A stretch of 64,000 nucleotides of DNA from Candidatus Latescibacterota bacterium (GTDB taxonomy: Bacteria > Krumholzibacteriota > Krumholzibacteriia > WVZY01). Positions 1 through 64,000 of this stretch are shown piece by piece. A program made the translations under genes and the position numbers. The stretch is from NCBI GenBank assembly GCA_963791045.1, contig CAWBQK010000013.1, positions 64,001 through 128,000 on the forward strand, read 5' to 3'. The notes under the pieces are model-generated. The model saw only the letters and a list, made by a program, of their open reading frames with translations. It had not been told where the DNA came from and searched no databases. How positions within the stretch are numbered: position 1 is the first letter of the stretch; every line of letters begins with the position of its first letter.

Positions 1-3000
1 TATTGGGCCTCGACGAGCGACTTGCCCCGCTTGATCCGGTTGAGCCCCGTCTTAACAGCGACATATTCGTCGTCGACCTGGCTTGAGAACGACCGGTACC
101 CCTCGATATCAAACATCGCGGCGAGATCCCAGGTGATCGGGAACGTTTGTTTCATTCCCATGATTGTTCCCATTCGCTTGTCGTTCGCCGTCCGGTTCAT
201 CGCGTACTTCGTATACAGCTTCGAATTCTGACCCGTCTGCGCCTCGATGCCGGTGAGCAGCTGGTGGGTCGCAGGCCGGTTGTGCGCCGACAAGTACTCG
301 TGCGTCGCCACGACCCGGTATCTCTGGAGGAAGCGGTACGACAAAGCCGAAGTCAAACGGTCGGGATACTCATCGACAATATCCGCGCCCTGGTTCCGCT
401 CCCAATGCGTCCGAAGTTCCGCGCTGCGGCCGGCGCGGACGCCGGCGTCAAGCATGGTGAGAAAACTGCTGCTCTCGATACTTTCCTTGTCCTGCGTCGC
501 CGCCCTGAGGCCCGCGCCAAACATCAGGGTCTTCCCTTCGTACTTTCCAAGCACGTCCACATTGCCAAGACGGTCGCCGCTATTGTCATTCCGGTGTTTG
601 AAACCGTGCGAGTCGATGGACAGGTCGTTGCTTATTCTCAAGTGCGAGTCAAACCCCGCCTTTTCGCTGTAAAGCTCGCGCGAAGCTCCGGCAAACGACG
701 GGTTGAGGAAATTGCCGTCGACCTTGCGGAGATAAACCGAGTGCTCACCCATGAGTTTTTTCGTGCCCGCCATCACGCGAAACGCGTTGCCTTCGCCGGC
801 GATGTCGTCCTCGCTTCGAGCAAACTCGCCCCCCAGATCGAGCCAGCCTATCGAGTATCCGCCATCGAAGCCGTAGAGCGAATAATCCGAAAGATGCCCG
901 TCCTTGGCGATCGCGGTCACGCCGAGCTTGAAACGGCCGCTCTGTGCCAGTGCGCCTCGGATCCCGTAGAGATAGTCTCCCTCTTCCGACGATTCCGCCT
1001 CGTAGATGGCGACGATCCTTACCGGGTTCAATTCGCGCGTGAATGCGGGAATCGGCTCTTTGAAAAGAATCGCGCCGTTGAAATAGTTGACGGTGAAGTC
1101 CCGATGTTCAGTGAGGGGCCTGATCTCTAGAATTCTCTCGGACTGGTAGCGGTCGCGCACCTGGAGCATGAGGTTTACAGAGTTTTCCACGACGGGCGAT
1201 TTCGACAGGAAGTAGAACCCGCTGGTGCCGTCACCCTGGATTTCATCCTGGACGGTAAAGAAATCCGTTTTGGTCACGAACGCTTCGACACCGGCGTTCC
1301 CAGAAACGATGGCGCCGTTGAGGCCGGTGGCTGATTTCTTGTAGGTGAGAAATTCTCCCTCGGTAAACGGCGACCGGAAGTCTCCGTATCGCAAGAAGGA
1401 CTGCCCCTTCTCGAGGGCGATGTAATTGCCGCCCTGCGCGGGCGCCTCGTAGTGAAGCTCGGACGCGTCGCCGTACGCCGTGTACTGACGCTCGGGGTTG
1501 AAAGTCTGAAGGAGCGGATCGTCGTAGCGCTTATCGGTGTCGATACGCGCGGTCAAATTGATTCCCGCGTACGACGTCCCCTGGATAAAGAAACGCGACT
1601 CGCCTTTGAATCGAACACCCTCGTAGTAATCTTCGAGACCCAACGGATCGCCGCTCCCCGATGAGCTGAAAGCGCCGAGACGCCCCTCGATGATTCCCGA
1701 CATAAACATCGACCGGTGTGCCGGAACAAAAGCGACAACACATGTCGCCCTGTAACCGTGCGACTCGACGACAATATTCCGGCGCCCCGTTGTCAGGCTC
1801 GGCCGGATGTGCACGAGGAACTGTCCGTTCTCGCTCGAAATCTGCAGGCCGCGCTGATCCGGATCTTCGTCGGAGTTAGTAACAAGCGAATCGCCTTCGA
1901 TCACGGTGGCTATGAGACCGTTTATCGTCGGGAGACCGAGTTCGTCGCGGAGTTCGACCAGAATCGTCTCGCGTGACTGCCCGTCCGCGGGAAGGATGAC
2001 ACGATCGGGCACTATCGCGATATCCACGGGTTTGCCCGCGAGCGCGACCGACACGCTGTCGACAATCGTTTCGGCTCCATTGACGGGGGTCGCTTCGAGT
2101 CGAGGCGTGTTCCAACCGTTCTTGATGCGCACGGCGTAATAAGTGATCTCTTCGAATCGTTCGTCGAGATGGATTTCTTTTTTACCGATCCGGTCCGCGG
2201 GAACGAGTTCGTCACCGCTGAACAATTCGTACTTGCTGCCCAGCGGGACCCGGGCCGTGACTTCGATCTGGTCGCGCTTAATCACAACCGATCGGTCGGG
2301 CGGGTCAAGGAGTCCGAGCGCCTTTACCTTGTCCTGGCCGCCGCGTTCGTCCGGCGGACTCTGTTCAGCATCGCCGGCAACTCCGTTCGCTCCGCCAACG
2401 GAATAACTCGCCGTGCTGTCCCCGGGGGCAAAACCGACACCGGCGGCGCGCAAACGCATGGCGAGATCTTTGTCCTCTTCCCACGAAACCAGCGTGTAAT
2501 ACTCCGTCTCTTTGCCGCCCCATCCGTGGGCGAATGGCTCGAGGACGACCGTGGAATCGAGCCACGATGACGAAGCGTCGGGAACGTCCGGCCACGCGGG
2601 CTCGGTAATCGACCGGTTTGCTTCACGCCACGGGACTTTGCGGCTCGTGCTTGTCTCCACGCTTCCCAAATCCGCCCGCGTACTCGAACCACCATACGAA
2701 CTCGATCATCCGCCCCCGTGTCCCCGACCGTCGAGTTGAATCCGACAACGGAACGAATCTCGCGCACCCGATGCGTGTCGGACGCCGCCGCGGTAAACGA
2801 CACCTTGCACTCGATTCCGCGCGATCGGGCAAATCCACCGACGACATATCGGCCATCGACTTCGGCGATCCTCCCCGCCGCACGTGACGCGCGTCTTTGC
2901 GTCATCGAACACATCCGGGATTTCGAGCGCGAGATCAATCTCGACCGGGATTATCGCGTCGGAGGAGATTCCCCAAATCACAAACACGTGGAACGAATCG

Positions 3001-5282
3001 GCGACGGTTGTCACGTTACTCATGTCGGCTTCGACACGGTCGATTTCCGCATGGTCCTCGACACCGGTTCCCGGCGGAACAAAACTGACCTCGACACGAC
3101 GGTTCTCTGCGCGGCCTTCGCGCGTCGTGTTCGTCGCCACCGGCGTAGTGTCGCCGTGGCCTCGTGCGACGATCCGCTCTTGGGGAATCCCTTTGGCGGA
3201 CAGATACCGCTTAACCGCGCCGGCACGCGCCTCGGAGAGTTCCTGGTTCGAAGCAAATTCCGCGTTGTGGATCGGAATGCTGTCGGTGTGACCTTCCAGA
3301 TAGACGATCCAACCAGGATTCTTCTCGAGAAATTCGACAATCGGGTTGAGATAGTGCAGCGTCCCGGTTTTCAGATACGATTTGCCGATTTCGAACAGCG
3401 AACTTGGAATTGACGGCATCCGGTAAAGGGCCTGTTGTTGTTTCCGGATGCTCACCATTTCCTGGCAGGATATCTGACGCGACACCCGCGGCCTTTCGCG
3501 GGCCCGTTCGGGCATCGGGAATGACACCACCGCGTGGCCGCTGGGGATCATGTGGACCAACCGTTCGGTGCCGAACACTGCGTTGGTTTTTGTGGATATG
3601 GCCTCGATGTCGACGATGTCGGGCGCGAGCGTGCTTTCATCGATCCGGATTACACGAAAACCGGAAAACACCCACGGGACCGAGAAGCGCCCCGTCGAGT
3701 CGGTCAACGCGTACTCCCCGCTCTCGAGAAATACGCCGACCCTCGGGAGTCCCCTCTCTCCGTGATCACGCTTGCCGTTTTTGTTTGCGTCGACAAACAC
3801 ATCGCCAAGGAGGAAACCCTCGTCACCAAACATATCGTTTGCAATCTTGAGCGCGTTGACCACGGGCCCCGCGTAAAGATTGCGCGCGAGCGCCGTGCCG
3901 ACAGCGTTTCCGGTGATCTTCGTCCAGCCGTTCTTGACGCGACTGTTTGCGACAAACTTGATCACCGCCTGCCGGCGTTCCCCGGGAGCGAGTGATCCAA
4001 CCTGCCATGCGAGGGTCTTTCCGTCGAGCTCAAAATCCGGACTCGAGAGAAACTCGAGTGTCGGCTGAACCGTTTCGTCCACAACGACATTGTCGGCGCG
4101 GACGCTGTCGCTCCGGTTGGCAACCGCGACAACCAGGGTGACGATGTCACCGAAGGCCGCCGTGTTTTCTTTGAAAGTTTGTTCGAGACTGAGAACCGCC
4201 GACGGGTTGAACGGTTCGGCAAGAACAATCCGGTCGATTGTTTCGTTCGTCCGCGTCGTGTCGAGGAGCGAACGCGCTCGCAGACGAATCGATAACGAGT
4301 CCTGCCCGACGTGATAGAACGACTCATCTTCGGTGGTGACGTGAACTTGAAGCGTCCGTCTTTCACCGCTTTCCAGCTGACCGAGAAGCACCGCGCCCGA
4401 ACTGGCAGGAACCGTTCGAAGCCCGTTGCCGGCGCTGTCCCGCACGGTTACCTGAACCCCGGGCGGCCAACCGGTCGAATCGGCGGGCTCGATCCGAATT
4501 ATGTCCGGATCGCGGCCATCGTTAAGAATTTCGTTTTCAAAAACAAGTGTCTGCGTCGACACTCCAACGCTGCGGCGCGTGACGTCATCGGGACTACCCT
4601 CTCCGCCCGGCAACGCCTTCGCGTTCTCGAGCGGTCCGACGTGAAGCGGTTGGACTGGATCCGCCTGTGTGAGAATGTGAACAACGCTCGATGCCCGGCG
4701 CTCGAGCGTGTCGACACCCGTGGCCGCCGAAATATCGACATAACTATCCCCACCACCCTGCCCCGAAGTGAGAACGTACATCGTTCCCAGGTCCGTCGAC
4801 TCTCCGGGCCCGAGGTTGAGGAAGGATCGGTCTTCCTCTCCGGGATCGAAAGCGGAATTCCCGTTCGAATCGTGATAGAAAACGACATCACTGATTCCAA
4901 TCGTCGACGCGGACAAGATCGCGTGATCGACCGAGATCGAATCGGCGACGTTCCCCAGGTTTCGCACCACGAAACCGCACTGAACGGTATCCGCCTCGAA
5001 ACCGAACAGCGAATACGCGGGACTCGCTACCGTGCCGGCCGGCGTAAGCGAAATCTGGAAGAAAGGACCCACTGGTGTGGTCGCCGGATTGGACCGAACG
5101 GCGTGTCGGAAGCCGTTCTGAGTGTACTCGGCGCTGGACTGGGAAATGATTTCATAACCAAGAGGCGGGACGGCGGCCTGCACGTTTTGCCAAACAAAAA
5201 ACACCCCTACGACGACCCAACACCATAACAGGCGCTTTAACAATGGGTTATAGGGATGAATTCTCACTTGATGATCTCTCAA
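1..5282 (-). CDS. Giant secreted outer-membrane protein: N-terminal Ig/DUF11 repeats, SdrD-B-like domain, OmpA-like peptidoglycan-binding domain, Ig domain and long beta-rich barrel-like C-terminus. 3' end lies beyond the window. Interrupted by an apparent compensating frameshift pair (~2870 and ~2710).
   Basis: 858-aa ORF 5282-2706 has a signal peptide (..QNVQA|AVPP), DUF11 (GDIVTLVVAVAN..LAWQVGSLAPGE), FVDANKNGKRDHGE and OmpA motifs (EGHTD, NQELSEARA, NRRVE). In the segments I translated, the same frame resumes after TGA 2706 and reaches base 1 (NPERQYTAYGDASELHYEAP, ERILEIRPLTEHRDFTVNYFNGAILFKEPIP). The ORF track lists no stop-bounded ORF in that frame. Segment ~2870-2710 reads protein-like in another frame. 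Start codon uncertain. Confidence 0.8.
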
Positions 5283-5308
5283 GGATACAATCCGCCATAT
5301 ACGGGGCT

Positions 5309-5340
5309 GGCGGATGAATGGCTGAAGCCACTCATCCGCC
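5309..5340 (-). other. 14-bp intergenic RNA hairpin (mRNA stabiliser or attenuator candidate, no U-tract)
   Basis: Minus strand GGCGGAUGAGUGGC-UUCA-GCCAUUCAUCCGCC. The single mismatch is a G-U pair only on the minus (coding) strand. Confidence 0.6.
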
Positions 5341-5376
5341 TGCCTTGCTCAAATATTGTCCGTCTTGTCGGACGAA

Positions 5377-8079
5377 CTACTCGGCAATGATCCGAACTAT
5401 AAAACTCACACCGGTTGCTGACGCTCCACCGGGTTCAAGAACTCCGGCGAGAACAAAACGCACATGCGTAACGTTCGCGTCGAAGTTGACCGGTGCACCG
5501 CCACCACCGCTGACCGGCGTGTACGTCCACGACGTACCGCCGTCATTCGAATACTGCGGCGTTACGCCGGTAATCGAAGCCGGTGGTGTGCCAGGGTCAA
5601 CGGAACCGACACGGAACTGCGTGAACGCCGGAACCGCGTCTATGACCGCAAGGGTCTGAAGCGAATCCGTTCCGAGGTTCTGATAGTCCGTGGTGTATGT
5701 AAGCTCCGAGCCCGGTGTTTGCGGGCCCGCGGGAGCCACTGCCTTGGTGATCTGGAGATCACCGGCTGTTATCAACGTGATGTCGATCGCGTCGTCGCTC
5801 ACGAGCGTGACGTTGCCTGTAGCGGTCAACGTGCCCGTCTCAACCGTTCCAACGGTCGCCGTACCGGGAACCATGACCTGAGCGATAACCGTAACGCTGG
5901 CGCCGGGGTTGAGCGTTACATCGGCCAGAGGGTTGTTGAGCGTATCGTAGAACAGATACGTCCATCCCTGCGACGAGACGTACGACAGCGCGAACGTATC
6001 GGCCACGTTACCGGTATTGGTTACCGTGTGCGTGTAGCGGATCGTCCCGCCGGGTGTCGTGCTCCCGTTCTGATCGGGAGAGAAATCAACCGCCGCAAAG
6101 TTGTTTATCGTAACTGTGTTGGCGATAGTGTCCAGAATGGTTCCGTTGGCAACCGAGGTCGCTGTAAACGACACGGGGTTGATACCCGGAGCCGCACCCG
6201 CAGGAACATCCACACGGGCGACGATATTTACCTCGGCTCCACCCGCGATCGGTCCCACCGATACCAGTGTCGTGGTTTCGCCGGGATCGAGCACACCGTT
6301 GCCGTTGGGATCGTCGTAGAACGTGACGTTCCATCCCGCGGGCACCGCATAGGTGAGCGTGTAGGAATCGCTTCCCCCACCCGTATTAACAACATCGAGC
6401 GGGAAATCAACCGACGTCGCCGGGTCGGCGGGCAGATCCAACGGATTGTTGTCCGTGCCCGGACCGGCAAGGTAGTTACCGATGTCCACGCTGACCGGCG
6501 TCACGTTGAGGACGCGATCAGTCGTAAGGTTGAACTCGGTTGGATCGATCGTCGACTGGGCACGGATAACCGCGTCAAACGGTCCGCCGGCAGCCTGGCT
6601 GCCCGGGATTACCAGTCGAACGATAATGTCGACACTGTCGCCCGGCGCAACGGGGCCCACATCGGGGAGTCCGTCAAAACCGGTATCGGCGAGCGGAGTC
6701 ACGCCATCTGACTGGAGCAAAAGAACGCCCCAGGTGGCGGGAAGTGTCGACGCCGGATCGGTGAGAATATTGATCTGATCGGCGGCATTGCCGTCGTTTC
6801 TTACGGTATTGACGAAGTCCACGGTCGTGCCCGCATCGGCGTTGGCGAGAGTCTGGAGATCGTCGTTGTACAGGGGAGGCGTACCGGCACCGGCGTCACC
6901 GGCAGGACCGATTACGATGTCCGCGAGACCGCCGATGGTCACCAGCGCGTTATTCGAAACGATCGTTGTCGGATCCGGTGTCACGGCGGTGTTGTCGATA
7001 TAGGTCACGGCCGCGGTGTTACCCAGTGAACCGGCGCCCATGCCGATCGGAACGGTCGCCTGATACACAAAGTTGTAACCCTGACCCGGAATGATCGCGC
7101 CGTTGGTCACATAACCGACGGCAAGGTCGCCCGGCCCTGCTACGAGGCCCCAGTTCCATGTTTCGGGATCTCCAGCGGTCGACTCGCCGGCGGGAAGATA
7201 AAGAACCGTTCCACCCGCTGGCGTACCAAACGGCACACCGGAAATTGCGAGAGGATTTCCCGTCGAAGGATCGGTCGGAATAATATCCCAGAGCAACACA
7301 CCGGTAAGACCAACGGAACCAACGGTTACGCCGTTCGCGTTGTTGTTACCCGTGTTTGAACCGGAAAGCGTGTAGGTTACCTGGTTGCCTTCGAATACGA
7401 TCGCGGGCGCGGCGGCGAGATTGGCCGTCATTACCGCGTCGTTCACAACGTCGGTCCTGTGATAATTGCGTGTGTCGATCTGTGCCGCGTCTCCAACAGA
7501 GACACCGGTCACACCGACGTAAGCAAGTTCACCCGAAACGGCGGCCGCGGGCACTGTGTAGGCGACGATAACACTGATTGTCTGCCCGGCGGTGAGAATC
7601 CCCGTATTGCCCGAAATGCCCCCGGCGCTCAGAACGGGTTCACCAAGATCCACCATGCCGTTCGAGTTGAGATCGTGATAAATCGTGACATCGACGTTGT
7701 TGAGCAACATTGTTGAATTCGCAACGTCAACATTGGGAGACAACGTAAAGTCATCGTCGTCATTACCCGTGTTGGTCAGATCGTATCTATAATATACGGT
7801 CATGCCGGGCAGTGCATTCTGAGCCATCGCCGGAGTCAGGGGAGGCGTTTCACCCGAATCATCGGGGAGAATCGACACACCAAACACCGGAAGAACGATG
7901 GTGATGACTTCATTTGATGTCGCGGAATAATTGTTCCCACCCATGTCCTGGTAGGTCGCAGATGACCGGTTCCGGATCTGCGTACCGGCAGGCGTTGCCT
8001 GCGCAAAGACAGTTGTTGCCGTGACCGCGACGATCAACAGCAACATCACGGGAAGGGTGATGTAGACTCGTCTACTCAT
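5377..8079 (-). CDS. Secreted 900-aa DUF11/Ig-like repeat protein, putative fibre (pilin-like) subunit
   Basis: Signal peptide (..TTVFA|QATP), RBS AAGGA. Repeated 'V.I.P..PG.T..Y..NTGN..D.F.L' Ig modules, Ca-loop motifs DLNSNGMVD and DPNGNGVLD, C-terminal DUF11 (LQITK..GSELTY..IDAVP..YSNDGG..VTHVRF). Thr/Gly/Val-rich. Confidence 0.85.
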   Translation of the reverse strand: MSRRVYITLPVMLLLIVAVTATTVFAQATPAGTQIRNRSSATYQDMGGNNYSATSNEVITIVLPVFGVSILPDDSGETPPLTPAMAQNALPGMTVYYRYDLTNTGNDDDDFTLSPNVDVANSTMLLNNVDVTIYHDLNSNGMVDLGEPVLSAGGISGNTGILTAGQTISVIVAYTVPAAAVSGELAYVGVTGVSVGDAAQIDTRNYHRTDVVNDAVMTANLAAAPAIVFEGNQVTYTLSGSNTGNNNANGVTVGSVGLTGVLLWDIIPTDPSTGNPLAISGVPFGTPAGGTVLYLPAGESTAGDPETWNWGLVAGPGDLAVGYVTNGAIIPGQGYNFVYQATVPIGMGAGSLGNTAAVTYIDNTAVTPDPTTIVSNNALVTIGGLADIVIGPAGDAGAGTPPLYNDDLQTLANADAGTTVDFVNTVRNDGNAADQINILTDPASTLPATWGVLLLQSDGVTPLADTGFDGLPDVGPVAPGDSVDIIVRLVIPGSQAAGGPFDAVIRAQSTIDPTEFNLTTDRVLNVTPVSVDIGNYLAGPGTDNNPLDLPADPATSVDFPLDVVNTGGGSDSYTLTYAVPAGWNVTFYDDPNGNGVLDPGETTTLVSVGPIAGGAEVNIVARVDVPAGAAPGINPVSFTATSVANGTILDTIANTVTINNFAAVDFSPDQNGSTTPGGTIRYTHTVTNTGNVADTFALSYVSSQGWTYLFYDTLNNPLADVTLNPGASVTVIAQVMVPGTATVGTVETGTLTATGNVTLVSDDAIDITLITAGDLQITKAVAPAGPQTPGSELTYTTDYQNLGTDSLQTLAVIDAVPAFTQFRVGSVDPGTPPASITGVTPQYSNDGGTSWTYTPVSGGGGAPVNFDANVTHVRFVLAGVLEPGGASATGVSFIVRIIAE

Positions 8080-8089
8080 AGTCCTTACC

Positions 8090-8581
8090 TCACTTGATTA
8101 CCGTTCTGTACGTTACAGTGATGCCTTGTTTTGGCTGGACGGGCTCCGAGAGAGCCCAACGGAGATGCGTCACCATGTCCGGTGTTGCCTCCACCAATTC
8201 TTCCTCGCCGTTCTCGTTCGTCTGTTTGACGAGAATCGGCCAGGCCTGGTACGTTTTTCCTCCATCGATGCTGTACTCCACGTCGCCCGTTTTGAGCTCG
8301 GTGGCTGACGGATGGACGAATTCGGTACCCAACGGGATTCCGTCCGTTATGAAAATATTCTGTATGGGCTGGTCGCCGGTGTTGGTGTAGGTCAACCGAT
8401 ATTCAATTGTATCGTTTGGCCTCGCGTTATCAGCGGGAAGAAAATCTTCCACTCCCTGGTCGGTAACCACCACCCGAAAAGCCTCGAGACTGCCCGCCAG
8501 ATCCCCCCCGGCGGCAAATGCCATCGATGCGGTCAATCCGAGAACAAGCAGAAACACCGCAAAGAAGCGCTTCTCTATCAT
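8090..8581 (-). CDS. Small secreted single-DUF11-domain protein (163 aa)
   Basis: GGAGG RBS before ATG 8581. Signal peptide MIEKRFFAVFLLVLGLTASMAFA. Motifs PNDTIEYRLTYTNTG..ITDGIP..EYSIDGGKTY..VTHLRW, homologous to the C-terminal domain of the 900-aa neighbour. Confidence 0.85.
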   Translation of the reverse strand: MIEKRFFAVFLLVLGLTASMAFAAGGDLAGSLEAFRVVVTDQGVEDFLPADNARPNDTIEYRLTYTNTGDQPIQNIFITDGIPLGTEFVHPSATELKTGDVEYSIDGGKTYQAWPILVKQTNENGEEELVEATPDMVTHLRWALSEPVQPKQGITVTYRTVIK

Positions 8582-8695
8582 AAAGAGCCTCCTTAAAAAC
8601 TCCGGTCCGTGGATAATTTGAAACGTCGCGGCGAGGATCGATGACGTACCGAGGGGTAAGATTTCTTCCCCGCCTGTCCGGTCAGGGAGACAGAT

Positions 8696-8711
8696 AGCAA
8701 GGAGTGAACCA
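8696..8711 (-). promoter_or_regulatory. Candidate sigma54 (-24/-12) promoter of the DUF11 operon
   Basis: Minus strand TGGTTCACTCCTTGCT = TGG-N10-GC with TTGCT, ~115 bp upstream of ATG 8581. A GAFTGA activator is encoded next door. Confidence 0.6.
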
Positions 8712-8721
8712 CCTATGAGAA

Positions 8722-8741
8722 GTGTCAAGGAACGATGACAC
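8722..8741. promoter_or_regulatory. Palindromic operator candidate GTGTCA-N8-TGACAC
   Basis: Perfect 6-bp inverted repeat just upstream of the sigma54 element. Confidence 0.4.
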
Positions 8742-8840
8742 CTCATGAGAAATCCCGCGTCGCTGTGGGGCGACCGACGGCGGTTTCTCCCCAATCACGG
8801 AACGACGGGGTAATTCAAGACGCAACACGAACGCGCAACC

Positions 8841-8857
8841 CCTTGCAAGATGCAAGG
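8841..8857. promoter_or_regulatory. Palindrome CCTTGCA-N3-TGCAAGG, candidate enhancer (UAS)
   Basis: Perfect 7-bp inverted repeat 130-146 bp upstream of the -24 element, a typical bEBP enhancer distance. Confidence 0.4.
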
Positions 8858-8928
8858 TTTCTGGCGAAGACACCCGGAACAGGCCGAAAAGTGTTGAATA
8901 TTCTCCACCCAATGGCAATTATTTGGTC

Positions 8929-9993
8929 ATGGACTTACCATCGCGCGCATCAAGGTACAGGCTGGCAATAGTCCTGGTGGTGTCACTGGCGACCGTGGCC
9001 TTCCATTACGGCCTCATCGTCAAGCCATCGGCGGGAGATGACGGATTTTTTCATGCGATACACGGGCGTCTCTGTTATATCCCGATCATCCTCGGCGCGA
9101 TCTGGTTTGGGGTTCGCGGCGGCCTCGGAATCGCTCTTTTTATAACGGCGCTCACAATCCCATACGCCCGGTACGGCCCGCACGCCCAACACGGCGCGGC
9201 GATCGGCGAATACACCGAGATGATTTTCTATGTCGCGATCGGCCTCACGGCGGGGTTTCTTATCGAACTTCAAAGACGAGAACGTAAAAGGCGGGAGGAG
9301 ATGGCCGACGAACTCGCCCGCCAGGAACACCTCTCATCGCTCGGGCAAATGGCCGCCGGTCTCGCCCATGAAATCAAAAACCCGCTCGGTTCGATAAAAG
9401 GATCCGCCGAAGTCATTGGCGACGATTATCCCGAAGGCACGCGCAAACATGAAATCGTCGAAGTGCTTTCGAAGGAAACCGACAGGTTGAATCGCGTCGT
9501 GGAAGATTTCCTCAAATTCGCGCGGCCGCGGCCGATAAACAAAGAGATGCGCGGGTTGAACTTTCTGCTCGAGGAAGTCGTGTTGCAGATTGGAGTGGAT
9601 GCAAACGCCCGCAACATCACAATCAAAAAAGACATCGACGTCGCACTTCCTGTGGCGCGGGTCGATCCCGAGAAAATGCGCCAGGTGTTTTTGAATATGC
9701 TGCTCAACGCCGTGAACGCGATGCCCGACGGGGGCACTATCCGTGTCGAAACCAAAGTGGACATCCGTGACGGCAAGAACGTCTTTCGCATCACATTCAT
9801 GGACGAGGGCGTCGGAATACCGCCCGAGGATGTCAAAAAAATATTCGATCCGTTTTTCACGCGGACGGACGGCGGGACGGGTCTTGGACTCTCGATTTCA
9901 CACTCCATCGTCCAGGAACACGGCGGCCATATCGAGGTCGAACCCAACCACCCGCGGGGGACGTCGATTTCCGTTATCCTGCCCTTTAAATAA
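8929..9993 (+). CDS. Membrane-bound sensor histidine kinase (NtrB/ZraS/PilS-like)
   Basis: About 4 N-terminal TM helices, H-box LAHEIKNPL, N-box QVFLNMLLNA, G boxes DEGVGI, FDPFF, GTGLGL. Confidence 0.92.
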   Translation: MDLPSRASRYRLAIVLVVSLATVAFHYGLIVKPSAGDDGFFHAIHGRLCYIPIILGAIWFGVRGGLGIALFITALTIPYARYGPHAQHGAAIGEYTEMIFYVAIGLTAGFLIELQRRERKRREEMADELARQEHLSSLGQMAAGLAHEIKNPLGSIKGSAEVIGDDYPEGTRKHEIVEVLSKETDRLNRVVEDFLKFARPRPINKEMRGLNFLLEEVVLQIGVDANARNITIKKDIDVALPVARVDPEKMRQVFLNMLLNAVNAMPDGGTIRVETKVDIRDGKNVFRITFMDEGVGIPPEDVKKIFDPFFTRTDGGTGLGLSISHSIVQEHGGHIEVEPNHPRGTSISVILPFK

Positions 9994-10004
9994 GAAAGCT
10001 GAGA

Positions 10005-11354
10005 ATGCCCAGGCCAACCATACTCATAGTCGATGATGACGCGAGCATCCGCAAAGTCCTCGGATTTATCCTCGAGGAGGCGGGCTATGCGATTCGCACG
10101 GAATCGTCGGGCGCGGCGGCAATCGCGGCCATTGAGAGCAAACGGCCCGACCTCGTAATGACCGATATCAAGATGCCCGGGATGGACGGGATTACGCTTC
10201 TCGGCGAAATTAAGAAAATCGACGACGGCATCCCCGTCATCGTGCTCACCGCGTTTGGCTCGGTGGAGACGGCCGTCGACGCCATGAAACTCGGGGCAAT
10301 CGATTATCTCACGAAACCAATCAGCCGGGATGAGCTTACACTCACCGTCGAGAAAACGCTCCGGATACGACAACTCGAAAAAGAGAACGTGTCGTTAAAA
10401 GAATCTCTCGCCGACAAGTTCGATGTGGCGAACATCATCGGACACTCCCCCGCCATGCAAAGCGTATTTGAAATCGTCCGGAAGGTGGCGGCCACGGACG
10501 CGTCGGTCCTGATAACCGGCGAAAGTGGAACCGGGAAGGAACTCATTGCAAGGGCAATTCACTTCAACTCCACCCGCAAGGATGCGCGGCTTGTCACGGT
10601 AAACTGCGCGGCGATTCCCGAGGACCTTCTTGAAAGTGAGCTTTTTGGGCATGTAAAGGGCGCGTTCACCGGAGCCATCAGGAAGAAGGACGGCAGGTTT
10701 CACCTGGCGCACAACGGGACCATTTTTCTCGACGAGATCGGATCGCTTCCCCGACCCCTCCAGGCAAAACTCCTTCGAGCGCTTCAGGAACAAGAAATCC
10801 AAAGGGTCGGCGAAGAAGAACCCACAACGGTCGACGTTCGTGTGATTTCAGCCACCAACCGTCCCCTGCCCGAGCTGATTCGCGACGGGGAATTTCGCGA
10901 CGATCTTTTTTACCGATTGAATGTCGTACCGGTCACCGTGCCACCGCTGCGTCAGCGCCGATCGGACATACCGCTTCTCGTCGATCACTTTAAGGGGGAC
11001 GGAGGAAAGGTAACGTTCACCGCCTCGGCGCTCGCGGCGCTCGAGGAGTACGAATGGCCGGGAAACGTGCGCGAGCTGGAAAATTTTTGTGAACGCATCG
11101 TGTTGATGTCAGGCTCGGGCACGATCGACGCCGCACCAGTACGGGAGCAGATCGAATTGATGAAAGCGGAACAAGCCCATATCGGATCACCGCAACAGGC
11201 AACGCTTCCCGAGGTGGAACGCCGCGCCGTGGTCGAAGCGCTTATCGACTGCAACTGGAACCAGTCGAAAGCCGCCCGCCGCCTCGGCATCCCACGGCAC
11301 GTTCTTCTCTATCGCATGAAGAAGTTCAACATCCACCGCGACCATTCCGACTAA
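10005..11354 (+). CDS. Sigma54-dependent NtrC-family response regulator
   Basis: Receiver (ILIVDDD, DLVMTD), AAA+ GESGTGKE, GAFTGA, WPGNVRELEN, C-terminal Fis-type HTH (NQSKAARRLGI). Confidence 0.96.
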   Translation: MPRPTILIVDDDASIRKVLGFILEEAGYAIRTESSGAAAIAAIESKRPDLVMTDIKMPGMDGITLLGEIKKIDDGIPVIVLTAFGSVETAVDAMKLGAIDYLTKPISRDELTLTVEKTLRIRQLEKENVSLKESLADKFDVANIIGHSPAMQSVFEIVRKVAATDASVLITGESGTGKELIARAIHFNSTRKDARLVTVNCAAIPEDLLESELFGHVKGAFTGAIRKKDGRFHLAHNGTIFLDEIGSLPRPLQAKLLRALQEQEIQRVGEEEPTTVDVRVISATNRPLPELIRDGEFRDDLFYRLNVVPVTVPPLRQRRSDIPLLVDHFKGDGGKVTFTASALAALEEYEWPGNVRELENFCERIVLMSGSGTIDAAPVREQIELMKAEQAHIGSPQQATLPEVERRAVVEALIDCNWNQSKAARRLGIPRHVLLYRMKKFNIHRDHSD

Positions 11355-11425
11355 TAGCCCGGGACCATGATATACTGTTGAACCGCTCCCCGGAGACAAA
11401 TACAACTAACGCTAATGGCCTGAAA

Positions 11426-12505
11426 ATGAACAAAATCGAAATCCTCAACTGGAAAACCAAAGATCTGTCGACGGATGGACCCTTTGATTTCCGGCTCGAC
11501 CGCGGACCGGCCGGGCTGACGGAAACCGAAAATGCGGGCTCTACCGGCGAGCGTCTTCCCATCGGGGTTCCGGCGAGCCCGCCGGCGCTTCTTGAGACAG
11601 ACGCGGGTCACATTGTCATCCACGGACACAGGCAGATTGACGCGGCACTTTCCGAAGGCGCCGCGTCGATACCTTCAATCGTTTATCCGGCAGACACGCC
11701 CAGACAAACTGTCGTCACCCTGGCGCTCGAACAGTGCGCCATCCAGGGCGCCGGCCACCCGAGAGAAGAGAATAAACACAGCGGCGGCGCTCTTTCGGGC
11801 ATCGAAAAGATCCTGGCGATTTACAAAACGAGTTTGTACGCAGGCGGCGGCCTTGCGGCGGCAGGCGAGCCGCTAAAATTGGACACGCCGGTGTCCCCCC
11901 CCGACTGGATCGTTCCATTGTATGCAAATCTGCTCGGACGGCGGGTCTCCAAGCCATACCTCGCAAGGACCTGCACGGCTCTTGCATTCCCGGCGTCCGA
12001 ACTTCTCGCACTCGCGCGTTTCAATTTTACGATAGACCAGATCGCATCGATTCTCGTTCTCTCGCCGAAAGAGCGTGCCGCGGTCCTCGCCCTTCTCCGT
12101 GCCACCGCGTTTACGACGGCCGACCTCAGACAACTCGTCCGGCTCCTGATCCTGGCGCGCGGACGCGCAAAATTCGATCTCGAGCCGACGGCGGCGGCTG
12201 CGGCGAAGAACCAAAAGGGCGGTTCGGCGATCACCCGGGCAATTGAGATGGAGATTTATCCGGCGTTAACGGCCAGGAAACGGCGAATAGAGACCAGTCT
12301 CCGGGAGATGAGGCTGCCGAATCGGTTACGGATCAAGCCACCGGAAAACCTAGAAGGGGATTCGTTTTCGTGTTACTTTAGGTTTTCTCGGCTCGAGGAA
12401 CTTGCCGGTTATGTGGAATTACTCGGGCGGGCGGTGCAGGACGGCAGTGCGGGGAAGCTCCTCGATCTGTTGAATGACGGTGATGCGGACACGGAGGCAC
12501 AATGA
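11426..12505 (+). CDS. Protein with ParB/Srx-like N-terminal domain
   Basis: PPALL..HIVIHGHRQIDAALSEGAASIPSIV resembles a degenerate ParBc motif, followed by a helical region. 4-nt overlap with the next gene. Start could be 11378 or 11426. Confidence 0.55.
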   Translation: MNKIEILNWKTKDLSTDGPFDFRLDRGPAGLTETENAGSTGERLPIGVPASPPALLETDAGHIVIHGHRQIDAALSEGAASIPSIVYPADTPRQTVVTLALEQCAIQGAGHPREENKHSGGALSGIEKILAIYKTSLYAGGGLAAAGEPLKLDTPVSPPDWIVPLYANLLGRRVSKPYLARTCTALAFPASELLALARFNFTIDQIASILVLSPKERAAVLALLRATAFTTADLRQLVRLLILARGRAKFDLEPTAAAAAKNQKGGSAITRAIEMEIYPALTARKRRIETSLREMRLPNRLRIKPPENLEGDSFSCYFRFSRLEELAGYVELLGRAVQDGSAGKLLDLLNDGDADTEAQ

Positions 12506-15423
12506 GGCGTTTGTTCTTTCTACTGATTCTGGCGGCGGTCACTACCCCCTCACTGGCGGGAGCGCAGGAGTATTTCCAGCAAACCGTCGCCTACAAAATA
12601 AACGTTCGGCTCGACCCAAAAGAACACATGCTCACCGGGACCGAGGAGATCGTCTATACAAACAACTCTCCGGATACGCTCAAGGAGTTTTACCTCCATT
12701 TGTACCCGAACGCGTTCAAGTCAAAAGACACGGCGTTGATGACCGATGTACGCAAACGCTTCAACAGAACGATCTCCGACCTCCCCAAGAAATACAGAAG
12801 CTACCTGAACATCTATGACGTCCTGATCGACACAACACAAGTCTCTCCAATAATTGACGATACCATCGCCAAGTTCTTCCTGCCCCGTCCTCTGGCGCCG
12901 GGGGCAACCATGAAGATCTCGCTCCGATTCGAAGAAAAGGTTCGAAGGCACGCCGGTCGAGCCGGGTACCGCAAGGAGCACTATGACATCGCCCAGTGGT
13001 ACCCAAAAGTCGTCGTCTATGATGAGAAGCGATTCCATCCGGACAAGTTCCGGTTGGGAGAATTCTACGGCGAGTTCGCGGACTATGATGTCTCGATCGA
13101 TATTCCGATAAAGTACGTCATCGCCGCCACGGGAGTGCTCGAAGAGGGTGACGCAGGTTGGACGTACAACCCCGTGAAAGGCGACAGACGAAAGGGAGAG
13201 CGCGGGCAGGACAAAAAGTTCAAAACGGTCCGTTTCCGCGCCGAAAACGTCCACGATTTCGCGTGGAGCGCGAATCCGCGATTCAGCGTCCAGACACAAA
13301 CACTCAATGATGTCGAAATAATGAGCTTTTTCGACCGGGGCAACAAGTCGTGGAGAGACTCCACGCTGGCGCACGGAGTTCGCGCCGTCGAGTGGCTCTC
13401 AGAGAGGGTCGGGCTGTACCCGTATCCGCAGCTTTCCCTGGTCCAGGGACTGTTGCGCGGGGGGATGGAGTACCCGATGCTCGTCATGGACGGTCACGTG
13501 AGCGAATCGCTCGTCGTTCACGAAGTCGGCCACAACTGGTTTTACGGCGCTCTGGCGAATAACGAAAGAAACTCGGCATGGCTCGACGAAGGACTGACAA
13601 CATTCCAGACCGATTGGTACCTGACCGAACGTTACGGCAAATGGGGCAATAAGAAGAAGTGGAACCTGTACGAAAAAATCACGCCTCAATACACACTCGT
13701 CGAAAAACAGAGGCGACGGGTTCTTCCCCTCATGCGCAGAGGATATTCCGAGCGCCTATCCAAGCCGGCGGAGAATTACAAACACGATTACGCGGCGATG
13801 GTTTACGGCAAAGGCTCGTTGATGTTCAACGCGCTGCGTTATGTCGTGGGCGAAGAGGATTTCGAAGAAATACTCAAAACTTACTATGAACGCTGGAAAT
13901 TCAAACACGTCAACGAGGAGAGATTCCAGGCGGTGTGCGAAGAAGTCAGCGGCATGGACCTCAATCTGTTCTTCGAGCAGTGGATCCACACGATCAAGGT
14001 TTGTGATTACAATCTCTCCAAAATGAAAACCACGGTCAATGAAAGCGGCGACGGCTACGTAACGGAGATAACCATTTTCAGACTCGGCGAAGTTGTACTG
14101 CCGCTCAATCTCAAGATTACGTTCCGCGATGGAACCACACAAACAACGCGAATCGAAGGCCGGCTGCGGACTATCAAAAAAACTTACTCGTTTCCGTCGA
14201 AGCCAAAGAAAGCGGCGCTCAACCCGGAAAACGAGATCCTCGACATTAACATGGCGGACAACTTCCTGCCGCGGCGCTACTCGCTTCAGATCGACTGGCC
14301 AAACAACCGATACTACCCGGAGGATTCGTACCAAATCAGGCATCACCCGTATGTTTGGTACAACGATGTGGACGGCCCAAGAGTCGGTCTTCATTTCAAG
14401 GGAAGCAACGCCGAGTGGAGCCGCCGCTTCAAATTGGGATTGTACTACGGCGTGGACAGCGGCCGGCTTGATGTCGCCGCCAAGTGGATACGTCCCTCGT
14501 CCATTTTCGGCACGCACACATTCGGCATTTTGTCCGGTTACAAACTTGAAGGCCGCCAGGACATAAACGTTGAACTCGCGTATCGCCGTCGAAAAGAACT
14601 GTCGCGTCCGCCGACTCACAATTTCGCGATCGGCATGAACTACCACGAACTCCGGCGCTCGCAGTACATCTCCAACCCGGAACAGTACCAGGAAAACTCG
14701 GACGTCGCGCCGTACATAAATTACCAGGTCGACCCGCAGTTCGATCTCTTCTCGACCGACCTCGACTTCGGCCTGCGGTTCGGACGAGAGTGGTTCGGCG
14801 GCCGATCTAAGTACACCCGGTTCAACAGTTCGGTTGGCTTGAAATCACGCCCCGAGCTCTCTCGCTTCGACACGCGTTTTCGGATGTTTTTTGGTGTCGT
14901 GGATGCGGAATCCCCGTATCAGCAGAAGTTCTATCTTGCCGGCGGCGGCCCTCTTGCCGAGGAAAAGGTATTCTTCCTCCGAAGCCCCGGCGCCATCCCC
15001 AAGGATCTCAATTACCACGAGCCCGGACACGGCAACCTCAGAGGTTATTTCACGGGGAATTTTGGCGTGAATCGTCTGTTCTCGCTCAATCTTGAAATGG
15101 GCGGCAAGGTGCCCCTGATCTCGAGCAGCAAAAAGAAATTTCTCGGCGAGATTAAGGTATATGCTTTTGGAGATGCCGGGTGGGTTATGGATTCAACAAA
15201 TCCCATCGGGACGAGCGAACGGATTGGAGATCTCGTCAACGATGGGATCTTTGATGACACACTTGCCGATGCGGGGATCGGTTTTACTCTCGCGCGGGAT
15301 CTTCCCTTCTGGAAAATGCTGCTGAGACTCGACATCCCCTTCTGGGTGGGGCAGCCAAAGATAAACGGCGAAACCCAACAGACCCAACACCGCTACGTTT
15401 TCAGTCTCAAAACATCATTCTAA
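12502..15423 (+). CDS. Secreted M1-family zinc aminopeptidase with long C-terminal beta-barrel-like extension
   Basis: Signal peptide. GGMEYP and HEVGH-x18-E (..WLDEG), YGKG. C-terminal amphipathic strands ending YVFSLKTSF. Confidence 0.9.
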   Translation: MRRLFFLLILAAVTTPSLAGAQEYFQQTVAYKINVRLDPKEHMLTGTEEIVYTNNSPDTLKEFYLHLYPNAFKSKDTALMTDVRKRFNRTISDLPKKYRSYLNIYDVLIDTTQVSPIIDDTIAKFFLPRPLAPGATMKISLRFEEKVRRHAGRAGYRKEHYDIAQWYPKVVVYDEKRFHPDKFRLGEFYGEFADYDVSIDIPIKYVIAATGVLEEGDAGWTYNPVKGDRRKGERGQDKKFKTVRFRAENVHDFAWSANPRFSVQTQTLNDVEIMSFFDRGNKSWRDSTLAHGVRAVEWLSERVGLYPYPQLSLVQGLLRGGMEYPMLVMDGHVSESLVVHEVGHNWFYGALANNERNSAWLDEGLTTFQTDWYLTERYGKWGNKKKWNLYEKITPQYTLVEKQRRRVLPLMRRGYSERLSKPAENYKHDYAAMVYGKGSLMFNALRYVVGEEDFEEILKTYYERWKFKHVNEERFQAVCEEVSGMDLNLFFEQWIHTIKVCDYNLSKMKTTVNESGDGYVTEITIFRLGEVVLPLNLKITFRDGTTQTTRIEGRLRTIKKTYSFPSKPKKAALNPENEILDINMADNFLPRRYSLQIDWPNNRYYPEDSYQIRHHPYVWYNDVDGPRVGLHFKGSNAEWSRRFKLGLYYGVDSGRLDVAAKWIRPSSIFGTHTFGILSGYKLEGRQDINVELAYRRRKELSRPPTHNFAIGMNYHELRRSQYISNPEQYQENSDVAPYINYQVDPQFDLFSTDLDFGLRFGREWFGGRSKYTRFNSSVGLKSRPELSRFDTRFRMFFGVVDAESPYQQKFYLAGGGPLAEEKVFFLRSPGAIPKDLNYHEPGHGNLRGYFTGNFGVNRLFSLNLEMGGKVPLISSSKKKFLGEIKVYAFGDAGWVMDSTNPIGTSERIGDLVNDGIFDDTLADAGIGFTLARDLPFWKMLLRLDIPFWVGQPKINGETQQTQHRYVFSLKTSF

Positions 15424-15490
15424 CGCTTTCGCCGGCCGGGCTGTTAGACGCACGACCGGCTCCGCACCTTCGGGCTCCGCACGCAGACGG

Positions 15491-16591
15491 CTACCCTAGT
15501 ATGTCTTTGACCGCTGCAACGACCTCATCGACCATCTCGTCGGTGAGCTCGGGGTACATCGGAAGCGAAACGATTTCCTTGGCCGCTTTCTCCGCCACCG
15601 GAAACGCGCCTTCGCCAATCCCAAGGTCCTCGTAGGCCTTCTGCAGATGAAGCGGCACGGGATAATGGATCCCGGCGGCGATTCCGCGTTCGCCAAGCCC
15701 GTTGAGCAGCTTGTCCCGATCCGGCGTCCTTACAACATAGAGATGATAAACATGGTACCGTCCGGGGCCTTCCCTGACCGGACGAACCGGCCCGTCGGCA
15801 AATCCTTCGTCGTATCGTTTCGCGCGGCTGCGGCGGCTTTCGTTCCAACCGTCAATGTAACCCAGCTTGACATCGAGAACCGCCGCCTGGATTCCATCCA
15901 GACGGTAATTAAAACCCACGTGTGAATGTGTGTACTTGTCGAAACGGCCGTGATTGCCCAGGCGCCGCATAAAGTCCGCCTGGTCGGCATCATCGGTCAC
16001 GATCATACCCGCGTCCCCGTACGCGCCGAGATTTTTGCCCGGATAAAAACTGTAACAGGTGAGGTCACCCAAAAGAGCCCTCCGGCTCCCATTGAGATTC
16101 GCGCCGTGGGCCTGAGCGGCATCGGCAACGACCTTTATGGAGTGACGCGATGCGATATCCATAATCGCCTCCATGTCCGCGCTCTGGCCGTAGAGGTGGA
16201 CGGGAACAATCGCCTTGGTCTTGTCCGTGATCGCCGCCTCGACTTGTTCCGGATCGATCGTCAGCGTATCGTCGGTTACGTCCACAAGAACCGGGCGCGC
16301 GCCGGTGTGTGAAATCGCCTCCGTTGTCGCAATAAACGTGTTGGTCGCCGTGATGACTTCATCGCCGGGGCCAATGCCGAGCGTGGTCAGCGCCAGGTGA
16401 AGCGCCGACGTACCGCTGCTCGTTCCGACGCCGTATCCGGCCTCGACATATTTCGCATAATTCTTCTCGAGAGTTTCCAGCTTCTTGCCACCGACGAATG
16501 CCGTGTTCTCGATAATTTGCGCGATCGCGGGATCGACCTCGCTCTTAATGCTCTGGTACTGGGCTTTGAGATCGACAAACGGGATTCCCAT
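15491..16591 (-). CDS. DegT/DnrJ/EryC1/StrS PLP-dependent sugar aminotransferase
   Basis: IPFVDLKAQY, SSGTSAL, PVHLYGQ, DAAQAHGA, SFYPGKNLGAYGDAG, SLPMYP. Confidence 0.95.
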   Translation of the reverse strand: MGIPFVDLKAQYQSIKSEVDPAIAQIIENTAFVGGKKLETLEKNYAKYVEAGYGVGTSSGTSALHLALTTLGIGPGDEVITATNTFIATTEAISHTGARPVLVDVTDDTLTIDPEQVEAAITDKTKAIVPVHLYGQSADMEAIMDIASRHSIKVVADAAQAHGANLNGSRRALLGDLTCYSFYPGKNLGAYGDAGMIVTDDADQADFMRRLGNHGRFDKYTHSHVGFNYRLDGIQAAVLDVKLGYIDGWNESRRSRAKRYDEGFADGPVRPVREGPGRYHVYHLYVVRTPDRDKLLNGLGERGIAAGIHYPVPLHLQKAYEDLGIGEGAFPVAEKAAKEIVSLPMYPELTDEMVDEVVAAVKDILG

Positions 16592-16747
16592 GACTGGTAT
16601 CACCTTTCGATATGAATTCTAATCTTTATGAAGGATGCATCCGGCGGAGGAACTTCACCACCAATCCACCCAAATATCAGCTATGCAGAATACCACATAT
16701 AACCTGACGCGGCAAGGCGTTACGTGCATAAAACGCGCCAGAAAGGT

Positions 16748-16777
16748 TTGACAACCGCGCAAAAACACCGATAGAAT
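16748..16777 (+). promoter_or_regulatory. Candidate sigma70 promoter
   Basis: TTGACA-18bp-TAGAAT, 44 bp upstream of ATG 16821. Confidence 0.5.
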
Positions 16778-16820
16778 GGATTTTCGGTGAGGATGGGAGC
16801 ACACTCACGATTGGAGCCCA

Positions 16821-17993
16821 ATGTCCGCAGAACGAAGAACGATGCTGATATTGTTTGCCGTGGCGCTGGGATTGCGAGTTCTTTACGGCGCATTTCTCGC
16901 CAACCAACCCGACCTCGTTCCCAGCCCCATAACTTCTGACCTGAGTTATGCGAAGGAAATAGCCACGGGAACTCGATGGTTCAACGAGCCGTTGTCACCG
17001 CGATCGCCAGGGTACCCCCTGGTTCTGGCGTCATTCTACGTCGTTTCGGCCAAGCATTTCTGGCTGATGATATTTCTCCAGGCAATCCTCGGGGCGTTGA
17101 CGGTCGTTCTTCTCTACCGGATAGGGACGAGAATGCTGGGCCCGGTCTTCGCGGTGGTCGCCGCGCTCTGGTTCGCGTTCCATGTCTTTCATATGCATGT
17201 CGGGCATTTCTTCCACAGGGACATCCTGAGTGTTTTCCTTTTGACGCTCCTCGTGTACATACTGACACGGCCATTCAAGCGGATGTGGTACGGACTCATC
17301 GCTGGAATCATCTTCGCGGCGCTCGCGCATGTCGACCCGCAGTTTCTTCTCCTCCTCCCCGTGTTCGCAATTTTTATTCTGTTCAAATCACGGCACGGGT
17401 TTCTCAACATTCAGTATCTCTTTTTGTTTTTCTTCGCCGCGATCGTAATTTCGCTGCCGTGGACCATGAGGAACAACACCATCTACGGGCAACCCATCCC
17501 CATTGGACTCGAAGCCAGAAAATACCTGCGACCGGCCAAATCCGTCGTGACAAATCCCGACAAGGGTTTGTCCGAACTCGAAAGCAAGATCACGCGGGCG
17601 TCACGTGCCCGGCTCATCGAGAGAAACACCGTCGAGTTCTGGCGTTTCGCGAAATTCGAAGGGGACGTTGTGGAGTCCGCCGATTCAACGTTTGGCGGAG
17701 GGCTGGAGCCGGCGTGGTCGTTCCGGCACAATCTCGTCAGCATCCTCAATTACGGGATTCTGCTACCGTTCTTCGCCTTGGGGCTCGTGCTGGTCGTCCG
17801 CGACCGGAACAGAACCGGGCTCATGCTCGCTACGGTCACGGTCGCCTTTTTTGTCATGAGGATGTATCTCGGCGGGGATGAACGCATAAGGCTCGCCGTC
17901 GACCCATTTATTGTGATTCTGGCTTTCTACGGAATCTCATGGATGATCGGCACGCTGTGGAAACCCAGGTCGGCCGAAGACACCCAGGACTAG
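16821..17993 (+). CDS. GT-C fold (ArnT/PMT, GT39-like) membrane glycosyltransferase
   Basis: Multi-TM, early-loop Asp (TSDLSY), RSPGYP, PWTMRN, C-terminal ERIRLAVDP. Confidence 0.8.
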   Translation: MSAERRTMLILFAVALGLRVLYGAFLANQPDLVPSPITSDLSYAKEIATGTRWFNEPLSPRSPGYPLVLASFYVVSAKHFWLMIFLQAILGALTVVLLYRIGTRMLGPVFAVVAALWFAFHVFHMHVGHFFHRDILSVFLLTLLVYILTRPFKRMWYGLIAGIIFAALAHVDPQFLLLLPVFAIFILFKSRHGFLNIQYLFLFFFAAIVISLPWTMRNNTIYGQPIPIGLEARKYLRPAKSVVTNPDKGLSELESKITRASRARLIERNTVEFWRFAKFEGDVVESADSTFGGGLEPAWSFRHNLVSILNYGILLPFFALGLVLVVRDRNRTGLMLATVTVAFFVMRMYLGGDERIRLAVDPFIVILAFYGISWMIGTLWKPRSAEDTQD

Positions 17994-19531
17994 ACGTCCG
18001 CGCGGATGTCCCTTCCAGTCATCTCTTCCGGCGGCGAAATCCCAAGATAGTTACAGATTGTCGGGGCGATATCCCTCAGGGAGCCGTCCTTTATGAGCTC
18101 GCCCCGGTAATTTGCATCCACAAGGACACAAGGCACTGGGTTGGTGGTGTGCGCGGTTTGAGGGCCACCGGTCACCGGATCGATCATCTGCTCGGCATTC
18201 CCGTGGTCGGCCGTCACGATGGCGACATCACGATTAGGATCCAGCGCGGCGAGCACTCTACCCACGCACGCGTCGACCGTTTCAACGGCCTTCACCGCCG
18301 CGTCGAAGACACCCGTATGACCGACCATGTCTGGATTGGCGAAGTTGCACACGATGAAATCGTGTTTGTGTTCGCCAAGGATGCCGATCAGGGTGTCAGC
18401 GACTTCAGATGCGCTCATATCAGGTTTCATATCGTAGGTCGCCACTCTCGGGGATGGAATGAGGACACGTTCCTCTCCCCCGTATTCGACTTCGTTCCCG
18501 CCGTTAAAGAAATAGGTGACATGAGCGTACTTCTCGGTCTCGGCAATCCGCAGGTTGGTCATCCCCTGCTCTGACGCCACTTCGGCAAGAATGTTCGGAA
18601 GGCGTACCGGGGGAAACGCGACGGGAAAATCGAACCGTTTGTCGTACTGGGTCATTGTGACAAACGTGGTCTTCGGGAATACGTCCCTCTCGAAGCCATC
18701 GAATCCCGGGTCGGTCAGCGCGGAAGAGATCTCACGGGCGCGGTCAGCGCGGAAATTAAAAAACACGATTGCATCGCCGTCAATGATATTACCCACCGGA
18801 GAACCGTCGTCGCCGACCACAACTATCGGCTCGACGAACTCATCCGTCACGCCATTGTCGTAAGAGACGCCGAGGGCCGCGATCGCGTCGGTCGTGCGCA
18901 CGCCGACGCCGCTTGTCAACATATCGTAACCGCGTTTGACGCGCTCCCACCGCTTGTCCCTGTCCATACAAAAATAGCGACCGACCACAGTTGCTATACT
19001 GCCGACACCCTTCTCGCCGAGCACCACCGACAGCTCGCGGAGATATTCCCTACCGCCCGTCGGCGACGTATCGCGGCCGTCCATCAACGCATGGATAAAA
19101 ACATCGCGAACGCCGCTGCGTCTCGCCATCTCGACAAGCGCATAGATGTGTTCCTGGTGGCTGTGAACGCCGCCGGGCGAGACCAGCCCGAGAAGATGGA
19201 GCCGCCCTCCACCGCCGTCCGCGGCCGCGGCCATCGCCGTTTTCAACGCGGGATTCTCAAAAAAAGCTCCACTCTCGATCGACTCGGAAATCCGCTGGAT
19301 GTCCTGGTACACCACGCGCCCTGCACCGAGGTTGAGATGTCCCACCTCGCTGTTTCCCATCTGTCCGGCGGGAAGCCCGACCGCGACGCCGTGAGGATCC
19401 AGACTTGTGTGCGAATAGTCTTCGAGCAGCCTGTCAAAAACAGGCGTCGACGCCGAACGAACGGCGTTGTCCGGGGTGTCTTCACCAATTCCCCAACCGT
19501 CCATAACGATGAGAAGTGTTCTGCGCTTCAA
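17990..19531 (-). CDS. gpmI: 2,3-bisphosphoglycerate-independent phosphoglycerate mutase
   Basis: LIVMDGWG, GQMGNSEVGH, MDGRD, ETEKYAHVT, DMVGHTG, TADHGNAE. TTG start after AGGAG. Confidence 0.97.
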   Translation of the reverse strand: MKRRTLLIVMDGWGIGEDTPDNAVRSASTPVFDRLLEDYSHTSLDPHGVAVGLPAGQMGNSEVGHLNLGAGRVVYQDIQRISESIESGAFFENPALKTAMAAAADGGGGRLHLLGLVSPGGVHSHQEHIYALVEMARRSGVRDVFIHALMDGRDTSPTGGREYLRELSVVLGEKGVGSIATVVGRYFCMDRDKRWERVKRGYDMLTSGVGVRTTDAIAALGVSYDNGVTDEFVEPIVVVGDDGSPVGNIIDGDAIVFFNFRADRAREISSALTDPGFDGFERDVFPKTTFVTMTQYDKRFDFPVAFPPVRLPNILAEVASEQGMTNLRIAETEKYAHVTYFFNGGNEVEYGGEERVLIPSPRVATYDMKPDMSASEVADTLIGILGEHKHDFIVCNFANPDMVGHTGVFDAAVKAVETVDACVGRVLAALDPNRDVAIVTADHGNAEQMIDPVTGGPQTAHTTNPVPCVLVDANYRGELIKDGSLRDIAPTICNYLGISPPEEMTGRDIRADV

Positions 19532-19547
19532 TCGATTTCTCCTGAAA

Positions 19548-21839
19548 TCAAGGGTTTGTCTTCTTTGAACCCAACTCCTGGCGGACTCTCTGCAGGTTGC
19601 TCCGCGCCCGCCGGTTGTCCGGGTCGAGCTCGATTACTTCGAGGAATTCCCGCTCCGCATCCTCGAACCTGCCGACCGTCGCGTAGACCGAACCGAGTGT
19701 CAGATGGCCGTTCGAGTATTTCGGCTCAACGCCGATGGCCATTTCACCATATTTTATCGATTCGTCGAAACGGCCCAGCTCCATGTTCATGATCGCGAGG
19801 TTATTCATTGCATAAACATCATCCTTCTTCAGCGCCAGCGCTTTCTTGAAGGATTGTTCGGCAAGCGAAAATTGTTTCAGCCGCCCGTAACACACACCAA
19901 TGTTATTCAACGCGCTCGGGAAGTTCGGATTCAACGCAAGGGCCTTTTTGAACTCCTCGATCGCCTCCGCATACTTGCCCTGCTCCTGGTATCTCTGCCC
20001 AAGATTGTTGTATGCATCCGGATTCTCGGGAGTGATGTACCCCAACGCTTCAAGCTTTTTGAGCGTTTCCTCATCCGCCGCGCCCGCGCCTTCCGGGACG
20101 TCACCCGTCGCGCGATTACGATTGAGTGTCGCGACGATCGTGGTATTCACCTCGTCGGCCAGCGCCGGTTCGAAAGCGTCGATAAGCACTTTTCCCGGCA
20201 TGTCGGCGGCCTGCGGCAGACCCTCGAGTGCGAGAAAAGTGGGAAGAACATCGAGAACCGTTGCCCCATCGATCTTGTACCCCTTGCGAATCCCCGGGCC
20301 GTACATAGCGATGATACCGTTGAGCTGGTGCCAAAAAGCCGCGTGTCCGCCTCCAATCTGGCCACCGAGTTTTGGCCTGCCTTGTCCGCTTTTGAAACCA
20401 TGGTCTGACGCGATCACCAAAACCGTCTCATCGTCACACATCTCGATAAACTCGCCGATGATCCCGTCCTGATAAATATAAGTCTGAAGCATCGCGTCTT
20501 TGTACTTTGCGAAGTCCGCCTCCGTGACCCATGACAGACGCGGCGGCGCGAAGTTCATAAAGAGATGGCCGACGGCGTCGCACCATTCGAAGTACACCCC
20601 GAGAAAATCCGGCTGGTCGGCGGCAAGCAGATGTTTCGCGATGTTGTAATAAGACCTCGCCGACGCGTAGAGCATGATCATGTTGTTAACCGGGTTTTCA
20701 GGGTCGAACGCGACAACCTTGTTCTTGTCGAAGGTTTCGCGGTCGACATGGAGAAACCGTCTGAAATCCTCGTAATCTACGTCGGCGCTTTTGACGATCA
20801 AATGGGACATCTCGTCGACCCTGTCGGCGGGCGACACGCTTCCCGGGGCGAGCTCGTCGCTTTCCCCCGCGTCCGCATAGGCGAGGTATCCGACCCGGTC
20901 CGTGACCATCACGCCGTTGATCTCTTCGGCGGGATACGATGCCAGCCAACCGACGACATCCGCGCGGCGGCCGTGATCTCCAAAAATATTCCAGAGGGCA
21001 TCGACCTTTCGGTACATGCGCGTGATCGGCATCCTCTTCCCCGTCTCTGGGTCGGTGACGGTGAAGTTGAGAATTCCGTGGTCCTCCGGAAGCTTCCCGG
21101 TTGCTATCGACGTCCAGATAAGAGGCGAGAGCAACGGTTCGATCGACCGTAGCCGGCCGGACGCGCCGCCTTCCAAAATCTTTTTGAAGTTGGGGAGAAA
21201 TCCGGCCTCGATAAGCGGATCGATGATTTCCCAATCTCCGCCATCGACTCCCACAAAAATAATTTTTCTGAGCGGCTTTTCGGCAACGTTGAAAGTAACC
21301 CCTTCACCCGTCCCCGCAGTGACATCCCATGTGTCGACACGGAACCCATCCACGCTGATCCCAACTTTGCCGAGATCGGTTTTGATTTCGCGGAGCACGC
21401 CATTGACAAAATCATCCGGCGTTGCGATCGCCGGACCTGGGTATTCGGCAAGATTGATTTCAACGGATTCCCGGATCGACTCGGACAAACCCCGCTGCAA
21501 ATCGGCTCCGTAACTTTTGTACAAGAACGCTCCCGAATCATCTTTGACGTTGAGTCGAAGTTCGAGCGCGACATTCGCTCGGCCGCCATCACGGGTCAAA
21601 CCGGAATACGTCGACTCCGGAGGAAAACGCATTTCCACGGCACCCACTGGGTAAACGGCAAACGCCTGCGAAAACGGAAGGACAATATTAAACCCGGGGC
21701 CATACTGCTTGGCCGCACCCGCCCCATCAATCCGGACCGCCTGATGCCCTTCGGGAACCCGTTTGACGACAAGCGCGGAGAGGATGGTAATCACGGCGAC
21801 CGCAACCAGCGAGAAAACAATGAATAAGCGTTTTTGCAT
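19548..21839 (-). CDS. Membrane-anchored SPFH-like + alkaline-phosphatase-superfamily (NPP/phosphodiesterase) + TPR protein
   Basis: N-terminal TM then VPEGHQAV..GPGFNIVLPF..TRDG..V (band-7-like). GVDGGDW..SPLIWTSIATG..HGI, D..GH, SDHGF. KLEALGYI, then about 4 TPRs. Confidence 0.8.
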   Translation of the reverse strand: MQKRLFIVFSLVAVAVITILSALVVKRVPEGHQAVRIDGAGAAKQYGPGFNIVLPFSQAFAVYPVGAVEMRFPPESTYSGLTRDGGRANVALELRLNVKDDSGAFLYKSYGADLQRGLSESIRESVEINLAEYPGPAIATPDDFVNGVLREIKTDLGKVGISVDGFRVDTWDVTAGTGEGVTFNVAEKPLRKIIFVGVDGGDWEIIDPLIEAGFLPNFKKILEGGASGRLRSIEPLLSPLIWTSIATGKLPEDHGILNFTVTDPETGKRMPITRMYRKVDALWNIFGDHGRRADVVGWLASYPAEEINGVMVTDRVGYLAYADAGESDELAPGSVSPADRVDEMSHLIVKSADVDYEDFRRFLHVDRETFDKNKVVAFDPENPVNNMIMLYASARSYYNIAKHLLAADQPDFLGVYFEWCDAVGHLFMNFAPPRLSWVTEADFAKYKDAMLQTYIYQDGIIGEFIEMCDDETVLVIASDHGFKSGQGRPKLGGQIGGGHAAFWHQLNGIIAMYGPGIRKGYKIDGATVLDVLPTFLALEGLPQAADMPGKVLIDAFEPALADEVNTTIVATLNRNRATGDVPEGAGAADEETLKKLEALGYITPENPDAYNNLGQRYQEQGKYAEAIEEFKKALALNPNFPSALNNIGVCYGRLKQFSLAEQSFKKALALKKDDVYAMNNLAIMNMELGRFDESIKYGEMAIGVEPKYSNGHLTLGSVYATVGRFEDAEREFLEVIELDPDNRRARSNLQRVRQELGSKKTNP

Positions 21840-22081
21840 TTACCCGTCTCCAGAGATGTGGTGTGAGGCCGCCAAAACCACAACCATGGTAGCGACTATA
21901 GGAGTCAGCGTCAAGGCGGGTACACCCCTTCGGGGCGCTTTTGTACTGGAACGACGCCGTTTTGTGGGATATAATGTGCTCCTCTCGGTCAACCCAACAC
22001 CCGGGGATGGTCATCGTCCAGGCGAGAGAATTGAGAAACTCATCAAAAGTTGAAACGCGGGTAAATCGACTGCTTTCCCGC

Positions 22082-22993
22082 ATGGCTTCCTCCAACTCGA
22101 AAAGGCCAATGCCCGAATCGCCATCATCGCTTCCAAGAGTCGCGGTCATCGTGCTCACGTGGAACGGCAAAACGTTGACGTTGGATTGTCTAAAATCACT
22201 TGCACGGCTCGAGTACGAAAATGTGGAAGTGATCGTCGTTGACAATGCGTCGACGGACGGAACCGTGGCGGCGGTGAGGGATTCATACCCGTCGCGTGTC
22301 ACCGTCATCGAGAACAGCGACAACCTCGGTTTTTCGAGAGGCAACAATGTTGGCATTCAGTATGCGCTCCAAAACGGCGCCGACTACATACTGTTGCTCA
22401 ACAACGATACGGAGGTGGATCCCGGTCTGATTGGCGGGATGTTGAACGAGATGACTTCAACCTCCGATATCGGAGTCGCCGGGGCCAAAATTTACTACGC
22501 GTCCCCGGCCGACCAAATCTGGTTCGCCGGCGGGGAGGTATTTCTCTCACGCGGAACAACGAGACATATCGGAATCCGCGAAAGGGACACGGGACAATTT
22601 GACATCGCTCACGACGTGGACTACGTCACCGGCTGCGCGCTGATGACAAAACGCGAGGTCTTGGAAGAGATTGGAGCCCTCGACCCCACTTTCGTGGCCT
22701 ACTACGAGGATGTGGATTTTTGCATGAGGGCCCGGCGGGCGGGGTACCGCGTTGTCTACGCCCCGGCGGGCAAGGTCTGGCACAAGATATCCTCGAGCAC
22801 CGGCGGTCAGGCGAGCGCCGCAAAAATATCGAGAAAACTGAGCAGCACGCTAATTTTCTTCAGGCGCTACGCTTCATGGTACCACTGGCTGACGATACCG
22901 TTTTTCTTTGGCGCCGACGTAATAAGGATCTTATTTCTAATCTTTGCGGGGCGGATCCGCGACACGGGAGCAACCGTTAAAAGTGACAACTAA
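22082..22993 (+). CDS. GT2 family glycosyltransferase (WbbL/rhamnosyltransferase-like)
   Basis: VIVLTWN, VDNASTDG, NLGFSRGNNVG, LLNNDT, YYEDVDFC. Adjacent to rfbD. Start 22082 or 22109. Confidence 0.9.
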   Translation: MASSNSKRPMPESPSSLPRVAVIVLTWNGKTLTLDCLKSLARLEYENVEVIVVDNASTDGTVAAVRDSYPSRVTVIENSDNLGFSRGNNVGIQYALQNGADYILLLNNDTEVDPGLIGGMLNEMTSTSDIGVAGAKIYYASPADQIWFAGGEVFLSRGTTRHIGIRERDTGQFDIAHDVDYVTGCALMTKREVLEEIGALDPTFVAYYEDVDFCMRARRAGYRVVYAPAGKVWHKISSSTGGQASAAKISRKLSSTLIFFRRYASWYHWLTIPFFFGADVIRILFLIFAGRIRDTGATVKSDN

Positions 22994-23858
22994 ACCATCG
23001 AATATTGCTGTGTTTGGTGCGGATGGACAGTTCGGCATGGCGCTTCAGGATGTCCTGAAAAATCATCGCGTTCATCCGCTTACATACAAGGAACTGGATA
23101 TTCTCGACCTGCCGCGCGTCGTCGAGAAGCTTTCGAGAATCAAACCCGATTGGGTAATAAACGCAGCAGCGCTGACAAACGTGGACTGGTGCGAGGAAAA
23201 CGATATTAAGGCTTTCCAAGTCAATGCGCTGGGCGCCAGGCACGTCGCCGAATCCTGCCGTGCGGTCGACGCACGGTTGATCCAAATCAGCACCGACTAT
23301 GTTTTCGACGGTGCGAAAGACACCGCGTACCTGGAAGAAGACGCGGCCAGTCCGCTGAACGTGTATGGGATTTCCAAGCTCGCCGGTGAATTCTACGTTC
23401 GCAACGCCCACGCCAGACATTATATTGTCCGCACGAGCGGGCTCTACGGGCTTCACCCCTGCTGGGGGAAAGGCCGCAATTTCGTTGAGGCGATGCTCGA
23501 CTTATCAAAAGAAAAAAGCCAGCTCAATATTGTCTCCGATGAGGTTCTGACACCGACTTTCGCCGACGACCTTGCCCGGCAGCTTGAAGTAATGATTAAC
23601 GCGGAGCCGCCTTACGGCATCTACCACGCAACCAACGCCGGGGAGTGCTCGTGGTACGATTTCGCAAAAACGATCTTTGAAATTGCCGGGATTACCGTAG
23701 ATGTCAGGGAAACGACGGCGGCCGAGTGGAACGCCCCCGCGACGCGCCCGTCGCGTTCGGTTCTTGACAACGCGGCGCTACGGCACGTGGGAATTGACCT
23801 GATGCCCGATTGGAAGGACGCCCTGGGGCGATACCTTTCAAGAAAACTTGGGCACTAG
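22983..23858 (+). CDS. rfbD: dTDP-4-dehydrorhamnose reductase
   Basis: GADGQFG, INAAA.T.VD, ISTDYVFDG, YGISK, PTFADDLA, SWYDFA. GTG start overlaps the GT2 stop. Confidence 0.93.
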   Translation: MTTKPSNIAVFGADGQFGMALQDVLKNHRVHPLTYKELDILDLPRVVEKLSRIKPDWVINAAALTNVDWCEENDIKAFQVNALGARHVAESCRAVDARLIQISTDYVFDGAKDTAYLEEDAASPLNVYGISKLAGEFYVRNAHARHYIVRTSGLYGLHPCWGKGRNFVEAMLDLSKEKSQLNIVSDEVLTPTFADDLARQLEVMINAEPPYGIYHATNAGECSWYDFAKTIFEIAGITVDVRETTAAEWNAPATRPSRSVLDNAALRHVGIDLMPDWKDALGRYLSRKLGH

Positions 23859-23866
23859 CCTTCGGG

Positions 23867-24139
23867 CTAGCAAAGGAACTTGACGAGGCAAACCACACCG
23901 GCGACACACAATACGACGGGGAGCGCCACAATAGTCAGGACGAGCGGCAGAGCCAGCGACACCGCGCCAAACGATATCAAAGCGATGGGAACGGCAAAGA
24001 CGAGAACCAGCAGCCCTTTGACAAAAAACAAACCGAGCTTGATCGGGATCAAAACCAGGGCAAAAAGGGCCTTTGCGACAAAAACGAGAAACCCAATCGC
24101 CAGAAACATCGCCATGACCACAATGAGAAATTCAATCAT
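23867..24139 (-). CDS. Small hydrophobic membrane protein
   Basis: 90 aa, almost entirely hydrophobic. RBS GAAGGTGG before ATG. Confidence 0.65.
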   Translation of the reverse strand: MIEFLIVVMAMFLAIGFLVFVAKALFALVLIPIKLGLFFVKGLLVLVFAVPIALISFGAVSLALPLVLTIVALPVVLCVAGVVCLVKFLC

Positions 24140-24241
24140 TGAAACCACCTTCGTTGAACTTCTTACACCTTAGAATACGTAGCCATTCAATCTGAAGTTT
24201 CAAAAGAAACGATGGCTTATTTACCGACGGGAGAAGATCCG

Positions 24242-26371
24242 ATGCACGCGAATCCAGCAAAACACCTAAAATGCTTTATTGCAGTGGTTTGTCTGGCCGC
24301 CATGCTTATACCGGCGAGCCCCGGCGACACTCTGGCAAAAATCATCGACCTCGAGACCGAGGCCCCGAATTTCCGGCTGACCGGGGTCAACGGGGATGAT
24401 TTCGCCGGTCAAACCGTTCTTCTTGGTGACTTCAATGGAGATAACCGGGATGACATGATAATCGGGGCGAGGGGTGTGGATTTTGATGGGCGGAGTTCGT
24501 GCGGCGCTATCTATATTGTACTCTCGAGCGACACGCTGACCTCTCCCATTGATTTCGCTGCCGATCGCCCGGATCTCAAACGAATTTTCGGCCCCACGGC
24601 CAACGCACAGGCCGGATCGAATGTCGCTTGCGGCGATGTCAATAATGACGGTCTCTCTGACATTGTCTGCGGAATCCCGACGGCGAACCCGAACGGGAAA
24701 TTCTCGGCCGGCGAGGTATACATTATATATGGAAGCGACACCCCGGCCGACACGCTCGATCTCGGCGGACCTGCGGCGGGATTCACGGTGATCCAGGGCG
24801 AAAACGTTTTCGACAAGCTCGGGGAATCCGTCGCCGTCGGTGACATCAACGATGATAATTTTGGAGATATTCTCGCGGGAGCGCCTTTCGCCACCGCCGC
24901 GGGAAGGCAGTTCACCGGTGTTCTGTTCGTGATGCACGGGGCCGCGTCGCTCGCCCCGGTCATCGATCTGACCGGGTTGACGACGGGTGTCACACGAGTT
25001 TTTGGAACCCACGATAACGACACCTTTGGGACGAGTTGTTTCAGCGCGGACGCGACAAACGACGGCGTGGATGACATTCTCGCGGGAGCCCCGCAAGCCA
25101 CGGTTCTTGGGCGGTCATTCGCCGGCGCGGGATATCTTATCCCCGGATCGACCACGCTTCCCGACACGATCGATACGCTCGCCGATACCTCGACCGGTAT
25201 CGTACGATTCCTGGGCGCGGACGCCGACGTTCTTGCCGGTTCCGGGTTCGCCGTCGCGGATCTGGACGGCGATCTGAACAATGAACTGCTCGTATCGTCT
25301 CCCGCGTATCCGACAAGCGGCAGGATCGGGGCCGGGGCTGTCTACTCTTTTAACGGAGCAACCAGCCTGCCCGATACCGTCGATCTGGCCTCACCACCGG
25401 CCGGGACAGTCCGAATCGACGGACCCACGCGGGGACTGAAAATCGGCTTCCATCTGGCGACGGGCGACTTGAATTTCGACGGTATCGATGACCTCGTAAT
25501 CGGTTCACCCGAGGCCTCGCCCCCGGACATACCCAACCCAAGAAATCAGGCCGGGATAGTCTATATTGTCTTCGGGCGCGAAGTATTCCCCGCCGTGGTG
25601 GATATCGGCGTCGAACAGACAGGTATTACAACGATTTATGGAGCCGCCCCTCTGAACGCGACTGGGGTGTCGGTGTCGGTGGGGCGTATTGACGCCGACG
25701 GATTCGACGACCTTCTCATCGGGGCCAACACAACCGATCAGGATGCCGCCTTTTCGGCGGGCGAAGCGATCGTCCTCCTCGGAAATCCCGGAATAACGCC
25801 GACACAGGTCACATTCCACAATGCGTGGGTCGACGCGGGGAGCGTTTGGCTCGAATGGCATACAAGGGATGATATCGACCCCGATTCGCACATTGTGCTG
25901 CGCTCGAAGGGCGGCGCGGATGGCCAACTCGTGCGTCTTCCGCTCGAGGGCGCCCTGACGCGAACCGGGCCCGGGCAGTTCGTTTTCGAAGACAAAGAGG
26001 CAAGTTTGGCGGGTTCGTATTCGTATACGGTAGCGACGGCCGGGGCGGATCCACAAACCTTCTTTACCGCAACCGTCGACGTCCCAACCCCGGACGGGGC
26101 GTTTCTCCGCGCCAACGCTCCCAATCCTTTCCGACACGAGACATCATTCTTGTTCGAAATCCCAAGGGCCGGGCGCGTGGCGATTCGTATATACGACGTC
26201 AGCGGCGCTCTCATCGCCACACTTGGGCCCAGGAACTACGCGGCGGGCAGCGCGACGGCAACCTGGAATGGCCGGACTCGAAACGGAGGACTCGCCCCCA
26301 CGGGGATATATTTTGCCCGTATGGAGTACGAGGGAGGGGCCTTCCAGCGGAAAATATTGCTCCTTCGCTAA
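24242..26371 (+). CDS. Secreted FG-GAP (integrin-alpha-like) 7-repeat propeller protein with C-terminal FlgD-Ig/T9SS-like sorting domain
   Basis: Signal peptide. Seven GDxNxDGxxDxxxGA-type repeats, each followed by an AGxVYxxxG-like motif. C-terminus NAPNPF..IRIYDVSG..WNG..GIYF..KILLLR. Confidence 0.9.
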   Translation: MHANPAKHLKCFIAVVCLAAMLIPASPGDTLAKIIDLETEAPNFRLTGVNGDDFAGQTVLLGDFNGDNRDDMIIGARGVDFDGRSSCGAIYIVLSSDTLTSPIDFAADRPDLKRIFGPTANAQAGSNVACGDVNNDGLSDIVCGIPTANPNGKFSAGEVYIIYGSDTPADTLDLGGPAAGFTVIQGENVFDKLGESVAVGDINDDNFGDILAGAPFATAAGRQFTGVLFVMHGAASLAPVIDLTGLTTGVTRVFGTHDNDTFGTSCFSADATNDGVDDILAGAPQATVLGRSFAGAGYLIPGSTTLPDTIDTLADTSTGIVRFLGADADVLAGSGFAVADLDGDLNNELLVSSPAYPTSGRIGAGAVYSFNGATSLPDTVDLASPPAGTVRIDGPTRGLKIGFHLATGDLNFDGIDDLVIGSPEASPPDIPNPRNQAGIVYIVFGREVFPAVVDIGVEQTGITTIYGAAPLNATGVSVSVGRIDADGFDDLLIGANTTDQDAAFSAGEAIVLLGNPGITPTQVTFHNAWVDAGSVWLEWHTRDDIDPDSHIVLRSKGGADGQLVRLPLEGALTRTGPGQFVFEDKEASLAGSYSYTVATAGADPQTFFTATVDVPTPDGAFLRANAPNPFRHETSFLFEIPRAGRVAIRIYDVSGALIATLGPRNYAAGSATATWNGRTRNGGLAPTGIYFARMEYEGGAFQRKILLLR

Positions 26372-26462
26372 CCGAATTGTTAACATTGTCAATTGTTGAA
26401 CGTGTCACTTATGCCGCACATCGAAATCGCCGCGAACGAATGCCCCAACGTCAATTTGGGTA

Positions 26463-26491
26463 TTGACTTTGGCAATGAATTCACGTATCTT
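26463..26491 (+). promoter_or_regulatory. Candidate sigma70 promoter of atp operon
   Basis: TTGACT-17bp-TATCTT. Confidence 0.55.
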
Positions 26492-26547
26492 GCCGTGGCT
26501 ATTTTGAGCGTTGTTATCCTATCGGTAACGCTGGCGGCCGGGCCCTT

Positions 26548-26823
26548 TTGGATCGGTTTGTAGTTCCCTTGCAAAAGAATAATCAAGAAGACCACTACTG
26601 GGCGATGCGCCAGGTTGGTCTGCTTACAACGATCCCCGTCCTGCTCGCGGTATCTCCATTAATTGGTTTTTTTATGGGTCAGTTTCTCGACAAGAAACTG
26701 AATACGGATCCGATTTTCACAATCGGATTTCTCATTCTCGGTTTCATCGCTGGTGCAAGACAGACCGCGCGGGTCATCAAACTCGCCAGCAAAGAAAAGA
26801 AGAGAAACGACGATGGGTCTTGA
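26548..26823 (+). CDS. atpZ: AtpZ/AtpI family small membrane protein
   Basis: Two TM helices with GFFMGQFLDKKLNTDP motif. First gene of atp operon. Start uncertain. Confidence 0.8.
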   Translation: MDRFVVPLQKNNQEDHYWAMRQVGLLTTIPVLLAVSPLIGFFMGQFLDKKLNTDPIFTIGFLILGFIAGARQTARVIKLASKEKKRNDDGS

Positions 26824-27220
26824 ATTCCTGACACGAGTGAGAAAGACATCCATCGTATCGGGTGCCGTCGTAGCTCTTATCATGTTCGTTTACGCCAGCC
26901 CCGCTGCAGCCATCGCTTTTGCCCTGGGGTGTGCGTGGTCGCTCGTTAACCTGCACATGATTCTGGTTCTCGTCCGGCTCGTCGTCAACGATCCGGAAAA
27001 CCATAAGATCCGAATAGCCGTAGTGACGATAATTAAAGTCCCTGCGTTGTACACGGCAGGATATTTTCTTCTCACAACCGGCTACTTGCCTGTCATGGCT
27101 TTGCTTTCGGGTTTTATCTGGCCGCTTTTCGTGGTGTTTCTCAAGGCGGGAGGGCGGCTGGTTCTCGGTCTGGACCACCCCAACCGGGGCGCTCAAACCC
27201 AAAAAGGTATTCGACAATGA
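26813..27220 (+). CDS. atpI: ATP synthase protein I
   Basis: 4-TM protein between atpZ and atpB, overlapping both. Confidence 0.75.
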   Translation: MGLEFLTRVRKTSIVSGAVVALIMFVYASPAAAIAFALGCAWSLVNLHMILVLVRLVVNDPENHKIRIAVVTIIKVPALYTAGYFLLTTGYLPVMALLSGFIWPLFVVFLKAGGRLVLGLDHPNRGAQTQKGIRQ

Positions 27221-28077
27221 CACGATACGTGACGAACAAGCTCTACGCTCTCGCCGCCGCGACATCGATCTTTCTCGTGTCGGCGAGTGGTTATGCCGCC
27301 GCATCCGGCGAAGGCGAGGCGCACGAACTCCCCAACTTTATCACGGTTATATATCACTTCCTCGTAGGTACCACTGTCGGCGAATTTCTCCACAAGTGGG
27401 AGAACCTGATCTTTTCCTTTCTCATCGCCGGCCTTCTTATATTGATCGTTAGAATCGCCTCAAAGAATCCCAAGATGATCCCGGGGAAGTTCCAGAACGC
27501 CATCGAGTTCGTCATCGAAGAGCTGGAAAAGTTCATCGTCGGCATTCTAGGTCCACGCGGCAAAAAGTTCGTCCCGTTTCTTGGCACCCTCTTTCTCTAT
27601 ATTCTTCTGATGAACTACATGGGATTGATTCCCCTTATGAAAGCGCCCACAGCCGGGATCAACCAGACCATTGCCCTGGCCTTGTGCGTTTTCGCCTATG
27701 TCCAGTTCACCGGGCTCAAAGAAAACGGTTTTCTTGGTTATCTCGACCATCTCGCGGGGCAGCCGCGGTCGATGATGCAGTACTTCTTCGTACCGATGAT
27801 GTTTCCGCTTCACATCATCGAGGAACTTGCCAAACCGATGAGCTTATCGCTTCGTCTCTTTGGTAACGTAACCGGTGAAGACATTCTGATTTTCATTTTT
27901 GTCGGTCTTGGGGTTGGATTGATGAGTTTTTCACACCTCCCCATCGGTATCCCGCTGCAGCTGCCGTTCTACTTTCTTGCGCTGCTTACGGGATTTATTC
28001 AAGCACTCGTGTTCATGTTGTTGAGTACGATTTATTTCTCAATGATGCTTCCGCATGATGAGGATGAGCATCACTAG
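27217..28077 (+). CDS. atpB: F0 subunit a
   Basis: PGKFQN, KPMSLSLRLFGN, IQALVF. Confidence 0.97.
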   Translation: MTRYVTNKLYALAAATSIFLVSASGYAAASGEGEAHELPNFITVIYHFLVGTTVGEFLHKWENLIFSFLIAGLLILIVRIASKNPKMIPGKFQNAIEFVIEELEKFIVGILGPRGKKFVPFLGTLFLYILLMNYMGLIPLMKAPTAGINQTIALALCVFAYVQFTGLKENGFLGYLDHLAGQPRSMMQYFFVPMMFPLHIIEELAKPMSLSLRLFGNVTGEDILIFIFVGLGVGLMSFSHLPIGIPLQLPFYFLALLTGFIQALVFMLLSTIYFSMMLPHDEDEHH

Positions 28078-28099
28078 TCCTTAAAAGGAGGATTCTACA

Positions 28100-28339
28100 A
28101 TGGACTATCAAGCAATGTTGGGTTTGTCTCTCCCGATCGGACTCGGTATCGCCGCTGTGGGTAGCGGTCTCGGTCTTGGCAAGGCCGTCGGTTCGGCAAT
28201 GGAAGCCATCGGTCGTCAGCCTGAAGCTTCGGGTAAGATCCAGGTCGCGATGATCATCGGCGCCGCGCTCATCGAAGCGCTCACCATTTACGCGCTGGTA
28301 ACCGTCTTCTTGCTTCAGGGCAAGATTGGAACCCACTAG
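28100..28339 (+). CDS. atpE: F0 subunit c
   Basis: [20 protein letters not shown]. Strong RBS AGGAGG. Confidence 0.98.
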
Positions 28340-28428
28340 TAAATCAGTCGCCACAGTCATCCGATTGACCGCAGGCCGAGGGCGGCACGCGTTCGCCTTG
28401 GCCCGGTTGAATCGATAAGGAGCTTATT

Positions 28429-28914
28429 ATGCAGATCGAGTGGGGACAGATCGTCACCCATATTGTCGGCTTCCTTATCGCTGTGTGGTTGGTGAGACGA
28501 TACGCCTGGGACAAACTCATGGCGTTTATCGAGCACAGGCGTGAGACCATCGCGAATTCGTTCTCCGAAATCGAACAGGGTCGGGAGGACGTTGCCGCGC
28601 AGAAGCAGCACTACGAGCAGGAACTCGAAAACATCGAGGCCACCCGCCGCGTCAAGATTCAGGAAGCGGCCCGCGAAGCGGAAACATTCGCCGGCGAGAT
28701 CCGTGAAGAGGCCCGCAAAGAAGCCGTAGGAATGCGGCAGAAGGCCAAGCAGGATATCGTGGTTGAGATCGACAGGGCCAACGTGTTGTTCAAGGAAAAC
28801 ATGGTCGAGGCGGTTTTTTACGCCACCGAAAAGATCATTAAGGACAAGCTCGACAAGGATAAGCACACCGCGCTCATCAACGATTTCCTCGACGAGGTAA
28901 AGGTGGATCAATAG
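28429..28914 (+). CDS. atpF: F0 subunit b
   Basis: N-terminal TM plus charged coiled coil. Operon position. Confidence 0.93.
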   Translation: MQIEWGQIVTHIVGFLIAVWLVRRYAWDKLMAFIEHRRETIANSFSEIEQGREDVAAQKQHYEQELENIEATRRVKIQEAAREAETFAGEIREEARKEAVGMRQKAKQDIVVEIDRANVLFKENMVEAVFYATEKIIKDKLDKDKHTALINDFLDEVKVDQ

Positions 28915-28970
28915 CGCGAACCGCCCCGGGGCGGACCGCCAGGAATCCAGACAAGGAAGAGGTTTCCGCA

Positions 28971-29564
28971 GTGATAATCAGCGGGATAGCACAACGATAC
29001 GCAAAAGCGTTACTCCAGGCCGCCTTGAAACAAGACGTGGTCAAGGAAGTGTACGAGGACACGCAGGGTTTTCTCTCACTATTGAGCGAAGAGCCCGCGT
29101 TCCGGAACTTTCTGCTGGCGCCGCAGGTGTCGACCGAGAAGAAGCAGGATGTCATCAAGAAGGCCATTGGCCCGCACGCTTCCCGCCTGGTAGTGGAAAT
29201 CATCGATCTTCTCATCGAGAAGAAGCGGCTGATGTTTGTCGAGGAGATCGCCGAGGCTTATAAGGTTCTCTACGAAAAACACATGGGAATCGTGGAGATT
29301 CAAGCGGTTACCGCAATACCACTGGATGATGCGCTCGAGACAAAGCTACGCACGAAACTCGAGAGCGAAACGCAAAAGACCATTCGGATCAAGACGGTGG
29401 TCGATCCGTCGATTATCGGCGGCGTAGTTTTGCGAATGGAAGACAAGGTTATCGACGGAAGTATCCGCCACAAAATCGATATGCTCAAACGGCATGTCGG
29501 GGAAACAAGAGTCGAATCTCTCTCCGGTGCCGGTGGCACGCCTCCCGCTGAAAACGATGAATGA
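28971..29564 (+). CDS. atpH: F1 subunit delta
   Basis: IAQRYAKAL, VDPSIIGG..VIDGS. Confidence 0.95.
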   Translation: MIISGIAQRYAKALLQAALKQDVVKEVYEDTQGFLSLLSEEPAFRNFLLAPQVSTEKKQDVIKKAIGPHASRLVVEIIDLLIEKKRLMFVEEIAEAYKVLYEKHMGIVEIQAVTAIPLDDALETKLRTKLESETQKTIRIKTVVDPSIIGGVVLRMEDKVIDGSIRHKIDMLKRHVGETRVESLSGAGGTPPAENDE

Positions 29565-29630
29565 TATTTAATATGAAAGACGCACACGCGACACGCACGA
29601 GTTGAAAACGTCCGAACAGGAGAAATCAAG

Positions 29631-31157
29631 ATGGCTTTTAGACCGGAAGAAGTGAGCTCCATCATTCAAAAAGAAATCGAGGGATACGAAGCCAGCCTCG
29701 ATACCGAATCCGTAGGGACGATCCTCCAAATCGGGGACGGAATCGCGCGAATCTGGGGACTCAGAGACGCGATGGCCGGCGAACTCCTCGAATTTCCCGG
29801 CGGAATCATGGGGATGGTTCTCAACCTCGAGCCGGACAACGTCGGCGCCGTGCTTTTCGGACCGGAATCGAACATCAAGGAAGGCGACACGGTCAAGCGG
29901 ACCGGCAAAGTGGCGCAGATCCCAGTCGGCGACGCGCTTCTCGGGCGTGTGGTGGACTCGCTGGGCCAGCCCATCGACGGCAAGGGCCCGATCGTGACCG
30001 AAGAGTCGCGGTTGATCGAGAGCATCGCGCCCAACGTCGTGCAGCGGCAGCCGGTCAAGGAGCCTCTCCATACTGGACTCAAGGCCATCGACTCGATGAT
30101 TCCGATTGGACGGGGTCAGCGAGAACTCATCATCGGTGACCGCCAGACCGGTAAGACGGCGATCGCAATCGATACGATCATCAATCAGAAGAATTCCGGC
30201 GTCATATGCGTCTACGTCGTCATCGGCCAGAAAGAATCGACTGTCGCGCAGGTCGTAAAGACACTGGAAGACCATGGCGCCATGGAATACACCGTCATTG
30301 TAGCCGCCACGGCGAGCGACCCCGCGCCATTGCAGTTCCTTGCCCCCTATGCGGGCTGCGCGCTGGGCGAATACTACCGAGACAAAGGCGGCCACGCCGT
30401 CTGCTTCTACGACGATCTTTCCAAGCACGCGCAGGCATACAGACAGGTCTCGCTTCTGCTCCGGCGGCCGCCGGGACGCGAAGCGTTCCCCGGCGATGTG
30501 TTCTATCTCCATTCGAGACTTCTCGAGCGCGCCGCCAAGCTGAACGACGAATTGGGCGCCGGGTCACTCACCGCGCTTCCGATCATCGAAACCCAGCTCG
30601 GTGACGTCACGGCGTACATTCCGACAAACGTCATCTCGATTACCGACGGACAGATCTTTCTTCAGAACGATCTCTTTTACTCGGGCGTTCGTCCGGCAAT
30701 CAACGTGGGTATTTCGGTCTCGCGAGTCGGCAGTAACGCGCAAACCAAGATGATGAAGCAGGTAGCCGGCGGGCTCCGCATGGACCTTGCCCAGTACAGA
30801 GAGCTCGCCAGCTTCGCCAGGTTCGGTTCGGATCTCGACAAAAACACCGTCGCACAATTAACGCGTGGCGAAAAGATGGTCGAAATCCTCAAGCAGGATC
30901 AGTACGTGCCGATGCCCGTGGAAAAACAGGTCATGATCATTTTCCTGGCCAACCGCGGCTATCTGGACGACATCCCGACCGAAGAACTGAAACGCTTTGA
31001 AAGTGAGTACACGACGTTCGTCGAGGCCGAGTACCCGGACCTCGTGCGCACGCTTGCCAAGGAACTCAAGATCAGCGACGCGGCCGAACAGCAGATGATC
31101 CAGGCGGCCGAAAAGTTCAAATCAGGTTTTATGCAGGCGATCCAGAAGACCGACTAA
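29631..31157 (+). CDS. atpA: F1 subunit alpha
   Basis: [40 protein letters not shown]. Confidence 0.99.
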
Positions 31158-31175
31158 ACGAGACGGACGACTAAA

Positions 31176-32114
31176 GTGCCTTCAATTCTCGACATAAAAG
31201 ATCGAATCAACGCGATCGAAAACATCAGGAAGCTCACGCGGGCGATGCAGCTCGTCGCCGCGTCCAAATTCAAACGCGCCGAGAACAGAACCAAAACGAT
31301 GCGGCCGTACAGCGAAGAACTCGACGGGATCCTCGGGATTCTCGCCGGGCAAACGCAAGACGCGGATGATGGCGGTTCGTCGGAGACGACGTTTGAATTG
31401 TCGTTTGGAGAGGATGAACCCTCCATCGAGGTCGCCGTGGACGATTTCTTCGAAAAACCGGACGAACCGGAACCGAAGCGCCCCGGCCTGATTATAGTGA
31501 CTTCGGACCGCGGACTCTGCGGCGCGTTCAATACGCGGTTGATCCGAGCGGCCCTCGAATTCGTCAAGACCCACCCGGAAATGGATGTCCAGTACATACC
31601 CATCGGGCGAAAAGGAAACGCTTACTTCAAAGCGAGACGGATACCGGTGCTTTTCTCCGAGGAAGGATTGAGCGACAAACTCGACCTCAAAGAGATTAAG
31701 AATCTGACGACCAGGCTCGTTCAACTTTACGTTTCGGGCGAAGTCGACGCTCTGTATCTCGTGTTTGCCGAGTTCAAATCGGCGATGGTTTCGAAGATCC
31801 GGGTGGACAAGTTTCTCAGTATTCCCAGAGTCGAAACCGACGACGAGAAGCAGCAGGATGATTACATTCTGGAGCCCGACCGCGACGCGACATATGAGAC
31901 CCTTCTCCCTCTTTATGCATCGACAAAGATATTTGCGACGCTCGCCGACTCATTTGCATCAGAGTTCGGCGCGAGGATGTCGGCAATGCAGCTGGCGACC
32001 AAGAACGCGGAAGAGCTGCTGGACTCGCTCGTCATTCTCCGCAACCGGATGCGGCAAACAACAATTACGACTCAGCTCACCGAAATCGTCGGTGGCGCTG
32101 AAGCGCTCAAGTAA
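31176..32114 (+). CDS. atpG: F1 subunit gamma
   Basis: TRAMQLVAASK, SDRGLCGAFN, SEFGARM.AM..AT.NA, ITTQLTEIVGGA. Confidence 0.97.
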   Translation: MPSILDIKDRINAIENIRKLTRAMQLVAASKFKRAENRTKTMRPYSEELDGILGILAGQTQDADDGGSSETTFELSFGEDEPSIEVAVDDFFEKPDEPEPKRPGLIIVTSDRGLCGAFNTRLIRAALEFVKTHPEMDVQYIPIGRKGNAYFKARRIPVLFSEEGLSDKLDLKEIKNLTTRLVQLYVSGEVDALYLVFAEFKSAMVSKIRVDKFLSIPRVETDDEKQQDDYILEPDRDATYETLLPLYASTKIFATLADSFASEFGARMSAMQLATKNAEELLDSLVILRNRMRQTTITTQLTEIVGGAEALK

Positions 32115-32124
32115 AGAGATTTGA

Positions 32125-33609
<1,485 letters not shown>

Positions 33610-33625
33610 GAAGGTGTGCCCCGCT

Positions 33626-33910
33626 GTGGACCCGACATTCAGTTTCAAAATCCTGAGCCCCAAGGCTCAAATTCTCGACGAAGAGGTCGTTTCGATAGTC
33701 GCCCCGGGCGCGGCCGGTTATCTCGGTGTCCTCGCCAATCATGCTCCATTGATCACCACAATGACCGATGGCGAGTTAAAGGTCCGTTTTGCCGGTGGCA
33801 ACGAGAAACGGTTTCATATAACGGGTGGGATTTTGCGCGTGTCACACAACACCGCTGTTTTGCTGACCGAATCGATCGATGAGGTTGGAGGGTCAGGGGC
33901 TACAGGCTAG
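33626..33910 (+). CDS. atpC: F1 subunit epsilon (short, 94 aa)
   Basis: [29 protein letters not shown] start, last gene of operon. Confidence 0.92.
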
Positions 33911-35644
33911 ACGTCCGCCACTTCGACTTTCTCGGATTTGTTTTCTTTGAATTCTCCGCCCCCAGAAGCTTCGTCAAGAAATACCTGCTCGGTCTCCAGA
34001 GGCAACGCCACGGTAAAGGTGCTCCCGTGGCCGTATTTGCTTTCTACCCAAAGACGACCCTTGTGAAGCTCCACGATATGCTTGGCGAGAGCCAGACCTA
34101 TCCCAAGCCCGCCCCATCGACGGGATCGAAGACCCATCCACCTGCCTGAAAGTCTCGAAGATGTGGGGGATGTCTTCTTCGGGAATACCCATACCCGTAT
34201 CCGTCACCTGTATCCTGATTTCCTTCCCCGTGAAAACTGTGTCGACACGAACGGCGCCGTCGCGACCGGTGAACTTGATCGCGTTCTGGATGAGACACGA
34301 AATCACCTGGACGATCTGGTTGTTGTCGAGATATGTCACTGGGACTTTTGTGTCGGGCGTGAAAGTCATTTCGATGTTCTTGGCGGCGGATCGTTTCTCC
34401 ATTTTTGGCCACACCGAGTTGATCACGTCGTGGATGTGCGACAGGGACATGCTTAGCAGCTGACCCGACACCTCGAGCTTGGAAAGATCGAGGAGGTTGT
34501 TGATCAACTGGAGCAGACTCGCCCCATTCTCGACGATGACATCGAGAAACTGCTGTTTACTATCTTCGGGGAGTTTTGGATCCTTGAGGGACTCCGAATA
34601 CGCGATGATGATGCTCAGCGGCGTTCGCAGTTCGTGACTTATGTTCGCCAGGAACTCGGTTTTCATTTTGTCGACGTCCGTGAGCTTTTTGTTGATCTCC
34701 TGAAGGTTCTTGTTCTGACAGATGATCTGCTGTTCGAGCATTCGTCTCTGTGACACATTGTGAACGATCATCTGGACGAAAAGCCCGTCCTTCAGCCGGA
34801 TAAGATTGGCGTTGATATCGACAAATACGAGGTTGCCGTCGTGGTCGACCATCTTGCGGTCGACAAAGGTCATCGATCCCTGGCTGAGCAGATTGATAAA
34901 GTCGCGCCGGACCTGGTACTTGCTCCTCCTCGGAAAACAACTCGAAGTACGACTGGTTGATGAGCTGGTCGCGCGTGTATCCCAGAACGCTTTCGCACTT
35001 CCTGTTGACTTCCGAGAGTCTCGCCGAACCCTTGTCGACGAGCATGATGAGATCGTTCGCGTTTTCGAGGAGTGTCTTGTAGCGCCGGCTGAGAACCTCG
35101 GCTTCGAGACGAAGCTGCGTATGGGCGATCGCCCGGCTGGCGAACTGCGCGCAGTGTTCGATGAACCTCAACATCGGTTTTCGAGAAAGCGTTTACCGTG
35201 TAACTGCCGATGTTGAGCGTCCCGATAAGCTTCCCCGCGCGAGACCAATGGAACAACCATGTCCGCGCTGAGGGGTTCCTCGCTGATAACTTCTTTGAAA
35301 CGATCGCATGTCTGCGATGTTCGGGCGATGGACGGACTCCTGATGGATAACAACCCACCCAAGAACCGAGCCCTCGTCGACGGGAATCAAACGCCCCTCG
35401 CCGAACTTCTCGGCGGCGCTGTCCCCTTTGTGAATGCCCTGTGGACCAGCGTTTTTTTGTCGGGATTGAGAATCGCCACACTGGATACGTCGAAATCAAC
35501 GAGACGTGACACTTCCTTGGTGATGGCGGCGAGGATGCTTTCAAGACCCGTGGCGGCGAGCATCGCGTTGGCGATTTCGACGAACGCCAGGACGTGCTCC
35601 GTCTTGGACATGCCGTTGTCTTTTTGAATCGTGTCGTTGCTCAT
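33907..35644 (-). pseudogene. GAF-PAS sensor histidine kinase, broken by about 6 frameshifts (real or assembly error)
   Basis: Consecutive fragments in different frames: GAF (LESILAAITKEV..; VVPLVSRG/KLIGTLNIGS), PAS (YKTLLENANDLI..VN..LGYTRDQL), HisKA (FLANISHELRTPL), HATPase (NAIKFT, DTGMGI, GGLGIGL). Confidence 0.85.
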
Positions 35645-35975
35645 GTGTCGAAGTTGCACGTATTTTGCCCGACAACGCGCGATATTGCATTCGAGAAGAA
35701 AAGAAACCAGCCCGTAACTTGTTTATATTCGGTGCATTACGGAATACATTACCCCGGCATTGCAGGAAATGTTCCATCCCCGGGCGAAGCAGCCAATTCG
35801 CTTTGCAGAAACCAGGATCAGGCCGCGACGCGCTCTTCCCCGGAACAAGCGCGCCGTCGACGTTGTTAAAGTTTTTGATTGGAAGTGTAAACTACGTTAG
35901 AATAGCCACTTGTCAGACGCCCCAAACCCAGCAGTGGCGGTCGAGGGCGAGGCCCCAAACCACGAATGAGTTTCG

Positions 35976-38123
35976 ATGGCCAAAAAAGCCAAGAAGAAAA
36001 CAGCGCAAACGGACGCGGTCCGAAAAGCGACCACGCGCGAAGTTGATTTCGACAGACTGATGTCACGCTCCTCGATAGGAAAAAGCGAGATCAAGTACGT
36101 CGCCGCCGTGTTCGTGATCGCGCTCGCCGTGCGTCTTGTCTATTTCTTTTTGAACAAGGCAAACAACCCGCTCTTTTATCACCCGATACTCGATGCGTTG
36201 TTTCACCACGAGTGGGCGGGGGAAATACTCGCCGGCAATTTCTGGGGAGACGAGGTTTTTTTCCGGGCACCCTTCTACCCCTATGCGCTTGCCTTCTTCT
36301 ATAAGCTAAGCGGCTCCAGCATCGCCTTCGCCACTTTTGTTCAACACATTACAGGATCGTTCAGCGCCGCACTCCTCTACGCGCTCTCGCGCCAGTACTT
36401 CTCCGTCCGGGTGTCACTGCTCGCCGCGGTTCTGGCGGCGCTGTATTGGCCTCTGATTTATTTCGAAGGCGATCTATTGATCGTCACCTTTGTTGTCTTC
36501 TTTGACATCTCATTACTGCTCTGCCTTGCCGTCGCGATCCGCAAACAATCGACGCCTTTGTATGTCGCCGCGGGGTTGATTCTCGGGCTATCCGCCATCG
36601 CGCGGCCAAGCATTTTGATCTTCGTGCCGGTCATCCCCATTGTTTTTCATGTGTCCTCGATGATTCAACAGCGCGGTCAATCACGCACATGGCAGAAACA
36701 AACGGTTCTGCTCCTGTCCGGCGCTATGGTCATTATTCTTCCGGTCATCATCCGAAACTATGTCGTCGGACGTGATTTTGTGCCCATCGCGTCACAGGGC
36801 GGGGTCAACTTTTATATCGGCAACAACCCACAATCGAATGGGAGTCTCGCGATGGTGCCCGGCGCGCGGGCCGATATGTACGGCACCTATCACGGCGCCA
36901 TCGAGCTTGCCGAGCGGGACAGGGGCCGTCGTCTCAAACCCTCGGAAGTCTCCAGTTACTACACGGGGAAAGCGCTCGGTTTTTTCGCGGAAGCGCCGGG
37001 CGACGCTATGGCCCTTACATCCAAGAAGCTGTATATGTTCTGGGCCGGAGTTGAAAGATCTAACAACAAGTATATCCAGTTCTTCTGGGAACGATACGGT
37101 CTCGGGAAGATACCCCTTCCCGGCTTCTGGCTGATCGGACCCTTTGCGCTCCTCGGAGGCGTTCTGCTATTTCGGAGACGGCGCGAAATGTCGCTCCTCT
37201 ATCTTTTTGTGTTGAGCTATATGGTTGGCGTCGTGGCGTTCTTTGTAAACGCGAGATTCCGGCTCCCCGTCACTCCCGTTCTTATCTTGTTCGCATCCTT
37301 CGCCATTTTTTATCTGGTGGAGTGCGTCCGCGCAAGGAGCGAGAGCTTCCTTCGAGCGCTGCTTGTTCTCGCGGTGTGTGTTTTTATTGTCGACTATGAT
37401 TACATCGCGTTTCGCGGTGTTAGGGCCATCGATGAGGCAATTTCGCATTACGAACTGGCCAACGCTTTCCTCAAGATGGATAACAAGGACGGGGCGCTGC
37501 ATCATTTCGAGCAGGCCAGGGAGATACAGGAGAAATATCCGACGCGTGCGTATCTTCAAATCTCAGGAACCGTCGATTTCAATCTTGGCTCGATCTATTT
37601 TGAAAACGGACTCTATTCTCGGGCCGTTCAGGCGTTGGAACGTGTCCCCGACACCGACCCGCGTGTCTATCAGGCAAAGACCCTCCTTGCCGACTGTTAT
37701 GTCAAAGGTGGCCGCTATGCCGACGCGATAGACGTATACGTCCGCATCCTCCAGGCGGACCCGAACCATGCGCGAAGCCTCTTTGGTCTCGGCATCGCCT
37801 ACCGGATGACCGGCGATCTCGACCGCTCGCAGCAGGCCCTGGAAGAGGTACTGCGAAAGCACAAACCACCCGACGGTAGTGTAAACCTCGAACTCGCTCG
37901 AACGCTCCAGGCCCGCGGCGACACCGAGGGAGCCATCCGCAACTACCAGATTGCGTCGGCCAGCAATCTTCAACGGCGCGACGCCTACCTCGAACTCGCC
38001 CGGCTCCACAAGACACAGGGAGACAGGGAGAAAGCGATCGAATACTACGAAAGGCTTCGTACGGCGTATCCGAACGACAGATCCATCCAGATGGAAATCA
38101 ACGCGCTCCGTTCGAACAATTAG
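35976..38123 (+). CDS. GT-C (GT39/ArnT-like) glycosyltransferase with C-terminal TPR array
   Basis: PILDALFH, FFRAPFYPY, ARP, RNY, GGVNFYIGNNP, ARFRLP. About 7 TPRs. Confidence 0.85.
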   Translation: MAKKAKKKTAQTDAVRKATTREVDFDRLMSRSSIGKSEIKYVAAVFVIALAVRLVYFFLNKANNPLFYHPILDALFHHEWAGEILAGNFWGDEVFFRAPFYPYALAFFYKLSGSSIAFATFVQHITGSFSAALLYALSRQYFSVRVSLLAAVLAALYWPLIYFEGDLLIVTFVVFFDISLLLCLAVAIRKQSTPLYVAAGLILGLSAIARPSILIFVPVIPIVFHVSSMIQQRGQSRTWQKQTVLLLSGAMVIILPVIIRNYVVGRDFVPIASQGGVNFYIGNNPQSNGSLAMVPGARADMYGTYHGAIELAERDRGRRLKPSEVSSYYTGKALGFFAEAPGDAMALTSKKLYMFWAGVERSNNKYIQFFWERYGLGKIPLPGFWLIGPFALLGGVLLFRRRREMSLLYLFVLSYMVGVVAFFVNARFRLPVTPVLILFASFAIFYLVECVRARSESFLRALLVLAVCVFIVDYDYIAFRGVRAIDEAISHYELANAFLKMDNKDGALHHFEQAREIQEKYPTRAYLQISGTVDFNLGSIYFENGLYSRAVQALERVPDTDPRVYQAKTLLADCYVKGGRYADAIDVYVRILQADPNHARSLFGLGIAYRMTGDLDRSQQALEEVLRKHKPPDGSVNLELARTLQARGDTEGAIRNYQIASASNLQRRDAYLELARLHKTQGDREKAIEYYERLRTAYPNDRSIQMEINALRSNN

Positions 38124-38131
38124 CAAAAGAC

Positions 38132-40271
38132 ATGGCGAAACACTCCAAAAAGAAGCCCGTAAAAGTACCCGACCAGGCCCCATTGACCGCGCATTTCGCC
38201 GCAACCGAAACGTGGAACAAATTGGACTGGCGGAACGCGGCCATTGTTCTTGCGGTTGCCGTCGCCATACGCCTCGTTTTTTTCTTTCTCAACAGGCATA
38301 ACAACCCGCTCTTCTACTACCCCATCATGGACGGCAAGTACCATCTCGAGTGGGCACAGGAGATTCTTTCCGGCAACTTCTGGGGCAACGGCGTATTCTT
38401 CCGGGCACCGCTGTACCCTTACTTTCTCGCGTTTCTCTACAAGATCGGCGGGACACATATTGGCTTCGTCATTTTTTGCCAGCATTTGATCGGCGCCGCA
38501 AGTGCGGGGCTTGTTTATCTCGTAGCCCGCTTGTTCTTCCGCCCCGGAATTGCGCTACTCGCCGGGCTGTTCGCCGCGCTTTACTGGCCGTTTCTGTATT
38601 TTGAAGCCGACCTGCTCATAGTGACGTTGATCGTATTCTTCGACCTTCTCAGTCTGTATTTTCTTATTCTCGCGCTTAAGACGTCGCGAGCCGGTTATTT
38701 TATCGCCGCCGGGCTCATCCTCGGATTGTCGGCGGTCGCGCGCCCAAATATTCTCGTGTTGATCCCCGCTTTGCCGTTTGTGTTCTGGTTGTGGCCGGAC
38801 GGTCGAAACAAAGACACGGCCACACGCCGGAAAGTATGCTTCCGCCAAACCGTTTTTGTTTGTGCCGCCGCGGCGCTGATGATCTTGCCGGTGCTCGTCA
38901 GGAACTGGGTCGTCGGCCGCGACATTGTTCCGATCGCGTCGCAGGGCGGTGTGAACTTCTATATTGGCAACAACCCCGACGCCGATGGGCGCACGGCGAT
39001 AGTCCCGGGCACAAGATGGGACTGGTGGGGTGGCTACGAAGATGCGATCCGGATGGCGGAAAAAGAAGCGGGCCGCAAACTCAAACCGTCCGAGGTATCC
39101 AATCACTACTTTCGAAAAGGCGCCGGGTTCGTATTTACACAGCCGGATCGTTCCATCCCGCTCCTCGGCAAAAAGCTGCACCTGTTCTGGGCCGCGGGGG
39201 AACGATCGAACAACAAATATATCTATTTCTTCTGGCACCAGGGGGGAATGGGAAAGGTCCCGCTGCCCGGGTTCTGGCTCATCGCACCCCTGGGACTCCT
39301 CGGAGGGGTTCTCTTGTGGCCGCGCCGTCGTGAACTCTCTCTCTTCTACCTGTTCACCGTGACTTACATGGCTGGGGTGATCGCGTTCTTTGTCAACGCG
39401 AGGTTCAGACTGCCTATAGTTCCCATACTCATCATGTTTGCCGCCTATGCGTGTTTCCATCTGTGGCATGTCGCCCGCCACAGAAGATCCGAACTCTGGA
39501 AACCGCTGGTTGTTTTTGCGTTGTGCGTTTTCGCCATCGATTTTGACCTCGTCGGTTTCGGTGAAAACAAAATCAATGAGGACGCACTCTCGCACTACAC
39601 TCTTGGAAACGCCTATCTCAACCGCGGTGACACCAAGAACGCCATCGCCGAATATGAAGAAGCGCTCGACCGATATAAGCAATACGGAAGAAAAGGTTTT
39701 CTCGTTGTCGCTCGCAATGTCGAGTACAACCTGGGGCGACTGTACTGGTCGGACAAGCGCTGTGAAGAGGCAATACCGCACCTCGAACGAGTGGGAGGAA
39801 ACGACCAGTTCGCCGTCGTTGCGCTCGAGATGCTCGCCGATTGTTACGAAAGCGAAAAACGTTACAACAATGCAATCGACGCCTATGAATTGATCCTGAG
39901 AGCCGTACCCAACAACGACAAGGCTCGTTTCGGTCTGGCGAGAACTCACCGTTTGATGGGAAATCTGGAAGAGGCGGAAACGCTATTCCGATCGATCGTG
40001 TCCGACGGAACGGGGCAAAATGCGGAAGCCTACATGGAACTGGCCGCAACACTCGAAGCTCTTGAGAAATGGGATGAAGCGGCGGCCGCCTATGAAAACG
40101 CCGCGAGAAGCCCGGCATATCGCGTCCGCGCCCTTATAGGCGCGGCGAGGATGTACGCTCGAGGGGGGAGACGGGGAAAAGGCCTCCGGCTGTCTCGACC
40201 GCGCAAAGAGTTTCGCCCCCGACGATCCTGCCGTTGACAAGGCAATCGACGCGCTCCGCGCGGACGGCTGA
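38132..40271 (+). CDS. Tandem paralogue GT-C glycosyltransferase with TPR array, apparent frameshift in G-run near 40165
   Basis: Same motifs as the upstream gene (PIMDGKYH, GGVNFYIGNNP, ARFRLP). Shifted frame gives TPR-like end GEKASGCLDRAKSFAPDDPAVDKAIDALRADG* at 40271. Confidence 0.82.
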
Positions 40272-40276
40272 GATCC

Positions 40277-41002
40277 CTATCCAAAAATCCCAGAGCCACC
40301 GGACTCGAATTTTTTCCACGGAAATATTTTTGGCGGTGGCGCCGCGAGGTGAACCATCTGTTCTTGTGTGGGGTGTTTGACGGCGAGACTTCCCGCGTGC
40401 AGAGCGATCGTCCTGTCGGAAAGCGGCTCCGACGCTCCATATTTCATGTCGCCGACGACGGGATAGCCCATGTCGGCGAGTTGGAGCCGGAGTTGATGAT
40501 GGCGGCCGGTGCGCGGGCGAAGTTCGAGTAGTGTAAGGCCGGGCTTGCGACCAAGCACGCGAAACGACATGACCGCCTCCTTCGCCCCTTCGCTCTCCGC
40601 GGTCGCAATTCTCGAAGATTTTCGAACACGCTCGATGTAAGCGACGAGTTCGCCCGAATCGTCGGCGACGCGACCGACAACGACGGCGAAATACACTTTC
40701 TCGACCTGCCGCAATCTGAATTCGTTGGTCAATCGCGACGCTGCTTTGGAGGTCCTCGCAAACAGGACGACACCGGAGACGGGGCGGTCGAGACGATGCA
40801 CAAGGCCGAGAAAGACTTTGCCCGGCTTGTCGTATTTTTCTTTTATGTATGCCTTTGTGATATCGAGAAGAGTCTCGTCGCCAGTGTCATCCCCCTGGAC
40901 GAGGACGCCGCCCGGCTTGAGGACACCGATTAGATGGTTGTCTTCGTAGAGAATCCTGATCGGACCGTGCCTGTCGTGTCCATCGTGATTTTCAGCCGGC
41001 AT
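40277..41002 (-). CDS. RluA-family RNA pseudouridine synthase
   Basis: ILYEDNH, KPGG, VHRLDRPVSG, TGRHHQLR, PVVGDMKYG, LHA. Confidence 0.95.
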   Translation of the reverse strand: MPAENHDGHDRHGPIRILYEDNHLIGVLKPGGVLVQGDDTGDETLLDITKAYIKEKYDKPGKVFLGLVHRLDRPVSGVVLFARTSKAASRLTNEFRLRQVEKVYFAVVVGRVADDSGELVAYIERVRKSSRIATAESEGAKEAVMSFRVLGRKPGLTLLELRPRTGRHHQLRLQLADMGYPVVGDMKYGASEPLSDRTIALHAGSLAVKHPTQEQMVHLAAPPPKIFPWKKFESGGSGIFG

Positions 41003-41053
41003 TTCGTTTCATCCCTTCTCTTCTACTCAGGCACGGCTGCGCATGGTGCGCCA

Positions 41054-41332
41054 TGAGCGATCGGCGGTTGGGCCCGCACTACGCTTCGCTAGGGTCCTGT
41101 CGCCGATTACCCGGCACAGGTCATGTCATCGGTCACCCCGAGCGAAGCGAGGTGCGGGGTATCATGCTCAAAGGCTTCAACAACCCAGAACGCGAGCCGC
41201 CACCCGCGCCTACTCTCAATGAGGACGGTGCGGTCTTTCGATAGGCCCTTTCGCGGGAGCGAGCGAGGATCCGGCGCCGGTTCCGCCGGCGGCTAGCGGA
41301 GCGAGGGCCCGAGAAAGATCGCGCCGACCTCA
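41054..41332. repeat. Two long imperfect inverted-repeat hairpins with reiterated AGCG(A/G)AGCGAGG-type motif (REP/MITE-like)
   Basis: 41073-41158: CCCGCACT-A-CGCTTCGCT / AGCGAAGCG-A-GGTGCGGG. 41220-41332: TGAGGACGGTGCGGTCTTTC / GAAAGATCGCGCCGACCTCA. Motif copies at 41141, 41258, 41295. Confidence 0.55.
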
Positions 41333-41396
41333 GCACAACACAATAGGAGTATAGTACAGTAATCCAGGGGATGTCGGAAAGGGGGAAAGGAATGGG

Positions 41397-42068
41397 CTAG
41401 TCGGCTTTGTAGAGCTCTTTGATGCTGCCCCACGTCTTCGTGGCGGTCGGGACCGTCCAGTCCTCCATCATCACGCTGTAACAGGGTTCGCCGTCGAACA
41501 CCCGGTTTGCATTCTTATCGGCGTACACGATGATGCCAATAAACTGGCTGCCGAGCCAACGAAGGTTGAACGTAAAAGTATCCGAGTAGAAACCGTCTTC
41601 GGTCTCGGTCGACACCACCATCCGCGGAATCACATAACGCAATCCATCGATGCGCTCACCATTGACATAAACATCCGGGGAAGAGTTCACGGGAAATGGA
41701 ACGAACTCGACAACGATGTCATTCAACTGTCTGGGGTATTCCGAGAAACCGTCGACACAAATCTTTGTCTTGTTCCCCACCGTGAAGAACTCGCTCTTGC
41801 CGTCGTACGACGTTTCGAAACCCACGAGCCCCGGTGCGCGGTAGATCTCGGTAGCGATCCGTCTCTCCGCGACGTTCCACAACACCTCGCCGGACACGGC
41901 ATAGGCTGGATCGAACCCCGGATCGGAGGGGCTTACGACTTCATATGTCAACGGGTCATAACGGAACACAACAACATCGAGAGGATACACGAGCAGGCAA
42001 GGGTCGGCCAAAACCGCGGCCGGCGCCAGGAGGAATAACGTCAATAATACAGCCAGAATCGGACGCAT
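41397..42068 (-). CDS. Secreted protein with C-terminal VPT..TWGxIKxLY tail
   Basis: Signal peptide MRPILAVLLTLFLLAPAAVLA|DPC, beta-rich body, ends WTVPTATKTWGSIKELYKAD. Confidence 0.8.
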   Translation of the reverse strand: MRPILAVLLTLFLLAPAAVLADPCLLVYPLDVVVFRYDPLTYEVVSPSDPGFDPAYAVSGEVLWNVAERRIATEIYRAPGLVGFETSYDGKSEFFTVGNKTKICVDGFSEYPRQLNDIVVEFVPFPVNSSPDVYVNGERIDGLRYVIPRMVVSTETEDGFYSDTFTFNLRWLGSQFIGIIVYADKNANRVFDGEPCYSVMMEDWTVPTATKTWGSIKELYKAD

Positions 42069-42238
42069 AAGATGCCAAGTACCCAGTGCTGAAAACCCGA
42101 TGGGGTTCGACTCTAACGCAACGGCGGCCGGATAGCGAACCGACCGGACCAACAAAAGGACCGGTCTGTGCTTCCCGCGTCTTCACCTTTATTTTGAGGG
42201 CTGCCGGACGTGTGTGGCACCCCTGCCCTTAGCAGTAC
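42062..42238 (-). ncRNA. Candidate ~170-nt rod-like structured RNA / 5' leader (6S-like architecture)
   Basis: Manual folding: outer stem GGGGUGCCA/UGGCAUCUU, central A-rich bubble opposite hairpin GAACCC-CAUC-GGGUUU, inner stem GACGCGG/UUGCGUU, apical GACCGG/CCGGUC. Directly downstream of a strong promoter. Confidence 0.35.
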
Positions 42239-42244
42239 CCTTAG

Positions 42245-42274
42245 ATTATAGCATACCGGCGCGGTTTCTGTGAA
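42245..42274 (-). promoter_or_regulatory. Sigma70 promoter with extended -10
   Basis: Minus strand TTCACA-18bp-TATAAT, with TGn before the -10. Confidence 0.6.
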
Positions 42275-42324
42275 GTGCAATTGAAACGGAACTATGGAGG
42301 AGAGAGTTGGGCTTGCCGCGAAAC

Positions 42325-43543
42325 CTATTCGATCACAATAACTTCTGTGGGTATACTACCGGTCGATGACACGCGCGACACCAGGTAAAGGCCGGGAACC
42401 CCGTCTATCACGGATTCGATGTCACGCCGTGTCCGCCGACCGGAATCAGCCGAAAATCTAGCAAGGACTCGGCCTCCGCATGACAACTCGGTCGTACGCC
42501 CATCGATGGCCGGGAGACTATCAACCACAATCTCGCCGACGAGACGGTTGGCAATGCTCACGTTCTCTCCACCCGGGACATTCGCGCCCCTTTCCGGCCG
42601 GTCCGGATTCGCTCCCAGACTCAGACTCGCCGACACCACAAGTCTTGTGATCTCGATGAGAAACCGGGTGGTAAGGATCTCCGGTGTGTCGAGAACCGTG
42701 CAGTGATACGGGTTGTGATCGTAACCTTCCCATATCGAGACGGCGGGCAGACCTTTCCGCCAAAAAGAAACGTGATCGCTATTCCCCGAAGCCACGATGG
42801 TGGTATCGACGACGAGACGCGTCGAGCGCACCGCACACTCGATAACTTCAACAGCCAGGGGAATCGATTGCGAGTCGGCGAACAACACCGCGTCCATCGG
42901 TCCATATTCGTCGTACCCAACCATGTCGACATTGATGACTCCGCGCAGATCCGGGTGATCATCCAGCGCGTTTTCCGCAAACGCCTTCGACCCGAGCAGG
43001 CTGTCCTCTTCCCCACCAAAGAATGCAAGCGTCACGGAGGGCCGACGACCGTCCACCGACAAAACCCGAGCCGTCTCGAGAAGAACAGCCACGCCACTCG
43101 CATTGTCATCGGCGCCGGGGGCCGGTTCCCGCCAATCCTCGCCACGGCTGTCGTAGTGGGCGCAAACCAGAATAGTGTTGCGCTCGAACCCCGAGCCGCT
43201 CAAATCGGCAAGAACGTTTGTAACAACTACCGAGTTGCCCAGCCGATCTTTTACATTAACGTAGTGGTATTCGACGGGAATTCCGAGACCAGTCAACCGG
43301 CGCGTAATATACGACACTGTCGAGGCCGCCCCCTGCGATGTAAATCGTCTCTCCGTGCGCCGCGAGAAACTCGACCGTCGCGAGAAGACTGTCACCGGAG
43401 ATATTGGTACAAACCGCCTCGTGGTCACCGTGGCCATTCGGGCCGTCGCTCTCGCGAACAGGATCAACAACGACAAAAAGACCCAGCACAACCAGTGCGA
43501 GCACGCAGACATGCAGGATATGTAGCGGTAATCTGGCAGCCAC
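42325..43543 (-). CDS. M28 family metallopeptidase, one apparent frameshift near 43350
   Basis: GGAGG + GTG and signal-like N-terminus in one frame. AHYDS, PGADDNASG, GEEDSLLGS, NVDMVG, SDHVSF, YH in the other frame. Confidence 0.85.
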
Positions 43544-43686
43544 GAACCGTCCTCCGTTCGGGATTCAAGATTTCACACATCATAGAAACGGCGGGGTTGG
43601 CCGTAAAGCTAATTTTGCCATGAAAGCGCCCAACGCTCTTATGCGGGCACGTCCACCGAGCCCGGGAACCGACCGTCTCTTTTGAC

Positions 43687-43714
43687 TTTACAAAGCCCCC
43701 TCACATGTTATAGT
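43687..43714 (+). promoter_or_regulatory. Candidate sigma70 promoter of peptide ABC operon
   Basis: TTTACA-16bp-TATAGT with extended TG. Confidence 0.5.
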
Positions 43715-43782
43715 AAAAACAAGGTGGTTTACTCTCCCGGTCTTGGTTTGCCGGGAAAATGCGGTATCGAGGAGGACGACAA

Positions 43783-45412
43783 ATGAGCCGGTTATATACA
43801 AATTCGATTGCGGTCTTTTTAATCCTGGGCGTGCTACTTTCACTGTCGTCCTGCGGTGGGGACACCGACGTCCAAAAGGCCGCGCCTACCGGCACTCCCA
43901 TAGTGGGCGGAGTCGTCTACCGCCATCTCGAATCAGACTGCAAAACATTGAACTGGGTGCTTTATAACACCATATACGAAAATCACGTTCTCCGCCATCT
44001 TTACGACTATCTTCTCGACTACGATGAGAACCTCGACATTGTACCCGTGCTCGCAAAGAACTATGACGTCAGCAAAGACGACTTCGTATCACGGTAACCT
44101 TGAGAGACTCTCTCTTCTGGCACGACGGTGTCCCGATAACCTCGCAGACGTCAAATTCACCGTCGACAAGATCCTTGATCCCACGATACCCGCGGTCAAC
44201 AAAGAGGGCTGGTTCTCGCGTCTCGACAACGTCGAGATCGTTGACGACCCAACATCGAGTTCATATGGAAGGAGCCATATGGGCCCTAGTCTCCACGCAC
44301 TCACCCAGCTCGCCCCAATTCCGGAGCATATCTATGGCAAGGGTAATTTCCGTGAACACCCCGCCAACCGGCACCGGTGGGCAGCGGCGCTTTCAAATTC
44401 GAAGAATGGCGAACGGGCCAAATCATCAGCGTCGTACGAAACGAAGACTACTATGGACCTCCGGCCCATCTCGATCGCGTCGTTTTCAAGATCATCCCGG
44501 ACAGGATCCGTGGCGCTCGGCGCGCTCAAGACCGGCGAACTGGATGAAATGCGGGTCAACCAGCCCCAGTGGGAAACCAAACCGATGGCGGCGACTTCCC
44601 GCAAAAAGTTCGACAAGAATCACTATTATGTGCCTCTATACAATTACATCGCCTGGAATTGCCGATCGATTTGGTTCCGAGACAAACGGGTGCGCCTGGC
44701 GATGACGATGCTTTTTGATCGGGAGACGATCAACGAGGAGATTTATTCGGGTCACGCCAAGATCGTCACCGGGCCGTTTTATATAAACTCATGGGCCTAC
44801 GACTCATCGATCGAACCGGTGCCATACAACCCCGATGGGGCTCGACGTATCCTCGATGAAGCGGGTTGGACGGACAGCGACAGCGACGGCATTCGCGACA
44901 AGGACGGGATAAAATTCGAATTCGATTTTTCGTTATCAGCGGAAGCAGGACGGCGCGACGGTTCGCGGAACTCCTTCAGGAAGCATGCCCGAAAGTGGGA
45001 ATCGTAGTCAATATCAGGCGACTAGAGGGAGCGACGTTTTTTGACAAAATGTTCAAAGGCGAGTACGACGGGACGGCGTCTCGGATGGCGCCTGGACAAC
45101 GATCCCGACATGTATGACACCTTTCATTCAACGCAGGTTCCCCCGATCGGCATCAACCATACGTTCTACAGCAACCCCGAAGTTGACCGTCTCCTCGAAC
45201 AGGGACGCGTCGAGTTCGACCACGACAGGAGAAAACAGATTTATCACCGTGTTCACCGGTTGATTCACGATGACCAACCTTACACGTTTATAAATTCGGT
45301 CCCCGAAAAAAGACCGATCAGCAAACGAATCGAGAACGTAACGTTTTCACCCGACGGACCGTTCAATTTTTACCCCGGCGCCAATTACTGGTACACCAAA
45401 GACGAAGAATAA
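43783..45412 (+). pseudogene. Family-5 (peptide/nickel) ABC substrate-binding lipoprotein, multiple frameshifts (real or assembly error)
   Basis: Lipobox LSSC after GGAGG. Fragments LRDSLFWHDG, DVKFT, PIPEHIY, FRDKRVRLAM, LDEAGWTDSDSDGIRDKDG, YSNPEVDRLLEQGR spread over three frames. Confidence 0.85.
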
Positions 45413-45448
45413 AAGGGCCGACCACAAACATCTCCATCCCGGATAAGC

Positions 45449-46426
45449 ATGCTTACATACACGCTTCGGCGTTTGGCATATTTGATCCCCACACTCTTCG
45501 GCATTACCGTCGTTACTTTCGTCATTATATCCCTCGCGCCTGGGAACCCGGTTGAACTCATCCAGTCGGGGAAAATGAGCAGCGGGATATCTCTCGAAGC
45601 CTACAACGAGATGCTCCATCTCTACGGTCTCGACCAGCCCATTCACGTCCGCTATCTCGTTTGGCTCAAACGGCTCGCAACATTTGACTTCGGCAACTCC
45701 TTTCTCGATCACCGTCCGGTTATGGACAAAATCATCGAGCGGCTGCCCCCAACACTGATACTGAACCTGGTGTCGCTCGTAATCGCGTTGTTCCTGGCCA
45801 TCCCGCTCGGACTCCACTCCGCGGTACGCCAGTTTTCGTTGTTTGACAAGCTTGGAGGCACCGTTCTCTACATGCTCTATTCGCTTCCCGAGTTCTGGGT
45901 GGCACTCGTTCTTATTATGGTATTTGGGGTCAAGCTGGGGCTCCTCCCGTTTATAGGGCTGGAATCAACCGGGGCGCGCGACCTCGGATTTTTCCCGCTT
46001 CTTTGGGATAGAGTCCTCCACCTGATCCTTCCGACAATATGTCTCGTTTACGGTTCACTGGCGTATCTGTCACGTTTTGTTCGGGGATCGACACTCGAAA
46101 TCATTCATCAGGATTACATAAGGACTGCGAGGGCCAAAGGGCTTGATGACACGACCGTCGTTTACAAACACGTATTCAAAAACACGTTGATACCGGTATT
46201 GACGCTTCTTGGAATACTGCTGCCGACGTTGATCAGCGGCAGCGTGATCATCGAGTATATTTTCAGTTGGCCGGGAATCGGCCAGTTGTTCTTCGAGGCC
46301 GTCATGTCGCGCGATTACCCTACAGTAATGGGACTGAGTTTCATGACGGCCGTGCTCGTGCTCCTCAGCACGCTCGTTGCCGATTTGCTTTGCGCCTGGG
46401 TCGACCCACGGATAACCTATGACTAA
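45449..46426 (+). CDS. Peptide ABC transporter permease (OppB/DppB-like)
   Basis: YTLRRL, PGNP, GLDQP, DYIRTARAKG, FSWPGIG, RDYP, DPRI. Confidence 0.95.
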   Translation: MLTYTLRRLAYLIPTLFGITVVTFVIISLAPGNPVELIQSGKMSSGISLEAYNEMLHLYGLDQPIHVRYLVWLKRLATFDFGNSFLDHRPVMDKIIERLPPTLILNLVSLVIALFLAIPLGLHSAVRQFSLFDKLGGTVLYMLYSLPEFWVALVLIMVFGVKLGLLPFIGLESTGARDLGFFPLLWDRVLHLILPTICLVYGSLAYLSRFVRGSTLEIIHQDYIRTARAKGLDDTTVVYKHVFKNTLIPVLTLLGILLPTLISGSVIIEYIFSWPGIGQLFFEAVMSRDYPTVMGLSFMTAVLVLLSTLVADLLCAWVDPRITYD

Positions 46427-47462
46427 AAAACCGGCGCGCATAAAACACCCGCCGGGATACACTGGGTTTGTATGGCGGAACTTCAGACGGGACAAGCTCG
46501 CCGTCGCGGCCCTCTTTGTAATCGCGATTATGTTCGTCGTGTCATACCTCGCACCCGTTCTGGCGAACAATAAACCGTTGTTCATGCGAATGGACCAGAA
46601 AACCTACTTTCCCGCCGTGGCCGAACTCTTTCCATTCAACCTTTTTATCAACTACCCCGAGCTGCGCGCGATTGATTTCTCAGTCCTGAGAGACGACTCG
46701 TCGATTAACGGCATGATGCCGGTCGTCCCCTTCTCTCCGTTTGAGACGAGCCTTGCGGAAATTGTCGACCCCCCGAGCCTGCGCCACTGGATGGGGACGG
46801 ACGATCTCGGACGCGATGTATGCAGCAGAATGATCCACGGCGCGGGAGTATCGCTCAAAGTGGGGTTTGTCGCCGTAGGAATCGCACTGATCATCGGTGT
46901 TCTTTTTGGTTCGATCGCGGGGTACTACGGTGGATGGATTGATGTTGTAATCTCCCGCTTTATCGAAGTGGTGATGTGCTTTCCATTCTTCTTTCTCATT
47001 CTGGCCGTTATCGCGTTCTTACCACCGAGCATTTACAACGTGATGATCGTGATCGGCATAACGCGCTGGACAAGCATCGCCCGTTACGCCCGCGCGGAGT
47101 TTCTCAAGATAAAGGAACAGGAATACACACACGCGGCACGTGCGCTCGGTGCAAGCGACAGAAAGATCATCTTCCGGCACATCCTTCCCAATTCGATCGC
47201 GCCGGTTCTGGTCACGGCAACATTTGGGATAGCGAACGCAATTCTCATCGAGGCAGCATTGAGTTTTCTCGGGCTGGGTATTCAACCGCCGTTTGCAAGC
47301 TGGGGGGGGATTCTCTCCACGGCGAGGGAGTTCATCGATGTGGCATGGTGGCTGGCCGTATTTCCGGGTCTCGCCATATTCCTGACGGTGACCGCTTACA
47401 ATCTCGTCGGCGAGGGCCTCCGCGACGCAACCGATCCACGGCTCGCACTTCCCGAAAAATAG
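46419..47462 (+). CDS. Peptide ABC transporter permease (OppC/DppC-like)
   Basis: HWMGTDDLGRD, AARALGA, RHILPN, EAALSFLGLG, GEGLRDATDP. Confidence 0.95.
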   Translation: MTKKPARIKHPPGYTGFVWRNFRRDKLAVAALFVIAIMFVVSYLAPVLANNKPLFMRMDQKTYFPAVAELFPFNLFINYPELRAIDFSVLRDDSSINGMMPVVPFSPFETSLAEIVDPPSLRHWMGTDDLGRDVCSRMIHGAGVSLKVGFVAVGIALIIGVLFGSIAGYYGGWIDVVISRFIEVVMCFPFFFLILAVIAFLPPSIYNVMIVIGITRWTSIARYARAEFLKIKEQEYTHAARALGASDRKIIFRHILPNSIAPVLVTATFGIANAILIEAALSFLGLGIQPPFASWGGILSTAREFIDVAWWLAVFPGLAIFLTVTAYNLVGEGLRDATDPRLALPEK

Positions 47463-47529
47463 TCTCGGCATGCCCGCCGCACATACCAAACAGACCTCCC
47501 ACAGGCAGAAAAAGCCGCAACGCGCGATT

Positions 47530-48355
47530 TCACACTTCGTCATCCGCCTGACATACCGGGCAGAAGTGTGTGCCGCGCCCACCAAGAACGATTTTCTCAA
47601 TTGGCGTACCGCACTCAAGACACGGCTGTCTTTCTCTTCCGTACACCGCGTGACGCTGTTGAAATCCGCCCGCCGTACCGTCGTGACGCCTGTAGTCGCG
47701 AATTGTCGACCCGCCCTCGGCAATCGCACGTTTGAGAATGCGCCCTCGCCGATGCAAGTATCTCCCTCGTATTCGCGGCGGCGCGGGTTCCGGGCATCCG
47801 CGGATTCACACCAGCGTCGAAGAGGAGCTCATCGATGTAGATGTTTCCAAGCCCCGAGACGATACGCTGGATGAGAAGCAGTGATTTTACCGGCGCGCTT
47901 CGCCCTTCAAAGACGCCACGGAGGTATGCTGTGCGCACCGCAAACGCATCGGGGCCGATGTTGAGATCCTCGAGGAAATCGCACCCGTCTGCGACATAAA
48001 CGTACCCGAACCGCCGCGGGTCGTAGAACCTGAGCTCGCCCCCGCCATCAAGGACAAAACGGCCATGAAGGTGTTTGCCGCGTCGGCGGATTTCGTCATC
48101 CCCCCGTTCGCACAAGATCAACCGGCCGGTCATTCCCAGATTAACCGTCATCAAGGCCCTGGGTCCAAAACGGAACACGGCGTTTTTGCCCACCCGTTCG
48201 ACCCGTGTGACCACCCGATCGTTTAGCCAACCCACATGGAGGCTCCCCCGCCGGTACATCGTGGCGGGCGATAACCGCCCCTTTAAGATACGGCGCCCAC
48301 GGAGGGGCCGGTCGAGCCCCCGGACGATGGTCTCAACCTCTGGAAGTTCCGGCAT
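47530..48355 (-). CDS. mutM: Formamidopyrimidine-DNA glycosylase, single extra base near 47745
   Basis: MPELPEVE, RVGK, LGMTG, DPRRFG, SGLGNIY..E. Zinc finger CLECG..FCPVCQ lies in the shifted frame. Confidence 0.92.
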
Positions 48356-48468
48356 ATCATTGTCCTTACGGTAATTCGGCCGTTTCTCATACCCCCGGGC
48401 AAAACCGGTTTCGCCACTCTCGGAGATTGGTTATACTCTCATATAATCGAAGTCGGGCGGAGAAACAA

Positions 48469-48496
48469 GAGGGACCCCTCGCAGCAGGGGTCTTTC
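48469..48496 (+). other. Stem-loop in the 5' region of the radical SAM gene
   Basis: GAGGGACCCCT-CGCAGC-AGGGGTCTTTC, downstream of a TATAAT at ~48442. Confidence 0.35.
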
Positions 48497-48561
48497 GCAT
48501 CGGTGGACGCCGACGACGCACAAGGCCGACGTTTTCAAGTTGTTCGGAGAGGACATCACGC

Positions 48562-50334
48562 GTGCCGCAATCCTTCAAAAACAGAATCCTGAACACCGTC
48601 CTTCCGCGAGTCCAGACCCCCGGTCAATATATCGGCAGCGAGAGGAACCAGGTAGTCAAGGATCCCTCGTCGGTAGACCTAAAGGTCGCGCTCTCGTTTC
48701 CCGACACATACACCGTCGGGATGTCGCATCTCGGGTTACAGATTCTCTACACCATGCTCAACGGCCGCAATGACGTTCTTGCCGAGCGTGTCTTCTCTCC
48801 CTGGATCGACATGGAAGCGGAGCTACGGAAACGTGAACTTCCACTTTACACACTCGAGTCCTTCACACCGATCGGCGAATTCGACATGATCGGATTCTCG
48901 ATGCAGTACGAACTCTGTTATACAAACTTTCTCAATATTCTCGAACTCGGCGGCATCCCGCAGGAGACGGCAAACCGGTCCGCCGGAGACCCGGTAATCC
49001 TGGGCGGCGGCTCGATAAGCTCCGCGATGGAGCCGGTTGCGCCATTCTTTGACGCCGTTCTCGTGGGAGACGCCGAAGACGTTCTCGACGAAATTGTCGA
49101 TCGTGTCATCGATTGGAAAAAGAGCCGACAGGAACGACGGGGCCTCCACGAGTCGCTTGCGCGGGTGCCCGGTGTGTACGTTCCGTCTCTTTACACCGTT
49201 GATTACAACCCCGACGGAACGATCAAGAGCATCGAAAACGACGCGCATGCCCCGAGGTGGATTTCAAAAACGACGGTGTCCGATTTTGAAAACGCGCCCT
49301 ATCCTACGCGCCCTATCGTCCCGAACGTTTCTACAATCCACGAACGCATAAATGTTGAAATCATGAGGGGCTGCCCGAATCAGTGCCGTTTTTGCCAGGC
49401 GGTCAAACATTACAGACCGTTGAAGCGACGATCCATAGAGAAGATCGTCGAGATATGCGAGGAGACGTTCCGGAACACGGGTTATGAGGAGATTTCACTG
49501 ACAAGCCTGTCGGCGGCGGATTATCCCGGGATACAGGAACTGATTCCCTCGATAGCCAGCCGGTTCAACGAGAGGCGGGTCAACGTCTGTCTGCCGTCGC
49601 TACGAGTCAAGGGTGAGCTCGAACACCTGCCCGGGCTGGTGAGCACCGTGCGAAAATCCGGGCTCACAATGGCGCCGGAGGTGGCGACCAACCGGCTCAG
49701 ATCGATGATCCGCAAGCCGATCCTCAACGAGGATTTACTCAACGGTTGTGCCGCCGCATGGAAAGCGGGCTATCAGCTTATCAAGTTTTATTTCATGATC
49801 GGCATCCCTACAGAGACCGAGGAAGATCTCAAAGCGATCGTCGATCTTTCCGACGAGGCGAGCTGGACAAGAAAAAAGACCGGAGGCAGGCGAAAGGGCA
49901 AGATCAATGTCTCCGTGTCATCGCACGTCCCCAAACCACACACGCCGTTTCAGTGGGAGGCAATGGACGCTCGCGACCAACTGAGATCGAAACAATCATT
50001 AATTCGATCCTACAACCGATCGTCTTTTCTCAATCTCAAGTTTCACAACGTCGATGAAAGCTATCTCGAGGCGGTTTTCTCGCGGGGCGACCGACGGTTG
50101 TCCCACGCCCTTCTTAGAGCCCGCGAGCGGGGGCTGCGGATGGATGCGTGGTCGGAATGTTTCAATTTGCAGGCGTGGCAAGAGGTGTTCGAAGACGCTC
50201 GTGTCGATCCGGATTTCTACGCGCTTCGGGCGCGCGGCACGGAAGAGATTCTCCCGTGGGATGTCATCACCGTCGGCAGCCCGACCCACTATCTTATGAA
50301 GGAGCGCGATCGCGCGCATGAGTCGGCAGGTTGA
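48562..50334 (+). CDS. TIGR03960-type B12-binding radical SAM protein
   Basis: LPRVQTPGQYIGSERN, FPDTY.VGMSHLG, EIMRGCPNQCRFC (CxxxCxxC), LPSLR, APE, PKPHTPFQW, LPWD. RBS GGAGAGG + GTG. Confidence 0.9.
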   Translation: MPQSFKNRILNTVLPRVQTPGQYIGSERNQVVKDPSSVDLKVALSFPDTYTVGMSHLGLQILYTMLNGRNDVLAERVFSPWIDMEAELRKRELPLYTLESFTPIGEFDMIGFSMQYELCYTNFLNILELGGIPQETANRSAGDPVILGGGSISSAMEPVAPFFDAVLVGDAEDVLDEIVDRVIDWKKSRQERRGLHESLARVPGVYVPSLYTVDYNPDGTIKSIENDAHAPRWISKTTVSDFENAPYPTRPIVPNVSTIHERINVEIMRGCPNQCRFCQAVKHYRPLKRRSIEKIVEICEETFRNTGYEEISLTSLSAADYPGIQELIPSIASRFNERRVNVCLPSLRVKGELEHLPGLVSTVRKSGLTMAPEVATNRLRSMIRKPILNEDLLNGCAAAWKAGYQLIKFYFMIGIPTETEEDLKAIVDLSDEASWTRKKTGGRRKGKINVSVSSHVPKPHTPFQWEAMDARDQLRSKQSLIRSYNRSSFLNLKFHNVDESYLEAVFSRGDRRLSHALLRARERGLRMDAWSECFNLQAWQEVFEDARVDPDFYALRARGTEEILPWDVITVGSPTHYLMKERDRAHESAG

Positions 50335-50424
50335 CGTTGAAAGCAACTCCGGGTACAATCGTTTCGCCGAACGGCGTTTCTGGATCCACGCTGTGGGGCA
50401 ATGAACCGAAAGAGGTGTGGACGC

Positions 50425-52842
50425 TTGGAATCTTATGAAAAACTCGGCGCCTTCTATCTCGGCAGGTCATCCGACCCCACCGGGGACTCCCTCGGGGACG
50501 ATCTCGTTCTCTACGACTCGCGCGACCTCTTGACCCACGCGTTTTGTGTCGGAATGACGGGAAGCGGCAAGACGGGCCTGTGCATAGGACTTCTCGAAGA
50601 AGCGGCGATCGATGGTATCCCCGCGATCGTCATCGACCCAAAAGGTGACCTGGCGAATCTACTCCTCACGTTTCCCGACCTGGCGCCCAAAGATTTCCGG
50701 CCATGGATCAACGATGCCGCCGCCAGCCGTAAAGAAATGACTCCCGACGCTTACGCCGCGGCGCAGGCCGAACTGTGGCGGACGGGTCTCGACAGTTGGA
50801 ATCAATCGGGGGACAGGATTCGCAGGCTCAAAGAGGCGGCCGACTTCCGAATTTACACGCCGGGCAGCGAAGCGGGCTTCCCCGTTTCGATCCTCTCATC
50901 GTTTGGCGCCCCCCCCAAAGAAATCCTTGGGGACTCCGATCTTCTGAACGAACGCATTAGCTCAACGGCAACAAGCCTTCTGACACTCATCGGATTCGAC
51001 GCCGACACGTTGACGAGCCGCGAACACATTCTGCTTTCAAAAATCTTTGAACACGCATGGAAAGAACGAACGGATCTTGATCTAACGAGTTTGATCCGGG
51101 GCGTCCAGGTGCCCCCGGTGTCTCGGATCGGTGTCCTTGAACTCGAAACGTTCTTCCCGGCAAAAGAACGCTTCGAACTGGCGATGGCTCTGAATAACCT
51201 GCTCGCCTCCCCCGGTTTCGAGACATGGCTATCCGGCGAACCGCTTGACATCGATCGCATTCTGTACACGCCGAAGGGCAAGCCGCGTATTGCGATTTTC
51301 TCGATCGCGCATCTTCCCGAAACTGAGAGAATGTTTTTTGTCTCGCTCCTTCTCAACCAGGTTCTTGGTTGGGTAAGAACCCGTCCGGGGTCGACGAGTC
51401 TTCGCGCGATGATCTACATGGATGAGATATTCGGGTACATTCCGCCCGTAGCCGAACCTCCGTCGAAGAGACCGTTGCTCACACTGCTCAAACAGGCAAG
51501 AGCGTACGGGGTTGGAGTCGTACTCGCCACGCAGAACCCGGTGGATATCGATTACCGCGCGCTTTCGAACATCGGAACGTGGTTTGTCGGCAGGCTTCAA
51601 ACCGACCGTGATCGCGACCGCGTCCTCGATGGAATCGCCGGTTCCGCCGCGGGATCCACAACGGGTTTTGACAAGAAGTCGCTGGGCGAAATCATCCGCG
51701 GACTCGGCAAACGTGTTTTTCTCATGCATAATATTCACGAAACCCAACCTGCCGTTCTGTACACACGCTGGGCGATGTCCTACCTTAGTGGTCCATTGAC
51801 GAGAACTCAGATCAAAGAGTTGATGGACCCGATCAAGGCCGGCCGCGCGGAAGCACATCATACGAGCACGACCGCCTCCGCAAAAAGACCGGGTGCGCCA
51901 TCGCGCGTGTCACCAGCCGATACGCCCTCGACACGGCCCATGCTGCCCCCGGGTATTCCCGAGGGCTTCTTGCCGATCGACGCGGCTACCGGAATCAAGG
52001 ATGTCTTTTATAGTCCCGGTCTGCTCGGCATCGCGAATATCCGTTTTGTCCACGGTCGAAGCGGCCCGGAACACTCTGCGACAATTGGATTATGGACACC
52101 CCTCGATCCGGATTCCAGGACGGTTGACTGGGAAAACGCGGATATCGTCGATATTGGCGTCGATGATATTGAAAATACCCCCCTTGCCAATGCGCAATAC
52201 GGGGCACTCCCGCCCAAAGCGTCCAATATGAGGAGCTTTGCCGGCTGGAGAAGAAGACTCATCACCACCCTGTATCAAACCCAGCGGTACGAGCTTTTGA
52301 AGAGCTCGAGGTTCAAAACAATTTCGAACCCAGGTGAGAGCGAGCGTGACTTTCGCATCCGGCTGGGCGATGTCGCCCGTGAAGATCGTGATTTCGCCGT
52401 GGAGCAATTGAGGAAAAAGTATACGAGCAAGGTGAGAACGATCGAAGATCGGATTCGACGCGCCGACCTGGTGGTCGATCGTGAAAAAGAACAGGCAAAA
52501 CACCAGAAACTGCAGACGGCCATCTCATTCGGGGCGACTATGCTTTCCGCTTTTCTCGGGCGCAAGAAGTTCGGTCGATCGACGGTGGGACGGGCGACCA
52601 CCGCCGCACGGGGCGTGGGAAGGTCGGCCAAAGAAGCTCAGGATATCGAACGCGCCCAAACACGTCTCGACTCGTTGCGAAAACAACTCGCGATACTGCA
52701 AAGTGATTTCGACACCGAGATCGACCGGCTCGAGGACCGCTTCGATCCTGAACTCGAACTCCTGGACACAATCACGCTCAAACCGCACAAAAAGGACATA
52801 GAGATCGCCTACCTTGCGCTTGCGTGGACACCCAATCCATAA
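50425..52842 (+). CDS. HerA/FtsK-superfamily (DUF87-like) P-loop ATPase with C-terminal coiled coil
   Basis: Walker A GMTGSGKT, IDPKGD, Walker B IYMDE, QARAYGVGVVLATQNP. Confidence 0.85.
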   Translation: MESYEKLGAFYLGRSSDPTGDSLGDDLVLYDSRDLLTHAFCVGMTGSGKTGLCIGLLEEAAIDGIPAIVIDPKGDLANLLLTFPDLAPKDFRPWINDAAASRKEMTPDAYAAAQAELWRTGLDSWNQSGDRIRRLKEAADFRIYTPGSEAGFPVSILSSFGAPPKEILGDSDLLNERISSTATSLLTLIGFDADTLTSREHILLSKIFEHAWKERTDLDLTSLIRGVQVPPVSRIGVLELETFFPAKERFELAMALNNLLASPGFETWLSGEPLDIDRILYTPKGKPRIAIFSIAHLPETERMFFVSLLLNQVLGWVRTRPGSTSLRAMIYMDEIFGYIPPVAEPPSKRPLLTLLKQARAYGVGVVLATQNPVDIDYRALSNIGTWFVGRLQTDRDRDRVLDGIAGSAAGSTTGFDKKSLGEIIRGLGKRVFLMHNIHETQPAVLYTRWAMSYLSGPLTRTQIKELMDPIKAGRAEAHHTSTTASAKRPGAPSRVSPADTPSTRPMLPPGIPEGFLPIDAATGIKDVFYSPGLLGIANIRFVHGRSGPEHSATIGLWTPLDPDSRTVDWENADIVDIGVDDIENTPLANAQYGALPPKASNMRSFAGWRRRLITTLYQTQRYELLKSSRFKTISNPGESERDFRIRLGDVAREDRDFAVEQLRKKYTSKVRTIEDRIRRADLVVDREKEQAKHQKLQTAISFGATMLSAFLGRKKFGRSTVGRATTAARGVGRSAKEAQDIERAQTRLDSLRKQLAILQSDFDTEIDRLEDRFDPELELLDTITLKPHKKDIEIAYLALAWTPNP

Positions 52843-53121
52843 TCAATCATCGTCGCGCCACCCCCCCCTATAATTCACGGGCGTTTGCAGAACGATTCAC
52901 GCACTGTTCTTTTGCACCCGGTTTTGCAAATCACATGATCATTCGCACGATCCCTTTTGAGACGAATTCTCACGGTGAACGGCGACCGATGTGTCGGAAT
53001 TCTCCCACAACCGCTATCCCCTCCTCAGTGTTGCAATAGCCGGTTTAACGCGTATTGCGCGCGGCTCTGGTTTCCCTTTGTACGTTAACTTGGCTCACGC
53101 TTTCCCGGCGTGCCGGCACCG

Positions 53122-53137
53122 TGGCCCGCTTTTTGCT
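53122..53137 (+). promoter_or_regulatory. Sigma54 promoter
   Basis: TGGCCCGCTTTTTGCT, near consensus TGGCACG-N4-TTGCW, ~100 bp upstream of ATG 53240. Confidence 0.75.
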
Positions 53138-53239
53138 CAACGAGACCACACACAAGCATTGTTCCACAGGGCAAAGGCATTAACTCATTTTGAGGTAAGC
53201 GCTTATCTGGTTCTCGCTTAAAGGGAGGTTTGAGCCAAG

Positions 53240-53815
53240 ATGAAAAACGCATTTCGTATAGGGAACGTACTCTGCATTCTGCTCGTACTTGGTGTATTCG
53301 TAGGATGCGGCGACGATGACCCAGTCGCGGTCAACACGCCCACGGTCGATGTGAACGAAGCTGGCAGCATCGGTATCTATGCCGACACTGACGGTCGCTT
53401 CTCGCATCTGACCGATACTGGCGGCACAGTCACATTCCACGTCGTACACAAAGTCACCGACGGCGCCACCGCATCGGCCTTCAAAATCGAAGAGCCCGCG
53501 GGTTGGGTCCGGATCTCGGCAACCACCGATTTCCCCGTCGCTCTCGGCAACGTCGATGATGGAATCTCGATTGGCTACGGGCAGTGCATGTCCGGGTCGA
53601 TTCACGTGATGAGTCTGACCTACCGGTCGCCCGGCAACACTCAGCCCGGCGCGACTTTCAAAGTTCTTCCGCATGACCAGTGGCCGAACGCTGTCCAGGT
53701 CGTAAACTGCGGTGACAAGCTCCTCGAAGATGGCGTCGGCAAAGAATCGCCCGTCAATCTTCTCGGCGCTGACGAATCAAACGATCAGGAAAGACCGAGT
53801 TTCAGGCAGGAGTAG
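53240..53815 (+). CDS. Lipoprotein of unknown function (beta-sandwich-like)
   Basis: GGGAGG RBS, lipobox VFVGC, beta-rich body. Confidence 0.85.
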   Translation: MKNAFRIGNVLCILLVLGVFVGCGDDDPVAVNTPTVDVNEAGSIGIYADTDGRFSHLTDTGGTVTFHVVHKVTDGATASAFKIEEPAGWVRISATTDFPVALGNVDDGISIGYGQCMSGSIHVMSLTYRSPGNTQPGATFKVLPHDQWPNAVQVVNCGDKLLEDGVGKESPVNLLGADESNDQERPSFRQE

Positions 53816-53899
53816 AGAACCAGACAGGAGACGAACGCGGGTGGCTCACCGCCCCCGCGTTCTGTTCCCTGACTCGATTCGGTTTTCCTGAAGACAAAT

Positions 53900-53941
53900 T
53901 CGAGGTGTCCTCGCCACGGCGAGACACCTCGATTCTTTATT
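53900..53941 (+). terminator. Probable intrinsic terminator
   Basis: TCGAGGTGTC..TCGCC/GGCGA..GACACCTCGA stem followed by TTCTTTATT. Confidence 0.55.
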
Positions 53942-53991
53942 GCGCATCGTTTCGGCAGATGTGGCCGAAGGACTGACCGGGGTTGCGCATC

Positions 53992-54007
53992 TGGCACTTC
54001 GGTTGCT
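53992..54007 (+). promoter_or_regulatory. Sigma54 promoter
   Basis: TGGCACTTCGGTTGCT, essentially consensus, ~50 bp upstream of ATG 54056. Confidence 0.85.
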
Positions 54008-54055
54008 AAACTCCCTACGTCTTAGAAAATCAAAGCCAAACCAGGAGGTACGGTT

Positions 54056-54720
54056 ATGCGGAGATGGATGTTGTTGGGCATCGTGGGGATACTGGTCGTG
54101 GGCATGATGGGGTGTTCGTGGAGCCAGAAAGCGAAAGGCGCGTTAATCGGCGCGGGAACCGGAGCCGCGGTCGGCGGAGCCATCGGTCACCAGTCGGGCA
54201 ACACAGCCGCCGGAGCCATAATCGGAGCCGCGGTCGGCGGGGCCGCGGGGCGTACATCGGCAACTACATGGACAAGCAGGCCGAGGAGATGGAGCGAGAC
54301 ATCGAGGGCGCCAAAATCGAACGTATCGGAGAAGGAATCAAGATCACGTTTGATTCGGGTTTGATGTTCGATGTGGACAAGGCATCCCTCAAACCGCAAA
54401 GCCAATCAAACCTCGAAAATCTGGCAACGATCCTGAACAAATATGACGACACAAATATTCTTCTCGAGGGTCACACCGACGCCAGCGGTTCGGAGGAGTA
54501 CAATCTCAATCTATCGAGATCGCGTTCCCAGTCGGTGGCGAACTATCTCGCCGGCCTCCAGGTCAACGAGACTCGTTTCACGATCATGGGATACGGAGAA
54601 GCACAACCGATCGCAACGAACGACACCGACGAAGGCAAATCACAGAATCGGCGTGTCGAAGTAGCGATCTACGCAAACGACAAGTTGAAAAAAGTCGCGG
54701 AGGATGAAGTCGAAGGCTGA
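54056..54720 (+). CDS. Glycine-zipper OmpA-family lipoprotein (YiaD-like), one missing G near 54250
   Basis: AGGAGG RBS, lipobox MMGC, GALIGAGTGAAVGGAIG zipper. The other frame gives YMDKQAEE..EGHTD..NLNLS..GYGEAQP..NRRVE. Confidence 0.92.
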
Positions 54721-54906
54721 GCGCGACCCACTACCGTCCCGGCTAGCGCAGCAACCAGGGGTGTCGGAGCGGCGATCAACGCATCCGCGGCCCCGGGATT
54801 ACAACATAAAGGTGACGGAAAACCTTTAAATCATCTTCGAAAACCGGTATAACCTTTCGTGAGACGCCACGTCACTCTCCGTCGTTTCGAGCCCAGGGAG
54901 GAACTA

Positions 54907-55689
54907 TTGAAACCAGATGCGGGACAGCGCAGCAAAAAAACCACACCCGCGCACACCGGCCCTGCCATGCTCGCGATGTTTGAGCGGTACGGAAACACGC
55001 TGATCCTGATGACGATCGGGAGTGTTCTTGTCGCAACAATTCTGGGTGTCAGCTTCATCTCCCCACTTTTGTTTACGGCGGCGGGATTCCCTTTCTTTTA
55101 CGTGGCGATCACTCGAAACGATCATCGGGCAGGAATCGTTATCGTTTTTCGATGGGCCATCGCATTGTTCATCACCATTCTTGTCGCGGGCGTGTTTCTG
55201 CCGGATCGTCTCGGCGCCTCACTTCCGCTGTCGGCGAGCTCGGCCCACACTATCGAATCATGGATTCGTGACCCAGGCGCATCCCCTCCGGCCAACCTCA
55301 ACTACATCCTGTGGGGAATGTTCGCCTTTACCGTCGCGTCGATCGTAAGCGGCGGGCTGTTGGGATTCTTTTTGGGAGCCGTTGCAATTGGTGGCGCGGC
55401 GTATTCCGCTCTCCATGTTTTCCGTCATGGTTTTAACCTTATCCAGATATCGCTAATCGCGCTGCCCGTGTGGCAACTAAGCCTGTTCGTGGCGGGCGCG
55501 TTTGCGATGGTCCCGTTGAGTGTTTTTGTTTTCGAACGGTTCTTTAATGTTGAAAAACAAGCTCAGGAGTGGAAACTGCTACGAAGTTATATGTACGCAA
55601 GCGCTGGGTTCTTTGTTCTCAGTATCGCGCTCAGATACGCGACGGCGGGAGTATGGCGGCAACTCGTCGACCAGTGGACGGCTCTCTGA
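54907..55689 (+). CDS. Multi-pass membrane protein of unknown function
   Basis: GGAGG + TTG, about 7 hydrophobic segments. Confidence 0.75.
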   Translation: MKPDAGQRSKKTTPAHTGPAMLAMFERYGNTLILMTIGSVLVATILGVSFISPLLFTAAGFPFFYVAITRNDHRAGIVIVFRWAIALFITILVAGVFLPDRLGASLPLSASSAHTIESWIRDPGASPPANLNYILWGMFAFTVASIVSGGLLGFFLGAVAIGGAAYSALHVFRHGFNLIQISLIALPVWQLSLFVAGAFAMVPLSVFVFERFFNVEKQAQEWKLLRSYMYASAGFFVLSIALRYATAGVWRQLVDQWTAL

Positions 55690-55713
55690 TCGGCATCTTT
55701 TAAACGAATAAAC

Positions 55714-55741
55714 AAAAAGGGCGCCCATAGGCGCCCTTTTT
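55714..55741. terminator. Bidirectional rho-independent terminator
   Basis: AAAAAGGGCGCC-CATA-GGCGCCCTTTTT between convergent genes. Confidence 0.9.
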
Positions 55742-55762
55742 CGTACCTGGCTCAACTTGCCC

Positions 55763-57985
55763 TTAGCCACATCTGGAATAACCGCAAGCACGGCAAACAT
55801 TGCAACCACCGTCGAACTCCAGCGGGCTTCCGCAATCGATGCAAAGTCCGGCCAGCCGGTTTCCGAGCGACTCGGAAGCGAGTGAGACGACTTCGGATTG
55901 GTCATAATCCCCTTCGGCGAGATGTTGTTCAAGCGCTTTGCTGATCGCATCGGCGCAGGAAAGCACAAGTTTGCCCTCCTCCCACGCGGGTGAAGGACAA
56001 CGCACTCCACGCAGCTGTTTGACGATCGACGCGGGCTCCACGCCGGCGCGCAACGCGAGCGATATCAGCCGACCAATAGCCTCCGCCTGTGACGCGGCGC
56101 ACCCGCCCGCTTTGCCGATCTGTGCGAATAACTCAAAAGGTCCGTTCTCATCGTCATTGATGGTCACGTAGAGGGCGCCGCATCCGGTCGGCTTTTTCCG
56201 TGTCCGTCCCTCGAGGGCGCCGGGACGCTTCCGCGGTGTAAGCACATCGCCTTCGATCTCGTTATCGTTCACCTGGCCGATATTGAGCACCTGGGCCTCA
56301 CGGCTTCCGTCACGGTAGATCGTAACACCCTTGCACCCCAGCTGATATGCGAGCATGAACACTTCTTCGACGTCAACGGCCCTCGCGTCACTGGGAAAGT
56401 TGACTGTCTTTGACACGGCGTTATCCGTGTATTTCTGGAAAGCCGCCTGCATTCGCACGTGGGCGTCCGGCGTGATGTCGTAAGCGCAGCGGAAAATCTG
56501 CCGCCACTTGTCCGGCACACCTTCAACTTCGCGGACACTTCCAACCTTGGCGATTTCCTTCATGAGTTCTTCGCTGTAGAAACCTTCGTCCATCGCCACC
56601 TGTTTGAACAGCGGGTTCACTTCGATCAGCTGATCGTTGTCCATCACATTACGAATGTACGCGATCGCAAATATCGGCTCGATCCCGCTCGATGCGTTGG
56701 CAATGATACTGATAGTTCCCGTCGGCGCGATTGTAGTCGTCGTAGCGTTACGATGCGGTTGATTTCCCGACTTGTCATATATACTTCCAGGAAAATTCGC
56801 GAAGGCCCCACGCTCTTCGGCAAGTTCCTGTGTCGCCGCGCGCGACTGAGCCTGGATAAACTGCATGACATCTTCGGCCGTCGACACCGCCTTGTCCGAG
56901 TCATAAGGGATACCCAAACGAATGAGCATATCGGCAAAACCCATCACTCCCAGACCGATCTTTCTGTTCGCTTTTGTCATGCGATCGATCGACGGGATAG
57001 GGTACTTGCTCATCTCAATCACGTTGTCGAGGAACCGAACCGCGGTACGAACGTTCTTGGCCAGAAGATCGTAATCAAGGTAGGCGTCGCCGTTGTCACC
57101 CGTCACCACGTTCTTGAGGTTCAGAGATCCGAGATTGCACGATTCGTATGGGAGCAGAGGCTGCTCGCCGCACGGGTTCGTGCTCTCGATTTCCCCGATT
57201 AGAGGTGTCGGGTTATCACGATTGATCCTGTCGATAAAGACGATACCAGGCTCGCCATTCCGCCAGGCCGACTCCACGATCGCCTGAAATACCTTCCACG
57301 CGGGCAAACGGCCGTCCTTCTTGCCCGTCCTGGGATTGATCAAGTCGTACTCCGAGTCGGCCATCGCCGCTTTCATGAATTCTTCGGTCACCGCTACCGA
57401 AATATTGAAGTTCGTCAACTTGTCGGTCTTGGTCTTACACGCGATGAAATCCATAATGTCCGGATGATCCACCCTCAAGATCGCCATGTTGGCGCCCCGT
57501 CGCCGTCCGCCTTGCTTGACCGCCTCGGTCGCCGAATCAAAGACGCTCATAAAGGAAATGGGACCGCTCGAAATACCTTTTGTGCTCCGCACGACATCGT
57601 TCTTCGGACGAAGCCGCGAGAATGAAAAACCAGTCCCCCCACCGCTCTTGTGGATCAGAGCCGCGTCTTTGACCGTCTCGAATATTGATTCCATCGAATC
57701 ATCAACGGGGAGAACAAAACAGGCGGCAAGCTGTTGGATGTCGGTTCCCGCGTTCATAAGCGTGGGCGAGTTCGGCAAAAATCCCAGATTGGTCATGATG
57801 TCGAAAAACTCGCCTTCCCAGCGCTCGCGGTTTTCTTCGCTGTCATTGTAACTAAGCTCTGCCTGAGAAATGCTCTTCGCCACCCTTCGGAACATCTCGT
57901 CATAGGTCTCGAGGACCTCCCCCTCGGCGTTTTTCCGTAAGTAGCGGCTTTCAAGTACACGCACTGCGTTCTCAGTCAGTTTCAT
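55763..57985 (-). CDS. nrdJ: Class II (adenosylcobalamin-dependent) ribonucleotide reductase with TSCPD and Zn-ribbon C-terminus
   Basis: PNSPTLMNAG, ACFV, GGGTG, NPCGEQ, TIAPTGT, KGVTIYRDGSR (no class-I YY pair), SCAD, CIDCG..CRACGYSRC. No nrdB adjacent. Confidence 0.93.
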   Translation of the reverse strand: MKLTENAVRVLESRYLRKNAEGEVLETYDEMFRRVAKSISQAELSYNDSEENRERWEGEFFDIMTNLGFLPNSPTLMNAGTDIQQLAACFVLPVDDSMESIFETVKDAALIHKSGGGTGFSFSRLRPKNDVVRSTKGISSGPISFMSVFDSATEAVKQGGRRRGANMAILRVDHPDIMDFIACKTKTDKLTNFNISVAVTEEFMKAAMADSEYDLINPRTGKKDGRLPAWKVFQAIVESAWRNGEPGIVFIDRINRDNPTPLIGEIESTNPCGEQPLLPYESCNLGSLNLKNVVTGDNGDAYLDYDLLAKNVRTAVRFLDNVIEMSKYPIPSIDRMTKANRKIGLGVMGFADMLIRLGIPYDSDKAVSTAEDVMQFIQAQSRAATQELAEERGAFANFPGSIYDKSGNQPHRNATTTTIAPTGTISIIANASSGIEPIFAIAYIRNVMDNDQLIEVNPLFKQVAMDEGFYSEELMKEIAKVGSVREVEGVPDKWRQIFRCAYDITPDAHVRMQAAFQKYTDNAVSKTVNFPSDARAVDVEEVFMLAYQLGCKGVTIYRDGSREAQVLNIGQVNDNEIEGDVLTPRKRPGALEGRTRKKPTGCGALYVTINDDENGPFELFAQIGKAGGCAASQAEAIGRLISLALRAGVEPASIVKQLRGVRCPSPAWEEGKLVLSCADAISKALEQHLAEGDYDQSEVVSLASESLGNRLAGLCIDCGSPLEFDGGCNVCRACGYSRCG

Positions 57986-58118
57986 TTTCGATCCCTTTTT
58001 CCTTGTAGTTCCTGTTTCCTGCGTCAACTTCCCAACAAATGCCGGACAGGTGATTTCCGGCGCGTCCTCTCATTTTGCATTCCTTCGAAAAAAAGACAAG
58101 CATCTTTTCAACTAAAAT

Positions 58119-58164
58119 ATACAATATATAGGGGCTGGCTTCCAGTATCCACTATATATAGGAC
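58119..58164. promoter_or_regulatory. Tandem NrdR boxes
   Basis: ataCAATATATAGggg (58119-58134) and ccaCTATATATAGgac (58149-58164) match acaCwAtATaTwGtgt, 30 bp apart, upstream of nrdJ. Confidence 0.85.
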
Positions 58165-58330
58165 TATTTTAGAACTCTCAGCTCGAGCGGCGCAACCCGC
58201 TGTAATCGTTCAAGATCATCATTTTCACCCCAGATATCCCCGCCATTCCCGAGTTGTCCTGATTCTTGCAACATCACGGAGAAATCCCGTCTAAGTATCA
58301 AGACTTTGGCAGCTTGCGAGGAGCCACCCG

Positions 58331-59875
58331 ATGCTACACCTGCGAATCATCCGAGCCGCCGGCAATCAGGACGCCGTGTCGATCGCCGACCAGGGGTTCC
58401 CCTATACGGTGGGTCGCGACGGAGAAAACAAGCTCCACATCGGGAGTACGGCGGTCTCGAGATTTCACGCCGTTCTCGTGGCTGAAGACGGAACCCACTT
58501 CGTCCAGGACATGGACAGCACCAATGGAACGTTCTTAAACGGGAAGCCGATCCGCAAGGCCAAAATCACCCCCGGAGACAAAATAACGATCGCAAACATT
58601 GATATAGTGGTTGAAGGGACCCCAGCTGCGATCCCCGAAAAAACAGTCCCCCTCGACCTTACCGTCTCCGTCGACAACCCGATACCGAGCGACTCGACAA
58701 TCACCGTCAAAAACCCCACCGAAGAGCTTTTCTTCGAGGATCTCTTCGAGAACGCCCCATCCCTGGGCGAGGAGAAGTCACGGCGATCGCTCGAAGTGCT
58801 CTACAGGGCGGACAAAATCGCCCGTGACATCGATGATTTCGGGCAGATGCTCGAGAATCTCATGGATTTGATTCTTGAGGTCATCCCCGCGTCGCGCGGG
58901 TACATCTTTCTCGTAAACCGGGACACGGGGAAACTCAACCCGTACGTCAGACGCGCACCGGACTCGATTGCCGGCGACACCGAAATCGTCGTGAGCAACA
59001 CAATTCTCAGCGCGGCCGTCGGACAGAAAGAATCGCTTTTGTCAAACGACGCGCTGGTCGATGAGCGTTTTGTTCATTCGAGAAGCATATCCGATCTCAA
59101 AGTTCGGAGCGCAATGTGTTCGCCTCTGGTGAACCGCGGGAAAGTTCTCGGAATCATCTATATCGATTCCAACGACAGATCGAACCTGTACACCAAGGAC
59201 GACCTCGCGTTGCTCTCAGCTCTGGCTTCGAAGGCCGGCATCTCGCTCGACAACGCCCGGCTCTACGATGACCAGAGAAATCTCTTCTACAATGCCGTCG
59301 AAACTCTCGTTCGCGCCATCCAGGCGAGAGACCCCTACACCAGCGGACACTCGACCAGGGTGAGCAGGTATTCGCTGCTTATCGCCGAGAAACTCGACCT
59401 GACGACAAAAGAAAAACACCAGCTCTACCTCGCCGCGATGCTTCATGACATCGGAAAGATCGGAATACCGGACGGGCTATTGAACCGCAAAGGCAAACTC
59501 ACCGAAGAAGAGATCCAGCAGATCCGTAACCATGTCACCGTGGGCGCACAGATGCTCCAGGCGCTTGGAGAAATGCACCCCATCGTACCGTTGATCCTCC
59601 ATCACCACGAAGCATGGGACGGCTCGGGATATCCGGACAAGCTGAAGGGCGAGCAGATTCCGCTGATGTCGCGGATTCTGGCGGTCGCGGATACGTATGA
59701 CGCAATGACCTCCGATCGTCCCTATCGAGAAGCGATGGCGGCATCGGACGCAATTGCGGAACTAAAACGCTGTTCGGGATCACACTTCGACCCAATGGTC
59801 GTCGAAAAGTTTCTGCAGGTGCTCGACGAGCAAGGCACCGCCATGGTCGATCTTGAGCCGCAGCTGGTTATTTGA
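58331..59875 (+). CDS. FHA-GAF-HD-GYP cyclic-dinucleotide phosphodiesterase
   Basis: FHA (VGR..VSRFHA..STNGT), GAF (DALVDERF..SAMCSPL..GIIYID), HD-GYP (HDIGK, HHEAWDGSGYP, AVADTYDAM). Confidence 0.93.
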   Translation: MLHLRIIRAAGNQDAVSIADQGFPYTVGRDGENKLHIGSTAVSRFHAVLVAEDGTHFVQDMDSTNGTFLNGKPIRKAKITPGDKITIANIDIVVEGTPAAIPEKTVPLDLTVSVDNPIPSDSTITVKNPTEELFFEDLFENAPSLGEEKSRRSLEVLYRADKIARDIDDFGQMLENLMDLILEVIPASRGYIFLVNRDTGKLNPYVRRAPDSIAGDTEIVVSNTILSAAVGQKESLLSNDALVDERFVHSRSISDLKVRSAMCSPLVNRGKVLGIIYIDSNDRSNLYTKDDLALLSALASKAGISLDNARLYDDQRNLFYNAVETLVRAIQARDPYTSGHSTRVSRYSLLIAEKLDLTTKEKHQLYLAAMLHDIGKIGIPDGLLNRKGKLTEEEIQQIRNHVTVGAQMLQALGEMHPIVPLILHHHEAWDGSGYPDKLKGEQIPLMSRILAVADTYDAMTSDRPYREAMAASDAIAELKRCSGSHFDPMVVEKFLQVLDEQGTAMVDLEPQLVI

Positions 59876-60758
59876 GCCCGATCTCCCCCACTTCGACAAC
59901 ATCTCCGCCGCCGTGAACCGAACTGAAAACCAGGCGAATGGCTGACGCTTTTCTCGCCTTCTCGTTGAGCTGGATCATCTGCGAGCCGGCCACCGGCTTC
60001 AGATCGATCTCATCGACCTTTTTCCCATCCGCGCTGATGATACACTTGCCGGGCTGTCCTGTTTCCAGCGTATGGATGGTGAGGATACCGCCCTTCGATC
60101 CGAACGGCGTATAGAACTCGATAAATGTTTCCCCCGCGGCGGTTGATGATTTCCACGCGGTCGTCGTGTCGCCGTCGAAACATTTCCACATGCCGAATTC
60201 TTCCGAGACCGGCGCGGACGAAGTTCCATTCATCGCAAGCCAGTCGGATCTATCCTTGGCGAAGAGAGTGAACGAATCGTCCTGGGTGAACGCTTCGACC
60301 TCACCGTTCTTGCCGGTGATCTGAACGTCCCACAACCCGTCGTCGTTGAGCTCAACGTTTTCGACTTTTTCGGGAACCATGTTTTCGAAGTACCAATGCC
60401 ACGACGGCGAGAGGAATCCACCGGTCTTTTTCAGATAGACAACTCCGCCCGACTTCTTCGCGCCCTTGTCTGTATAAATCAACGCGCGGCCCTTCTTGTT
60501 AACTTCCTGGGAAGGAAAATCCCCGTAGGAGGCCACGACGAATCCTGCCGCTTCGATGATTTCGCGGCCTTCAGTGAACTCATCGTCTATCGATACGTCA
60601 CCTTTGGCTTCCCTGGATAGTTCAACCAGACTGCCTGGTTTGGCGGCCGTCTCGGATTTATCGGCTGCCGAATCTTCGTCTTTGTTGCCACAGGCCGAGA
60701 ATGTGAGAGCGATAACACAGAACGCCGCAACGAGCAGCGCGAGTTTGCGGAAATGCAT
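59868..60758 (-). CDS. Lipoprotein with C-terminal discoidin/F5-8-like carbohydrate-binding domain
   Basis: Lipobox FSAC. CFDGDTTTAWKS..IRLVFSSV..EVGEI. Confidence 0.7.
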   Translation of the reverse strand: MHFRKLALLVAAFCVIALTFSACGNKDEDSAADKSETAAKPGSLVELSREAKGDVSIDDEFTEGREIIEAAGFVVASYGDFPSQEVNKKGRALIYTDKGAKKSGGVVYLKKTGGFLSPSWHWYFENMVPEKVENVELNDDGLWDVQITGKNGEVEAFTQDDSFTLFAKDRSDWLAMNGTSSAPVSEEFGMWKCFDGDTTTAWKSSTAAGETFIEFYTPFGSKGGILTIHTLETGQPGKCIISADGKKVDEIDLKPVAGSQMIQLNEKARKASAIRLVFSSVHGGGDVVEVGEIGLK

Positions 60759-61019
60759 ATCAAAACCTTCCTTTTTGGTGAATAACCATACAATTATGCC
60801 CAAACGAGCCCCGTATGTCAATACATGTAACAGACTTCGACGAACGGGACTAGCGGTCGTCGGTCCGGCTTTTCGCGCGTCGGCCGCATTGATTCCCAGT
60901 CGACGGACTCACGTGTACGATTTTGTCTTGAGCAATTCGGAAGAGTGGTATATACCGAAAGCGGTTCGGGCAACATCACACGTCGATCATCCGTATGACT
61001 GGGGATGAAAGGAGCCTCC

Positions 61020-61664
61020 GTGAAAAGATTCGCCACTCTGGTTTTTGTCTTATCGGTTCTTTCCGCCCTGGCTCCCACCCGGACGGTCGCCCAGGTTTTT
61101 TATCAGTTTCCGGAGGCGCCCGTCGTCAGCGAAGGACACGTGGCCACCGGCCCGTATCTTGCCATCGGTGACAACGAGATTTTCAGGCTCGGCGGGTACG
61201 TTCGACTGAACGCGACCAAATATTTTGACGTCGGAGCCGAACTGCTCGCGGGGTCGATGGATGGCGACGCCCAGTGGGGCGGCGGCGTGGATGTCAAAAT
61301 CAGTCTTTTTCCGCCAACAGCGTCTATCCCCTTTGATCTGTCCGCGACGGCAGGCATGGGCGCGGTAGCCGGCGATGCCGCCCGAGTATTCCAGGCGCCT
61401 TTCGGTGGAATCATTTCGAGTCCGTTTACGCTGGAGAACGGAAGTCAGATCGTCCCCTACCTCGGCGTGTATTTGCTGGTCGTCAATACCAAGGTCAAGA
61501 TCGAAAACGCGGACGACATATCGGACACCGATCTCGATGTCGAGGCACGCGGTGGGGTCAAATATACCCTCGCCTCGGGTCCGGAGATTTTCGCCGCGGT
61601 TCACATCGGACGCGACGGACTGTTTATGATTGGTATGAATTTCTGGCCGAAGGGGCGCAACTAG
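61020..61664 (+). CDS. Probable small outer-membrane beta-barrel protein
   Basis: AAGGAG + GTG, signal peptide, alternating Gly/aromatic strands (PYLGVY, RGGVKY, IGMNFW). Confidence 0.65.
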   Translation: MKRFATLVFVLSVLSALAPTRTVAQVFYQFPEAPVVSEGHVATGPYLAIGDNEIFRLGGYVRLNATKYFDVGAELLAGSMDGDAQWGGGVDVKISLFPPTASIPFDLSATAGMGAVAGDAARVFQAPFGGIISSPFTLENGSQIVPYLGVYLLVVNTKVKIENADDISDTDLDVEARGGVKYTLASGPEIFAAVHIGRDGLFMIGMNFWPKGRN

Positions 61665-62416
61665 CTCTTCTCGAGGATCTTGATCACCAGCACGGTTACG
61701 TTGTCTTTTCCACCCATTTCGTTCGCCAGGTCGACGAGCTTGTCGCACGCTTCCCGAGGCGAATTCGACGCCACGACCGCCTCGAGATCTTCTTCATCGA
61801 CCAGCGACGTCAATCCATCCGAACAAAGCAGAAAAACATCCCCGTCGATAAGCGGGAATGGCGAGTCAGGTGTGTCGGTGATTAGATCCTCATGGGTGCC
61901 GAGCGATCGCGTAATTACGTTTCGGCGGGGGTGAACTTTTGCGTCCTCGTCGGAAATGATTCCGGACCGGACCATTTCGCCGACAAGCGAGTGATCTTCG
62001 GTTACCTGTTTGAGTTCGCCGCCCCTCAAGACGTATGCCCTCGAGTCACCGACGTGGGCAAAATAGGCTTCGTTTGGTCGAATCGCCATCGCAGTACACG
62101 TGGTTCCCATTCCAAAGAGCGCGACATCCTCGTGTGATCTTTCGATGATCACGCGGTTCGCGGCGCTAAATGCCTTCCGGAATGTATCAATGAGGTTTTT
62201 TTCATCGGACTCATAGAACGAGGCGATTACGGTGTCGACGGCGAGCTTGCTCGCAATTTCACCACCCCTGTGGCCACCCATCCCATCCGCCACGATAAAG
62301 AGCATTCCTTTGTCGTTGCGGACATTCTCATCGGTGGGTTCAAAGTGACCCAGGGCGTCCTCGTTGCGCTGGCGGACCTGCCCGATATGGCTGAGCGAAG
62401 CGACTTCGATCTTCAT
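61661..62416 (-). CDS. PP2C/PPM Ser/Thr protein phosphatase (Stp1/PrpC-like)
   Basis: GQVRQRNED, VADGMGGH..GE.AS, MGTT, HVGDSR, DHS, LLCSDGL, GGKDNVT. Confidence 0.96.
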   Translation of the reverse strand: MKIEVASLSHIGQVRQRNEDALGHFEPTDENVRNDKGMLFIVADGMGGHRGGEIASKLAVDTVIASFYESDEKNLIDTFRKAFSAANRVIIERSHEDVALFGMGTTCTAMAIRPNEAYFAHVGDSRAYVLRGGELKQVTEDHSLVGEMVRSGIISDEDAKVHPRRNVITRSLGTHEDLITDTPDSPFPLIDGDVFLLCSDGLTSLVDEEDLEAVVASNSPREACDKLVDLANEMGGKDNVTVLVIKILEKS

Positions 62417-62565
62417 TTCTCTTTCCCTTTCAATCACTTAACTGCCTCAACCTAATATATTCGGGATCGCATAGTCAAGGAGTTTGGCCGACCTTACATC
62501 GGCTCAACCTGCCGGTTTCGGTTGGAGAACAAAAAATGCTAAAAACGACCGATCGCGGTCTATAC

Positions 62566-62581
62566 TGGCATATTTTACGCA
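62566..62581 (+). promoter_or_regulatory. Weak sigma54-like element
   Basis: TGGCATATTTTACGCA (GG-N10-GC, lacks TT) upstream of the FHA gene. Confidence 0.3.
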
Positions 62582-62698
62582 ATTGTTCCTGGATGCTACC
62601 AAAAGTGCCAGATTTTCGATAACTGAAAAAACATCGTTTTATAAGTGGTTATTAAAAAGCCTCTTACAGAGGCGATCGATTGAACACGGAGGGTGTCG

Positions 62699-63994
62699 AT
62701 GGACAACGTCATGCTTGACAATGCGGCAACTGACCTGGAAACGCAAATTGCGAGATATCAGGAACTCTCAACCCAAAAAAATGCGATCGAGGGGCGAATT
62801 TCGCGGGCGGAAGCCGAACGGCCCTCGGTCAAAGACAAAATCTTCCAGAGAGTGCTGAAAGAATACGAGAAAGAGCTCGAGATTCTGAACCGCGATCTCA
62901 CACCCCTCGAGAAAGAAATCGACACGGCGCGATCGAGCCTGGAGAACAAGCTCAAGGACATCGACATCGAAACGGCGGACCTCCAGGACAAACTTGATGA
63001 GATCGCATTCCGCCACCGCGTAGGCGAATTCAGCGATTCGCAGAAGGCGGACAAACAGGATCCGATCGAGATCGAATACGAAGAACTTACGCAACGCGGA
63101 ATTGAATACGTTCAAGCGCTTGAGAAGCTCGAAACAATTCAGATTGACGGAGCCGCGACCACAGATGATTCCGCACCGCAGGACGAGATCGAGATCGCGG
63201 CGGAGGATGATCTCGCATTGTCCGATGAAGACCCGATCGACGATTCGGGCACAAGTGAATTCGTGGTGATCGAACCAACACCCGAGAATGAGGTGGCGCC
63301 CGCGTTACTCGACGAGAATAGCGACACATCGTCACAAACAGAGGAAAAGCTCGAGCTCACACCCGCCGACCAAGAACAGGGGTTTGTCGACCCAAAGGAT
63401 TGGGTTGGGGAGTTTGCCGACGGGGAATTCCTGAGCGACCCAGCCACGGCGTCGGATACGGCCGCACCCGACAAAGAAACAAACAGTGAAGACAAAACCG
63501 AAAAGAATGGCCCCGGCGAAGTGCTCGGATTTTCGGAACTCGACATGAACGACCCCGATGCGAAGCCCGACCCTCTTTCCGAACTTGCGGACCCGTCGGA
63601 TGACACCGGCCAGGCCCAGGACGCCACTGATGACCTGGCGGACGAGAACCTGGAAGAACAAGAAAGCGCCGAGCCGGCCGACACCACTCAGGATTCGTCC
63701 CTTGGCTTCCCTGTTTTATCGATCACAAAAGGCACCGGTTCCGGAAAGAAACTCCCGCTCCTGCCGATGACAATGACAATCGGCAGAGAACTCGACAACA
63801 ACATCGAACTCAAAGACCAGGACGTAGCGCGGTACCATGCAAGAATCACATATCACGCCGGTGAATATGTCATTCACGATCTGGAAGGATCGTCGGGCAC
63901 CTTCGTCAACGAGGAGAAAATATCGAAGCACACGCTTTCTGCCGGCGACATCATCCGCACAGGTGAAACAGAGCTCAAGTTCGACATGGAGTAG
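62699..63994 (+). CDS. Coiled-coil + long acidic linker + C-terminal FHA protein
   Basis: GGAGGG RBS. About 150-aa heptad-rich N-terminus, about 185-aa D/E/P-rich linker, FHA (TIGR..DVARYHA..SSGTFVN). Confidence 0.88.
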   Translation: MDNVMLDNAATDLETQIARYQELSTQKNAIEGRISRAEAERPSVKDKIFQRVLKEYEKELEILNRDLTPLEKEIDTARSSLENKLKDIDIETADLQDKLDEIAFRHRVGEFSDSQKADKQDPIEIEYEELTQRGIEYVQALEKLETIQIDGAATTDDSAPQDEIEIAAEDDLALSDEDPIDDSGTSEFVVIEPTPENEVAPALLDENSDTSSQTEEKLELTPADQEQGFVDPKDWVGEFADGEFLSDPATASDTAAPDKETNSEDKTEKNGPGEVLGFSELDMNDPDAKPDPLSELADPSDDTGQAQDATDDLADENLEEQESAEPADTTQDSSLGFPVLSITKGTGSGKKLPLLPMTMTIGRELDNNIELKDQDVARYHARITYHAGEYVIHDLEGSSGTFVNEEKISKHTLSAGDIIRTGETELKFDME

Positions 63995-64000
63995 CGAGAC

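Follow-up and report, generated by a model that had tools for sequence, protein, structure and literature searches.

An interrupted giant gene in a conserved operon of a Candidatus Latescibacterota bacterium, and its possible part in building a surface fibre

At one end of the 64,000-nucleotide stretch of DNA analysed here (the window), the minus strand carries two open reading frames, ORF1 at 5282..2706 and ORF2 at 2669..3, which lie in a common frame; the latter is open to the window edge. Are these two genes or one, and what would a single product of this size do? A preliminary description had proposed one gene of more than 1750 codons, hidden by a compensating pair of frameshifts, whose product joins fibre base, peptidoglycan tether and export barrel. 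We found the observation to be confirmed and its interpretation to be partly supported.

Translation of the minus strand from 5282 to 3 gives 1,760 codons with one stop only, a TGA at 2708..2706. From about 2880 to about 2600 this frame (frame 0) encodes a string rich in Arg, Cys and Trp, and the neighbouring frame there encodes '...IAEVDGRYVVGGFARSRGIECKVSFTAAASDTHRVREIRSVVGFNS'. By tblastn, residues 36-805 of the related protein P0002 matched frame -2 (5177..2868) and its residues 811-847 matched frame -3 (2854..2744, 51% identity). Residues 799-851 of P0004 likewise matched frame -3 (2869..2711, 47%) with residues 894-1416 back in frame -2, and the L001 protein matched frame -3 at 2857..2732 (59.5% identity, E 3.6e-12) and then frame -2 from 2561. 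Because the matches of these relatives switch from frame -2 to frame -3 and back again, the gene contains a +1/-1 shift pair. Codon log-odds favoured the offset frame from 2884 to about 2720 and gave no narrower site for the -1 change, whose span of 170 nt equals 2 mod 3; the two indels are some 140-310 nt apart. The interruption has the following parts.

3..5282, minus strand: interrupted giant gene, about 1,978 codons in all, of which the final 218 lie beyond window position 1 (single stop; single-ORF relatives; C-terminus of P0179)
2868..2876, minus strand: first frame change (+1), GGGGAGG, where HSPs of relatives pass from frame -2 to frame -3
2711..2869, minus strand: segment whose true frame is offset by one base, a conserved small domain after the OmpA domain (47-59.5% identity to P0004, P0002 and L001 in frame -3)
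2706..2708, minus strand: TGA, encountered only through out-of-frame reading (translation)
2562..2731, minus strand: second frame change (-1), within a variable linker (last frame -3 match ends at 2732; frame -2 resumes at 2561)

The stretch from 5282 to 3 belongs to a single gene, about 1,978 codons long, that is broken by a +1 and a -1 indel. Its end was recovered from P0179 (1,104 aa), the database protein of the window's own downstream part, which overlaps the window by 885 identical residues and adds 218 past its edge. A single ORF that includes the OmpA part as well as the barrel runs across the junction in 37 of 79 related loci, as expected of one gene rather than two, and 32 of the 50 ORFs clear of contig ends are at least 1,800 aa long (complete relatives, about 1,900-2,100 aa). 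Most of the 150 phmmer matches listed are 1,600-2,200 aa, and the match to ORF2 begins at about their residue 800-1,100. ORF2 alone does not encode a signal peptide.

An assembly or sequence error, or else a very recent mutation, most likely accounts for the break, since two further genes of the same window are frameshifted as well: fpg is split over two frames (Fpg residues 1-199 and 188-264), and an SBP_bac_5 gene is spread across three. Against an error, no long homopolymers were found at the sites of the frame changes. It is quite possible, if somewhat doubtful, that the break is real, leaving either a pseudogene or two products, a DUF11 protein of 858 aa anchored by OmpA and a barrel deprived of its front part. 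The given sequence does contain the stop, long homopolymers are lacking at the shift sites, the source gene calls record two proteins here, P0001 (853 aa) and P0179, and split versions occur at loci of other MAGs (L006, 202+1,761 aa; L040, 1,035+1,323 aa; L056, 2,117+1,028 aa), although these may share the same cause, assembly error. However, the barrel piece could not reach the outer membrane because it lacks a signal peptide, about 1,100 codons downstream are free of further decay, and both halves retain a strong codon-usage score. The out-of-frame segment is also as conserved (47-59.5% identity to relatives) as the remainder of the protein (54-60%), and with two more frameshifted genes in 64 kb an error-prone assembly fits at least as well. 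Programmed recoding at both sites has nothing in its favour beyond the mutual compensation of the two shifts and is very unlikely: 37 related loci read directly through the junction, the frame-0 reading between the shifts meets a stop, two efficient shifts of opposite sign would be needed, and unrelated genes in the window are shifted too. The break is thus most likely not a programmed event.

The giant protein begins with a Sec signal peptide and a 36-residue N-terminal hairpin motif, followed by Ig-like, DUF11 and SdrD_B modules and an OmpA domain; next are the small conserved domain (frameshifted) and a disordered linker, and then a pair of Ig-like domains that precede a very large C-terminal outer-membrane barrel. 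One polypeptide therefore does unite subunit-like modules, a peptidoglycan-binding domain and a large predicted barrel, as had been proposed (Pfam; AF2 model of the relative P0026).

5175..5282, minus strand: signal peptide, residues 1-36, TTG start, likely cleavage after VQA (basic n-region, hydrophobic core, A-x-A-like site)
5067..5174, minus strand: N-terminal hairpin motif, residues 37-72, with Ser47 (5144..5142) opposite Asn37 of the shaft
3945..4193, minus strand: internal complete DUF11/CLIPPER-type domain, residues 364-446 (Pfam PF01345, E 6.5e-10, 39.8 bits, cut-off 24.6)
3690..3806, minus strand: SdrD_B-like (prealbumin-like) segment, residues 493-531 (Pfam PF17210, E 2.4e-4, 21.7 bits, under the 29.7 cut-off)
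3099..3398, minus strand: OmpA-family peptidoglycan-binding domain, residues 629-728 (Pfam PF00691, E 7.4e-19, 68.3 bits, full profile 1-98)
1722..2309, minus strand: two Ig-like domains ahead of the barrel (AF2 model of P0026 residues 62-257, mapped by the phmmer register, which aligns P0026 residues 2-829 with ORF2 residues 61-887)
3..1703, minus strand: large beta-barrel region, about 32-35 long strands, with 218 further residues past the window edge (AF2 model of P0026)

The signal-peptide call agrees with an alignment of 28 giants, and the SdrD_B-like segment is kept in the family consensus. Many NCBIfam models of OmpA/MotB/Pal type match the giant solely at the OmpA stretch. In relatives the second Ig-like domain is Big_1/Invasin_D3-like, with weak Pfam matches in P0034 and P0036.

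The predicted model of the P0026 barrel is of good quality (pLDDT 85.2, pTM 0.75). The most conserved block of the giant family lies at about 1505..993, where columns are nearly invariant, and the C-terminus, taken from P0179, reads '...DYKF' with an aromatic last residue. Searches of Pfam and NCBIfam matched no family to the barrel part, nor any usher, Omp85, autotransporter, intimin or two-partner-secretion family in the giant or its relatives. Among the 50 Foldseek matches listed for the P0026 model there were no ushers; the nearest folds were SlpA, LptD, MtrB and SprA, and the best membrane-protein folds were the Deinococcus SlpA entries 8ae1, 8agd and 7zgx, at TM-scores of about 0.2. The label 'usher-like', given to the protein earlier, was therefore not borne out. 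Pfam SlpA_C was found below threshold in relatives (P0022, 27.9 bits against a cut-off of 35; P0004, 16.4 bits) and was not found in the window protein. In P0036 the OmpA domain is placed after the barrel.

The giant comes third in a conserved operon that also encodes a tip (about 163 aa) and a shaft (about 900 aa) ahead of it and, after it, a fourth protein (about 1,320 aa) whose gene lies beyond the window edge.

8090..8581, minus strand: tip-like single-domain protein, 163 aa, with ATG at 8581 behind AGGAGG; a truncated DUF11 domain without N-terminal hairpin
5377..8079, minus strand: shaft-like subunit, 900 aa, with N-terminal hairpin at 8001..7894 and Asn37 at 7971..7969
5787..5380, minus strand: C-terminal DUF11 domain of the shaft, ending after strand F, with Lys779 at 5745..5743 and Asp814 at 5640..5638

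This gene order is repeated in loci of Krumholzibacteriota/Latescibacterota type, and the same operon logic, with shorter shafts, is found in loci titled Desulfobacterota-type, Fidelibacterota and Campylobacterota. We found no chaperone-like gene conserved within the operon. The modules that follow the motif in the giant are, from sequence comparison, homologous to the N-terminal modules of the 900-aa neighbour (ORF1 residues 36-159 against L003 shaft residues 26-161, E 8.6e-6; shaft residues 8-164 against the L005 giant, E 3e-10), which upholds the suggestion that they resemble subunit repeats.

The mature N-terminus of the giant, 'AVPPLGYEIISQSSAEY..SNPATTPV', aligns with that of the shaft, 'ATPAGTQIRNRSSATY..SNEVITIV', and Ser47 occupies the position of shaft Asn37, as had been noticed. 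The DUF11 C-termini of 33 shafts, of 35 tips and of the fourth proteins stop after strand F. When an HMM of the hairpin motif was searched, 157 matches began within the first 130 residues, and all seven internal matches fell directly after a DUF11 A-F core, which is the position of the G-H hairpin. Four internal complete DUF11 domains go on past strand F with a hairpin of equal length, one of which is identical to the shaft hairpin at 15 of 34 positions by our own count. In sequence and length the N-terminal motif thus appears to correspond to the two final strands of a complete DUF11 domain, and by this sequence logic it would be a donor element. hhalign of the hairpin alignment against the complete DUF11 domain of giants was not significant (probability 0.1), and the 49-aa N-terminal peptides went unrecognised in Pfam.

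N37, K779 and D814 are invariant in all 33 shafts, and the shafts of other phyla that were read have the same Asn, Lys and Asp residues. Both Lys and Asp are present in 22 of 33 fourth-protein candidates (picked by regular expression); just 8 of 35 tips have the full pair, and the window tip has Arg at the Lys position. In giants the internal DUF11 domain is variable at its Lys, Asp and Asn positions. Ser, Gly or Ala stands at the hairpin Asn position in 22 of 28 giants of the window's clade; however, giants of the wider family keep Asn (55 of 62), so that Ser at the base, though a trait of the clade, cannot be taken as a general rule of the design. Internal complete domains that do not conserve the Lys carry the conserved Asn too, so conservation of this Asn is by itself no proof of an isopeptide bond.

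These results are consistent with an operon whose products assemble into a cell-surface fibre through complementation of a split domain, and we regard this reading, with one interrupted giant gene, as the best explanation overall, at about even chances. The tip, the shaft and the fourth protein would be acceptors, each with a terminal DUF11 domain missing its last two strands, and the shaft and the giant would be donors, each with a two-strand hairpin right behind the signal peptide. Because the truncated ends of the former match the hairpin starts of the latter, the chain would run from the tip or the fourth protein (acceptor only) through copies of the shaft (donor and acceptor) to the giant (donor only). 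The giant would close the chain, its barrel fixing the fibre to the outer membrane and perhaps doubling as exit pore, and its OmpA domain fixing it to peptidoglycan. At shaft-to-shaft joints the invariant Asn of the hairpin and the Lys and Asp of the acceptor could form a spontaneous Lys-Asn isopeptide bond. With Asn replaced by Ser, Gly or Ala, the giant joint in the window's clade would be non-covalent, and such attachment might conceivably let the fibre be extended or released, a suggestion two steps removed from the alignments.

This proposal needs to be interpreted cautiously. When shaft residues 27-400 were modelled with AF2 without an acceptor domain, the N-terminal hairpin was ordered (pLDDT blocks 87, 94, 94, 94; strands at 8-11, 14-18, 24-28 and 32-35), the outcome set beforehand as speaking against a free donor strand. 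The fold prediction thus lends no support to donation or covalent linkage, and the donor role ascribed to the motif earlier would stand on the match to the last two DUF11 strands and on the truncated C-termini. Moreover, with the OmpA domain placed after the fibre-like half and ahead of the barrel, the chain would need one more membrane crossing, which counts against a fibre; the N-terminal half of the giant may be periplasmic instead.

If so, the giant could mainly be a tether and pore between outer membrane and cell wall, of the SlpA/OmpM kind, with the DUF11 proteins forming a periplasmic or membrane-associated layer and no external fibre. An OmpA domain joined to a barrel is a tether design, the OmpA domain after the barrel in P0036 is expected if both barrel ends are periplasmic, and SlpA supplies both the nearest membrane folds among the Foldseek matches listed and the sub-threshold Pfam matches in relatives. 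We consider this unlikely, though it deserves real weight: the TM-scores to SlpA are low, the window protein has no SlpA_C match, and three truncated domain ends facing two starts with the missing hairpin are left unexplained. DUF11/CLIPPER domains are, in the available part of one paper, described as stalks of surface adhesins (PMC12617251). A self-exporting adhesin of autotransporter kind, in which the shared motif is an N-terminal fold or recognition signal and no strand is donated, would suit a passenger that precedes a barrel, a hairpin ordered without any acceptor, and whole N-terminal modules, beyond the motif alone, common to shaft and giant. Yet the autotransporter-related families are all unmatched, a periplasmic OmpA domain lies between passenger and barrel, the motif appears homologous to the final hairpin of complete DUF11 domains, and the tip and fourth protein lack it although they belong to the same operon and have signal peptides. 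Such an adhesin is improbable.

In chaperone-usher pili, a subunit uses its N-terminal extension to fill in the incomplete Ig-like domain of the one before it, and the last subunit only donates. The fibre proposed here would share this completion and an operon logic that brings together a tip, a major subunit, an outer-membrane component and an adhesin (Pap/Fim; usher PapC/FimD). It differs in that usher and chaperone families are unmatched and no usher is among the 50 Foldseek matches listed; the operon also conserves no gene for a periplasmic chaperone. A two-strand hairpin would be donated, the subunits are 900-aa multidomain rods, and the membrane component forms one polypeptide with the terminating subunit and an OmpA domain. 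Another parallel is offered by the Pam pili of Candidate Phyla Radiation bacteria, as described in the available part of a preprint (PMC13278184). There, too, a C-terminal truncated Ig domain of a multidomain pilin takes the N-terminal strand of the next, PamT is a single-domain pilin, and the terminator PamR anchors the fibre and inserts its own N-terminus; in contrast to the present system, with its barrel and no chaperone, Pam has membrane-anchored chaperones and belongs to cells without an outer membrane. That text has 0 occurrences each of DUF11 and isopeptide bonds. Strand complementation combined with inter-subunit isopeptide bonds, as proposed here, is known from Sulfolobus archaeal threads, for which the accessible portion of the source describes no dedicated secretion machine (PMC9715654); these are archaeal, of a different subunit family, and have no barrel or OmpA anchor in that account. 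SlpA of Deinococcus radiodurans and OmpM of diderm Firmicutes, as far as the excerpts consulted go (PMC9388160, PMC10628300), resemble the giant in joining a cell-wall-binding domain to a large outer-membrane barrel in one polypeptide, but use an SLH domain and coiled coil in place of OmpA and Ig modules, and lack a fibre-subunit-like N-terminal half. DUF11/CLIPPER domains share the domain family and the Lys, Asp, Asn triad, given for PDB 9IFR in the part of the paper seen (PMC12617251); their bond is formed within a domain, whereas the Asn hairpin here is on a different polypeptide end and the bond is only proposed. If true, the joint would be a natural counterpart of an engineered split tag/catcher pair of the type outlined in PMC5487036, seen in part. 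The four-gene operon is undescribed and widespread over several phyla, and looks like a new way of building surface fibres.

Upstream of the tip gene lie a possible promoter element and a pair of regulatory genes.

8697..8711, minus strand: candidate sigma-54 -24/-12 element TGGTTCACTCCTTGC, with two mismatches
8923..9993, plus strand: divergent histidine kinase (Pfam)
10005..11354, plus strand: sigma-54-dependent response regulator (Pfam)

Owing to its two mismatches, and to a lack of enrichment of sigma-54-type matches in the window (34 found, 47 expected), the element is a lead only. The kinase and regulator pair also flanks the operon in L003, L005, L006, L007, L009 and L016.

The minus-strand gene at the low-coordinate end of the window, which encodes the giant protein, appears as two open reading frames and lies downstream of two further genes for DUF11 proteins.

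Operon genes in the window
From 8581, minus strand: tip, a small DUF11 protein of 163 aa, with its start ATG at 8581 behind AGGAGG
8079..5377, minus strand: shaft, a 900-aa DUF11 protein, upstream of the giant
5282..2706, minus strand: first ORF of the giant, 858 aa
2669..3, minus strand: second ORF of the giant, 889 aa, in the same frame as 5282..2706 and open at the window edge

Translated as one piece, 5282..3 comprises 1,760 codons with a single stop, the TGA at 2708..2706. Near this TGA the frame of the giant reads as a string rich in Arg, Cys and Trp, and the neighbouring frame as a normal-looking protein. The relative P0002 aligns in frame -2 up to 2868 and then in frame -3 from 2854 to 2744 (51% identity); another, P0004, aligns in frame -3 at 2869..2711 (47%) and further on is back in frame -2; and the protein of the closest related locus, L001, aligns at 2857..2732 in frame -3 (E 3.6e-12, 59.5% identity), with frame -2 resuming from 2561. 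The pair of compensating shifts proposed in the preliminary description is thus real in the sequence as given, as the matches to relatives switch from frame -2 to -3 and back to -2. A +1 change lies at about 2876-2868, in the sequence GGGGAGG, and a -1 change somewhere within 2731-2562, in a variable linker, an interval within which neither homology nor codon log-odds places the exact site. The accompanying claim of one gene of more than 1,750 aa also holds: P0179, the window's own downstream protein, has 885 residues identical to the window and 218 beyond it, ending in '...DYKF', so that the whole gene would comprise 1,978 codons.

Several facts argue that the break is very recent or an error of assembly: similarity to relatives is no lower in the out-of-frame segment than in the remainder of the giant, about 1,100 codons downstream of the break are still open and have a high codon-usage score, the downstream piece has no signal peptide, and other genes in the window are also broken in frame. 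One of these is fpg/mutM, split at 47533-48355 on the minus strand, where ORF 48355..47618 matches Fpg residues 1-199 and residues 188-264, zinc finger included, are matched in a different frame by ORF 47805..47533. Another is an SBP_bac_5 gene at about 43700-45410 on the plus strand, for which profile pieces 17-38, 113-159, 160-288 and 287-345 are found in alternating frames; all three frames are used and the frame must change three times or more within 1.7 kb, so that either the gene has decayed or the assembly is poor here. Frame errors spare most of the window, as is shown at 26753-33910 on the plus strand by an F-type ATP synthase operon of the ordinary kind (a, c, b, delta, alpha, gamma, beta) in which every gene is intact. 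Programmed recoding is very unlikely, given that relatives have no break at the junction. Shifts at long homopolymers were considered and rejected, the shift sites of the giant gene being no long runs.

Read across the break, the giant has the following layout.

Parts of the giant protein, from the N-terminus
Residues 1-36: signal peptide
Residues 37-72: N-terminal hairpin motif, 36 residues
After the hairpin motif: modules homologous to the N-terminal part of the 900-aa shaft
Residues 364-446: DUF11 domain
Residues 493-531: SdrD_B-like segment
Residues 629-728: OmpA domain (E 7e-19)
After the OmpA domain: a small conserved domain hit by the frameshifts, then a variable linker

The protein belongs to the OmpA family PF00691 (68.3 bits, cut-off 27.2; whole profile, 1-98, at residues 629-728), and 'GHTD', 'LS..RA' and 'NRRVE' are visible in its sequence, which we take to be motifs of the OmpA domain. 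The resemblance of the modules after the N-terminus to subunit repeats, noted earlier, was confirmed as homology to the N-terminal part of the shaft. Against PF01345 (DUF11/CLIPPER; cut-off 24.6 bits) the giant scores 39.8 bits and the shaft 25.4 bits; the full 234-aa tip ORF falls slightly under the cut-off at 23.8 bits, and cut-out pieces give 28.7 bits for the shaft C-terminal domain and 25.4 bits for the tip. Between the Ig-like modules of the giants runs a strongly conserved 'GP..N..ALPGGEGS.DD' (window about 4610-4560, first-ORF residues about 225-241), and a similar motif, 'GP.G..GAGTPP.YNDD', occurs in the shaft. Deinococcus, Thermus and others have DUF11 proteins (P0008, P0012, P0017 and P0005) about 900 aa long that begin with a 'TPAGTVI.NQA' motif and also carry the giant's 'GP.GN..A.PGGEGS.DD'. 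These four have neither OmpA domain nor barrel, and look as if the N-terminal half of the giant stood as a protein of its own.

The C-terminal part after the linker matched no Pfam or NCBIfam family in the window ORFs or in the relatives scanned. We give its fold for a stand-in, the relative P0026 (43% identical, true C-terminus included), modelled from a 48-row alignment with mean pLDDT 85.2 and pTM 0.75. The model has two Ig-like domains, then about 32-35 long strands and a conserved insert of about 120 residues; its secondary-structure string suggests the number of strands and that they close into a barrel. A conserved block, at about residues 389-559 of the second ORF, might plug the lumen. 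The membrane proteins among the Foldseek matches listed from the PDB are Deinococcus SlpA (8ae1, 8agd, 7zgx), LptD, MtrB, SprA and Cir, with TM-scores of only 0.14-0.29 (8ae1_A: probability 1.00, TM-score 0.20). The barrel had previously been called usher-like. Membership of that class was taken to mean a family match together with a 24-strand usher barrel with plug as nearest fold; no fimbrial usher family (PapC/FimD type) was found at E <= 0.1 for the window ORFs or E <= 0.01 for the relatives scanned, and no usher or Omp85 chain is among the 50 Foldseek matches listed, so the term is not supported. Of the folds suggested for comparison with the C-terminal part, SprA did appear among the matches to P0026, TonB-dependent receptors were represented only by low-ranked Cir (2hdi and 2hdf, ranks 39 and 45 among the fold matches listed, TMq 0.14), and ushers and Omp85 were absent from those listed. 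Nor did the window ORFs or the relatives scanned give a Pfam or NCBIfam match to autotransporters, intimin, two-partner secretion, Omp85 or TonB-dependent receptors, and the intimin fold match 6tqd spans the Ig domains only. The SlpA beta-barrel family PF21620 (cut-off 35 bits) gave 27.9 bits for the relative P0022, 16.4 bits for P0004 and no match for the window protein. By the tests run, the giant lies outside the usher, autotransporter, Omp85, TonB-receptor and SlpA_C families.

A phmmer search with the second ORF returned 2,188 representative proteins or clusters at E <= 0.001, of which 755 reach E <= 1e-30. Of the 150 matches listed, the majority are 1,600-2,200 aa long and begin to align near residue 800-1,100. 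A search with a 14-row alignment yielded 79 related loci from GTDB species genomes, the window's own genome not being among them (best identity to the window 60-61%), and in 37 of these the OmpA and barrel parts are on a single ORF. Among the 50 ORFs clear of contig ends, 32 are at least 1,800 aa long and 14 of the remaining 18 are shorter, Campylobacterota-type versions of 1,367-1,501 aa; four of the 50 (L006, L040, L050 and L056) look split or short. The giant is divided into 202 + 1,761 aa in L006 and 1,035 + 1,323 aa in L040, in L056 (Fidelibacterota; L056:1394-13060) a 2,117-aa DUF11-repeat ORF overlaps a 1,028-aa barrel ORF, and in L009 it is the shaft that is split (305 + 677 aa). Gene callers split such giants at small indels, which leaves the family under-annotated; three other sampled loci look similarly split. 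Going by record names, cultured carriers of the family may include Desulfosarcina widdelii, a Sphingomonas isolate and relatives in Sulfurovum. Source names for family members are generic ('OmpA family', 'MotB', 'TIGR01451 repeat protein'), look-alikes in the ESM Atlas were 'hypothetical protein' clusters only, without Pfam families, and full-text literature searches found no description of the operon or of the barrel family.

The order tip, shaft, giant is kept across related loci, with a fourth gene next. Its product, of about 1,310-1,360 aa, has a signal peptide, NPCBM_assoc and SdrD_B-like segments and a C-terminal DUF11 domain; the window's own copy would lie beyond position 1. The same layout with shorter shafts, of 300-585 aa, is found in loci recorded as Desulfobulbaceae, Desulfobacteraceae, Fidelibacterota and Sulfurovum/Campylobacteraceae. 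All 33 shafts begin, 2-3 residues past the signal-peptide site, with 'TPAGTxI(R/Q/E)N..SA(T/R)(Y/F)...SN(E/Q/L/D)V.T.V', and all 33 end in '...G(V/L/I/A).(F/L).(V/A)(R/Q)I...' directly after what appears to be strand F of a DUF11 domain, as assigned by comparison with complete DUF11 domains and our own reading of 'LRW.VG.L..G....L.Y...V'. Tips (n = 35) and fourth proteins stop at the same structural end point. A profile of the N-terminal motif matches 157 protein N-termini and only seven internal places, all seven of them 35-75 residues beyond where a DUF11 core match ends, at the place of the last hairpin in a complete domain. Four internal complete domains match the profile of the truncated C-terminal domain (the acceptor) to its end and continue with a hairpin of equal length, and in one of the four the hairpin is identical to the shaft N-terminus at 15 of 34 positions (manual count). 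The hairpin is therefore missing at the C-terminus of three proteins and present at the N-terminus of two, and only the shaft has both features, its hairpin at residues 27-62 and its C-terminal domain at residues 765-900. This is the pattern expected of a head-to-tail polymer with acceptor-only caps and a donor-only anchor closing it.

Other comparisons were less favourable. The 49-aa N-terminal peptides gave no DUF11 match in Pfam, and the extent of the PF01345 match (profile 1-85 of 114) is equal in truncated and complete domains, so that Pfam cannot show truncation. Neither the hairpin nor the shaft C-terminal domain gave a significant hhalign alignment with the complete domain of the giants, and phmmer with the shaft C-terminal domain against PDB sequences returned nothing relevant. 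We had decided beforehand to count a floppy shaft N-terminus as support for a free donor element, and order there as evidence against it. In an AF2 model of shaft residues 27-400 without an acceptor, the N-terminus is predicted to be ordered, as a two-armed hairpin (pLDDT blocks 87, 94, 94, 94); this did not support a free donor element and counts against one. A preformed hairpin is compatible with strand donation. Foldseek matched the model to generic tandem-Ig structures only (integrin legs, PrgB, CfaB fusions, AgI/II, RbmA).

Asn37, Lys779 and Asp814 are invariant in the 33 shafts, and all three residues are kept in those shafts of other phyla that were read. Judged by sequence, they probably correspond to the Lys, Asp and Asn triad reported for DUF11 in PMC12617251. 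In shaft and fourth protein, the terminal domain keeps Lys and Asp and lacks the strands that bear Asn. No triad within one domain was found in the internal DUF11 of the giant, where the three positions are variable in 32 relatives. Asn is also conserved in internal complete domains with a non-conserved Lys, and thus Asn alone is no proof of a bond. Both Lys and Asp are present in 22 of 33 fourth-protein candidates picked by regular expression (the other 11 are outside the expression) and in 8 of 35 tips; of the other tips, 16 have Lys and Gly, nine, including that of the window, Arg and Asp, and two other combinations. The giant of the window was said to carry Ser in place of Asn; this is real and conserved, but limited to the window's clade, in which 28 giants have Ser (17, window included), Gly (4), Ala (1) or Asn (6) at this position. 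In the wider family, Asn predominates in the 62 of 150 representatives listed whose N-terminus matches the motif (Asn 55, Ser 3, Gly 1, Ala 1, Thr 1, gap 1).

These observations can be put together as a new class of diderm surface fibre, a reading that we regard as speculative and, taken as a whole, improbable. The fibre would assemble without a chaperone, usher homologue or sortase, as a head-to-tail polymer in which the N-terminal two-strand hairpin of each subunit enters the truncated C-terminal DUF11 domain of the previous one. A spontaneous Lys-Asn isopeptide bond might then lock the joint, as in a natural split tag/catcher pair. The giant would serve as pore, terminator and cell-wall anchor in a single chain. 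In the window's clade, its Ser or Gly hairpin could be an exchangeable, non-covalent placeholder displaced by incoming Asn-bearing subunits, with covalent locking driving growth of the fibre from its base. The operon logic is similar to that of chaperone-usher pili and closer to that of the Pam pili recently described in CPR bacteria, which according to PMC13278184 have a truncated Ig domain at the C-terminus and a donor at the N-terminus, besides a pilin of one domain only and a terminator that anchors the fibre. The possible bond recalls archaeal threads, and the fusion of a wall-binding domain to a barrel recalls SlpA and OmpM. Were this so, the large family of giant outer-membrane proteins would be the mark of a fibre-assembly pathway that has gone unrecognised in several phyla, most of them uncultured, and a split domain would provide natural intermolecular isopeptide locking in two-membrane bacteria.

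A divergent histidine kinase and a sigma-54-dependent regulator adjoin the operon in the window and in L003, L005, L006, L007, L009 and L016. A candidate match to the sigma-54 pattern lies upstream of the tip gene; the pattern is not enriched in the window (34 found vs 47 expected). A perfect -24/-12 consensus, TGGCACTTCGGTTGC, is found at 53992-54006 on the plus strand, about 60 nt upstream of an OmpA-family gene (54064..54720, 218 aa). Elsewhere in the window, two tandem genes (35976-40237, plus strand) encode proteins of about 700 aa each that have both a PMT_2 glycosyltransferase-like membrane domain and TPR repeats, and a third PMT_2 gene is located at 16821..17993.

Follow-up and report, generated by a model that had tools for sequence, protein, structure and literature searches.

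Complementary halves of a CLIPPER (DUF11) domain in a Latescibacterota operon suggest a candidate self-contained surface fibre of diderm bacteria

The window analysed here, a 64,000-nucleotide stretch of a Candidatus Latescibacterota contig, holds near its start a gene for a 163-aa protein, a gene for a 900-aa protein and a giant gene (Table 1). The preliminary description of this DNA had read the three as co-oriented, and all lie on the minus strand; as it also supposed, such clusters are annotated solely as hypothetical or OmpA proteins. Pfam was scanned at E ≤0.1 for the four operon proteins and at E ≤1e-5 for the 43 other window ORFs. DUF11 scored above its cut-off of 24.6 bits in all three proteins (25.1, 25.4 and 39.8 bits, the first being the small protein), and TIGR01451, whose cut-off is 24, matched at 47.5 bits (small protein) and 35.9 bits.

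Table 1. Features of the operon and its surroundings, in window coordinates.
Feature	Position	Strand	Remarks
Small acceptor-only gene	8090-8581	minus	163 aa
Signal peptide of small protein	8513-8581	minus	followed by a single truncated CLIPPER/DUF11 domain
900-aa subunit gene	5377-8079	minus	
Donor beta-hairpin of subunit	7885..8001	minus	residues 27-65; Asn37 at 7969-7971
Truncated C-terminal CLIPPER acceptor domain of subunit	5380..5769	minus	residues 771-900; Lys779 at 5743-5745; Asp814 at 5638-5640
Giant gene	3-5282	minus	runs past window edge; broken in window copy
Giant, first ORF	2706..5282	minus	signal peptide, hairpin, Ig-like arm, OmpA domain
Giant donor hairpin	5064-5174	minus	weak match to donor profile, residues 40-73
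Complete CLIPPER domain in Ig-like arm of giant	3843-4193	minus	
OmpA peptidoglycan-binding domain of giant	3099-3398	minus	PF00691, 68.3 bits vs cut-off 27.2, residues 629-728
Broken stretch of giant gene	2552..2868	minus	located by three-frame translation and by tblastn with the giants of L001 and L012
Giant, second ORF	3..2669	minus	linker, two Ig-like domains (1725-2315), barrel (3-1706)
Sigma-54-type promoter-like site	8696..8711	minus	TGG-N8-TTGC; ~115 nt upstream of small gene
Histidine kinase	8923-9993	plus	Pfam HisKA and HATPase_c
Sigma-54 activator/response regulator	10005-11354	plus	Pfam Response_reg, Sigma54_activat (241.8 bits), HTH_8

The small gene has AAGGAGG 6 nt 5' of its ATG, and its product was modelled by AF2 with a pLDDT >95 over residues 28-163. 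Across 40 aligned orthologues the C-terminus falls in one and the same column, 5 residues past a conserved strand, in all 40. The 900-aa protein consists of a signal peptide, the donor hairpin, about five Ig-like domains and the truncated acceptor domain, and it shares 56-68% identity with 24 aligned orthologues. Its DUF11 match (residues 774-870) reaches position 84 of the 114-position profile, starting from position 1, and the chain stops 30 residues further on. Every 900-aa orthologue shown ends directly past the strand equivalent to the end strand of the small protein; in subunit chains the final beta-strand is followed by 1-3 residues and by no membrane anchor. The complementary DUF11 halves claimed in the preliminary description are borne out, in that the 163-aa and 900-aa chains stop after the third-from-last strand and the hairpin they lack opens both the mature 900-aa protein and the mature giant. 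Both kinds of half, donor and acceptor, exist as described and are conserved. A phmmer search of the PDB with the whole 900-aa protein returned 0 matches at E ≤1, and Foldseek found no PDB match to the small-protein model at E ≤1e-3, the weak matches being TTHA1873, RrgB, CBM3 and the CLIPPER domain structure 9IFR. By sequence profile, 9IFR was the top PDB match both of the small protein (E 0.033) and of the repeat region of a related locus, L048 (E 0.0011).

For the giant, described at first as two N-terminal strands plus OmpA and barrel-like regions, the family does have a hairpin region, an OmpA domain and a barrel, but the window copy is interrupted rather than a single open frame, and its hairpin gives a weak match to the donor profile (0.4 bits, iE 0.036 at Z=1). 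The homology runs in frame -2 (5183-2868), then in frame -3 (2857-2714), and in frame -2 again from ~2552, with a TGA at 2706-2708; the homologues P0003, P0017 and P0019 have one uninterrupted frame. The second ORF corresponds to P0001, which is 1104 aa in full, 889 of them within the window, and the barrel exceeds the window edge. The position of the OmpA domain varies among loci, where it is fused before the barrel, fused after it, or carried on a neighbouring protein. Since this domain must be periplasmic, the N-terminal arm of the giant would either work in the periplasm or thread its own barrel.

A profile of the N-terminal hairpin of the 900-aa protein matched 66 proteins at iE<0.01, the match starting no later than ORF residue 84 in 66/66. 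The donor hairpin also opens the barrel protein, or else the one directly preceding it, in Campylobacterota, in loci L042/L043/L045 and in cyanobacteria. Complete internal domains carry the hairpin motif after the same strand, for example at residues 352-383 of the 900-aa protein and 456-480 of the giant. When a profile of 18 donor hairpins was compared with the PDB, the matches were at chance level and none was to 9IFR, so the reactive Asn was mapped by Pfam coordinates and residue spacing.

Complex models place hairpin 27-65 of one 900-aa chain in the truncated C-terminal domain of another. Three runs gave ipSAE values of 0.80, 0.79 and 0.81, and the highest value among 3 controls was 0.00. 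The runs share at least 97% of contacts, and pLDDT of the partner is at least 93. The interface comprises residues 27-29, 33, 35-46, 48-58, 60-63, 65 and 106 of chain 1 and residues 772-781, 785-789, 793-799, 805-820, 881 and 897-900 of the acceptor; the hairpin docks on the partner although chain 1 retains its own first domain. The subunit-with-subunit modelling proposed at the outset thus predicts that the halves dock in trans, an incomplete Ig fold being filled by the N-terminal extension of a neighbour, with a hairpin and not a single strand. The same docking mark was reached by 58/80 solved complexes and 2/110 mismatched pairs, a calibration that is only rough here because our own alignment was used. 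We would like to note that the score is blind to trans versus cis and to true partner versus paralogue, that close cousins of a partner also pass, and that the model may have passed partly by rebuilding an intact fold that is already known (9IFR).

The accessible text on 9IFR (PMC12617251) describes Lys715, Asp748 and Asn806 as linking the first and penultimate strands of the CLIPPER domain. Complete domains with the same spacing occur at locus L050 (Lys98/Asp132/Asn195) and within the window, where the internal domain of the giant holds the whole triad in cis (Lys371/Asp402/Asn459). The terminal domains of the 900-aa protein do not hold it within one domain: Lys779 and Asp814 are C-terminal and Asn37 is N-terminal. 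Each of the three is invariant in 24/24 subunit orthologues, as is Asn56, and a donor Asn is present in 49/50 rows classed as subunits, the exception being a 5' fragment of a giant gene. The closest pairs listed for the docking model put Ser55, Asn56 and Val58 next to Lys779; the homology argument points to Asn37 as the residue probably facing Lys779, though the model sets Asn56 nearby. Among large acceptor-only proteins the automatic alignment gives Lys in only 14/41; this column was judged by eye (13/16 of those listed), as the automatic procedure was not reliable for the first strand of the acceptors. The split of the CLIPPER isopeptide triad between two chains is the new point of this analysis, and the division of the triad between partners suggests a putative covalent lock.

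The donor Asn is replaced by Ser, Gly or Ala in 15/21 Krumholzibacteriota-type giants and in the window giant, so the link to the anchor would be non-covalent there. A non-covalent giant hairpin was considered as a general rule and rejected, given that Asn is kept in the barrel-linked hairpins of Campylobacterota, L042/L043/L045 and cyanobacteria. The giants also bear on whether the 900-aa protein polymerises at all. A modular adhesin with n=1, in which one small or large acceptor-only protein sits on one 900-aa stalk on one barrel anchor and split-domain complementation joins the three, would fit the presence of only one or two donor-plus-acceptor genes per locus and the length of the 900-aa protein, by itself a long multi-domain stalk, and the homotypic docking could then be a cross-reaction of paralogous hairpins. 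The sole partner of the subunit's acceptor would in that case be the giant hairpin, and the subunit keeps its acceptor Lys and Asp in 24/24 orthologues while most of those giants have lost the Asn. Subunit-to-subunit links explain the conserved pair better, and we regard the single-stalk adhesin as unlikely.

The small protein was earlier proposed as a chaperone or cap. The role of cap is doubtful on two counts: related loci hold acceptor-only proteins of ~1330 aa, which are large and variable and look more tip-like, and the Lys and Asp pair is kept in only 5/40 small-protein orthologues and missing in 35/40. The large acceptor-only protein of locus L001 lies at 13053-17090. In the window protein, the first-strand position is Arg instead of Lys. 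The small protein would be a stand-alone version of the acceptor domain that lacks the reactive pair, and its hold on donor hairpins would most likely be reversible, in the manner of a chaperone or primer and not of a permanent cap.

Synteny was surveyed in 80 of 269 related loci, of which 53 were informative because they extend 3.5 kb or more upstream of the barrel ORF. The small protein is present in 51 of these, a donor-bearing non-barrel protein in 48 and both in 47. The three-gene set with the barrel, whose occurrence across phyla had been proposed for survey, is therefore common to several: the syntenic loci span five taxon groups (Krumholzibacteriota/Latescibacterota, Fidelibacterota, Campylobacterota and Cyanobacteria). 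A literature search found no account of a barrel with a split-DUF11 system; reports of DUF11 in Litorilinea grappling hooks and Synechococcus signal peptides concern, in their accessible parts, unrelated matters, and DUF1102 of the haloarchaeal tafi has no bearing on the system either. It would be very unlikely, in our estimate, that these are ordinary, independent fibrillar adhesins beside an OmpA-fused outer-membrane protein, with intramolecular packing of the hairpin and with C-terminal domains that are stable in their present form. The small protein does fold confidently alone in the model (pLDDT >95), and DUF11 proteins are common adhesin stalks according to the available text of PMC12617251. 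Nevertheless, such independence leaves unexplained the end strand shared by all cluster proteins, the hairpins always at mature N-termini, the split triad and the synteny in 47/53 loci, and the modelled hairpin goes to the partner, away from its own first domain.

The barrel was modelled by AF2 from P0001 (pLDDT 78.7, pTM 0.67) as ~35 long strands over residues 319-1094, with a conserved insert at 375-545; the count of ~34-36 strands was read from the DSSP string of this model of pTM 0.67. No family was matched in Pfam or NCBIfam. The 50 best PDB fold matches in Foldseek contain no usher and include SlpA (8ae1, 8agd, 7zgx), MtrB, LptD and SprA, at TM ≤0.22. The barrel matches 7,041 representative clusters, and the matching Atlas clusters are unnamed or loosely auto-named 'TonB-dependent receptor'.

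Upstream of the small gene, the promoter-like site has 2 mismatches to the sigma-54 consensus. Scanning the whole window with that consensus gave 15 matches where 20 were expected, which is not above chance. In 19 Krumholzibacteriota-type loci the TGG-N8-TTGC element precedes the small gene by 104-202 nt, against a background rate of 2.2% of random 300-nt windows; the argument for the element is thus its conservation across loci, the window scan alone being at chance level. The divergent histidine kinase and sigma-54 activator, a pair that also adjoins the operon in locus L001, are likely regulators of the operon, and regulation through sigma-54 together with a two-component pair points to an inducible organelle. 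This control, the split isopeptide triad and the breaks in the giant gene are absent from the preliminary description.

The regulators and the barrel bear in turn on whether the product lies outside the cell. An envelope tether or layer similar to Deinococcus SlpA, with the outer-membrane barrel joined to peptidoglycan or a surface layer in place of an external fibre, would draw on the SlpA structures among the best barrel matches (at TM ≤0.22) and on the OmpA domain of the giant. There is no SLH domain, the related loci hold large, variable, tip-like acceptor-only proteins, and the regulatory pair is suggestive of an inducible organelle; a tether or layer therefore seems highly improbable to us.

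It is the assembly machine that defines a class of pilus, and few such classes are known from diderm bacteria. Chaperone-usher and type V pili are polymers formed by donor-strand complementation of incomplete Ig folds, the usher barrel having 24 strands. As had been claimed, no PapC, PapD, sortase or type IV pilus family was found among the 47 window ORFs scanned. Pfam likewise found no PapD-like two-Ig chaperone in these 47 ORFs, the small protein being a single CLIPPER domain. Similar to Fim/Pap pili, the fibre proposed here would have an acceptor-only tip with donors adding at the base, the operon encodes an outer-membrane barrel, and no cytoplasmic energy source is evident. In contrast to those pili, the donor has two strands, arranged as a hairpin, where theirs has one, the fold is CLIPPER/DUF11 (CnaA-like), the barrel has ~34-36 predicted strands, the barrel protein itself bears a donor hairpin and an OmpA domain, and the subunits are multi-domain proteins of 300-900 aa for which a covalent lock is possible. 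Short subunits of 304-351 aa occur in Sulfurovum. Subunits of type V pili are lipoprotein precursors that are activated by protease cleavage. The type V pili of Bacteroidota (FimA/Mfa1) are described in the accessible part of PMC13655056 as strand-exchange polymers of diderms with a dedicated anchor subunit; strand exchange and an anchor protein in a diderm are shared with our system as proposed, whereas the latter has ordinary signal peptides, no related Pfam family and its own barrel in the cluster.

The scan of the window gave no sortase family, and the subunit ends without a membrane anchor. Autotransporters thread a passenger through a C-terminal barrel of 12-16 strands, and no autotransporter family was found in the operon proteins or in the barrel, modelled with ~35 strands. 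SpyTag/SpyCatcher is an engineered split isopeptide domain derived from CnaB, in which, as proposed here, a strand with one reactive residue docks in the remainder of the domain, which holds the other residue and the catalyst; that split is man-made, while the present one would be natural, in a CnaA-like domain, and would serve polymerisation. The operon proteins belong to the same family as the CLIPPER adhesin domains typified by 9IFR and have the same Lys/Asp/Asn triad geometry, but the bond described in the accessible text of PMC12617251 is intramolecular within a complete domain, and here both domain and triad are divided over two polypeptides. In Clostridium perfringens BsaA (TasA family), an N-terminal donor strand enters the neighbour and a self-catalysed intermolecular Lys-Asn isopeptide follows, with a triad of Asn35/Glu56/Lys74 whose mutants lose oligomers, according to the available part of the report (10.1101/2024.11.04.621531); Sulfolobus threads likewise form donor-strand 'exchange and lock' fibres, in the portion available of PMC9715654. 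Our system resembles BsaA and the threads in mechanism, with a bond that is predicted here, and is not a member of their groups: theirs are of another fold and family, monoderm or archaeal, and have no outer-membrane barrel or anchor protein. No match to a TasA-family Pfam entry was found in the operon proteins, whose fold is CLIPPER.

We favour the reading, with a probability of roughly 0.6, that the operon encodes a sigma-54-controlled, self-contained surface fibre of a diderm bacterium, similar to chaperone-usher pili but built from unrelated parts, a fibre predicted from sequences and models. The operon proteins would be exported by Sec, and the hairpin of each subunit would complete the last domain of the preceding one, giving a head-to-tail chain. 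The acceptor would contribute Lys779 and the catalytic Asp814 and the donor Asn37; with the reactive residues split between partners, docking probably ends in a self-catalysed Lys-Asn covalent lock. The giant's own hairpin would hold the base of the fibre, its OmpA domain would tie the fibre to peptidoglycan, and its barrel of ~34-36 strands may be the pore through which the fibre exits. The two domain halves and their conservation, the predicted docking, the shared gene order and the division of the triad are computed results; the polymer length, the covalent bond, the barrel passage and the role of the small protein we infer.

More tentatively, and with doubt outweighing belief, the system could be a new class of diderm pilus: a natural polymer resembling SpyTag/SpyCatcher, in which covalent hairpin-into-CLIPPER links form without a sortase or chaperone and a ~36-strand barrel exports the fibre, anchors it to peptidoglycan and plugs its base. 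To our knowledge, split-isopeptide covalent chemistry has so far been either engineered (SpyTag) or confined to monoderms and archaea. If the proposal is correct, it would add a diderm pilus class that has only the donor-strand principle in common with chaperone-usher pili, a very large barrel family missing from curated libraries, and the first self-catalysed covalent polymerisation in a diderm via a naturally split isopeptide domain. The family reaches cultured cyanobacteria, among them Nodosilinea nodulosa PCC 7104 (L061), Calothrix sp. PCC 7103 and 7716 (L080, L071) and Scytonema hofmanni UTEX 2349 (L072), so direct tests are feasible. It would also provide a source of new protein-ligation parts, and in Krumholzibacteriota, Latescibacterota, Fidelibacterota, Campylobacterota and Cyanobacteria thousands of genes labelled 'hypothetical/OmpA/DUF11' would gain a function.

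Four long ORFs were called on the minus strand of the window between positions 1 and 8794 (see table), and the first three each begin with an ordinary signal peptide. The start of the small gene was assigned to the tabulated ATG because AAGGAGG lies 6 nt upstream of it. With a DUF11 cut-off of 24.6 bits, Pfam searches retrieved this domain in the small protein (25.1 bits), at the subunit C-terminus (25.4 bits; residues 774-870, corresponding to profile positions 1-84 of 114) and in the third ORF (39.8 bits), which also carries an OmpA domain (residues 629-728, 68.3 bits). No family in Pfam or NCBIfam matched the fourth ORF. Elsewhere, the window encodes a 719-aa FG-GAP repeat protein with a C-terminal FlgD_ig-like domain (24212-26371, plus strand), which may be a secreted surface protein, two neighbouring paralogous membrane proteins of 715 and 701 aa (35976-40237, plus strand), both with a PMT_2 glycosyltransferase-like region and many TPR repeats, and a signalling gene cluster (58331-63994).

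Features in the window and in the predicted structure of P0001, the database counterpart of the fourth ORF
Feature	Position	Strand	Remark
Small protein ORF	8090-8794	-	true start ATG at 8581, giving 163 aa
Subunit (second ORF)	5377-8079	-	900 aa
Giant, third ORF	2706-5282	-	858 aa
Giant, fourth ORF	3-2669	-	889 aa, open at window edge
P0001 disordered linker	residues 1-112		AF2 model
P0001 two Ig-like domains	residues 116-312		AF2 model
P0001 barrel, ~35 long strands	residues 319-1094		AF2 model
P0001 insert after third barrel strand	residues 375-545 (window ~1030-1545)	-	AF2 model
Plausible SBP_bac_5 pieces	43759-44097, 44377-44547, 44024-45007 (later part), 44866-45117, 45041-45412	+
FHA-GAF-HD protein	58331-59875		signalling cluster
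PP2C phosphatase	61661-62437	-	signalling cluster
Second FHA protein	62693-63994		signalling cluster

The preliminary description had noticed complementary halves of a DUF11 domain, with the small protein and the subunit C-terminus lacking the last two strands and the subunit and giant N-termini supplying them, and this observation was right. In the alignment of 40 small-protein orthologues, drawn from Krumholzibacteriota-type, Fidelibacterota, Campylobacterota and cyanobacterial loci, every sequence terminates at the same column, which is five residues past a conserved strand. The listed subunit orthologues all stop directly after the equivalent strand, as do other proteins of the clusters in every lineage inspected. 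The small-protein profile aligns over nearly its full length to the C-terminal domain of the subunit orthologues (for example, iE 6.5e-11 at positions 16-159 of 167), which makes the small protein, judged by sequence, a free copy of that domain. The mature N-terminus of the subunit is a strongly conserved stretch of ~38 residues resembling the two strands that follow the conserved strand in complete domains (counterparts at subunit residues 352-383 and giant residues 456-480). A profile of this donor hairpin matched 66 proteins of the fetched loci at iE<0.01, including giants and subunits of all phyla, and every match begins within the first 84 residues of its ORF. The window giant's own hairpin matches the profile weakly.

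Subunit residues 27-215 (hairpin and own first domain) were folded together with residues 661-900 (last two domains), using an alignment of 24 orthologue rows for both chains. The three runs gave ipSAE values of 0.80, 0.79 and 0.81 (best of three controls, 0.00), with contacts agreeing at 97% or more among runs and partner pLDDT of at least 93. Of 80 solved complexes, 58 pass the docking mark, as do 2 of 110 mismatched pairs; given the custom alignment, these counts apply only approximately here. In the model, the last-domain residues contacted by the hairpin (27-65) are 772-781, 785-799, 805-820, 881 and 897-900, with strand 40-44 beside 807-812 and strand 55-63 beside 777-793 and 897; the hairpin is therefore predicted to leave its own first domain and complete the truncated domain of the partner. 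This supports, but does not show, binding of hairpin to acceptor. Because the structure of a complete CLIPPER domain is already known (9IFR), the passing score may in part reflect recall of that fold; paralogous hairpins might pass as well, and the score does not distinguish cis from trans.

DUF11 has been renamed CLIPPER, and in 9IFR the first strand is reported to be tied to the penultimate one by an intramolecular Lys715-Asn806 bond, catalyzed by Asp748 (PMC12617251). In alignments, the beginning of the 9IFR chain matches proteins of the present system at both the first-strand Lys and the conserved-strand-motif Asp. The same spacing is found in the complete domains of the L050 barrel protein (Lys98, Asp132, Asn195; its Pfam match, like that of 9IFR, stops 5 residues past the Asn) and of the window giant (Lys371, Asp402, Asn459). 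In the subunit, Lys779 and Asp814 lie in the truncated last domain and the matching Asn37 in the first strand of the hairpin, all three invariant in 24/24 orthologues. Such an isopeptide triad, apparently split between two chains, is new in this analysis. Of 50 rows assigned to subunits, 49 have the donor Asn, and the remaining one is a giant-gene fragment. Among 16 listed donor-plus-acceptor and large acceptor-only proteins, the first-strand Lys was seen by eye in 13 and a catalytic-site acid (Asp or Glu) in all. Automatic alignment recovered both Lys and Asp in 27 of the 30 donor-plus-acceptor proteins, with a gap at the Lys column in the remaining three; in large acceptor-only proteins it placed the acid in 41/41 but Lys in only 14/41. 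Barrel-linked hairpins of other phyla retain the donor Asn, which is replaced by Ser, Gly or Ala in 15 of 21 Krumholzibacteriota-type giants and in the window giant. Against the assignment of Asn37, the closest listed pairs in the model place Ser55, Asn56 and Val58 beside Lys779 instead. We infer that polymerization would proceed by docking followed by locking through a covalent Lys-Asn bond, as shown for BsaA of C. perfringens (10.1101/2024.11.04.621531) and reported for Sulfolobus threads (PMC9715654). Only 5 of 40 small-protein orthologues carry Lys and Asp together, and the window small protein has Arg plus Asp.

The giant had been described as a single hairpin-OmpA-barrel protein. It is encoded by one gene that is broken in the window: in related loci the gene is one ORF of ~1900-2000 aa, and the homologues P0003, P0017 and P0019 contain OmpA, Ig-like region and barrel in one chain. 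In the window, the third and fourth ORFs share a frame with a TGA between them, and from ~2870 to 2680 plausible protein is found only in a different frame. By tblastn, residues 38-803 of the giant from the related locus L001 match 5183-2868 (frame -2), residues 808-855 match 2857-2714 (frame -3) and residues 888-1705 match 2429-3 (frame -2); the window giant therefore has two frame changes, both close to G runs. An SBP_bac_5 (family-5 solute-binding protein) gene at 43759-45412 (plus strand) is likewise spread over at least four reading frames, so assembly indels are a likely cause of the giant's frame changes. The window giant could possibly be a pseudogene instead; the breaks in both genes suggest either an indel-rich assembly or several pseudogenes.

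P0001 (1104 aa, from a 334,932-bp contig) was modelled with pLDDT 78.7 and pTM 0.67. The insert after the third barrel strand contains the most conserved motifs of the barrel family, including the nine-residue motif used for the locus scan, and may be a plug or gate. Foldseek retrieved only generic large barrels (SlpA, MtrB, LptD, SprA; TM at most 0.22), and no usher was among the best 50 matches.

From a total of 1.84 billion, 7,041 representative clusters matched the barrel profile at E<=1e-3, and 2,939 still did so at E<=1e-30. With an alignment of barrel homologues, 269 confirmed relatives were recovered from one-genome-per-species contigs, of which 80 loci were retained. The three-gene architecture recurs: where at least 3.5 kb lies upstream of the barrel ORF (n=53), the small protein is found in 51 loci, a donor-bearing non-barrel protein in 48 and both in 47. 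Five exceptions are accounted for by a masked stretch (L046), short flanks (L064, L073) or hairpins under the profile threshold but seen by eye (L050, L076); L049 has no such explanation. The parts are reshuffled among lineages. Hairpin, arm, OmpA and barrel form one protein in Krumholzibacteriota-type loci; OmpA precedes the barrel in the window and follows it in L042 (3874-9588) and L045 (2142-7889). In cyanobacteria, the hairpin-bearing arm (~516 aa), barrel (~1250 aa) and OmpA protein are separate genes, the OmpA protein being a neighbour in several (e.g., L061:13381-15618). This variable position fits a modular periplasmic anchor. Related loci also encode large acceptor-only proteins, such as one of ~1330 aa after the giant (L001:13053-17090), with equivalents in L031, L022, L035 and other Krumholzibacteriota-type loci. 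With no donor hairpin and a truncated CLIPPER end bearing Lys and Asp, this protein resembles a tip adhesin; its gene would fall beyond position 1 of the window.

Histidine kinase and sigma-54 activator genes are divergent from the operon, and a consensus scan found a candidate TGG-N8-TTGC element at 8696-8711. In 19 related loci the element precedes the small gene by 104-202 nt, compared with an occurrence in 2.2% of random windows. The only zero-mismatch match to the sigma-54 consensus in the window, TGGCAC-N5-TTGCT at 53992-54007 (plus strand), precedes a small OmpA-family gene (54064-54720) by ~57 nt.

The preliminary interpretation, a fibre of cap, repeated subunits and anchor, possibly exported through its own barrel, was right in outline, but a cap role for the small protein is less favoured than that of a putative reversible holder of the hairpin. 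Our best reading is a fibre system that would work like a chaperone-usher pilus, yet stands outside the chaperone-usher family and every other described pilus family.

Follow-up and report, generated by a model that had tools for sequence, protein, structure and literature searches.

Chaperone-usher pili end in a donor-only terminator, and the type V pili of Bacteroidota derive from lipoprotein precursors that carry a C-terminal donor strand. Archaeal thread filaments reportedly combine donor strands with isopeptide bonds, in archaea, with other subunit families and no barrel. Sortase-assembled pili (SpaA, SpaD, RrgB, BcpA) are made of CnaA-type domains and have a covalent backbone, in which sortase forms the links on an LPXTG tail. 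For the chaperone-usher pili Fim and Pap, PMC13721041 and PMC11821415 describe a tip acceptor, a self-complementary shaft, a periplasmic helper and a large outer-membrane barrel. PMC11821415 gives archaeal tafi a tip-adapter-core-anchor logic by donor strands, with a cytoplasmic-membrane anchor, subunit families of their own and no barrel. BsaA of Clostridium perfringens polymerises by "donor-strand exchange and lock", where an N-terminal donor is joined by an autocatalytic intermolecular Lys-Asn isopeptide bond; according to PMC11580942 it is a TasA-family protein of monoderms with a Glu catalyst and a SipW operon, and without an outer-membrane barrel. Finally, the CLIPPER domain (DUF11, PF01345; PDB 9IFR) contains a bond Lys715-Asn806 with Asp748, which joins the first and penultimate strands, and according to PMC12617251 the domain stands whole and is repeated within one long adhesin.

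The operon studied here lies at the left end of the window, the 64,000-nucleotide stretch of DNA that was analysed. We put at about two in three the probability that its products assemble into a fibre on the cell surface, tip-(shaft)n-anchor, by means of a DUF11/CLIPPER domain split between subunits. The first-pass annotation had described three co-oriented genes with complementary halves of a DUF11 domain, for proteins of 163 aa, 900 aa and a giant that starts near 5282. The three minus-strand genes lie at those positions, Pfam matches DUF11 in all three products and OmpA in the giant, and the profile mapping given below agrees (173 of 177 hits). As a three-gene operon the description was incomplete, since a fourth, acceptor-only gene, the probable tip, lies beyond the window: the giant gene extends past the left edge, its barrel ends 654 bases further on, and the fourth gene comes next. 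PF01345 is matched above cut-off in all four products. We found no published description of such a split-DUF11 surface fibre in the literature.

Table 1. Positions of the operon's genes, domains and key residues in the window; the fourth gene is given by its place in the genome.
Feature	Position	Strand	Remarks
Small acceptor-only secreted protein, 163 aa	8090..8581	-	DUF11/CLIPPER fold minus last two strands, two extra hairpins
Shaft subunit, 900 aa	5377..8079	-	Signal peptide, N-terminal donor hairpin, complete Ig-like domains, C-terminal truncated DUF11 acceptor
Shaft signal peptide, 26 aa, without lipobox cysteine	8002..8079	-	Read by eye from the sequence
Shaft donor hairpin, mature residues 1-36, the last two strands of DUF11	7894..8001	-	
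Shaft Asn37 (mature 11), predicted isopeptide Asn	7969-7971	-	
Shaft C-terminal acceptor domain	5380..5766	-	
Shaft Lys779, predicted bond Lys	5743-5745	-	
Shaft Asp814, predicted catalytic Asp	5638-5640	-	
Giant anchor, 5' frame	2706..5282	-	Signal peptide, donor hairpin, Ig-like domains, complete DUF11, SdrD_B-like and OmpA-like domains
Anchor donor hairpin	5058..5171	-	Ser47 (5142-5144) at the site of the shaft's Asn
Anchor complete internal DUF11	3843..4199	-	Own last two strands kept; first strand without Lys
Anchor OmpA-like peptidoglycan-binding domain	3099..3398	-	PF00691, E 7e-19
Anchor out-of-frame stretch	2700..2875	-	Between two compensating frameshifts, each adjoining a G run
Giant anchor, 3' frame	1..2705	-	Ig-like periplasmic domains, then a predicted outer-membrane barrel of ~800 aa from ~1745
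Fourth gene, ~1330 aa	G000:C13:59331-63383 (wholly outside the window)	-	Secreted, without donor; C-terminal truncated DUF11 with Lys and Asp

The proposed fibre shares with Fim and Pap pili the tip acceptor, self-complementary shaft, periplasmic helper and large barrel, and the completion of an incomplete Ig fold by a neighbour's N-terminal extension is found here in silico, with a donor of two strands and not one. Unlike in those pili, the subunits are multi-domain and of CnaA type with a predicted covalent lock, the helper would be an acceptor that masks donors instead of a strand donor, and the terminator is fused to the barrel. PapC/PapD and sortase genes had been reported missing from the window, and the absence extends to the genome (81% complete), which has no match to the usher PF00577, to the PapD/FimC chaperone PF00345 (the small protein being a DUF11 protein) or to sortase PF04203. 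CnaA-type domains and a covalent backbone, predicted in this case, are shared with sortase pili, but here there is no LPXTG tail and the subunits end 1-5 residues past a beta strand. Two type V features are lacking as well: no cysteine follows the shaft signal peptide, and the donor is N-terminal. The donor and the predicted lock recall BsaA, but the operon proteins have no Pfam or NCBIfam match to TasA/camelysin at E up to 1. CLIPPER domains have the same CnaA-like fold and the same positions of the Lys-Asp-Asn triad; here the domain is cut between chains and the bond would be intermolecular.

The donor and acceptor halves of the 900-aa shaft, claimed in the first-pass annotation, are found by profile and by structural alignment alike: the first 36 mature residues correspond to the last two strands of DUF11/CLIPPER, and the last domain lacks those strands. 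A donor profile was searched against 1060 intact repeats from the best 150 listed tandem-DUF11 giants, and it maps to the last 45 residues of the repeat in 173 of 177 hits of at least 5 bits; shuffled repeats gave 5 such hits. Acceptors end 1-5 residues past the strand that precedes the missing pair in 51 of 55 shafts (donor+acceptor proteins from loci of several phyla) and in all 31 acceptor-only frames. The donor strands do not belong to the first Ig module of the shaft, because structural alignments of that module begin at mature residue 37-41. A complete internal domain covers 4HSS 182-327, and its best pilin matches are CnaA-type domains (Z 11.7-12.8). The whole shaft gave only generic multi-Ig matches in Foldseek, and sequence searches of solved structures with the small protein, shaft and barrel gave nothing useful.

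Complex prediction points the same way. ESMFold2 placed donor and acceptor together with an ipSAE of 0.87, whereas the best control had 0.02. Of 157 solved complexes 116 attain the mark of 0.87, as do 2 of 215 mismatched pairs; the runs share at least 98% of contacts, with partner pLDDT of at least 88. This result may stem from likeness to solved CnaA/CLIPPER folds. Of 64 loci spread over several phyla, 50 have the gene order small protein, shaft, donor-only anchor together with the N-donor/C-truncation pattern; these loci are not independent (12 are from Balneolaceae and many are Krumholzibacteriia-like). None of the three computational outcomes that the first-pass annotation had named as refuting its proposal was observed. 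Together, profiles, structural alignment, controlled complex prediction and synteny support complementation as first suggested, and on modelling and sequence grounds the N-terminal hairpin of one shaft very probably fills in the missing strands of the C-terminal domain in the subunit that follows it distally.

The Lys-Asp-Asn triad is divided between chains in the same way, with Lys and Asp in the acceptor (55/55 shafts) and Asn in the donor (51/55; 4 shaft-type donors lack it). Among 127 aligned shafts, mostly close kin, Lys is present in 126, Asp in 127 and Asn in 126, and mature Asn11 aligns with an Asn in 168 of 173 intact-repeat hits. The two complete internal DUF11-like domains lack Lys, and the acceptors lack the Asn strand, which stands at the N-terminus of their partners. 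The best-ranked 25 contacts of the predicted complex pair Lys753 (mature) with donor residues 29, 30 and 32, not 11. Mature Asn30 is also invariant among shafts; we judged it less likely as the bonding residue since intact repeats rarely keep it (17/173). Because the triad is split between acceptor and donor, the subunit links are probably covalent: by sequence and by analogy, we consider it likely that completion of the domain would bring Lys and Asp to the donor Asn and that an autocatalytic isopeptide bond would lock shaft to shaft and shaft to tip.

The product of the fourth gene is probably the tip adhesin: it has an acceptor domain but no donor, and lineages differ in its N-terminal part. 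With 5 of the 31 acceptor-only frames excluded, all 26 tips have Lys and Asp/Glu. The split triad thus suggests separate roles for the two acceptor-only proteins, the tip as covalent acceptor and the small protein as non-covalent acceptor, either chaperone or alternative cap.

That the 163-aa protein is a DUF11 domain minus its last two strands is confirmed by its AlphaFold2 model, which aligns to CnaA/CLIPPER templates and ends some 10 residues short of the isopeptide Asn in these: it covers 4HSS 182-289 (Asn299) and 2X9Z 187-307 (Asn318; Asn numbers as given in PMC12617251). In Foldseek 9IFR ranks second (Z 8.1, rmsd 2.5, 91 aligned); TTHA1873 is another top fold match, over only part of its chain. 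Template starts in 4HSS, 4HSQ, 2X9Z and 3RPK put Leu32 on the isopeptide Lys site, where none of 86 relatives has Lys. The hhalign register instead uses residue 36, which is Lys in 50/86, so some caps could be covalent. We prefer residue 32 on the modelled structure, and the protein of this genome (Leu32/Arg36) has no Lys in either register. Since it ends before the Asn strand and lacks Lys at the structurally matched site, the small protein is probably a reversible cap or chaperone of donor hairpins. It may mask these hairpins in the periplasm and hand them to the growing base, a mirror image of PapD/FimC, and the covalent bond would make the transfer one-way; we favour this role by a little.

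One alternative concerns this part only and overlaps with the explanation that we favour: in the same fibre, the small protein could be a structural end cap, a rival of the tip for the distal donor, that acts as blunt tip or length limiter and is not recycled. Its topology suits it to the donor that the tip also accepts, 24 of 86 relatives have Lys36 together with Asp80, and some genomes have 2-3 copies. However, its gene neighbours that of the shaft in almost all loci, whereas the tip genes differ in position and type, and the missing Lys noted above also speaks against an end cap. This role is rather unlikely, though the most probable of the alternatives.

A second alternative is a giant adhesin in pieces, in which tip, one or a few shafts and anchor are joined by the same lock in near-fixed ratio to make a short stalk instead of a long pilus. 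With its 900 aa and several domains a single shaft forms a rod already, the anchor donor is part of the pore protein and might terminate the chain immediately, and two different donor+acceptor subunits in several loci (L071-L073, L075) suggest an ordered short chain. Yet the shaft is self-complementary in complex prediction and unusually conserved end to end (61-77% identity, full-length relatives among 120 listed), and most anchors of this lineage cannot lock covalently: the donor has Ser47 in place of Asn here, and Asn is absent in 18 of 26. We regard the short stalk as improbable. Since Ser stands at the site of the shaft's Asn, the anchor link is predicted to be non-covalent, and an anchor mostly without Asn in this lineage would hold the base reversibly; growth by donor exchange and release of the fibre would be possible, which is speculative.

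The anchor itself had been described as a giant with N-terminal donor, OmpA domain and barrel-like region. Donor and OmpA-like domain are present and a barrel is predicted, but the gene is not one open frame here: it leaves frame at ~2870 and returns at ~2700-2730, with a stop at 2706-2708 between, and its relatives have a single frame of 1900-1970 aa. The two compensating frameshifts are probably assembly errors; only if they are real is the locus dead. The barrel has ~35 amphipathic segments by a crude count. Its profile has one significant second match in the genome, the true SprA on another contig (E 0.00026 over 80 positions), and the SprA family TIGR04189 is matched weakly by 2 of 32 barrel members (best E 0.0029, far under the family cut-off). 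None of the 32 matches PF00577, and one has a weak NCBIfam usher match (E 0.074). Beyond these, sequence comparison with known families and solved structures gave no match, and in the ESM Atlas barrel and small protein fall only in unnamed or generically named clusters. The type IX translocon SprA/Sov has ~2300 positions against the barrel's 800 aa, and the barrel is dedicated to one operon whose products lack the type IX C-terminal sorting tail (cap, shaft and anchor by Pfam and NCBIfam, tip by Pfam). A different protein in the window does carry such a tail.

The giant, it seems reasonable to propose, contributes the final donor and is held to peptidoglycan through its OmpA-like domain, and its barrel may serve as a pore for folded subunits, tip first; we lean towards this arrangement. 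Export through the operon's own barrel and a polymer of n subunits are both inferences. The OmpA-like domain sits between donor and barrel, so the donor would be periplasmic unless threaded through the pore. A third alternative is a periplasmic or envelope scaffold: the chain would extend from the periplasmic side of the barrel, inwards or laterally, and cross-link the envelope, the pore unused. Donor, Ig and OmpA-like domains precede the barrel in one chain and would be periplasmic by default, and in Marinimicrobia the donor+OmpA protein is encoded apart from the barrel gene. Against it stand the variable N-terminal domains of the tips, one of them a CBM96 carbohydrate-binding module, the very large barrel with a segment common to a protein translocon, and the typical use of CLIPPER domains in surface adhesin stalks (PMC12617251); we consider the scaffold quite improbable. 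It is least probable of all that no chain forms, with the shaft closed on itself as a ring (its N-terminal hairpin has pLDDT 86-91 in the monomer model, which may reflect self-docking) or the proteins ordinary type IX cargo of the genome's SprA, as proteins with only a donor or only an acceptor are conserved next to the shaft, no type IX tail was found on the four proteins and the acceptors end at their last strand, and an Alcanivorax genome that has no SprA match also carries the operon.

Taken as a whole, the fibre could represent an undescribed, widespread class of diderm pilus: a split-domain, self-crosslinking polymer of multi-domain subunits (natural Catcher/Tag chemistry) with an acceptor-type chaperone that masks donors, base growth by exchange against the anchor's non-reactive donor, and a dedicated barrel distantly related to SprA, amounting to a new secretion-assembly pathway with a covalent ratchet. 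We advance this only tentatively, at slightly under even odds. If true, the few pilus systems described for diderms would gain a further class, and clusters annotated across many phyla as "DUF11", "conserved repeat" or "hypothetical" would acquire a function. Two-membrane bacteria would then have a covalent pilus that needs no sortase, the barrels would form a new family of large exporters, and protein engineering could draw on tag/catcher pairs from nature.

No sigma-54 consensus was seen upstream of the operon despite a divergent sigma-54 regulator pair beside it, and sigma-70 and terminator scans were near chance. None of the sequencing runs searched for the locus's words contained half of them, and matching contigs were short and shallow. 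In one RNA run all six pieces among the matches listed fall on the shaft gene; such contigs cannot rank genes and may be DNA.

A search of 1.84 billion representatives with the small-protein alignment was dominated by tandem-DUF11 giants, and its counts are thus uninformative on family size. Four Actinomycetota loci (L041, L042, L046 and L047) and locus L043 were rejected as weak DUF11 matches without the operon. The small-protein profile matches most genomes of four families in the window's own phylum; in the Alcanivorax phylum, 401 genomes were sampled and 30 of them have the gene at E up to 1e-12. Isolates of Alcanivorax and Balneola carry the operon, and the cluster is also found on pTT27 of Thermus thermophilus HB8.

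The operon belongs to a real and conserved system, and in our best reading, which we hold with a probability of roughly two in three, it encodes a self-locking surface fibre built on a split CLIPPER domain and provided with its own barrel. The first-pass annotation described three co-oriented genes; these were found on the minus strand, and a fourth, beyond the window, has to be added. DUF11 scores above the Pfam cut-off in all four proteins, and the giant additionally carries OmpA and SdrD_B-like domains. The window corresponds to G000:C13:64001-128000. The genome (3.66 Mb, 21 contigs, 81% complete) is, judging from its gene content, that of a two-membrane organism, since it encodes an OmpA-like domain, barrel proteins and an SprA above the family cut-off. 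The closest named relatives of the window's proteins carry the label Candidatus Latescibacterota or Krumholzibacteriia.

Locations of the operon genes (named by proposed role), their neighbours and related features (G000, the genome studied; C, its contigs, with the operon on C13; L079, a locus with a related operon)
Feature	Location	Strand	Remarks
Cap (small protein), 163 aa	window 8090-8581	minus	
Shaft, 900 aa	window 5377-8079	minus	
Anchor (giant)	window, starts near 5282, ends 654 bases past window edge	minus	contig read past window
Tip (fourth gene), ~1330 aa	C13:59331-63383		co-oriented with other three, beyond window; contig read past window
Histidine kinase and sigma-54 response regulator	window 8923-11354	plus	divergent from operon
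973-aa secreted protein	window 12502-15423	plus	weak M1 aminopeptidase match in first half
Protein with type IX tail	window 24212-26371		
SprA	G000:C15:124585-129957		above family cut-off
Two partial SprA-like frames	C11:259551-260009, C7:207710-209044		
L079	Thermus thermophilus HB8 pTT27, 173362-187718		cap, full-triad shaft, donor-only gene, ~1800-aa gene with weak barrel match, further DUF11 gene

The giant is a single frame of 1900-1970 aa in relatives. With intact relatives as tblastn queries, the window's copy keeps one frame as far as ~2870, follows a second from 2857 to ~2714-2732 and returns to the first beyond that stretch, and G runs adjoin both switches. In our reading both are errors of assembly, the upstream one putatively so. 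A short contig from a public run, near-identical over 2690-2839 and with a depth of 3.2, has one gap relative to the window, at an unstated position. Another gene, at L001:942-2301 (G000:C13:54942-56301), whose end is HNH-like, also appears split over two frames, as indel errors in the assembly would lead one to expect.

The complementary DUF11 halves proposed earlier were borne out in silico by profile, structure alignment and docking. Modelled with AlphaFold2 (mean pLDDT 88; 93-97 past the signal peptide), the small protein matched CLIPPER 9IFR as well as CnaA domains from Gram-positive pilins, with middling Z scores of 7-8 that unrelated sandwiches equal, such that only the aligned range was used. 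The alignment stops early, at 4HSS 182-289 and 2X9Z 187-307; the isopeptide Asn residues are 299 and 318, respectively, according to PMC12617251. A complete internal domain of the shaft spans 4HSS 182-327. The small protein is homologous end to end to the shaft's last domain (hhalign 99.4%), which in the shaft model (pLDDT 91) terminates after the strand preceding the missing pair. The same model begins with a hairpin of two strands (mature residues 8-36), followed by a run of Ig-like domains. These N-terminal strands lie outside the first Ig module, as had been supposed, since structural alignments of that module begin at 37-41. Among the cap's top fold matches were also PDB 7WRK/7WWO, Thermus TTHA1873, a protein of unassigned function with a dimer form.

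A profile of the donor hairpin gave 177 matches of at least 5 bits among 1060 intact repeats, cut from 150 tandem-DUF11 giants returned by a search, and 173 of these fell inside the last 45 residues, against 5 matches in all when the repeats were shuffled. In the suggested subunit-subunit prediction, the ESMFold2 docking of mature residues 1-39 into residues 744-874 scored 0.87, against 0.02 for the best control; at least 98% of contacts were shared between runs, and partner pLDDT was at least 88. That score was reached by 116/157 solved complexes and 2/215 mismatched pairs, counts that are only approximate with our own alignment supplied. Solved structures exist for the fold that the two pieces recreate, so this outcome may stem from resemblance to them and is no demonstration of binding.

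The CLIPPER bond joins Lys715 on the first strand to Asn806 on the penultimate one and is catalysed by Asp748 (PMC12617251). The shaft splits this triad, Lys779 and Asp814 lying in the acceptor and Asn37 in the donor's first strand (mature numbering, Lys753 and Asn11). In an alignment of 127 shafts, of which 114 are closely related to our lineage, Lys is kept in 126, Asp in 127 and Asn in 126; the 55 donor-plus-acceptor proteins of loci L001-L075 (7 duplicates removed) keep Lys in 55, Asp in 55 and Asn in 51. Donor Asn11 aligns with Asn in 168/173 intact repeats, and the second invariant donor Asn, mature residue 30, in only 17/173. The predicted complex places donor residue 11 in the interface, but in its 25 best-ranked pairs the donor residues next to Lys753 are 29, 30 and 32, as expected of backbone neighbours. 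From this conservation, together with the chemistry of CLIPPER, we predict a Lys-Asn isopeptide bond between subunits.

Thirty-one frames were acceptor-only; five were set aside (four shafts with the donor lost to a frameshift or position cut-off, one unrelated). The 26 remaining tips all have Lys, and the catalytic position is Asp in 18 and Glu in 8. Their N-terminal parts vary, being mostly ~1300 aa in our lineage and ~590 aa in Marinimicrobia, and modules are exchanged there: CBM96 at L020:16826-18097 and, by annotation, a beta-helix at L081:20593-24354 (Deinococcus ficus).

Six of the 59 donor-only frames were cut or split shafts, leaving 53 anchors, with Asn (35), Ser (16) or Gly (2) at the bonding position. 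All 18 Asn-less anchors fall within 26 loci built like our own; Asn is present in 27/27 anchors of Alcanivorax, Marinimicrobia, Balneolaceae and two-shaft loci. The OmpA-like domain precedes the barrel in our operon and follows it in Balneola, and in Marinimicrobia it is carried by a donor gene apart from the barrel; none was detected in Alcanivorax locus L022. In a second architecture (L071, L072, L073, L075; L099, L103, L105) two short subunits of 330-390 aa flank the cap, and Ser or Thr replaces the donor Asn of the first subunit in L072, L073 and L075.

Template starts put the bond Lys at cap Leu32, provided the first strand is ungapped, and Lys occurs there in 0/86 distinct caps (91 aligned, less four partial, duplicate or misclassed and one identical). 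The hhalign register instead points to residue 36, which is Lys in 50/86 and Arg in our cap; Lys36 and Asp80 occur together in 24/86. Judged from its residues, our cap cannot bond whichever register holds, because these are Leu32 and Arg36, not Lys. Genomes G418, G275, G381, G484 and G554 each have two or three copies of the cap gene, and in one of these genomes two copies lie ~1 kb apart.

The suggested synteny survey recovered cap, shaft and donor-only gene in that order at 50 of the 64 loci with at least one role (68 non-duplicate loci in all); the others were cut by contig ends (9), had a split or missed shaft (4) or were unrelated (1). Named carriers are Latescibacterota/Krumholzibacteriia, Alcanivorax, Neomarinimicrobiota and Balneolaceae. 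The cap profile matched 119/201 genomes of our phylum at E <=0.001, weak DUF11 matches included, and 30/401 of the Alcanivorax phylum at 1e-12. Under labels such as 'hypothetical' or 'DUF11', the cluster is also present on annotated plasmids of Thermus thermophilus HB8, Pacificitalea and Deinococcus ficus. The HB8 locus is a tractable model, on which no open-access paper was found under guessed TTHB tags; our own locus adds the lineage's non-reactive anchor donor, register evidence for a Lys-less cap and the barrel-SprA link.

The giant's final 800 aa can be aligned across 32 loci, with 35 amphipathic segments by crude count, some probably in a soluble insert. Sequence searches of solved structures gave no match, and searches of families with the 32 members no consistent one; TIGR04189 was matched weakly by 2/32, and the nearest Atlas clusters are unnamed or 'outer membrane protein'. 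Against 20052 frames of our genome, the barrel profile's sole other significant match was SprA (80 positions, E 0.00026). SprA, which has 36 strands, exports folded proteins. Together with the two partial SprA-like frames and the type IX-tailed window protein, it indicates that our lineage has type IX secretion. No SprA match was found in the Alcanivorax genome carrying the operon.

By analogy with chaperone-usher pili, as PMC13721041 presents them, subunits would be exported via Sec, the cap would mask donors, passage through the barrel would proceed tip first with growth at the base, and the chain would end on the anchor's donor, the OmpA-like domain holding the anchor to the wall. Shaft-shaft and shaft-tip links would be covalent, as CLIPPER chemistry suggests. 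A Ser donor could hold the base and then yield to each incoming shaft, an escape from premature termination. The weak points are chain length and anchor topology, as a donor-bearing rod must enter its own pore.

By the tests run, the operon falls into none of the described pilus families, and searches of the 81% complete genome for an usher, a PapD chaperone or a sortase gave no match. The archaeal thread, reportedly a donor-strand fibre with an isopeptide lock, is not the same system. Nor are BsaA of monoderms, which combines the same two features (PMC11580942), tafi, with its tip-core-anchor logic (PMC11821415), CryoSeek TLP-1, a fibre of unknown source with a single-strand donor (PMC11494351), or the Litorilinea hook, with DUF11 repeats in one long chain (PMC13319060). 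Among the papers listed by searches of open-access PubMed Central and bioRxiv, none described a split DUF11 fibre.

No sigma-54 consensus was found upstream of the operon. The C-terminal half of the 973-aa secreted protein resembles a membrane barrel, and its last residue is Phe.

Follow-up and report, generated by a model that had tools for sequence, protein, structure and literature searches.

CnaA-like isopeptide domains carry a bond that joins their first and penultimate strands (PMC12617251). In the CLIPPER domain (DUF11, PF01345; PDB 9IFR), the Lys, Asp and Asn residues all sit within a single uninterrupted domain, and the bond forms inside one molecule (PMC12617251). In BsaA of Clostridium perfringens, a member of the TasA family, donor-strand exchange is locked by an intermolecular isopeptide bond involving N35, E56 and K74, with mutational support (10.1101/2024.11.04.621531). 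The thread protein Saci_0406 of the archaeon Sulfolobus acidocaldarius assembles head to tail by donor-strand complementation with an inter-subunit isopeptide bond, apparently without a sortase, and the product of the neighbouring gene, Saci_0405, has a donor strand and no acceptor site and is proposed to be a cap (PMC9715654). Donor-strand complementation is also the principle of chaperone-usher pili (PMC9715654). Donor-strand exchange locked by an autocatalytic isopeptide bond is already known from BsaA and the archaeal threads.

Here we analysed a 64,000-nucleotide stretch of DNA (the window) from an uncultured Krumholzibacteriota/Latescibacterota bacterium. A preliminary description had proposed that the protein P0001 contains a split DUF11 domain with a Lys-Asp-Asn triad and forms a sortase-free covalent homopolymer. 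We compared its two ends with complete CLIPPER domains, and examined their conservation, their predicted docking and the neighbouring genes.

Results

Gene and domain layout of P0001

The P0001 gene occupies 5377..8079 on the minus strand (stop codon 5377-5379) and encodes 900 residues, as read directly from the open reading frame. The protein consists of a signal peptide, a 35-residue β-hairpin, five Ig-like domains and a C-terminal DUF11/CLIPPER domain. The signal peptide (residues 1-26; 8002..8079, minus strand, as are all features below) was read from the sequence; it ends with an A-x-A-like VFA motif and forms a helix at residues 4-24 in the AF2 model. The donor β-hairpin (residues 28-62; 7894..7998) is equivalent to the two final strands of a CLIPPER domain and includes Asn37, the proposed isopeptide Asn (codon AAC, 7969..7971). 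The five Ig-like domains (residues 66-769; 5773..7884) were located by Pfam and the AF2 model. Among them, domain 5 matches DUF7507 and domain 2 (residues 216-383) is a complete DUF11-like domain, in which Lys is absent throughout residues 210-232, in agreement with the earlier statement that the internal domain has no Lys at the equivalent position.

The C-terminal acceptor domain (residues 773-900; 5380..5763) belongs to DUF11/CLIPPER, carries an Asp-box-like insertion and stops before the final hairpin. Specifically, direct reading shows that P0001 stops with the strand which, in the intact internal domain, comes just ahead of the final hairpin. Lys779 (codon AAG, 5743..5745) lies on strand 1 of the acceptor domain, and Asp814 (codon GAC, 5638..5640) is the proposed catalytic acid. 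P0001 has a single Lys/Asp/Asn set, which is divided between both ends of the protein. The reading frame, the hairpin limits and the three residues are all as the preliminary description had placed them.

We found 345 homologues of P0001 at E≤1e-3, and nearly all of the 120 best of these are 884-904 residues long. Over the whole family, the length is nearly constant at 898-900 residues, a constancy for which a simple beads-on-a-string fibre has no need.

Comparison of the two ends with CLIPPER domains

We built a hidden Markov model (HMM) of the hairpin (residues 28-66) from 118 orthologues and searched it against 149 representative DUF11 proteins and the same sequences reversed. The search returned 25 matches at i-E≤1, including nine at ≤0.1, with a best value of 7.7e-5, versus no match at i-E≤1 and a best value of 1.8 for the reversed control. 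The matches are in register with the terminal hairpins of complete CLIPPER repeats; at the Asn37 column, 19 of the 25 show Asn, and in 18 the LxxxK-type start of the next repeat comes at most 40 residues later. Fourteen come from one tandem-repeat protein, P0138, and four from another, P0177. Judged by these sequence matches, the likeness of the hairpin to CLIPPER terminal hairpins is more than chance. Pfam gave no DUF11 match on the isolated hairpins, and the P0001 hairpin by itself matched no Pfam family.

The acceptor domain is matched by Pfam PF01345 (DUF11) at residues 774-870 with a borderline 25.4 bits against a cut-off of 24.6, and by TIGR01451 at residues 786-828 with 35.9 bits against a cut-off of 24. 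The Pfam match covers profile positions 1-84 of 114; we rejected this coverage as evidence of truncation, because the neighbouring gene has an internal DUF11 that is complete and yet matches only positions 2-86. When modelled alone, the acceptor domain has seven strands (pLDDT 88.2, pTM 0.82). A fold search with this domain, without the hairpin, matched the CLIPPER structure 9IFR with a TMq of 0.53, a TMt of 0.58 and an r.m.s.d. of 3.6 Å over 127 columns; none of the other PDB matches listed has a higher target-normalised TM, but the match is weak, with an E of only 0.031 at rank 10, no match reaching E≤0.001 among the 500 counted. The full-length P0001 model found only generic multi-Ig proteins, with TMq below 0.2. 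Sequence searches of the PDB with the C-domain, the whole of P0001, a C-domain profile and the gene-3 DUF11 gave only Asp-box matches to sialidases, with E>0.1. Within the window, the hairpin and C-domain HMMs found no donors or acceptors beyond P0001 and the small protein described below. Together, the hairpin matches and the end point of the C-domain uphold the split DUF11 domain put forward in the preliminary description; by sequence, they support the reading that one CLIPPER domain is split between the opposite termini of P0001.

Conservation of Lys779, Asp814 and Asn37

The alignment of orthologues confirms the conservation of the proposed triad, with Lys779 and Asp814 each present in 119/119 orthologues and Asn37 in 118/119, the remaining row being a gap. 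Both Lys and Asp are invariant in 44/44 C-domains, and Asn occupies the Asn37 position in 53/53 loci. The triad does not lie within one contiguous domain: the C-domain stops before the Asn strand, and the Asn motif is at residue 37. The spacing from Lys to Asp is 35 in P0001 and 33 in 9IFR (PMC12617251). No part of P0001 is better conserved than the hairpin, in which 16 of 39 columns are invariant; the C-domain has 31 of 128 and the stretch between them 109 of 706. Asn56 of the hairpin is also invariant. Asn869 of the C-domain is not a conserved residue; it occurs in 97/119 orthologues and 25/79 wider relatives.

Predicted docking of the hairpin on the acceptor domain

We predicted the complex of residues 27-215 with residues 765-900 in three runs, with three controls. 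The ipSAE was 0.91 in all three runs and 0.00 in the best of the controls; 58 of 80 solved complexes attain this mark, against 2 of 110 mismatched pairs. At least 89% of contacts are shared between runs, and the partner pLDDT is at least 91. The interface of the first chain comprises residues 27-65 and residue 106, i.e. the hairpin and not domain 1. In the predicted complex, the strand that carries Lys779 has hairpin strand 2 as its neighbour, and the strand that carries Asp814 has hairpin strand 1. Among the 25 lowest-error contacts listed, Lys779 touches Ser55, Asn56 and Val58, and Asn37 is absent from its partners; residue 37 appears in the interface list only. Since split domains tend to pass such a prediction through their likeness to solved complete domains, the prediction shows compatibility, not binding, and the pass may in part reflect the resemblance of the modelled pair to complete Ig domains. 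The preliminary description had contained neither Asn56, both invariant and a predicted Lys779 contact, nor the orphan parts of the operon.

Neighbouring genes of the operon

The gene upstream of P0001 (8090..8581, minus strand) encodes a secreted, single-domain protein of 163 residues, which is homologous to the acceptor domain (BLASTP, 27% identity, E 8e-8). This small protein is an acceptor only: it has the same end point as the P0001 C-domain and lacks a hairpin. It is present in 53/53 loci. In the window copy, Arg takes the place of the Lys and the Asp is retained.

Downstream lies gene 3. Its first part (2706..5282), which ends at an in-frame TGA (2706-2708), encodes a signal peptide, an N-terminal donor-type hairpin, an Ig-like region with the complete DUF11, and SdrD_B and OmpA-like domains. 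The hairpin (residues 38-71; 5070..5171) has Ser47 at the position equivalent to Asn37; it resembles the N-terminus of P0001 (BLASTP, 37% identity, E 7e-6), a link also made by jackhmmer, and occurs in 42/42 loci reaching that far, 11 of the 53 contigs ending before it. The second part (P0002; 3..2669) runs off the window. In most relatives both parts are fused in one reading frame, and this frame is longer than 1800 residues, stop to stop, in 26 loci, as counted among 31 rows after setting aside five long frames of other kinds (L013, L014, L027, L031); it ends in Phe in about five loci (L001, L002, L004, L005, L044). P0002 has no Pfam or NCBIfam match. Its Atlas feature matches, at 0.95-0.96, are to unnamed clusters, one of them automatically named as a TonB-dependent receptor fragment, which serves as a lead only; P0002 may be an outer-membrane β-barrel.

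Relatives have a gene 4 of about 1350 residues, which is again acceptor only. Its Lys and Asp are each kept in 18/18 cases, including lineages with Ser or Gly in the gene-3 hairpin, in which the P0001 hairpin is the sole Asn-bearing hairpin of the locus. Asn is found at the equivalent gene-3 position in 13/43 genomes, and a small protein with both Lys and Asp in 12/43; the two coincide in 11 genomes, and Lys and Asp occur without the Asn in 1 of 43. The complementary orphan parts stand in a fixed order across operons. A search for a sigma-54 promoter upstream of the operon found no site near 8585-8922, and the window holds four matches versus 2.9 expected.

Hairpin-less C-terminal domains in other proteins

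The hairpin-less domain is found at the C-terminus of 79 of the 149 representative relatives, in many architectures, and 74 of these 79 proteins end exactly one residue past the final RI motif. Of the 79 domains, 52 have the Lys and 69 the Asp, and the HMM detected no N-terminal hairpin in any of the 79 proteins. An Atlas search with the C-terminal module returned only DUF11-labelled clusters, with scores of at most 0.92. DUF11 domains that lack bond signatures are listed in the supplementary tables of PMC12617251 and may bear on this hairpin-less class. The acceptor domain may be stable without its hairpin, as the confident lone model and the frequency of such ends among relatives suggest.

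Discussion

We put at about even the prospect that P0001 copies are joined head to tail in trans through the split CLIPPER domain and an autocatalytic Lys-Asn isopeptide bond, with the operon partners as the ends of the chain. P0001 would then be a secreted rod of six Ig-like domains that include a split isopeptide domain of the CnaA-like type. The first seven strands, with Lys779 on strand 1 and with Asp814, would come from the C-terminal domain, and the missing two-strand hairpin, with Asn37 on the penultimate strand, from the mature N-terminus; this placement of Lys and Asn agrees with the CnaA-like topology. On entering the acceptor, the hairpin would complete the fold and bury Lys, Asp and Asn together, and the isopeptide bond would form autocatalytically with loss of NH3, as the intrachain behaviour of the CLIPPER family leads us to infer. 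Because the hairpin is continuous with domain 1 and the acceptor follows domain 5, such a trans junction would resemble an ordinary domain junction of a tandem array, and its repetition would produce a covalent head-to-tail chain without an enzyme. Acceptor-only proteins, namely the 163-residue protein and gene 4 of relatives, could sit only at the hairpin end of the chain, while the donor-only gene 3, with its OmpA-like peptidoglycan-binding domain and putative barrel, would fill the last free acceptor and anchor the chain. The sequences and models show the split architecture, the hairpin homology, the conservation, the synteny and the predicted docking, from which we infer bond formation, trans rather than cis pairing, the order of subunits and the cellular location. 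The trans polymer is a plausible reading, whose main argument is the presence of an orphan acceptor and an orphan donor in a conserved operon. These same orphans make the purely homopolymeric picture of the preliminary description too simple, while its notion of a covalent polymer made without sortase has precedents in BsaA and the archaeal threads. None of the 11 longer matches is a tandem (Rosetta-stone) fusion of two P0001 copies, all being generic at about 30% identity, which is weak evidence against the chain. Further points against it are the absence of Asn37 from the listed Lys779 contacts, the weak fold match to 9IFR, the possible stability of the acceptor domain on its own and the near-fixed length.

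The two ends could also meet within one molecule, the hairpin entering its own C-domain to give a covalently closed, monomeric ring of six domains, i.e. a circularly permuted tandem array, with the small protein and gene 3 pairing separately. The effective concentration of its own partner would be high, and the near-fixed length and domain number would suit the geometry of a ring. The AF2 monomer of P0001 (mean pLDDT 88.5) also counts against trans joining, since its confident hairpin (pLDDT 78-84) and its sole low-confidence (sub-50) linker, residues 771-774 just N-terminal of the acceptor domain, fit a model closed in cis. However, with a pTM of 0.45 this model gives no guarantee of the global shape, and a six-domain ring needs sharp bends, whereas the inter-domain linkers are short and, 771-774 apart, confident. 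In favour of separate pairing, Lys and Asp of the small protein track the Asn of gene 3, and on the tree two to three of four independent contrasts agree with this and none is opposite, which suggests that the small protein and gene 3 are partners of one another and not of P0001; the association is not significant (sign test p 0.25-0.5). The constancy of Lys and Asp in gene 4, in many lineages with only the P0001 hairpin to offer an Asn, speaks against closure in cis, which we consider rather unlikely.

The fixed order of exactly complementary orphan parts, and the resemblance of the gene-3 hairpin to that of P0001, would suit a complex of anchor, rod and cap with one copy each and no polymer, in which the P0001 acceptor takes the gene-3 hairpin and the P0001 hairpin enters the small protein or gene 4. 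But the required Asn of gene 3 and the Lys and Asp of the small protein are each kept in fewer than a third of the genomes, and the invariance of Lys779, Asp814 and Asn37 is explained only if all three meet, or if Asn37 meets gene 4; such a one-copy complex seems to us improbable. We give little credence to the view that there is no complementation at all. On this view, seven strands would be enough for the C-domain, which might serve in C-terminal sorting or attachment, the hairpin would be no more than a remnant that caps domain 1, and Lys and Asp would owe their conservation to the structure. It would accommodate the good model of the lone acceptor domain and the many relatives that share its hairpin-less end, almost always one residue past RI, and have no hairpin detectable at their N-terminus. 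It leaves aside that the hairpin exceeds every other segment of P0001 in conservation, is homologous to precisely the missing piece and makes no contact with domain 1 in the prediction, and that the lone Lys/Asp/Asn set is shared out between the two ends.

The trans reading brings P0001 close to several assembly systems. SpyTag/SpyCatcher is an engineered split of the CnaB2 domain with a Lys-Asp bond, a Glu catalyst and a single-strand tag. There too an isopeptide domain is divided into a peptide and the remainder, and the pair reconstitutes and ligates spontaneously; unlike this man-made CnaB pair, P0001 would be a natural, CnaA-like case with a Lys-Asn bond, an Asp and a hairpin as the tag. 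In chaperone-usher pili, an incomplete Ig fold is filled by the N-terminal extension of the neighbouring subunit, and there are an acceptor-only tip, a special last base subunit and an operon-encoded outer-membrane protein. The proposed P0001 chain would follow the same polarity logic of tip, shaft and terminator, but donates two strands instead of one, has a six-domain subunit and would be locked covalently. When the small protein, gene 3 and P0002 were scanned with Pfam and NCBIfam, no PapD-like chaperone or usher was found; P0002 matched no family. P0001 ends right after its last β-strand, with no LPXTG and no hydrophobic tail as a signal for sortase pili. Type V pili of Bacteroidota have a FimA/Mfa-type pilin fold, a lipoprotein precursor and donor strands at the C-terminus; P0001 has no FimA/Mfa family match and no lipobox Cys in its signal peptide, and its donor is N-terminal.

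P0001 and the described CLIPPER domains share the family of the C-domain by Pfam and TIGR01451, Lys on strand 1, Asp about 33-35 residues on, Asn on the penultimate strand and an occurrence in Gram-negative surface proteins (PMC12617251). In P0001, unlike CLIPPER, the Asn hairpin is detached and lies at the opposite terminus, some 740 residues off; the words 'split' and 'truncated' are absent from PMC12617251. The likeness to BsaA lies in the N-terminal donor with Asn (N35) and the acceptor with Lys (K74) and an acid (E56), all conserved in P0001, in head-to-tail polymerisation without sortase, which for P0001 is proposed, and in an operon partner, BsaB, that forms only dimers (10.1101/2024.11.04.621531). 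BsaA differs by its TasA-like fold without DUF11, its single donor strand instead of a hairpin, its Glu instead of Asp, its single-domain subunit and its Gram-positive host, and by its mutational evidence, the case for P0001 consisting of sequence and prediction. No TasA/camelysin-like Pfam family was found in P0001, whose domains are DUF11/DUF7507 Ig-like. Saci_0405 parallels the orphan donor of the P0001 operon. The Saci_0406 subunit, in contrast to P0001, is archaeal and a pilin-like single domain, and its bond runs from the N-terminal α-amine of Asp24 to Asn57 of subunit n+2, without a Lys-Asn catalytic triad (PMC9715654). A naturally split CnaA-like domain is what would be new here; our literature search, which had most subscription journals outside its reach, found no description of natural joining by a split CLIPPER/DUF11 domain.

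Tentatively, and with somewhat low expectation, the hairpin-less CLIPPER domain could be taken more widely as a natural 'catcher' that ligates unrelated secreted proteins, without an enzyme, to hairpin-bearing anchors or fibres, which would amount to sortase-independent attachment in diderm bacteria. The Krumholzibacteriota operon would then be its self-polymerising form, with a tip cargo (gene 4 or the small protein), a shaft (P0001) and an OmpA/barrel anchor.

If the trans bond is true, P0001 would offer the first natural example of proteins joined through a divided CnaA-like isopeptide domain, and diderm bacteria would make covalent polymers of the surface or envelope without known sortases, chaperones or ushers. 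With two donors and as many as three acceptors, one operon would be a natural source of peptide and domain partners for ligation, orthogonal to the SpyTag family of engineered tags, and a common DUF11-type C-terminus, now annotated only as a repeat, would gain a function.

Architecture of P0001 and of its terminal domain

P0001 is encoded on the minus strand (5377..8079) and its 900 residues comprise a signal peptide (aa 1-26), a 35-residue β-hairpin (aa 28-62), five Ig-like domains (aa 66-769) and a last domain (aa 773-900), referred to as the acceptor or C-domain. The residues and coordinates in the preliminary description, which proposed that a DUF11 domain is split between the two ends of this protein, all proved correct on direct check. 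The AlphaFold2 model of P0001, computed from an alignment of 118 orthologues, has a mean pLDDT of 88.5 and a pTM of 0.45, while the C-domain modelled alone is a confident seven-strand sandwich (pLDDT 88.2, pTM 0.82). The Pfam match to DUF11 covers aa 774-870 (25.4 bits against a cut-off of 24.6) and that to DUF7507 aa 669-738; TIGR01451 of NCBIfam matches aa 786-828. DUF11 was renamed CLIPPER in a 2025 paper, which reports a CnaA-like crystal structure (PDB 9IFR) with an intramolecular bond of Lys715/Asp748/Asn806 and states that the bond of CnaA-like domains joins the first and the penultimate strand (PMC12617251). The match of 9IFR to the C-domain model is statistically weak (TMq 0.53, TMt 0.58, E 0.031); it has the top target-normalised TM among the PDB matches listed, of which one integrin chain exceeds it in query-normalised TM.

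The acceptor domain also contains an Asp-box/BNR-like motif, S-x-D-x-G-x-x-W (aa 844-851, window 5527-5550), whose Ser844, Gly848 and Trp851 never vary among the 119 P0001 orthologues and which is shared by the small protein of gene 1. This motif accounts for weak sialidase matches in the PDB search. Domain 2 (aa 216-383, window 6931-7434) is a complete internal DUF11-like domain whose Asp (D265) is invariant and whose Asn (N354) is conserved at 90% or more, and it has a first strand without Lys; by these residues it is predicted to be a CLIPPER domain unable to make the bond.

The N-terminal hairpin as the missing piece of the C-domain

The claim that the N-terminus supplies what the C-domain lacks was borne out by a profile of P0001 aa 28-66, searched against 149 representative relatives of the C-domain (P0122-P0270) and against the same sequences reversed. 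It gave 25 matches at i-E<=1 and none in the reversed control, whose best was 1.8. Two giant tandem-repeat proteins hold 18 of the 25, which line up with the ends of the complete repeats, and Asn occupies the Asn37 column in 19 of the 25. The sequences therefore indicate that the hairpin is a homologue of the last two strands in a CLIPPER repeat, and Asn37 of its bond-forming Asn. Partial Pfam coverage of the C-domain (positions 1-84 of 114) was dropped as evidence of truncation, because a complete DUF11 in the neighbouring gene likewise covers only profile positions 2-86.

At E<=1e-3, P0001 has 345 homologues. Among the best 120, identity is 60-76% (one fragment, 88%), nearly all are 884-904 residues long, and those with names belong to Latescibacterota/Krumholzibacteriota, from metagenome-assembled genomes. 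Residue conservation was counted in 119 orthologues of 850-950 residues, where the proposed triad is upheld: Lys779 and Asp814 are present in 119/119 and Asn37 in 118/119, the remaining row being a gap. Asn56 is invariant as well. Lys and Asp are also invariant in 44 C-domains from species-representative genomes, and the hairpin Asn is seen in all 53 related loci. Invariant columns make up 16 of 39 in the hairpin, compared with 31 of 128 across the C-domain and 109 of 706 for the stretch between them, which makes the hairpin the most conserved part of P0001.

The hairpin together with domain 1 (aa 27-215) was paired with aa 765-900 in a complex prediction; one caution is that the alignments behind it were our own. 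The ipSAE was 0.91 in each of three runs against 0.00 for the best of three controls; 58 of 80 solved complexes attain this mark, as do 2 of 110 mismatched pairs. As a second caution, the two parts of a split domain tend to score well here because they resemble complete domains of known structure. Contacts common to the runs amount to at least 89%, with partner pLDDT of at least 91, and the donor-chain interface consists of residues 27-65 plus residue 106, leaving domain 1 nearly uninvolved. In the prediction, hairpin strand 2 (53-63) runs alongside two acceptor strands, the one with Lys779 (775-781) and the last one (897-900), and strand 1 (35-46) runs alongside the Asp814 strand (805-815), a modelled layout that is the one expected for the last and penultimate strands. 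A third caution is that the lowest-error contacts listed for Lys779 are residues 55, 56 and 58, and residue 37 is not among them.

Predicted donors and acceptors in the operon

P0001 is the second of four genes whose order is fixed in relatives. Gene 1 (8090-8581, minus strand) encodes a small secreted single-domain protein of 163 residues. It is a homologue of the acceptor domain (27% identity, E 8e-8), stops at the acceptor's end point, has no hairpin and occurs in 53 of 53 loci. Its mechanical ORF spans 8090-8794 (minus; TTG start at 8794, 234 aa); the ATG at 8581 is favoured by the orthologues and the signal peptide. Just 10 bases lie between the stop codon of gene 1 and the P0001 start.

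Gene 3 runs on the minus strand from 5282 down to the window edge. It begins with a hairpin resembling that of P0001 (37% identity, E 7e-6), detected at 42 of the 53 loci, the remaining 11 contigs ending before it; Ig-like domains, a complete DUF11, an SdrD_B domain and an OmpA-like domain follow. The C-terminal part is a long region without any family, which may be an outer-membrane barrel, as hinted by a terminal Phe in about five orthologues and, as a lead only, by Atlas feature matches. Gene 3 reads through as a single frame of >1800 residues (stop to stop) in 26 loci (five further long frames are of other kinds). In the window it is broken: the homologous reading lies in another frame between about 2857 and 2732 (minus), and an in-frame TGA at 2706-2708 ends an 858-aa ORF before the frame resumes as P0002, reflecting either a pair of assembly indels or a damaged gene.

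Gene 4, about 1350 residues, lies downstream of gene 3, beyond the window's start, in 18 loci (L002:18412-22515, L022:11633-15724, L044:17183-21247 and 15 further loci). It combines NPCBM-associated and SdrD_B domains with a C-terminal acceptor-type DUF11 having Lys and Asp in 18/18 each, and it lacks an N-terminal hairpin. Read from sequence, the locus would thus comprise two donors and three acceptors, P0001 alone carrying both. Divergently upstream of the operon, a histidine kinase and a sigma-54-dependent (NtrC-type) response regulator occupy 8923-11354 (plus), an arrangement found in 15 of 53 loci; no sigma-54 consensus (TGGCAC-N5-TTGC) was found between the regulator genes and the operon.

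Chain formation, closure or hetero-complex

It is about an even call that P0001 forms chains in trans, each hairpin entering the acceptor of another copy. The short inter-domain linkers argue for such chains, as do the junction, which would recreate an ordinary tandem-domain junction, and the conserved orphan acceptors and orphan donor of the operon, which are unable to complement themselves. We consider closure in cis, with each hairpin in its own acceptor, unlikely, with several features on its side: the own partner is at high local concentration, the monomer model shows the hairpin with confidence, and the sole floppy linker of the AlphaFold2 model (771-774) directly precedes the acceptor. 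A further one is the nearly invariant length, which stays at 898-900 aa across almost all of the best 120 homologues despite 60-76% identity; this is unusual for a repetitive surface protein, and a fibre model leaves it unexplained. A natural fusion of two P0001 copies, sought among longer proteins, was not found, which is weak evidence.

That the hairpins and acceptors serve a hetero-complex only is quite unlikely. Asn stands at the Asn37-equivalent site of the gene-3 hairpin in 13 of 43 genomes, with Ser or Gly in the other 30, and the small protein has Lys and Asp together in 12 of 43. All three residues co-occur in 11 genomes; one genome has Lys and Asp but no Asn, and two have gene-3 Asn with Arg replacing the small-protein Lys. 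The tree of P0001 orthologues provides four independent contrasts only (2-3 concordant, 0 opposite; sign test p 0.25-0.5), so the link between small-protein Lys/Asp and gene-3 Asn is a hint rather than a result. In the same genomes the P0001 triad never decays, and gene-4 Lys and Asp are equally stable. A strict one-to-one hetero-complex is disfavoured because invariant Lys779/Asp814 would face a variable residue; P0001 meeting P0001 (or gene 4) would account for the non-decaying triad. The absence of any complementation is very improbable.

Relatives of the C-domain number 1436 among cluster representatives at E<=1e-3, 486 of them at E<=1e-10. Among the best 149 of the 1436, a near-whole C-domain is matched in 95, and in 79 of these it lies at the very C-terminus of proteins of 127 to 1742 residues. 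The final RI motif is followed by exactly one residue in 74 of the 79; Lys is present in 52 and Asp in 69. The hairpin profile detected no hairpin at their N-termini, which are unrelated. Two opposite readings fit: the domain may need no hairpin for its stability, or it may be a general 'catcher' ending fed a hairpin by another protein. In many hairpin-less relatives a Cys pair replaces Gly and Asn around a conserved GAP..YD motif.

Comparison with known systems

The principle is already published for two systems. The triad of C. perfringens BsaA is N35, E56 and K74, and its mutants lose oligomers according to the abstract (10.1101/2024.11.04.621531); in Sulfolobus threads the α-amine of Asp24 is bonded to Asn57 of subunit n+2, and the product of an adjacent gene, which has only a donor, has been suggested to act as a cap (PMC9715654). 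Bonds within single CLIPPER domains have been described too. Unlike these, the P0001 system would combine a six-domain subunit with a donor of two strands, dedicated end-pieces and a diderm host, and our literature search found no description of a natural split CnaA-like isopeptide domain of such design. P0001 represents a predicted split domain, derived from sequence analysis and structure prediction only; if true, what would be new is the natural split of a CnaA-like isopeptide domain.
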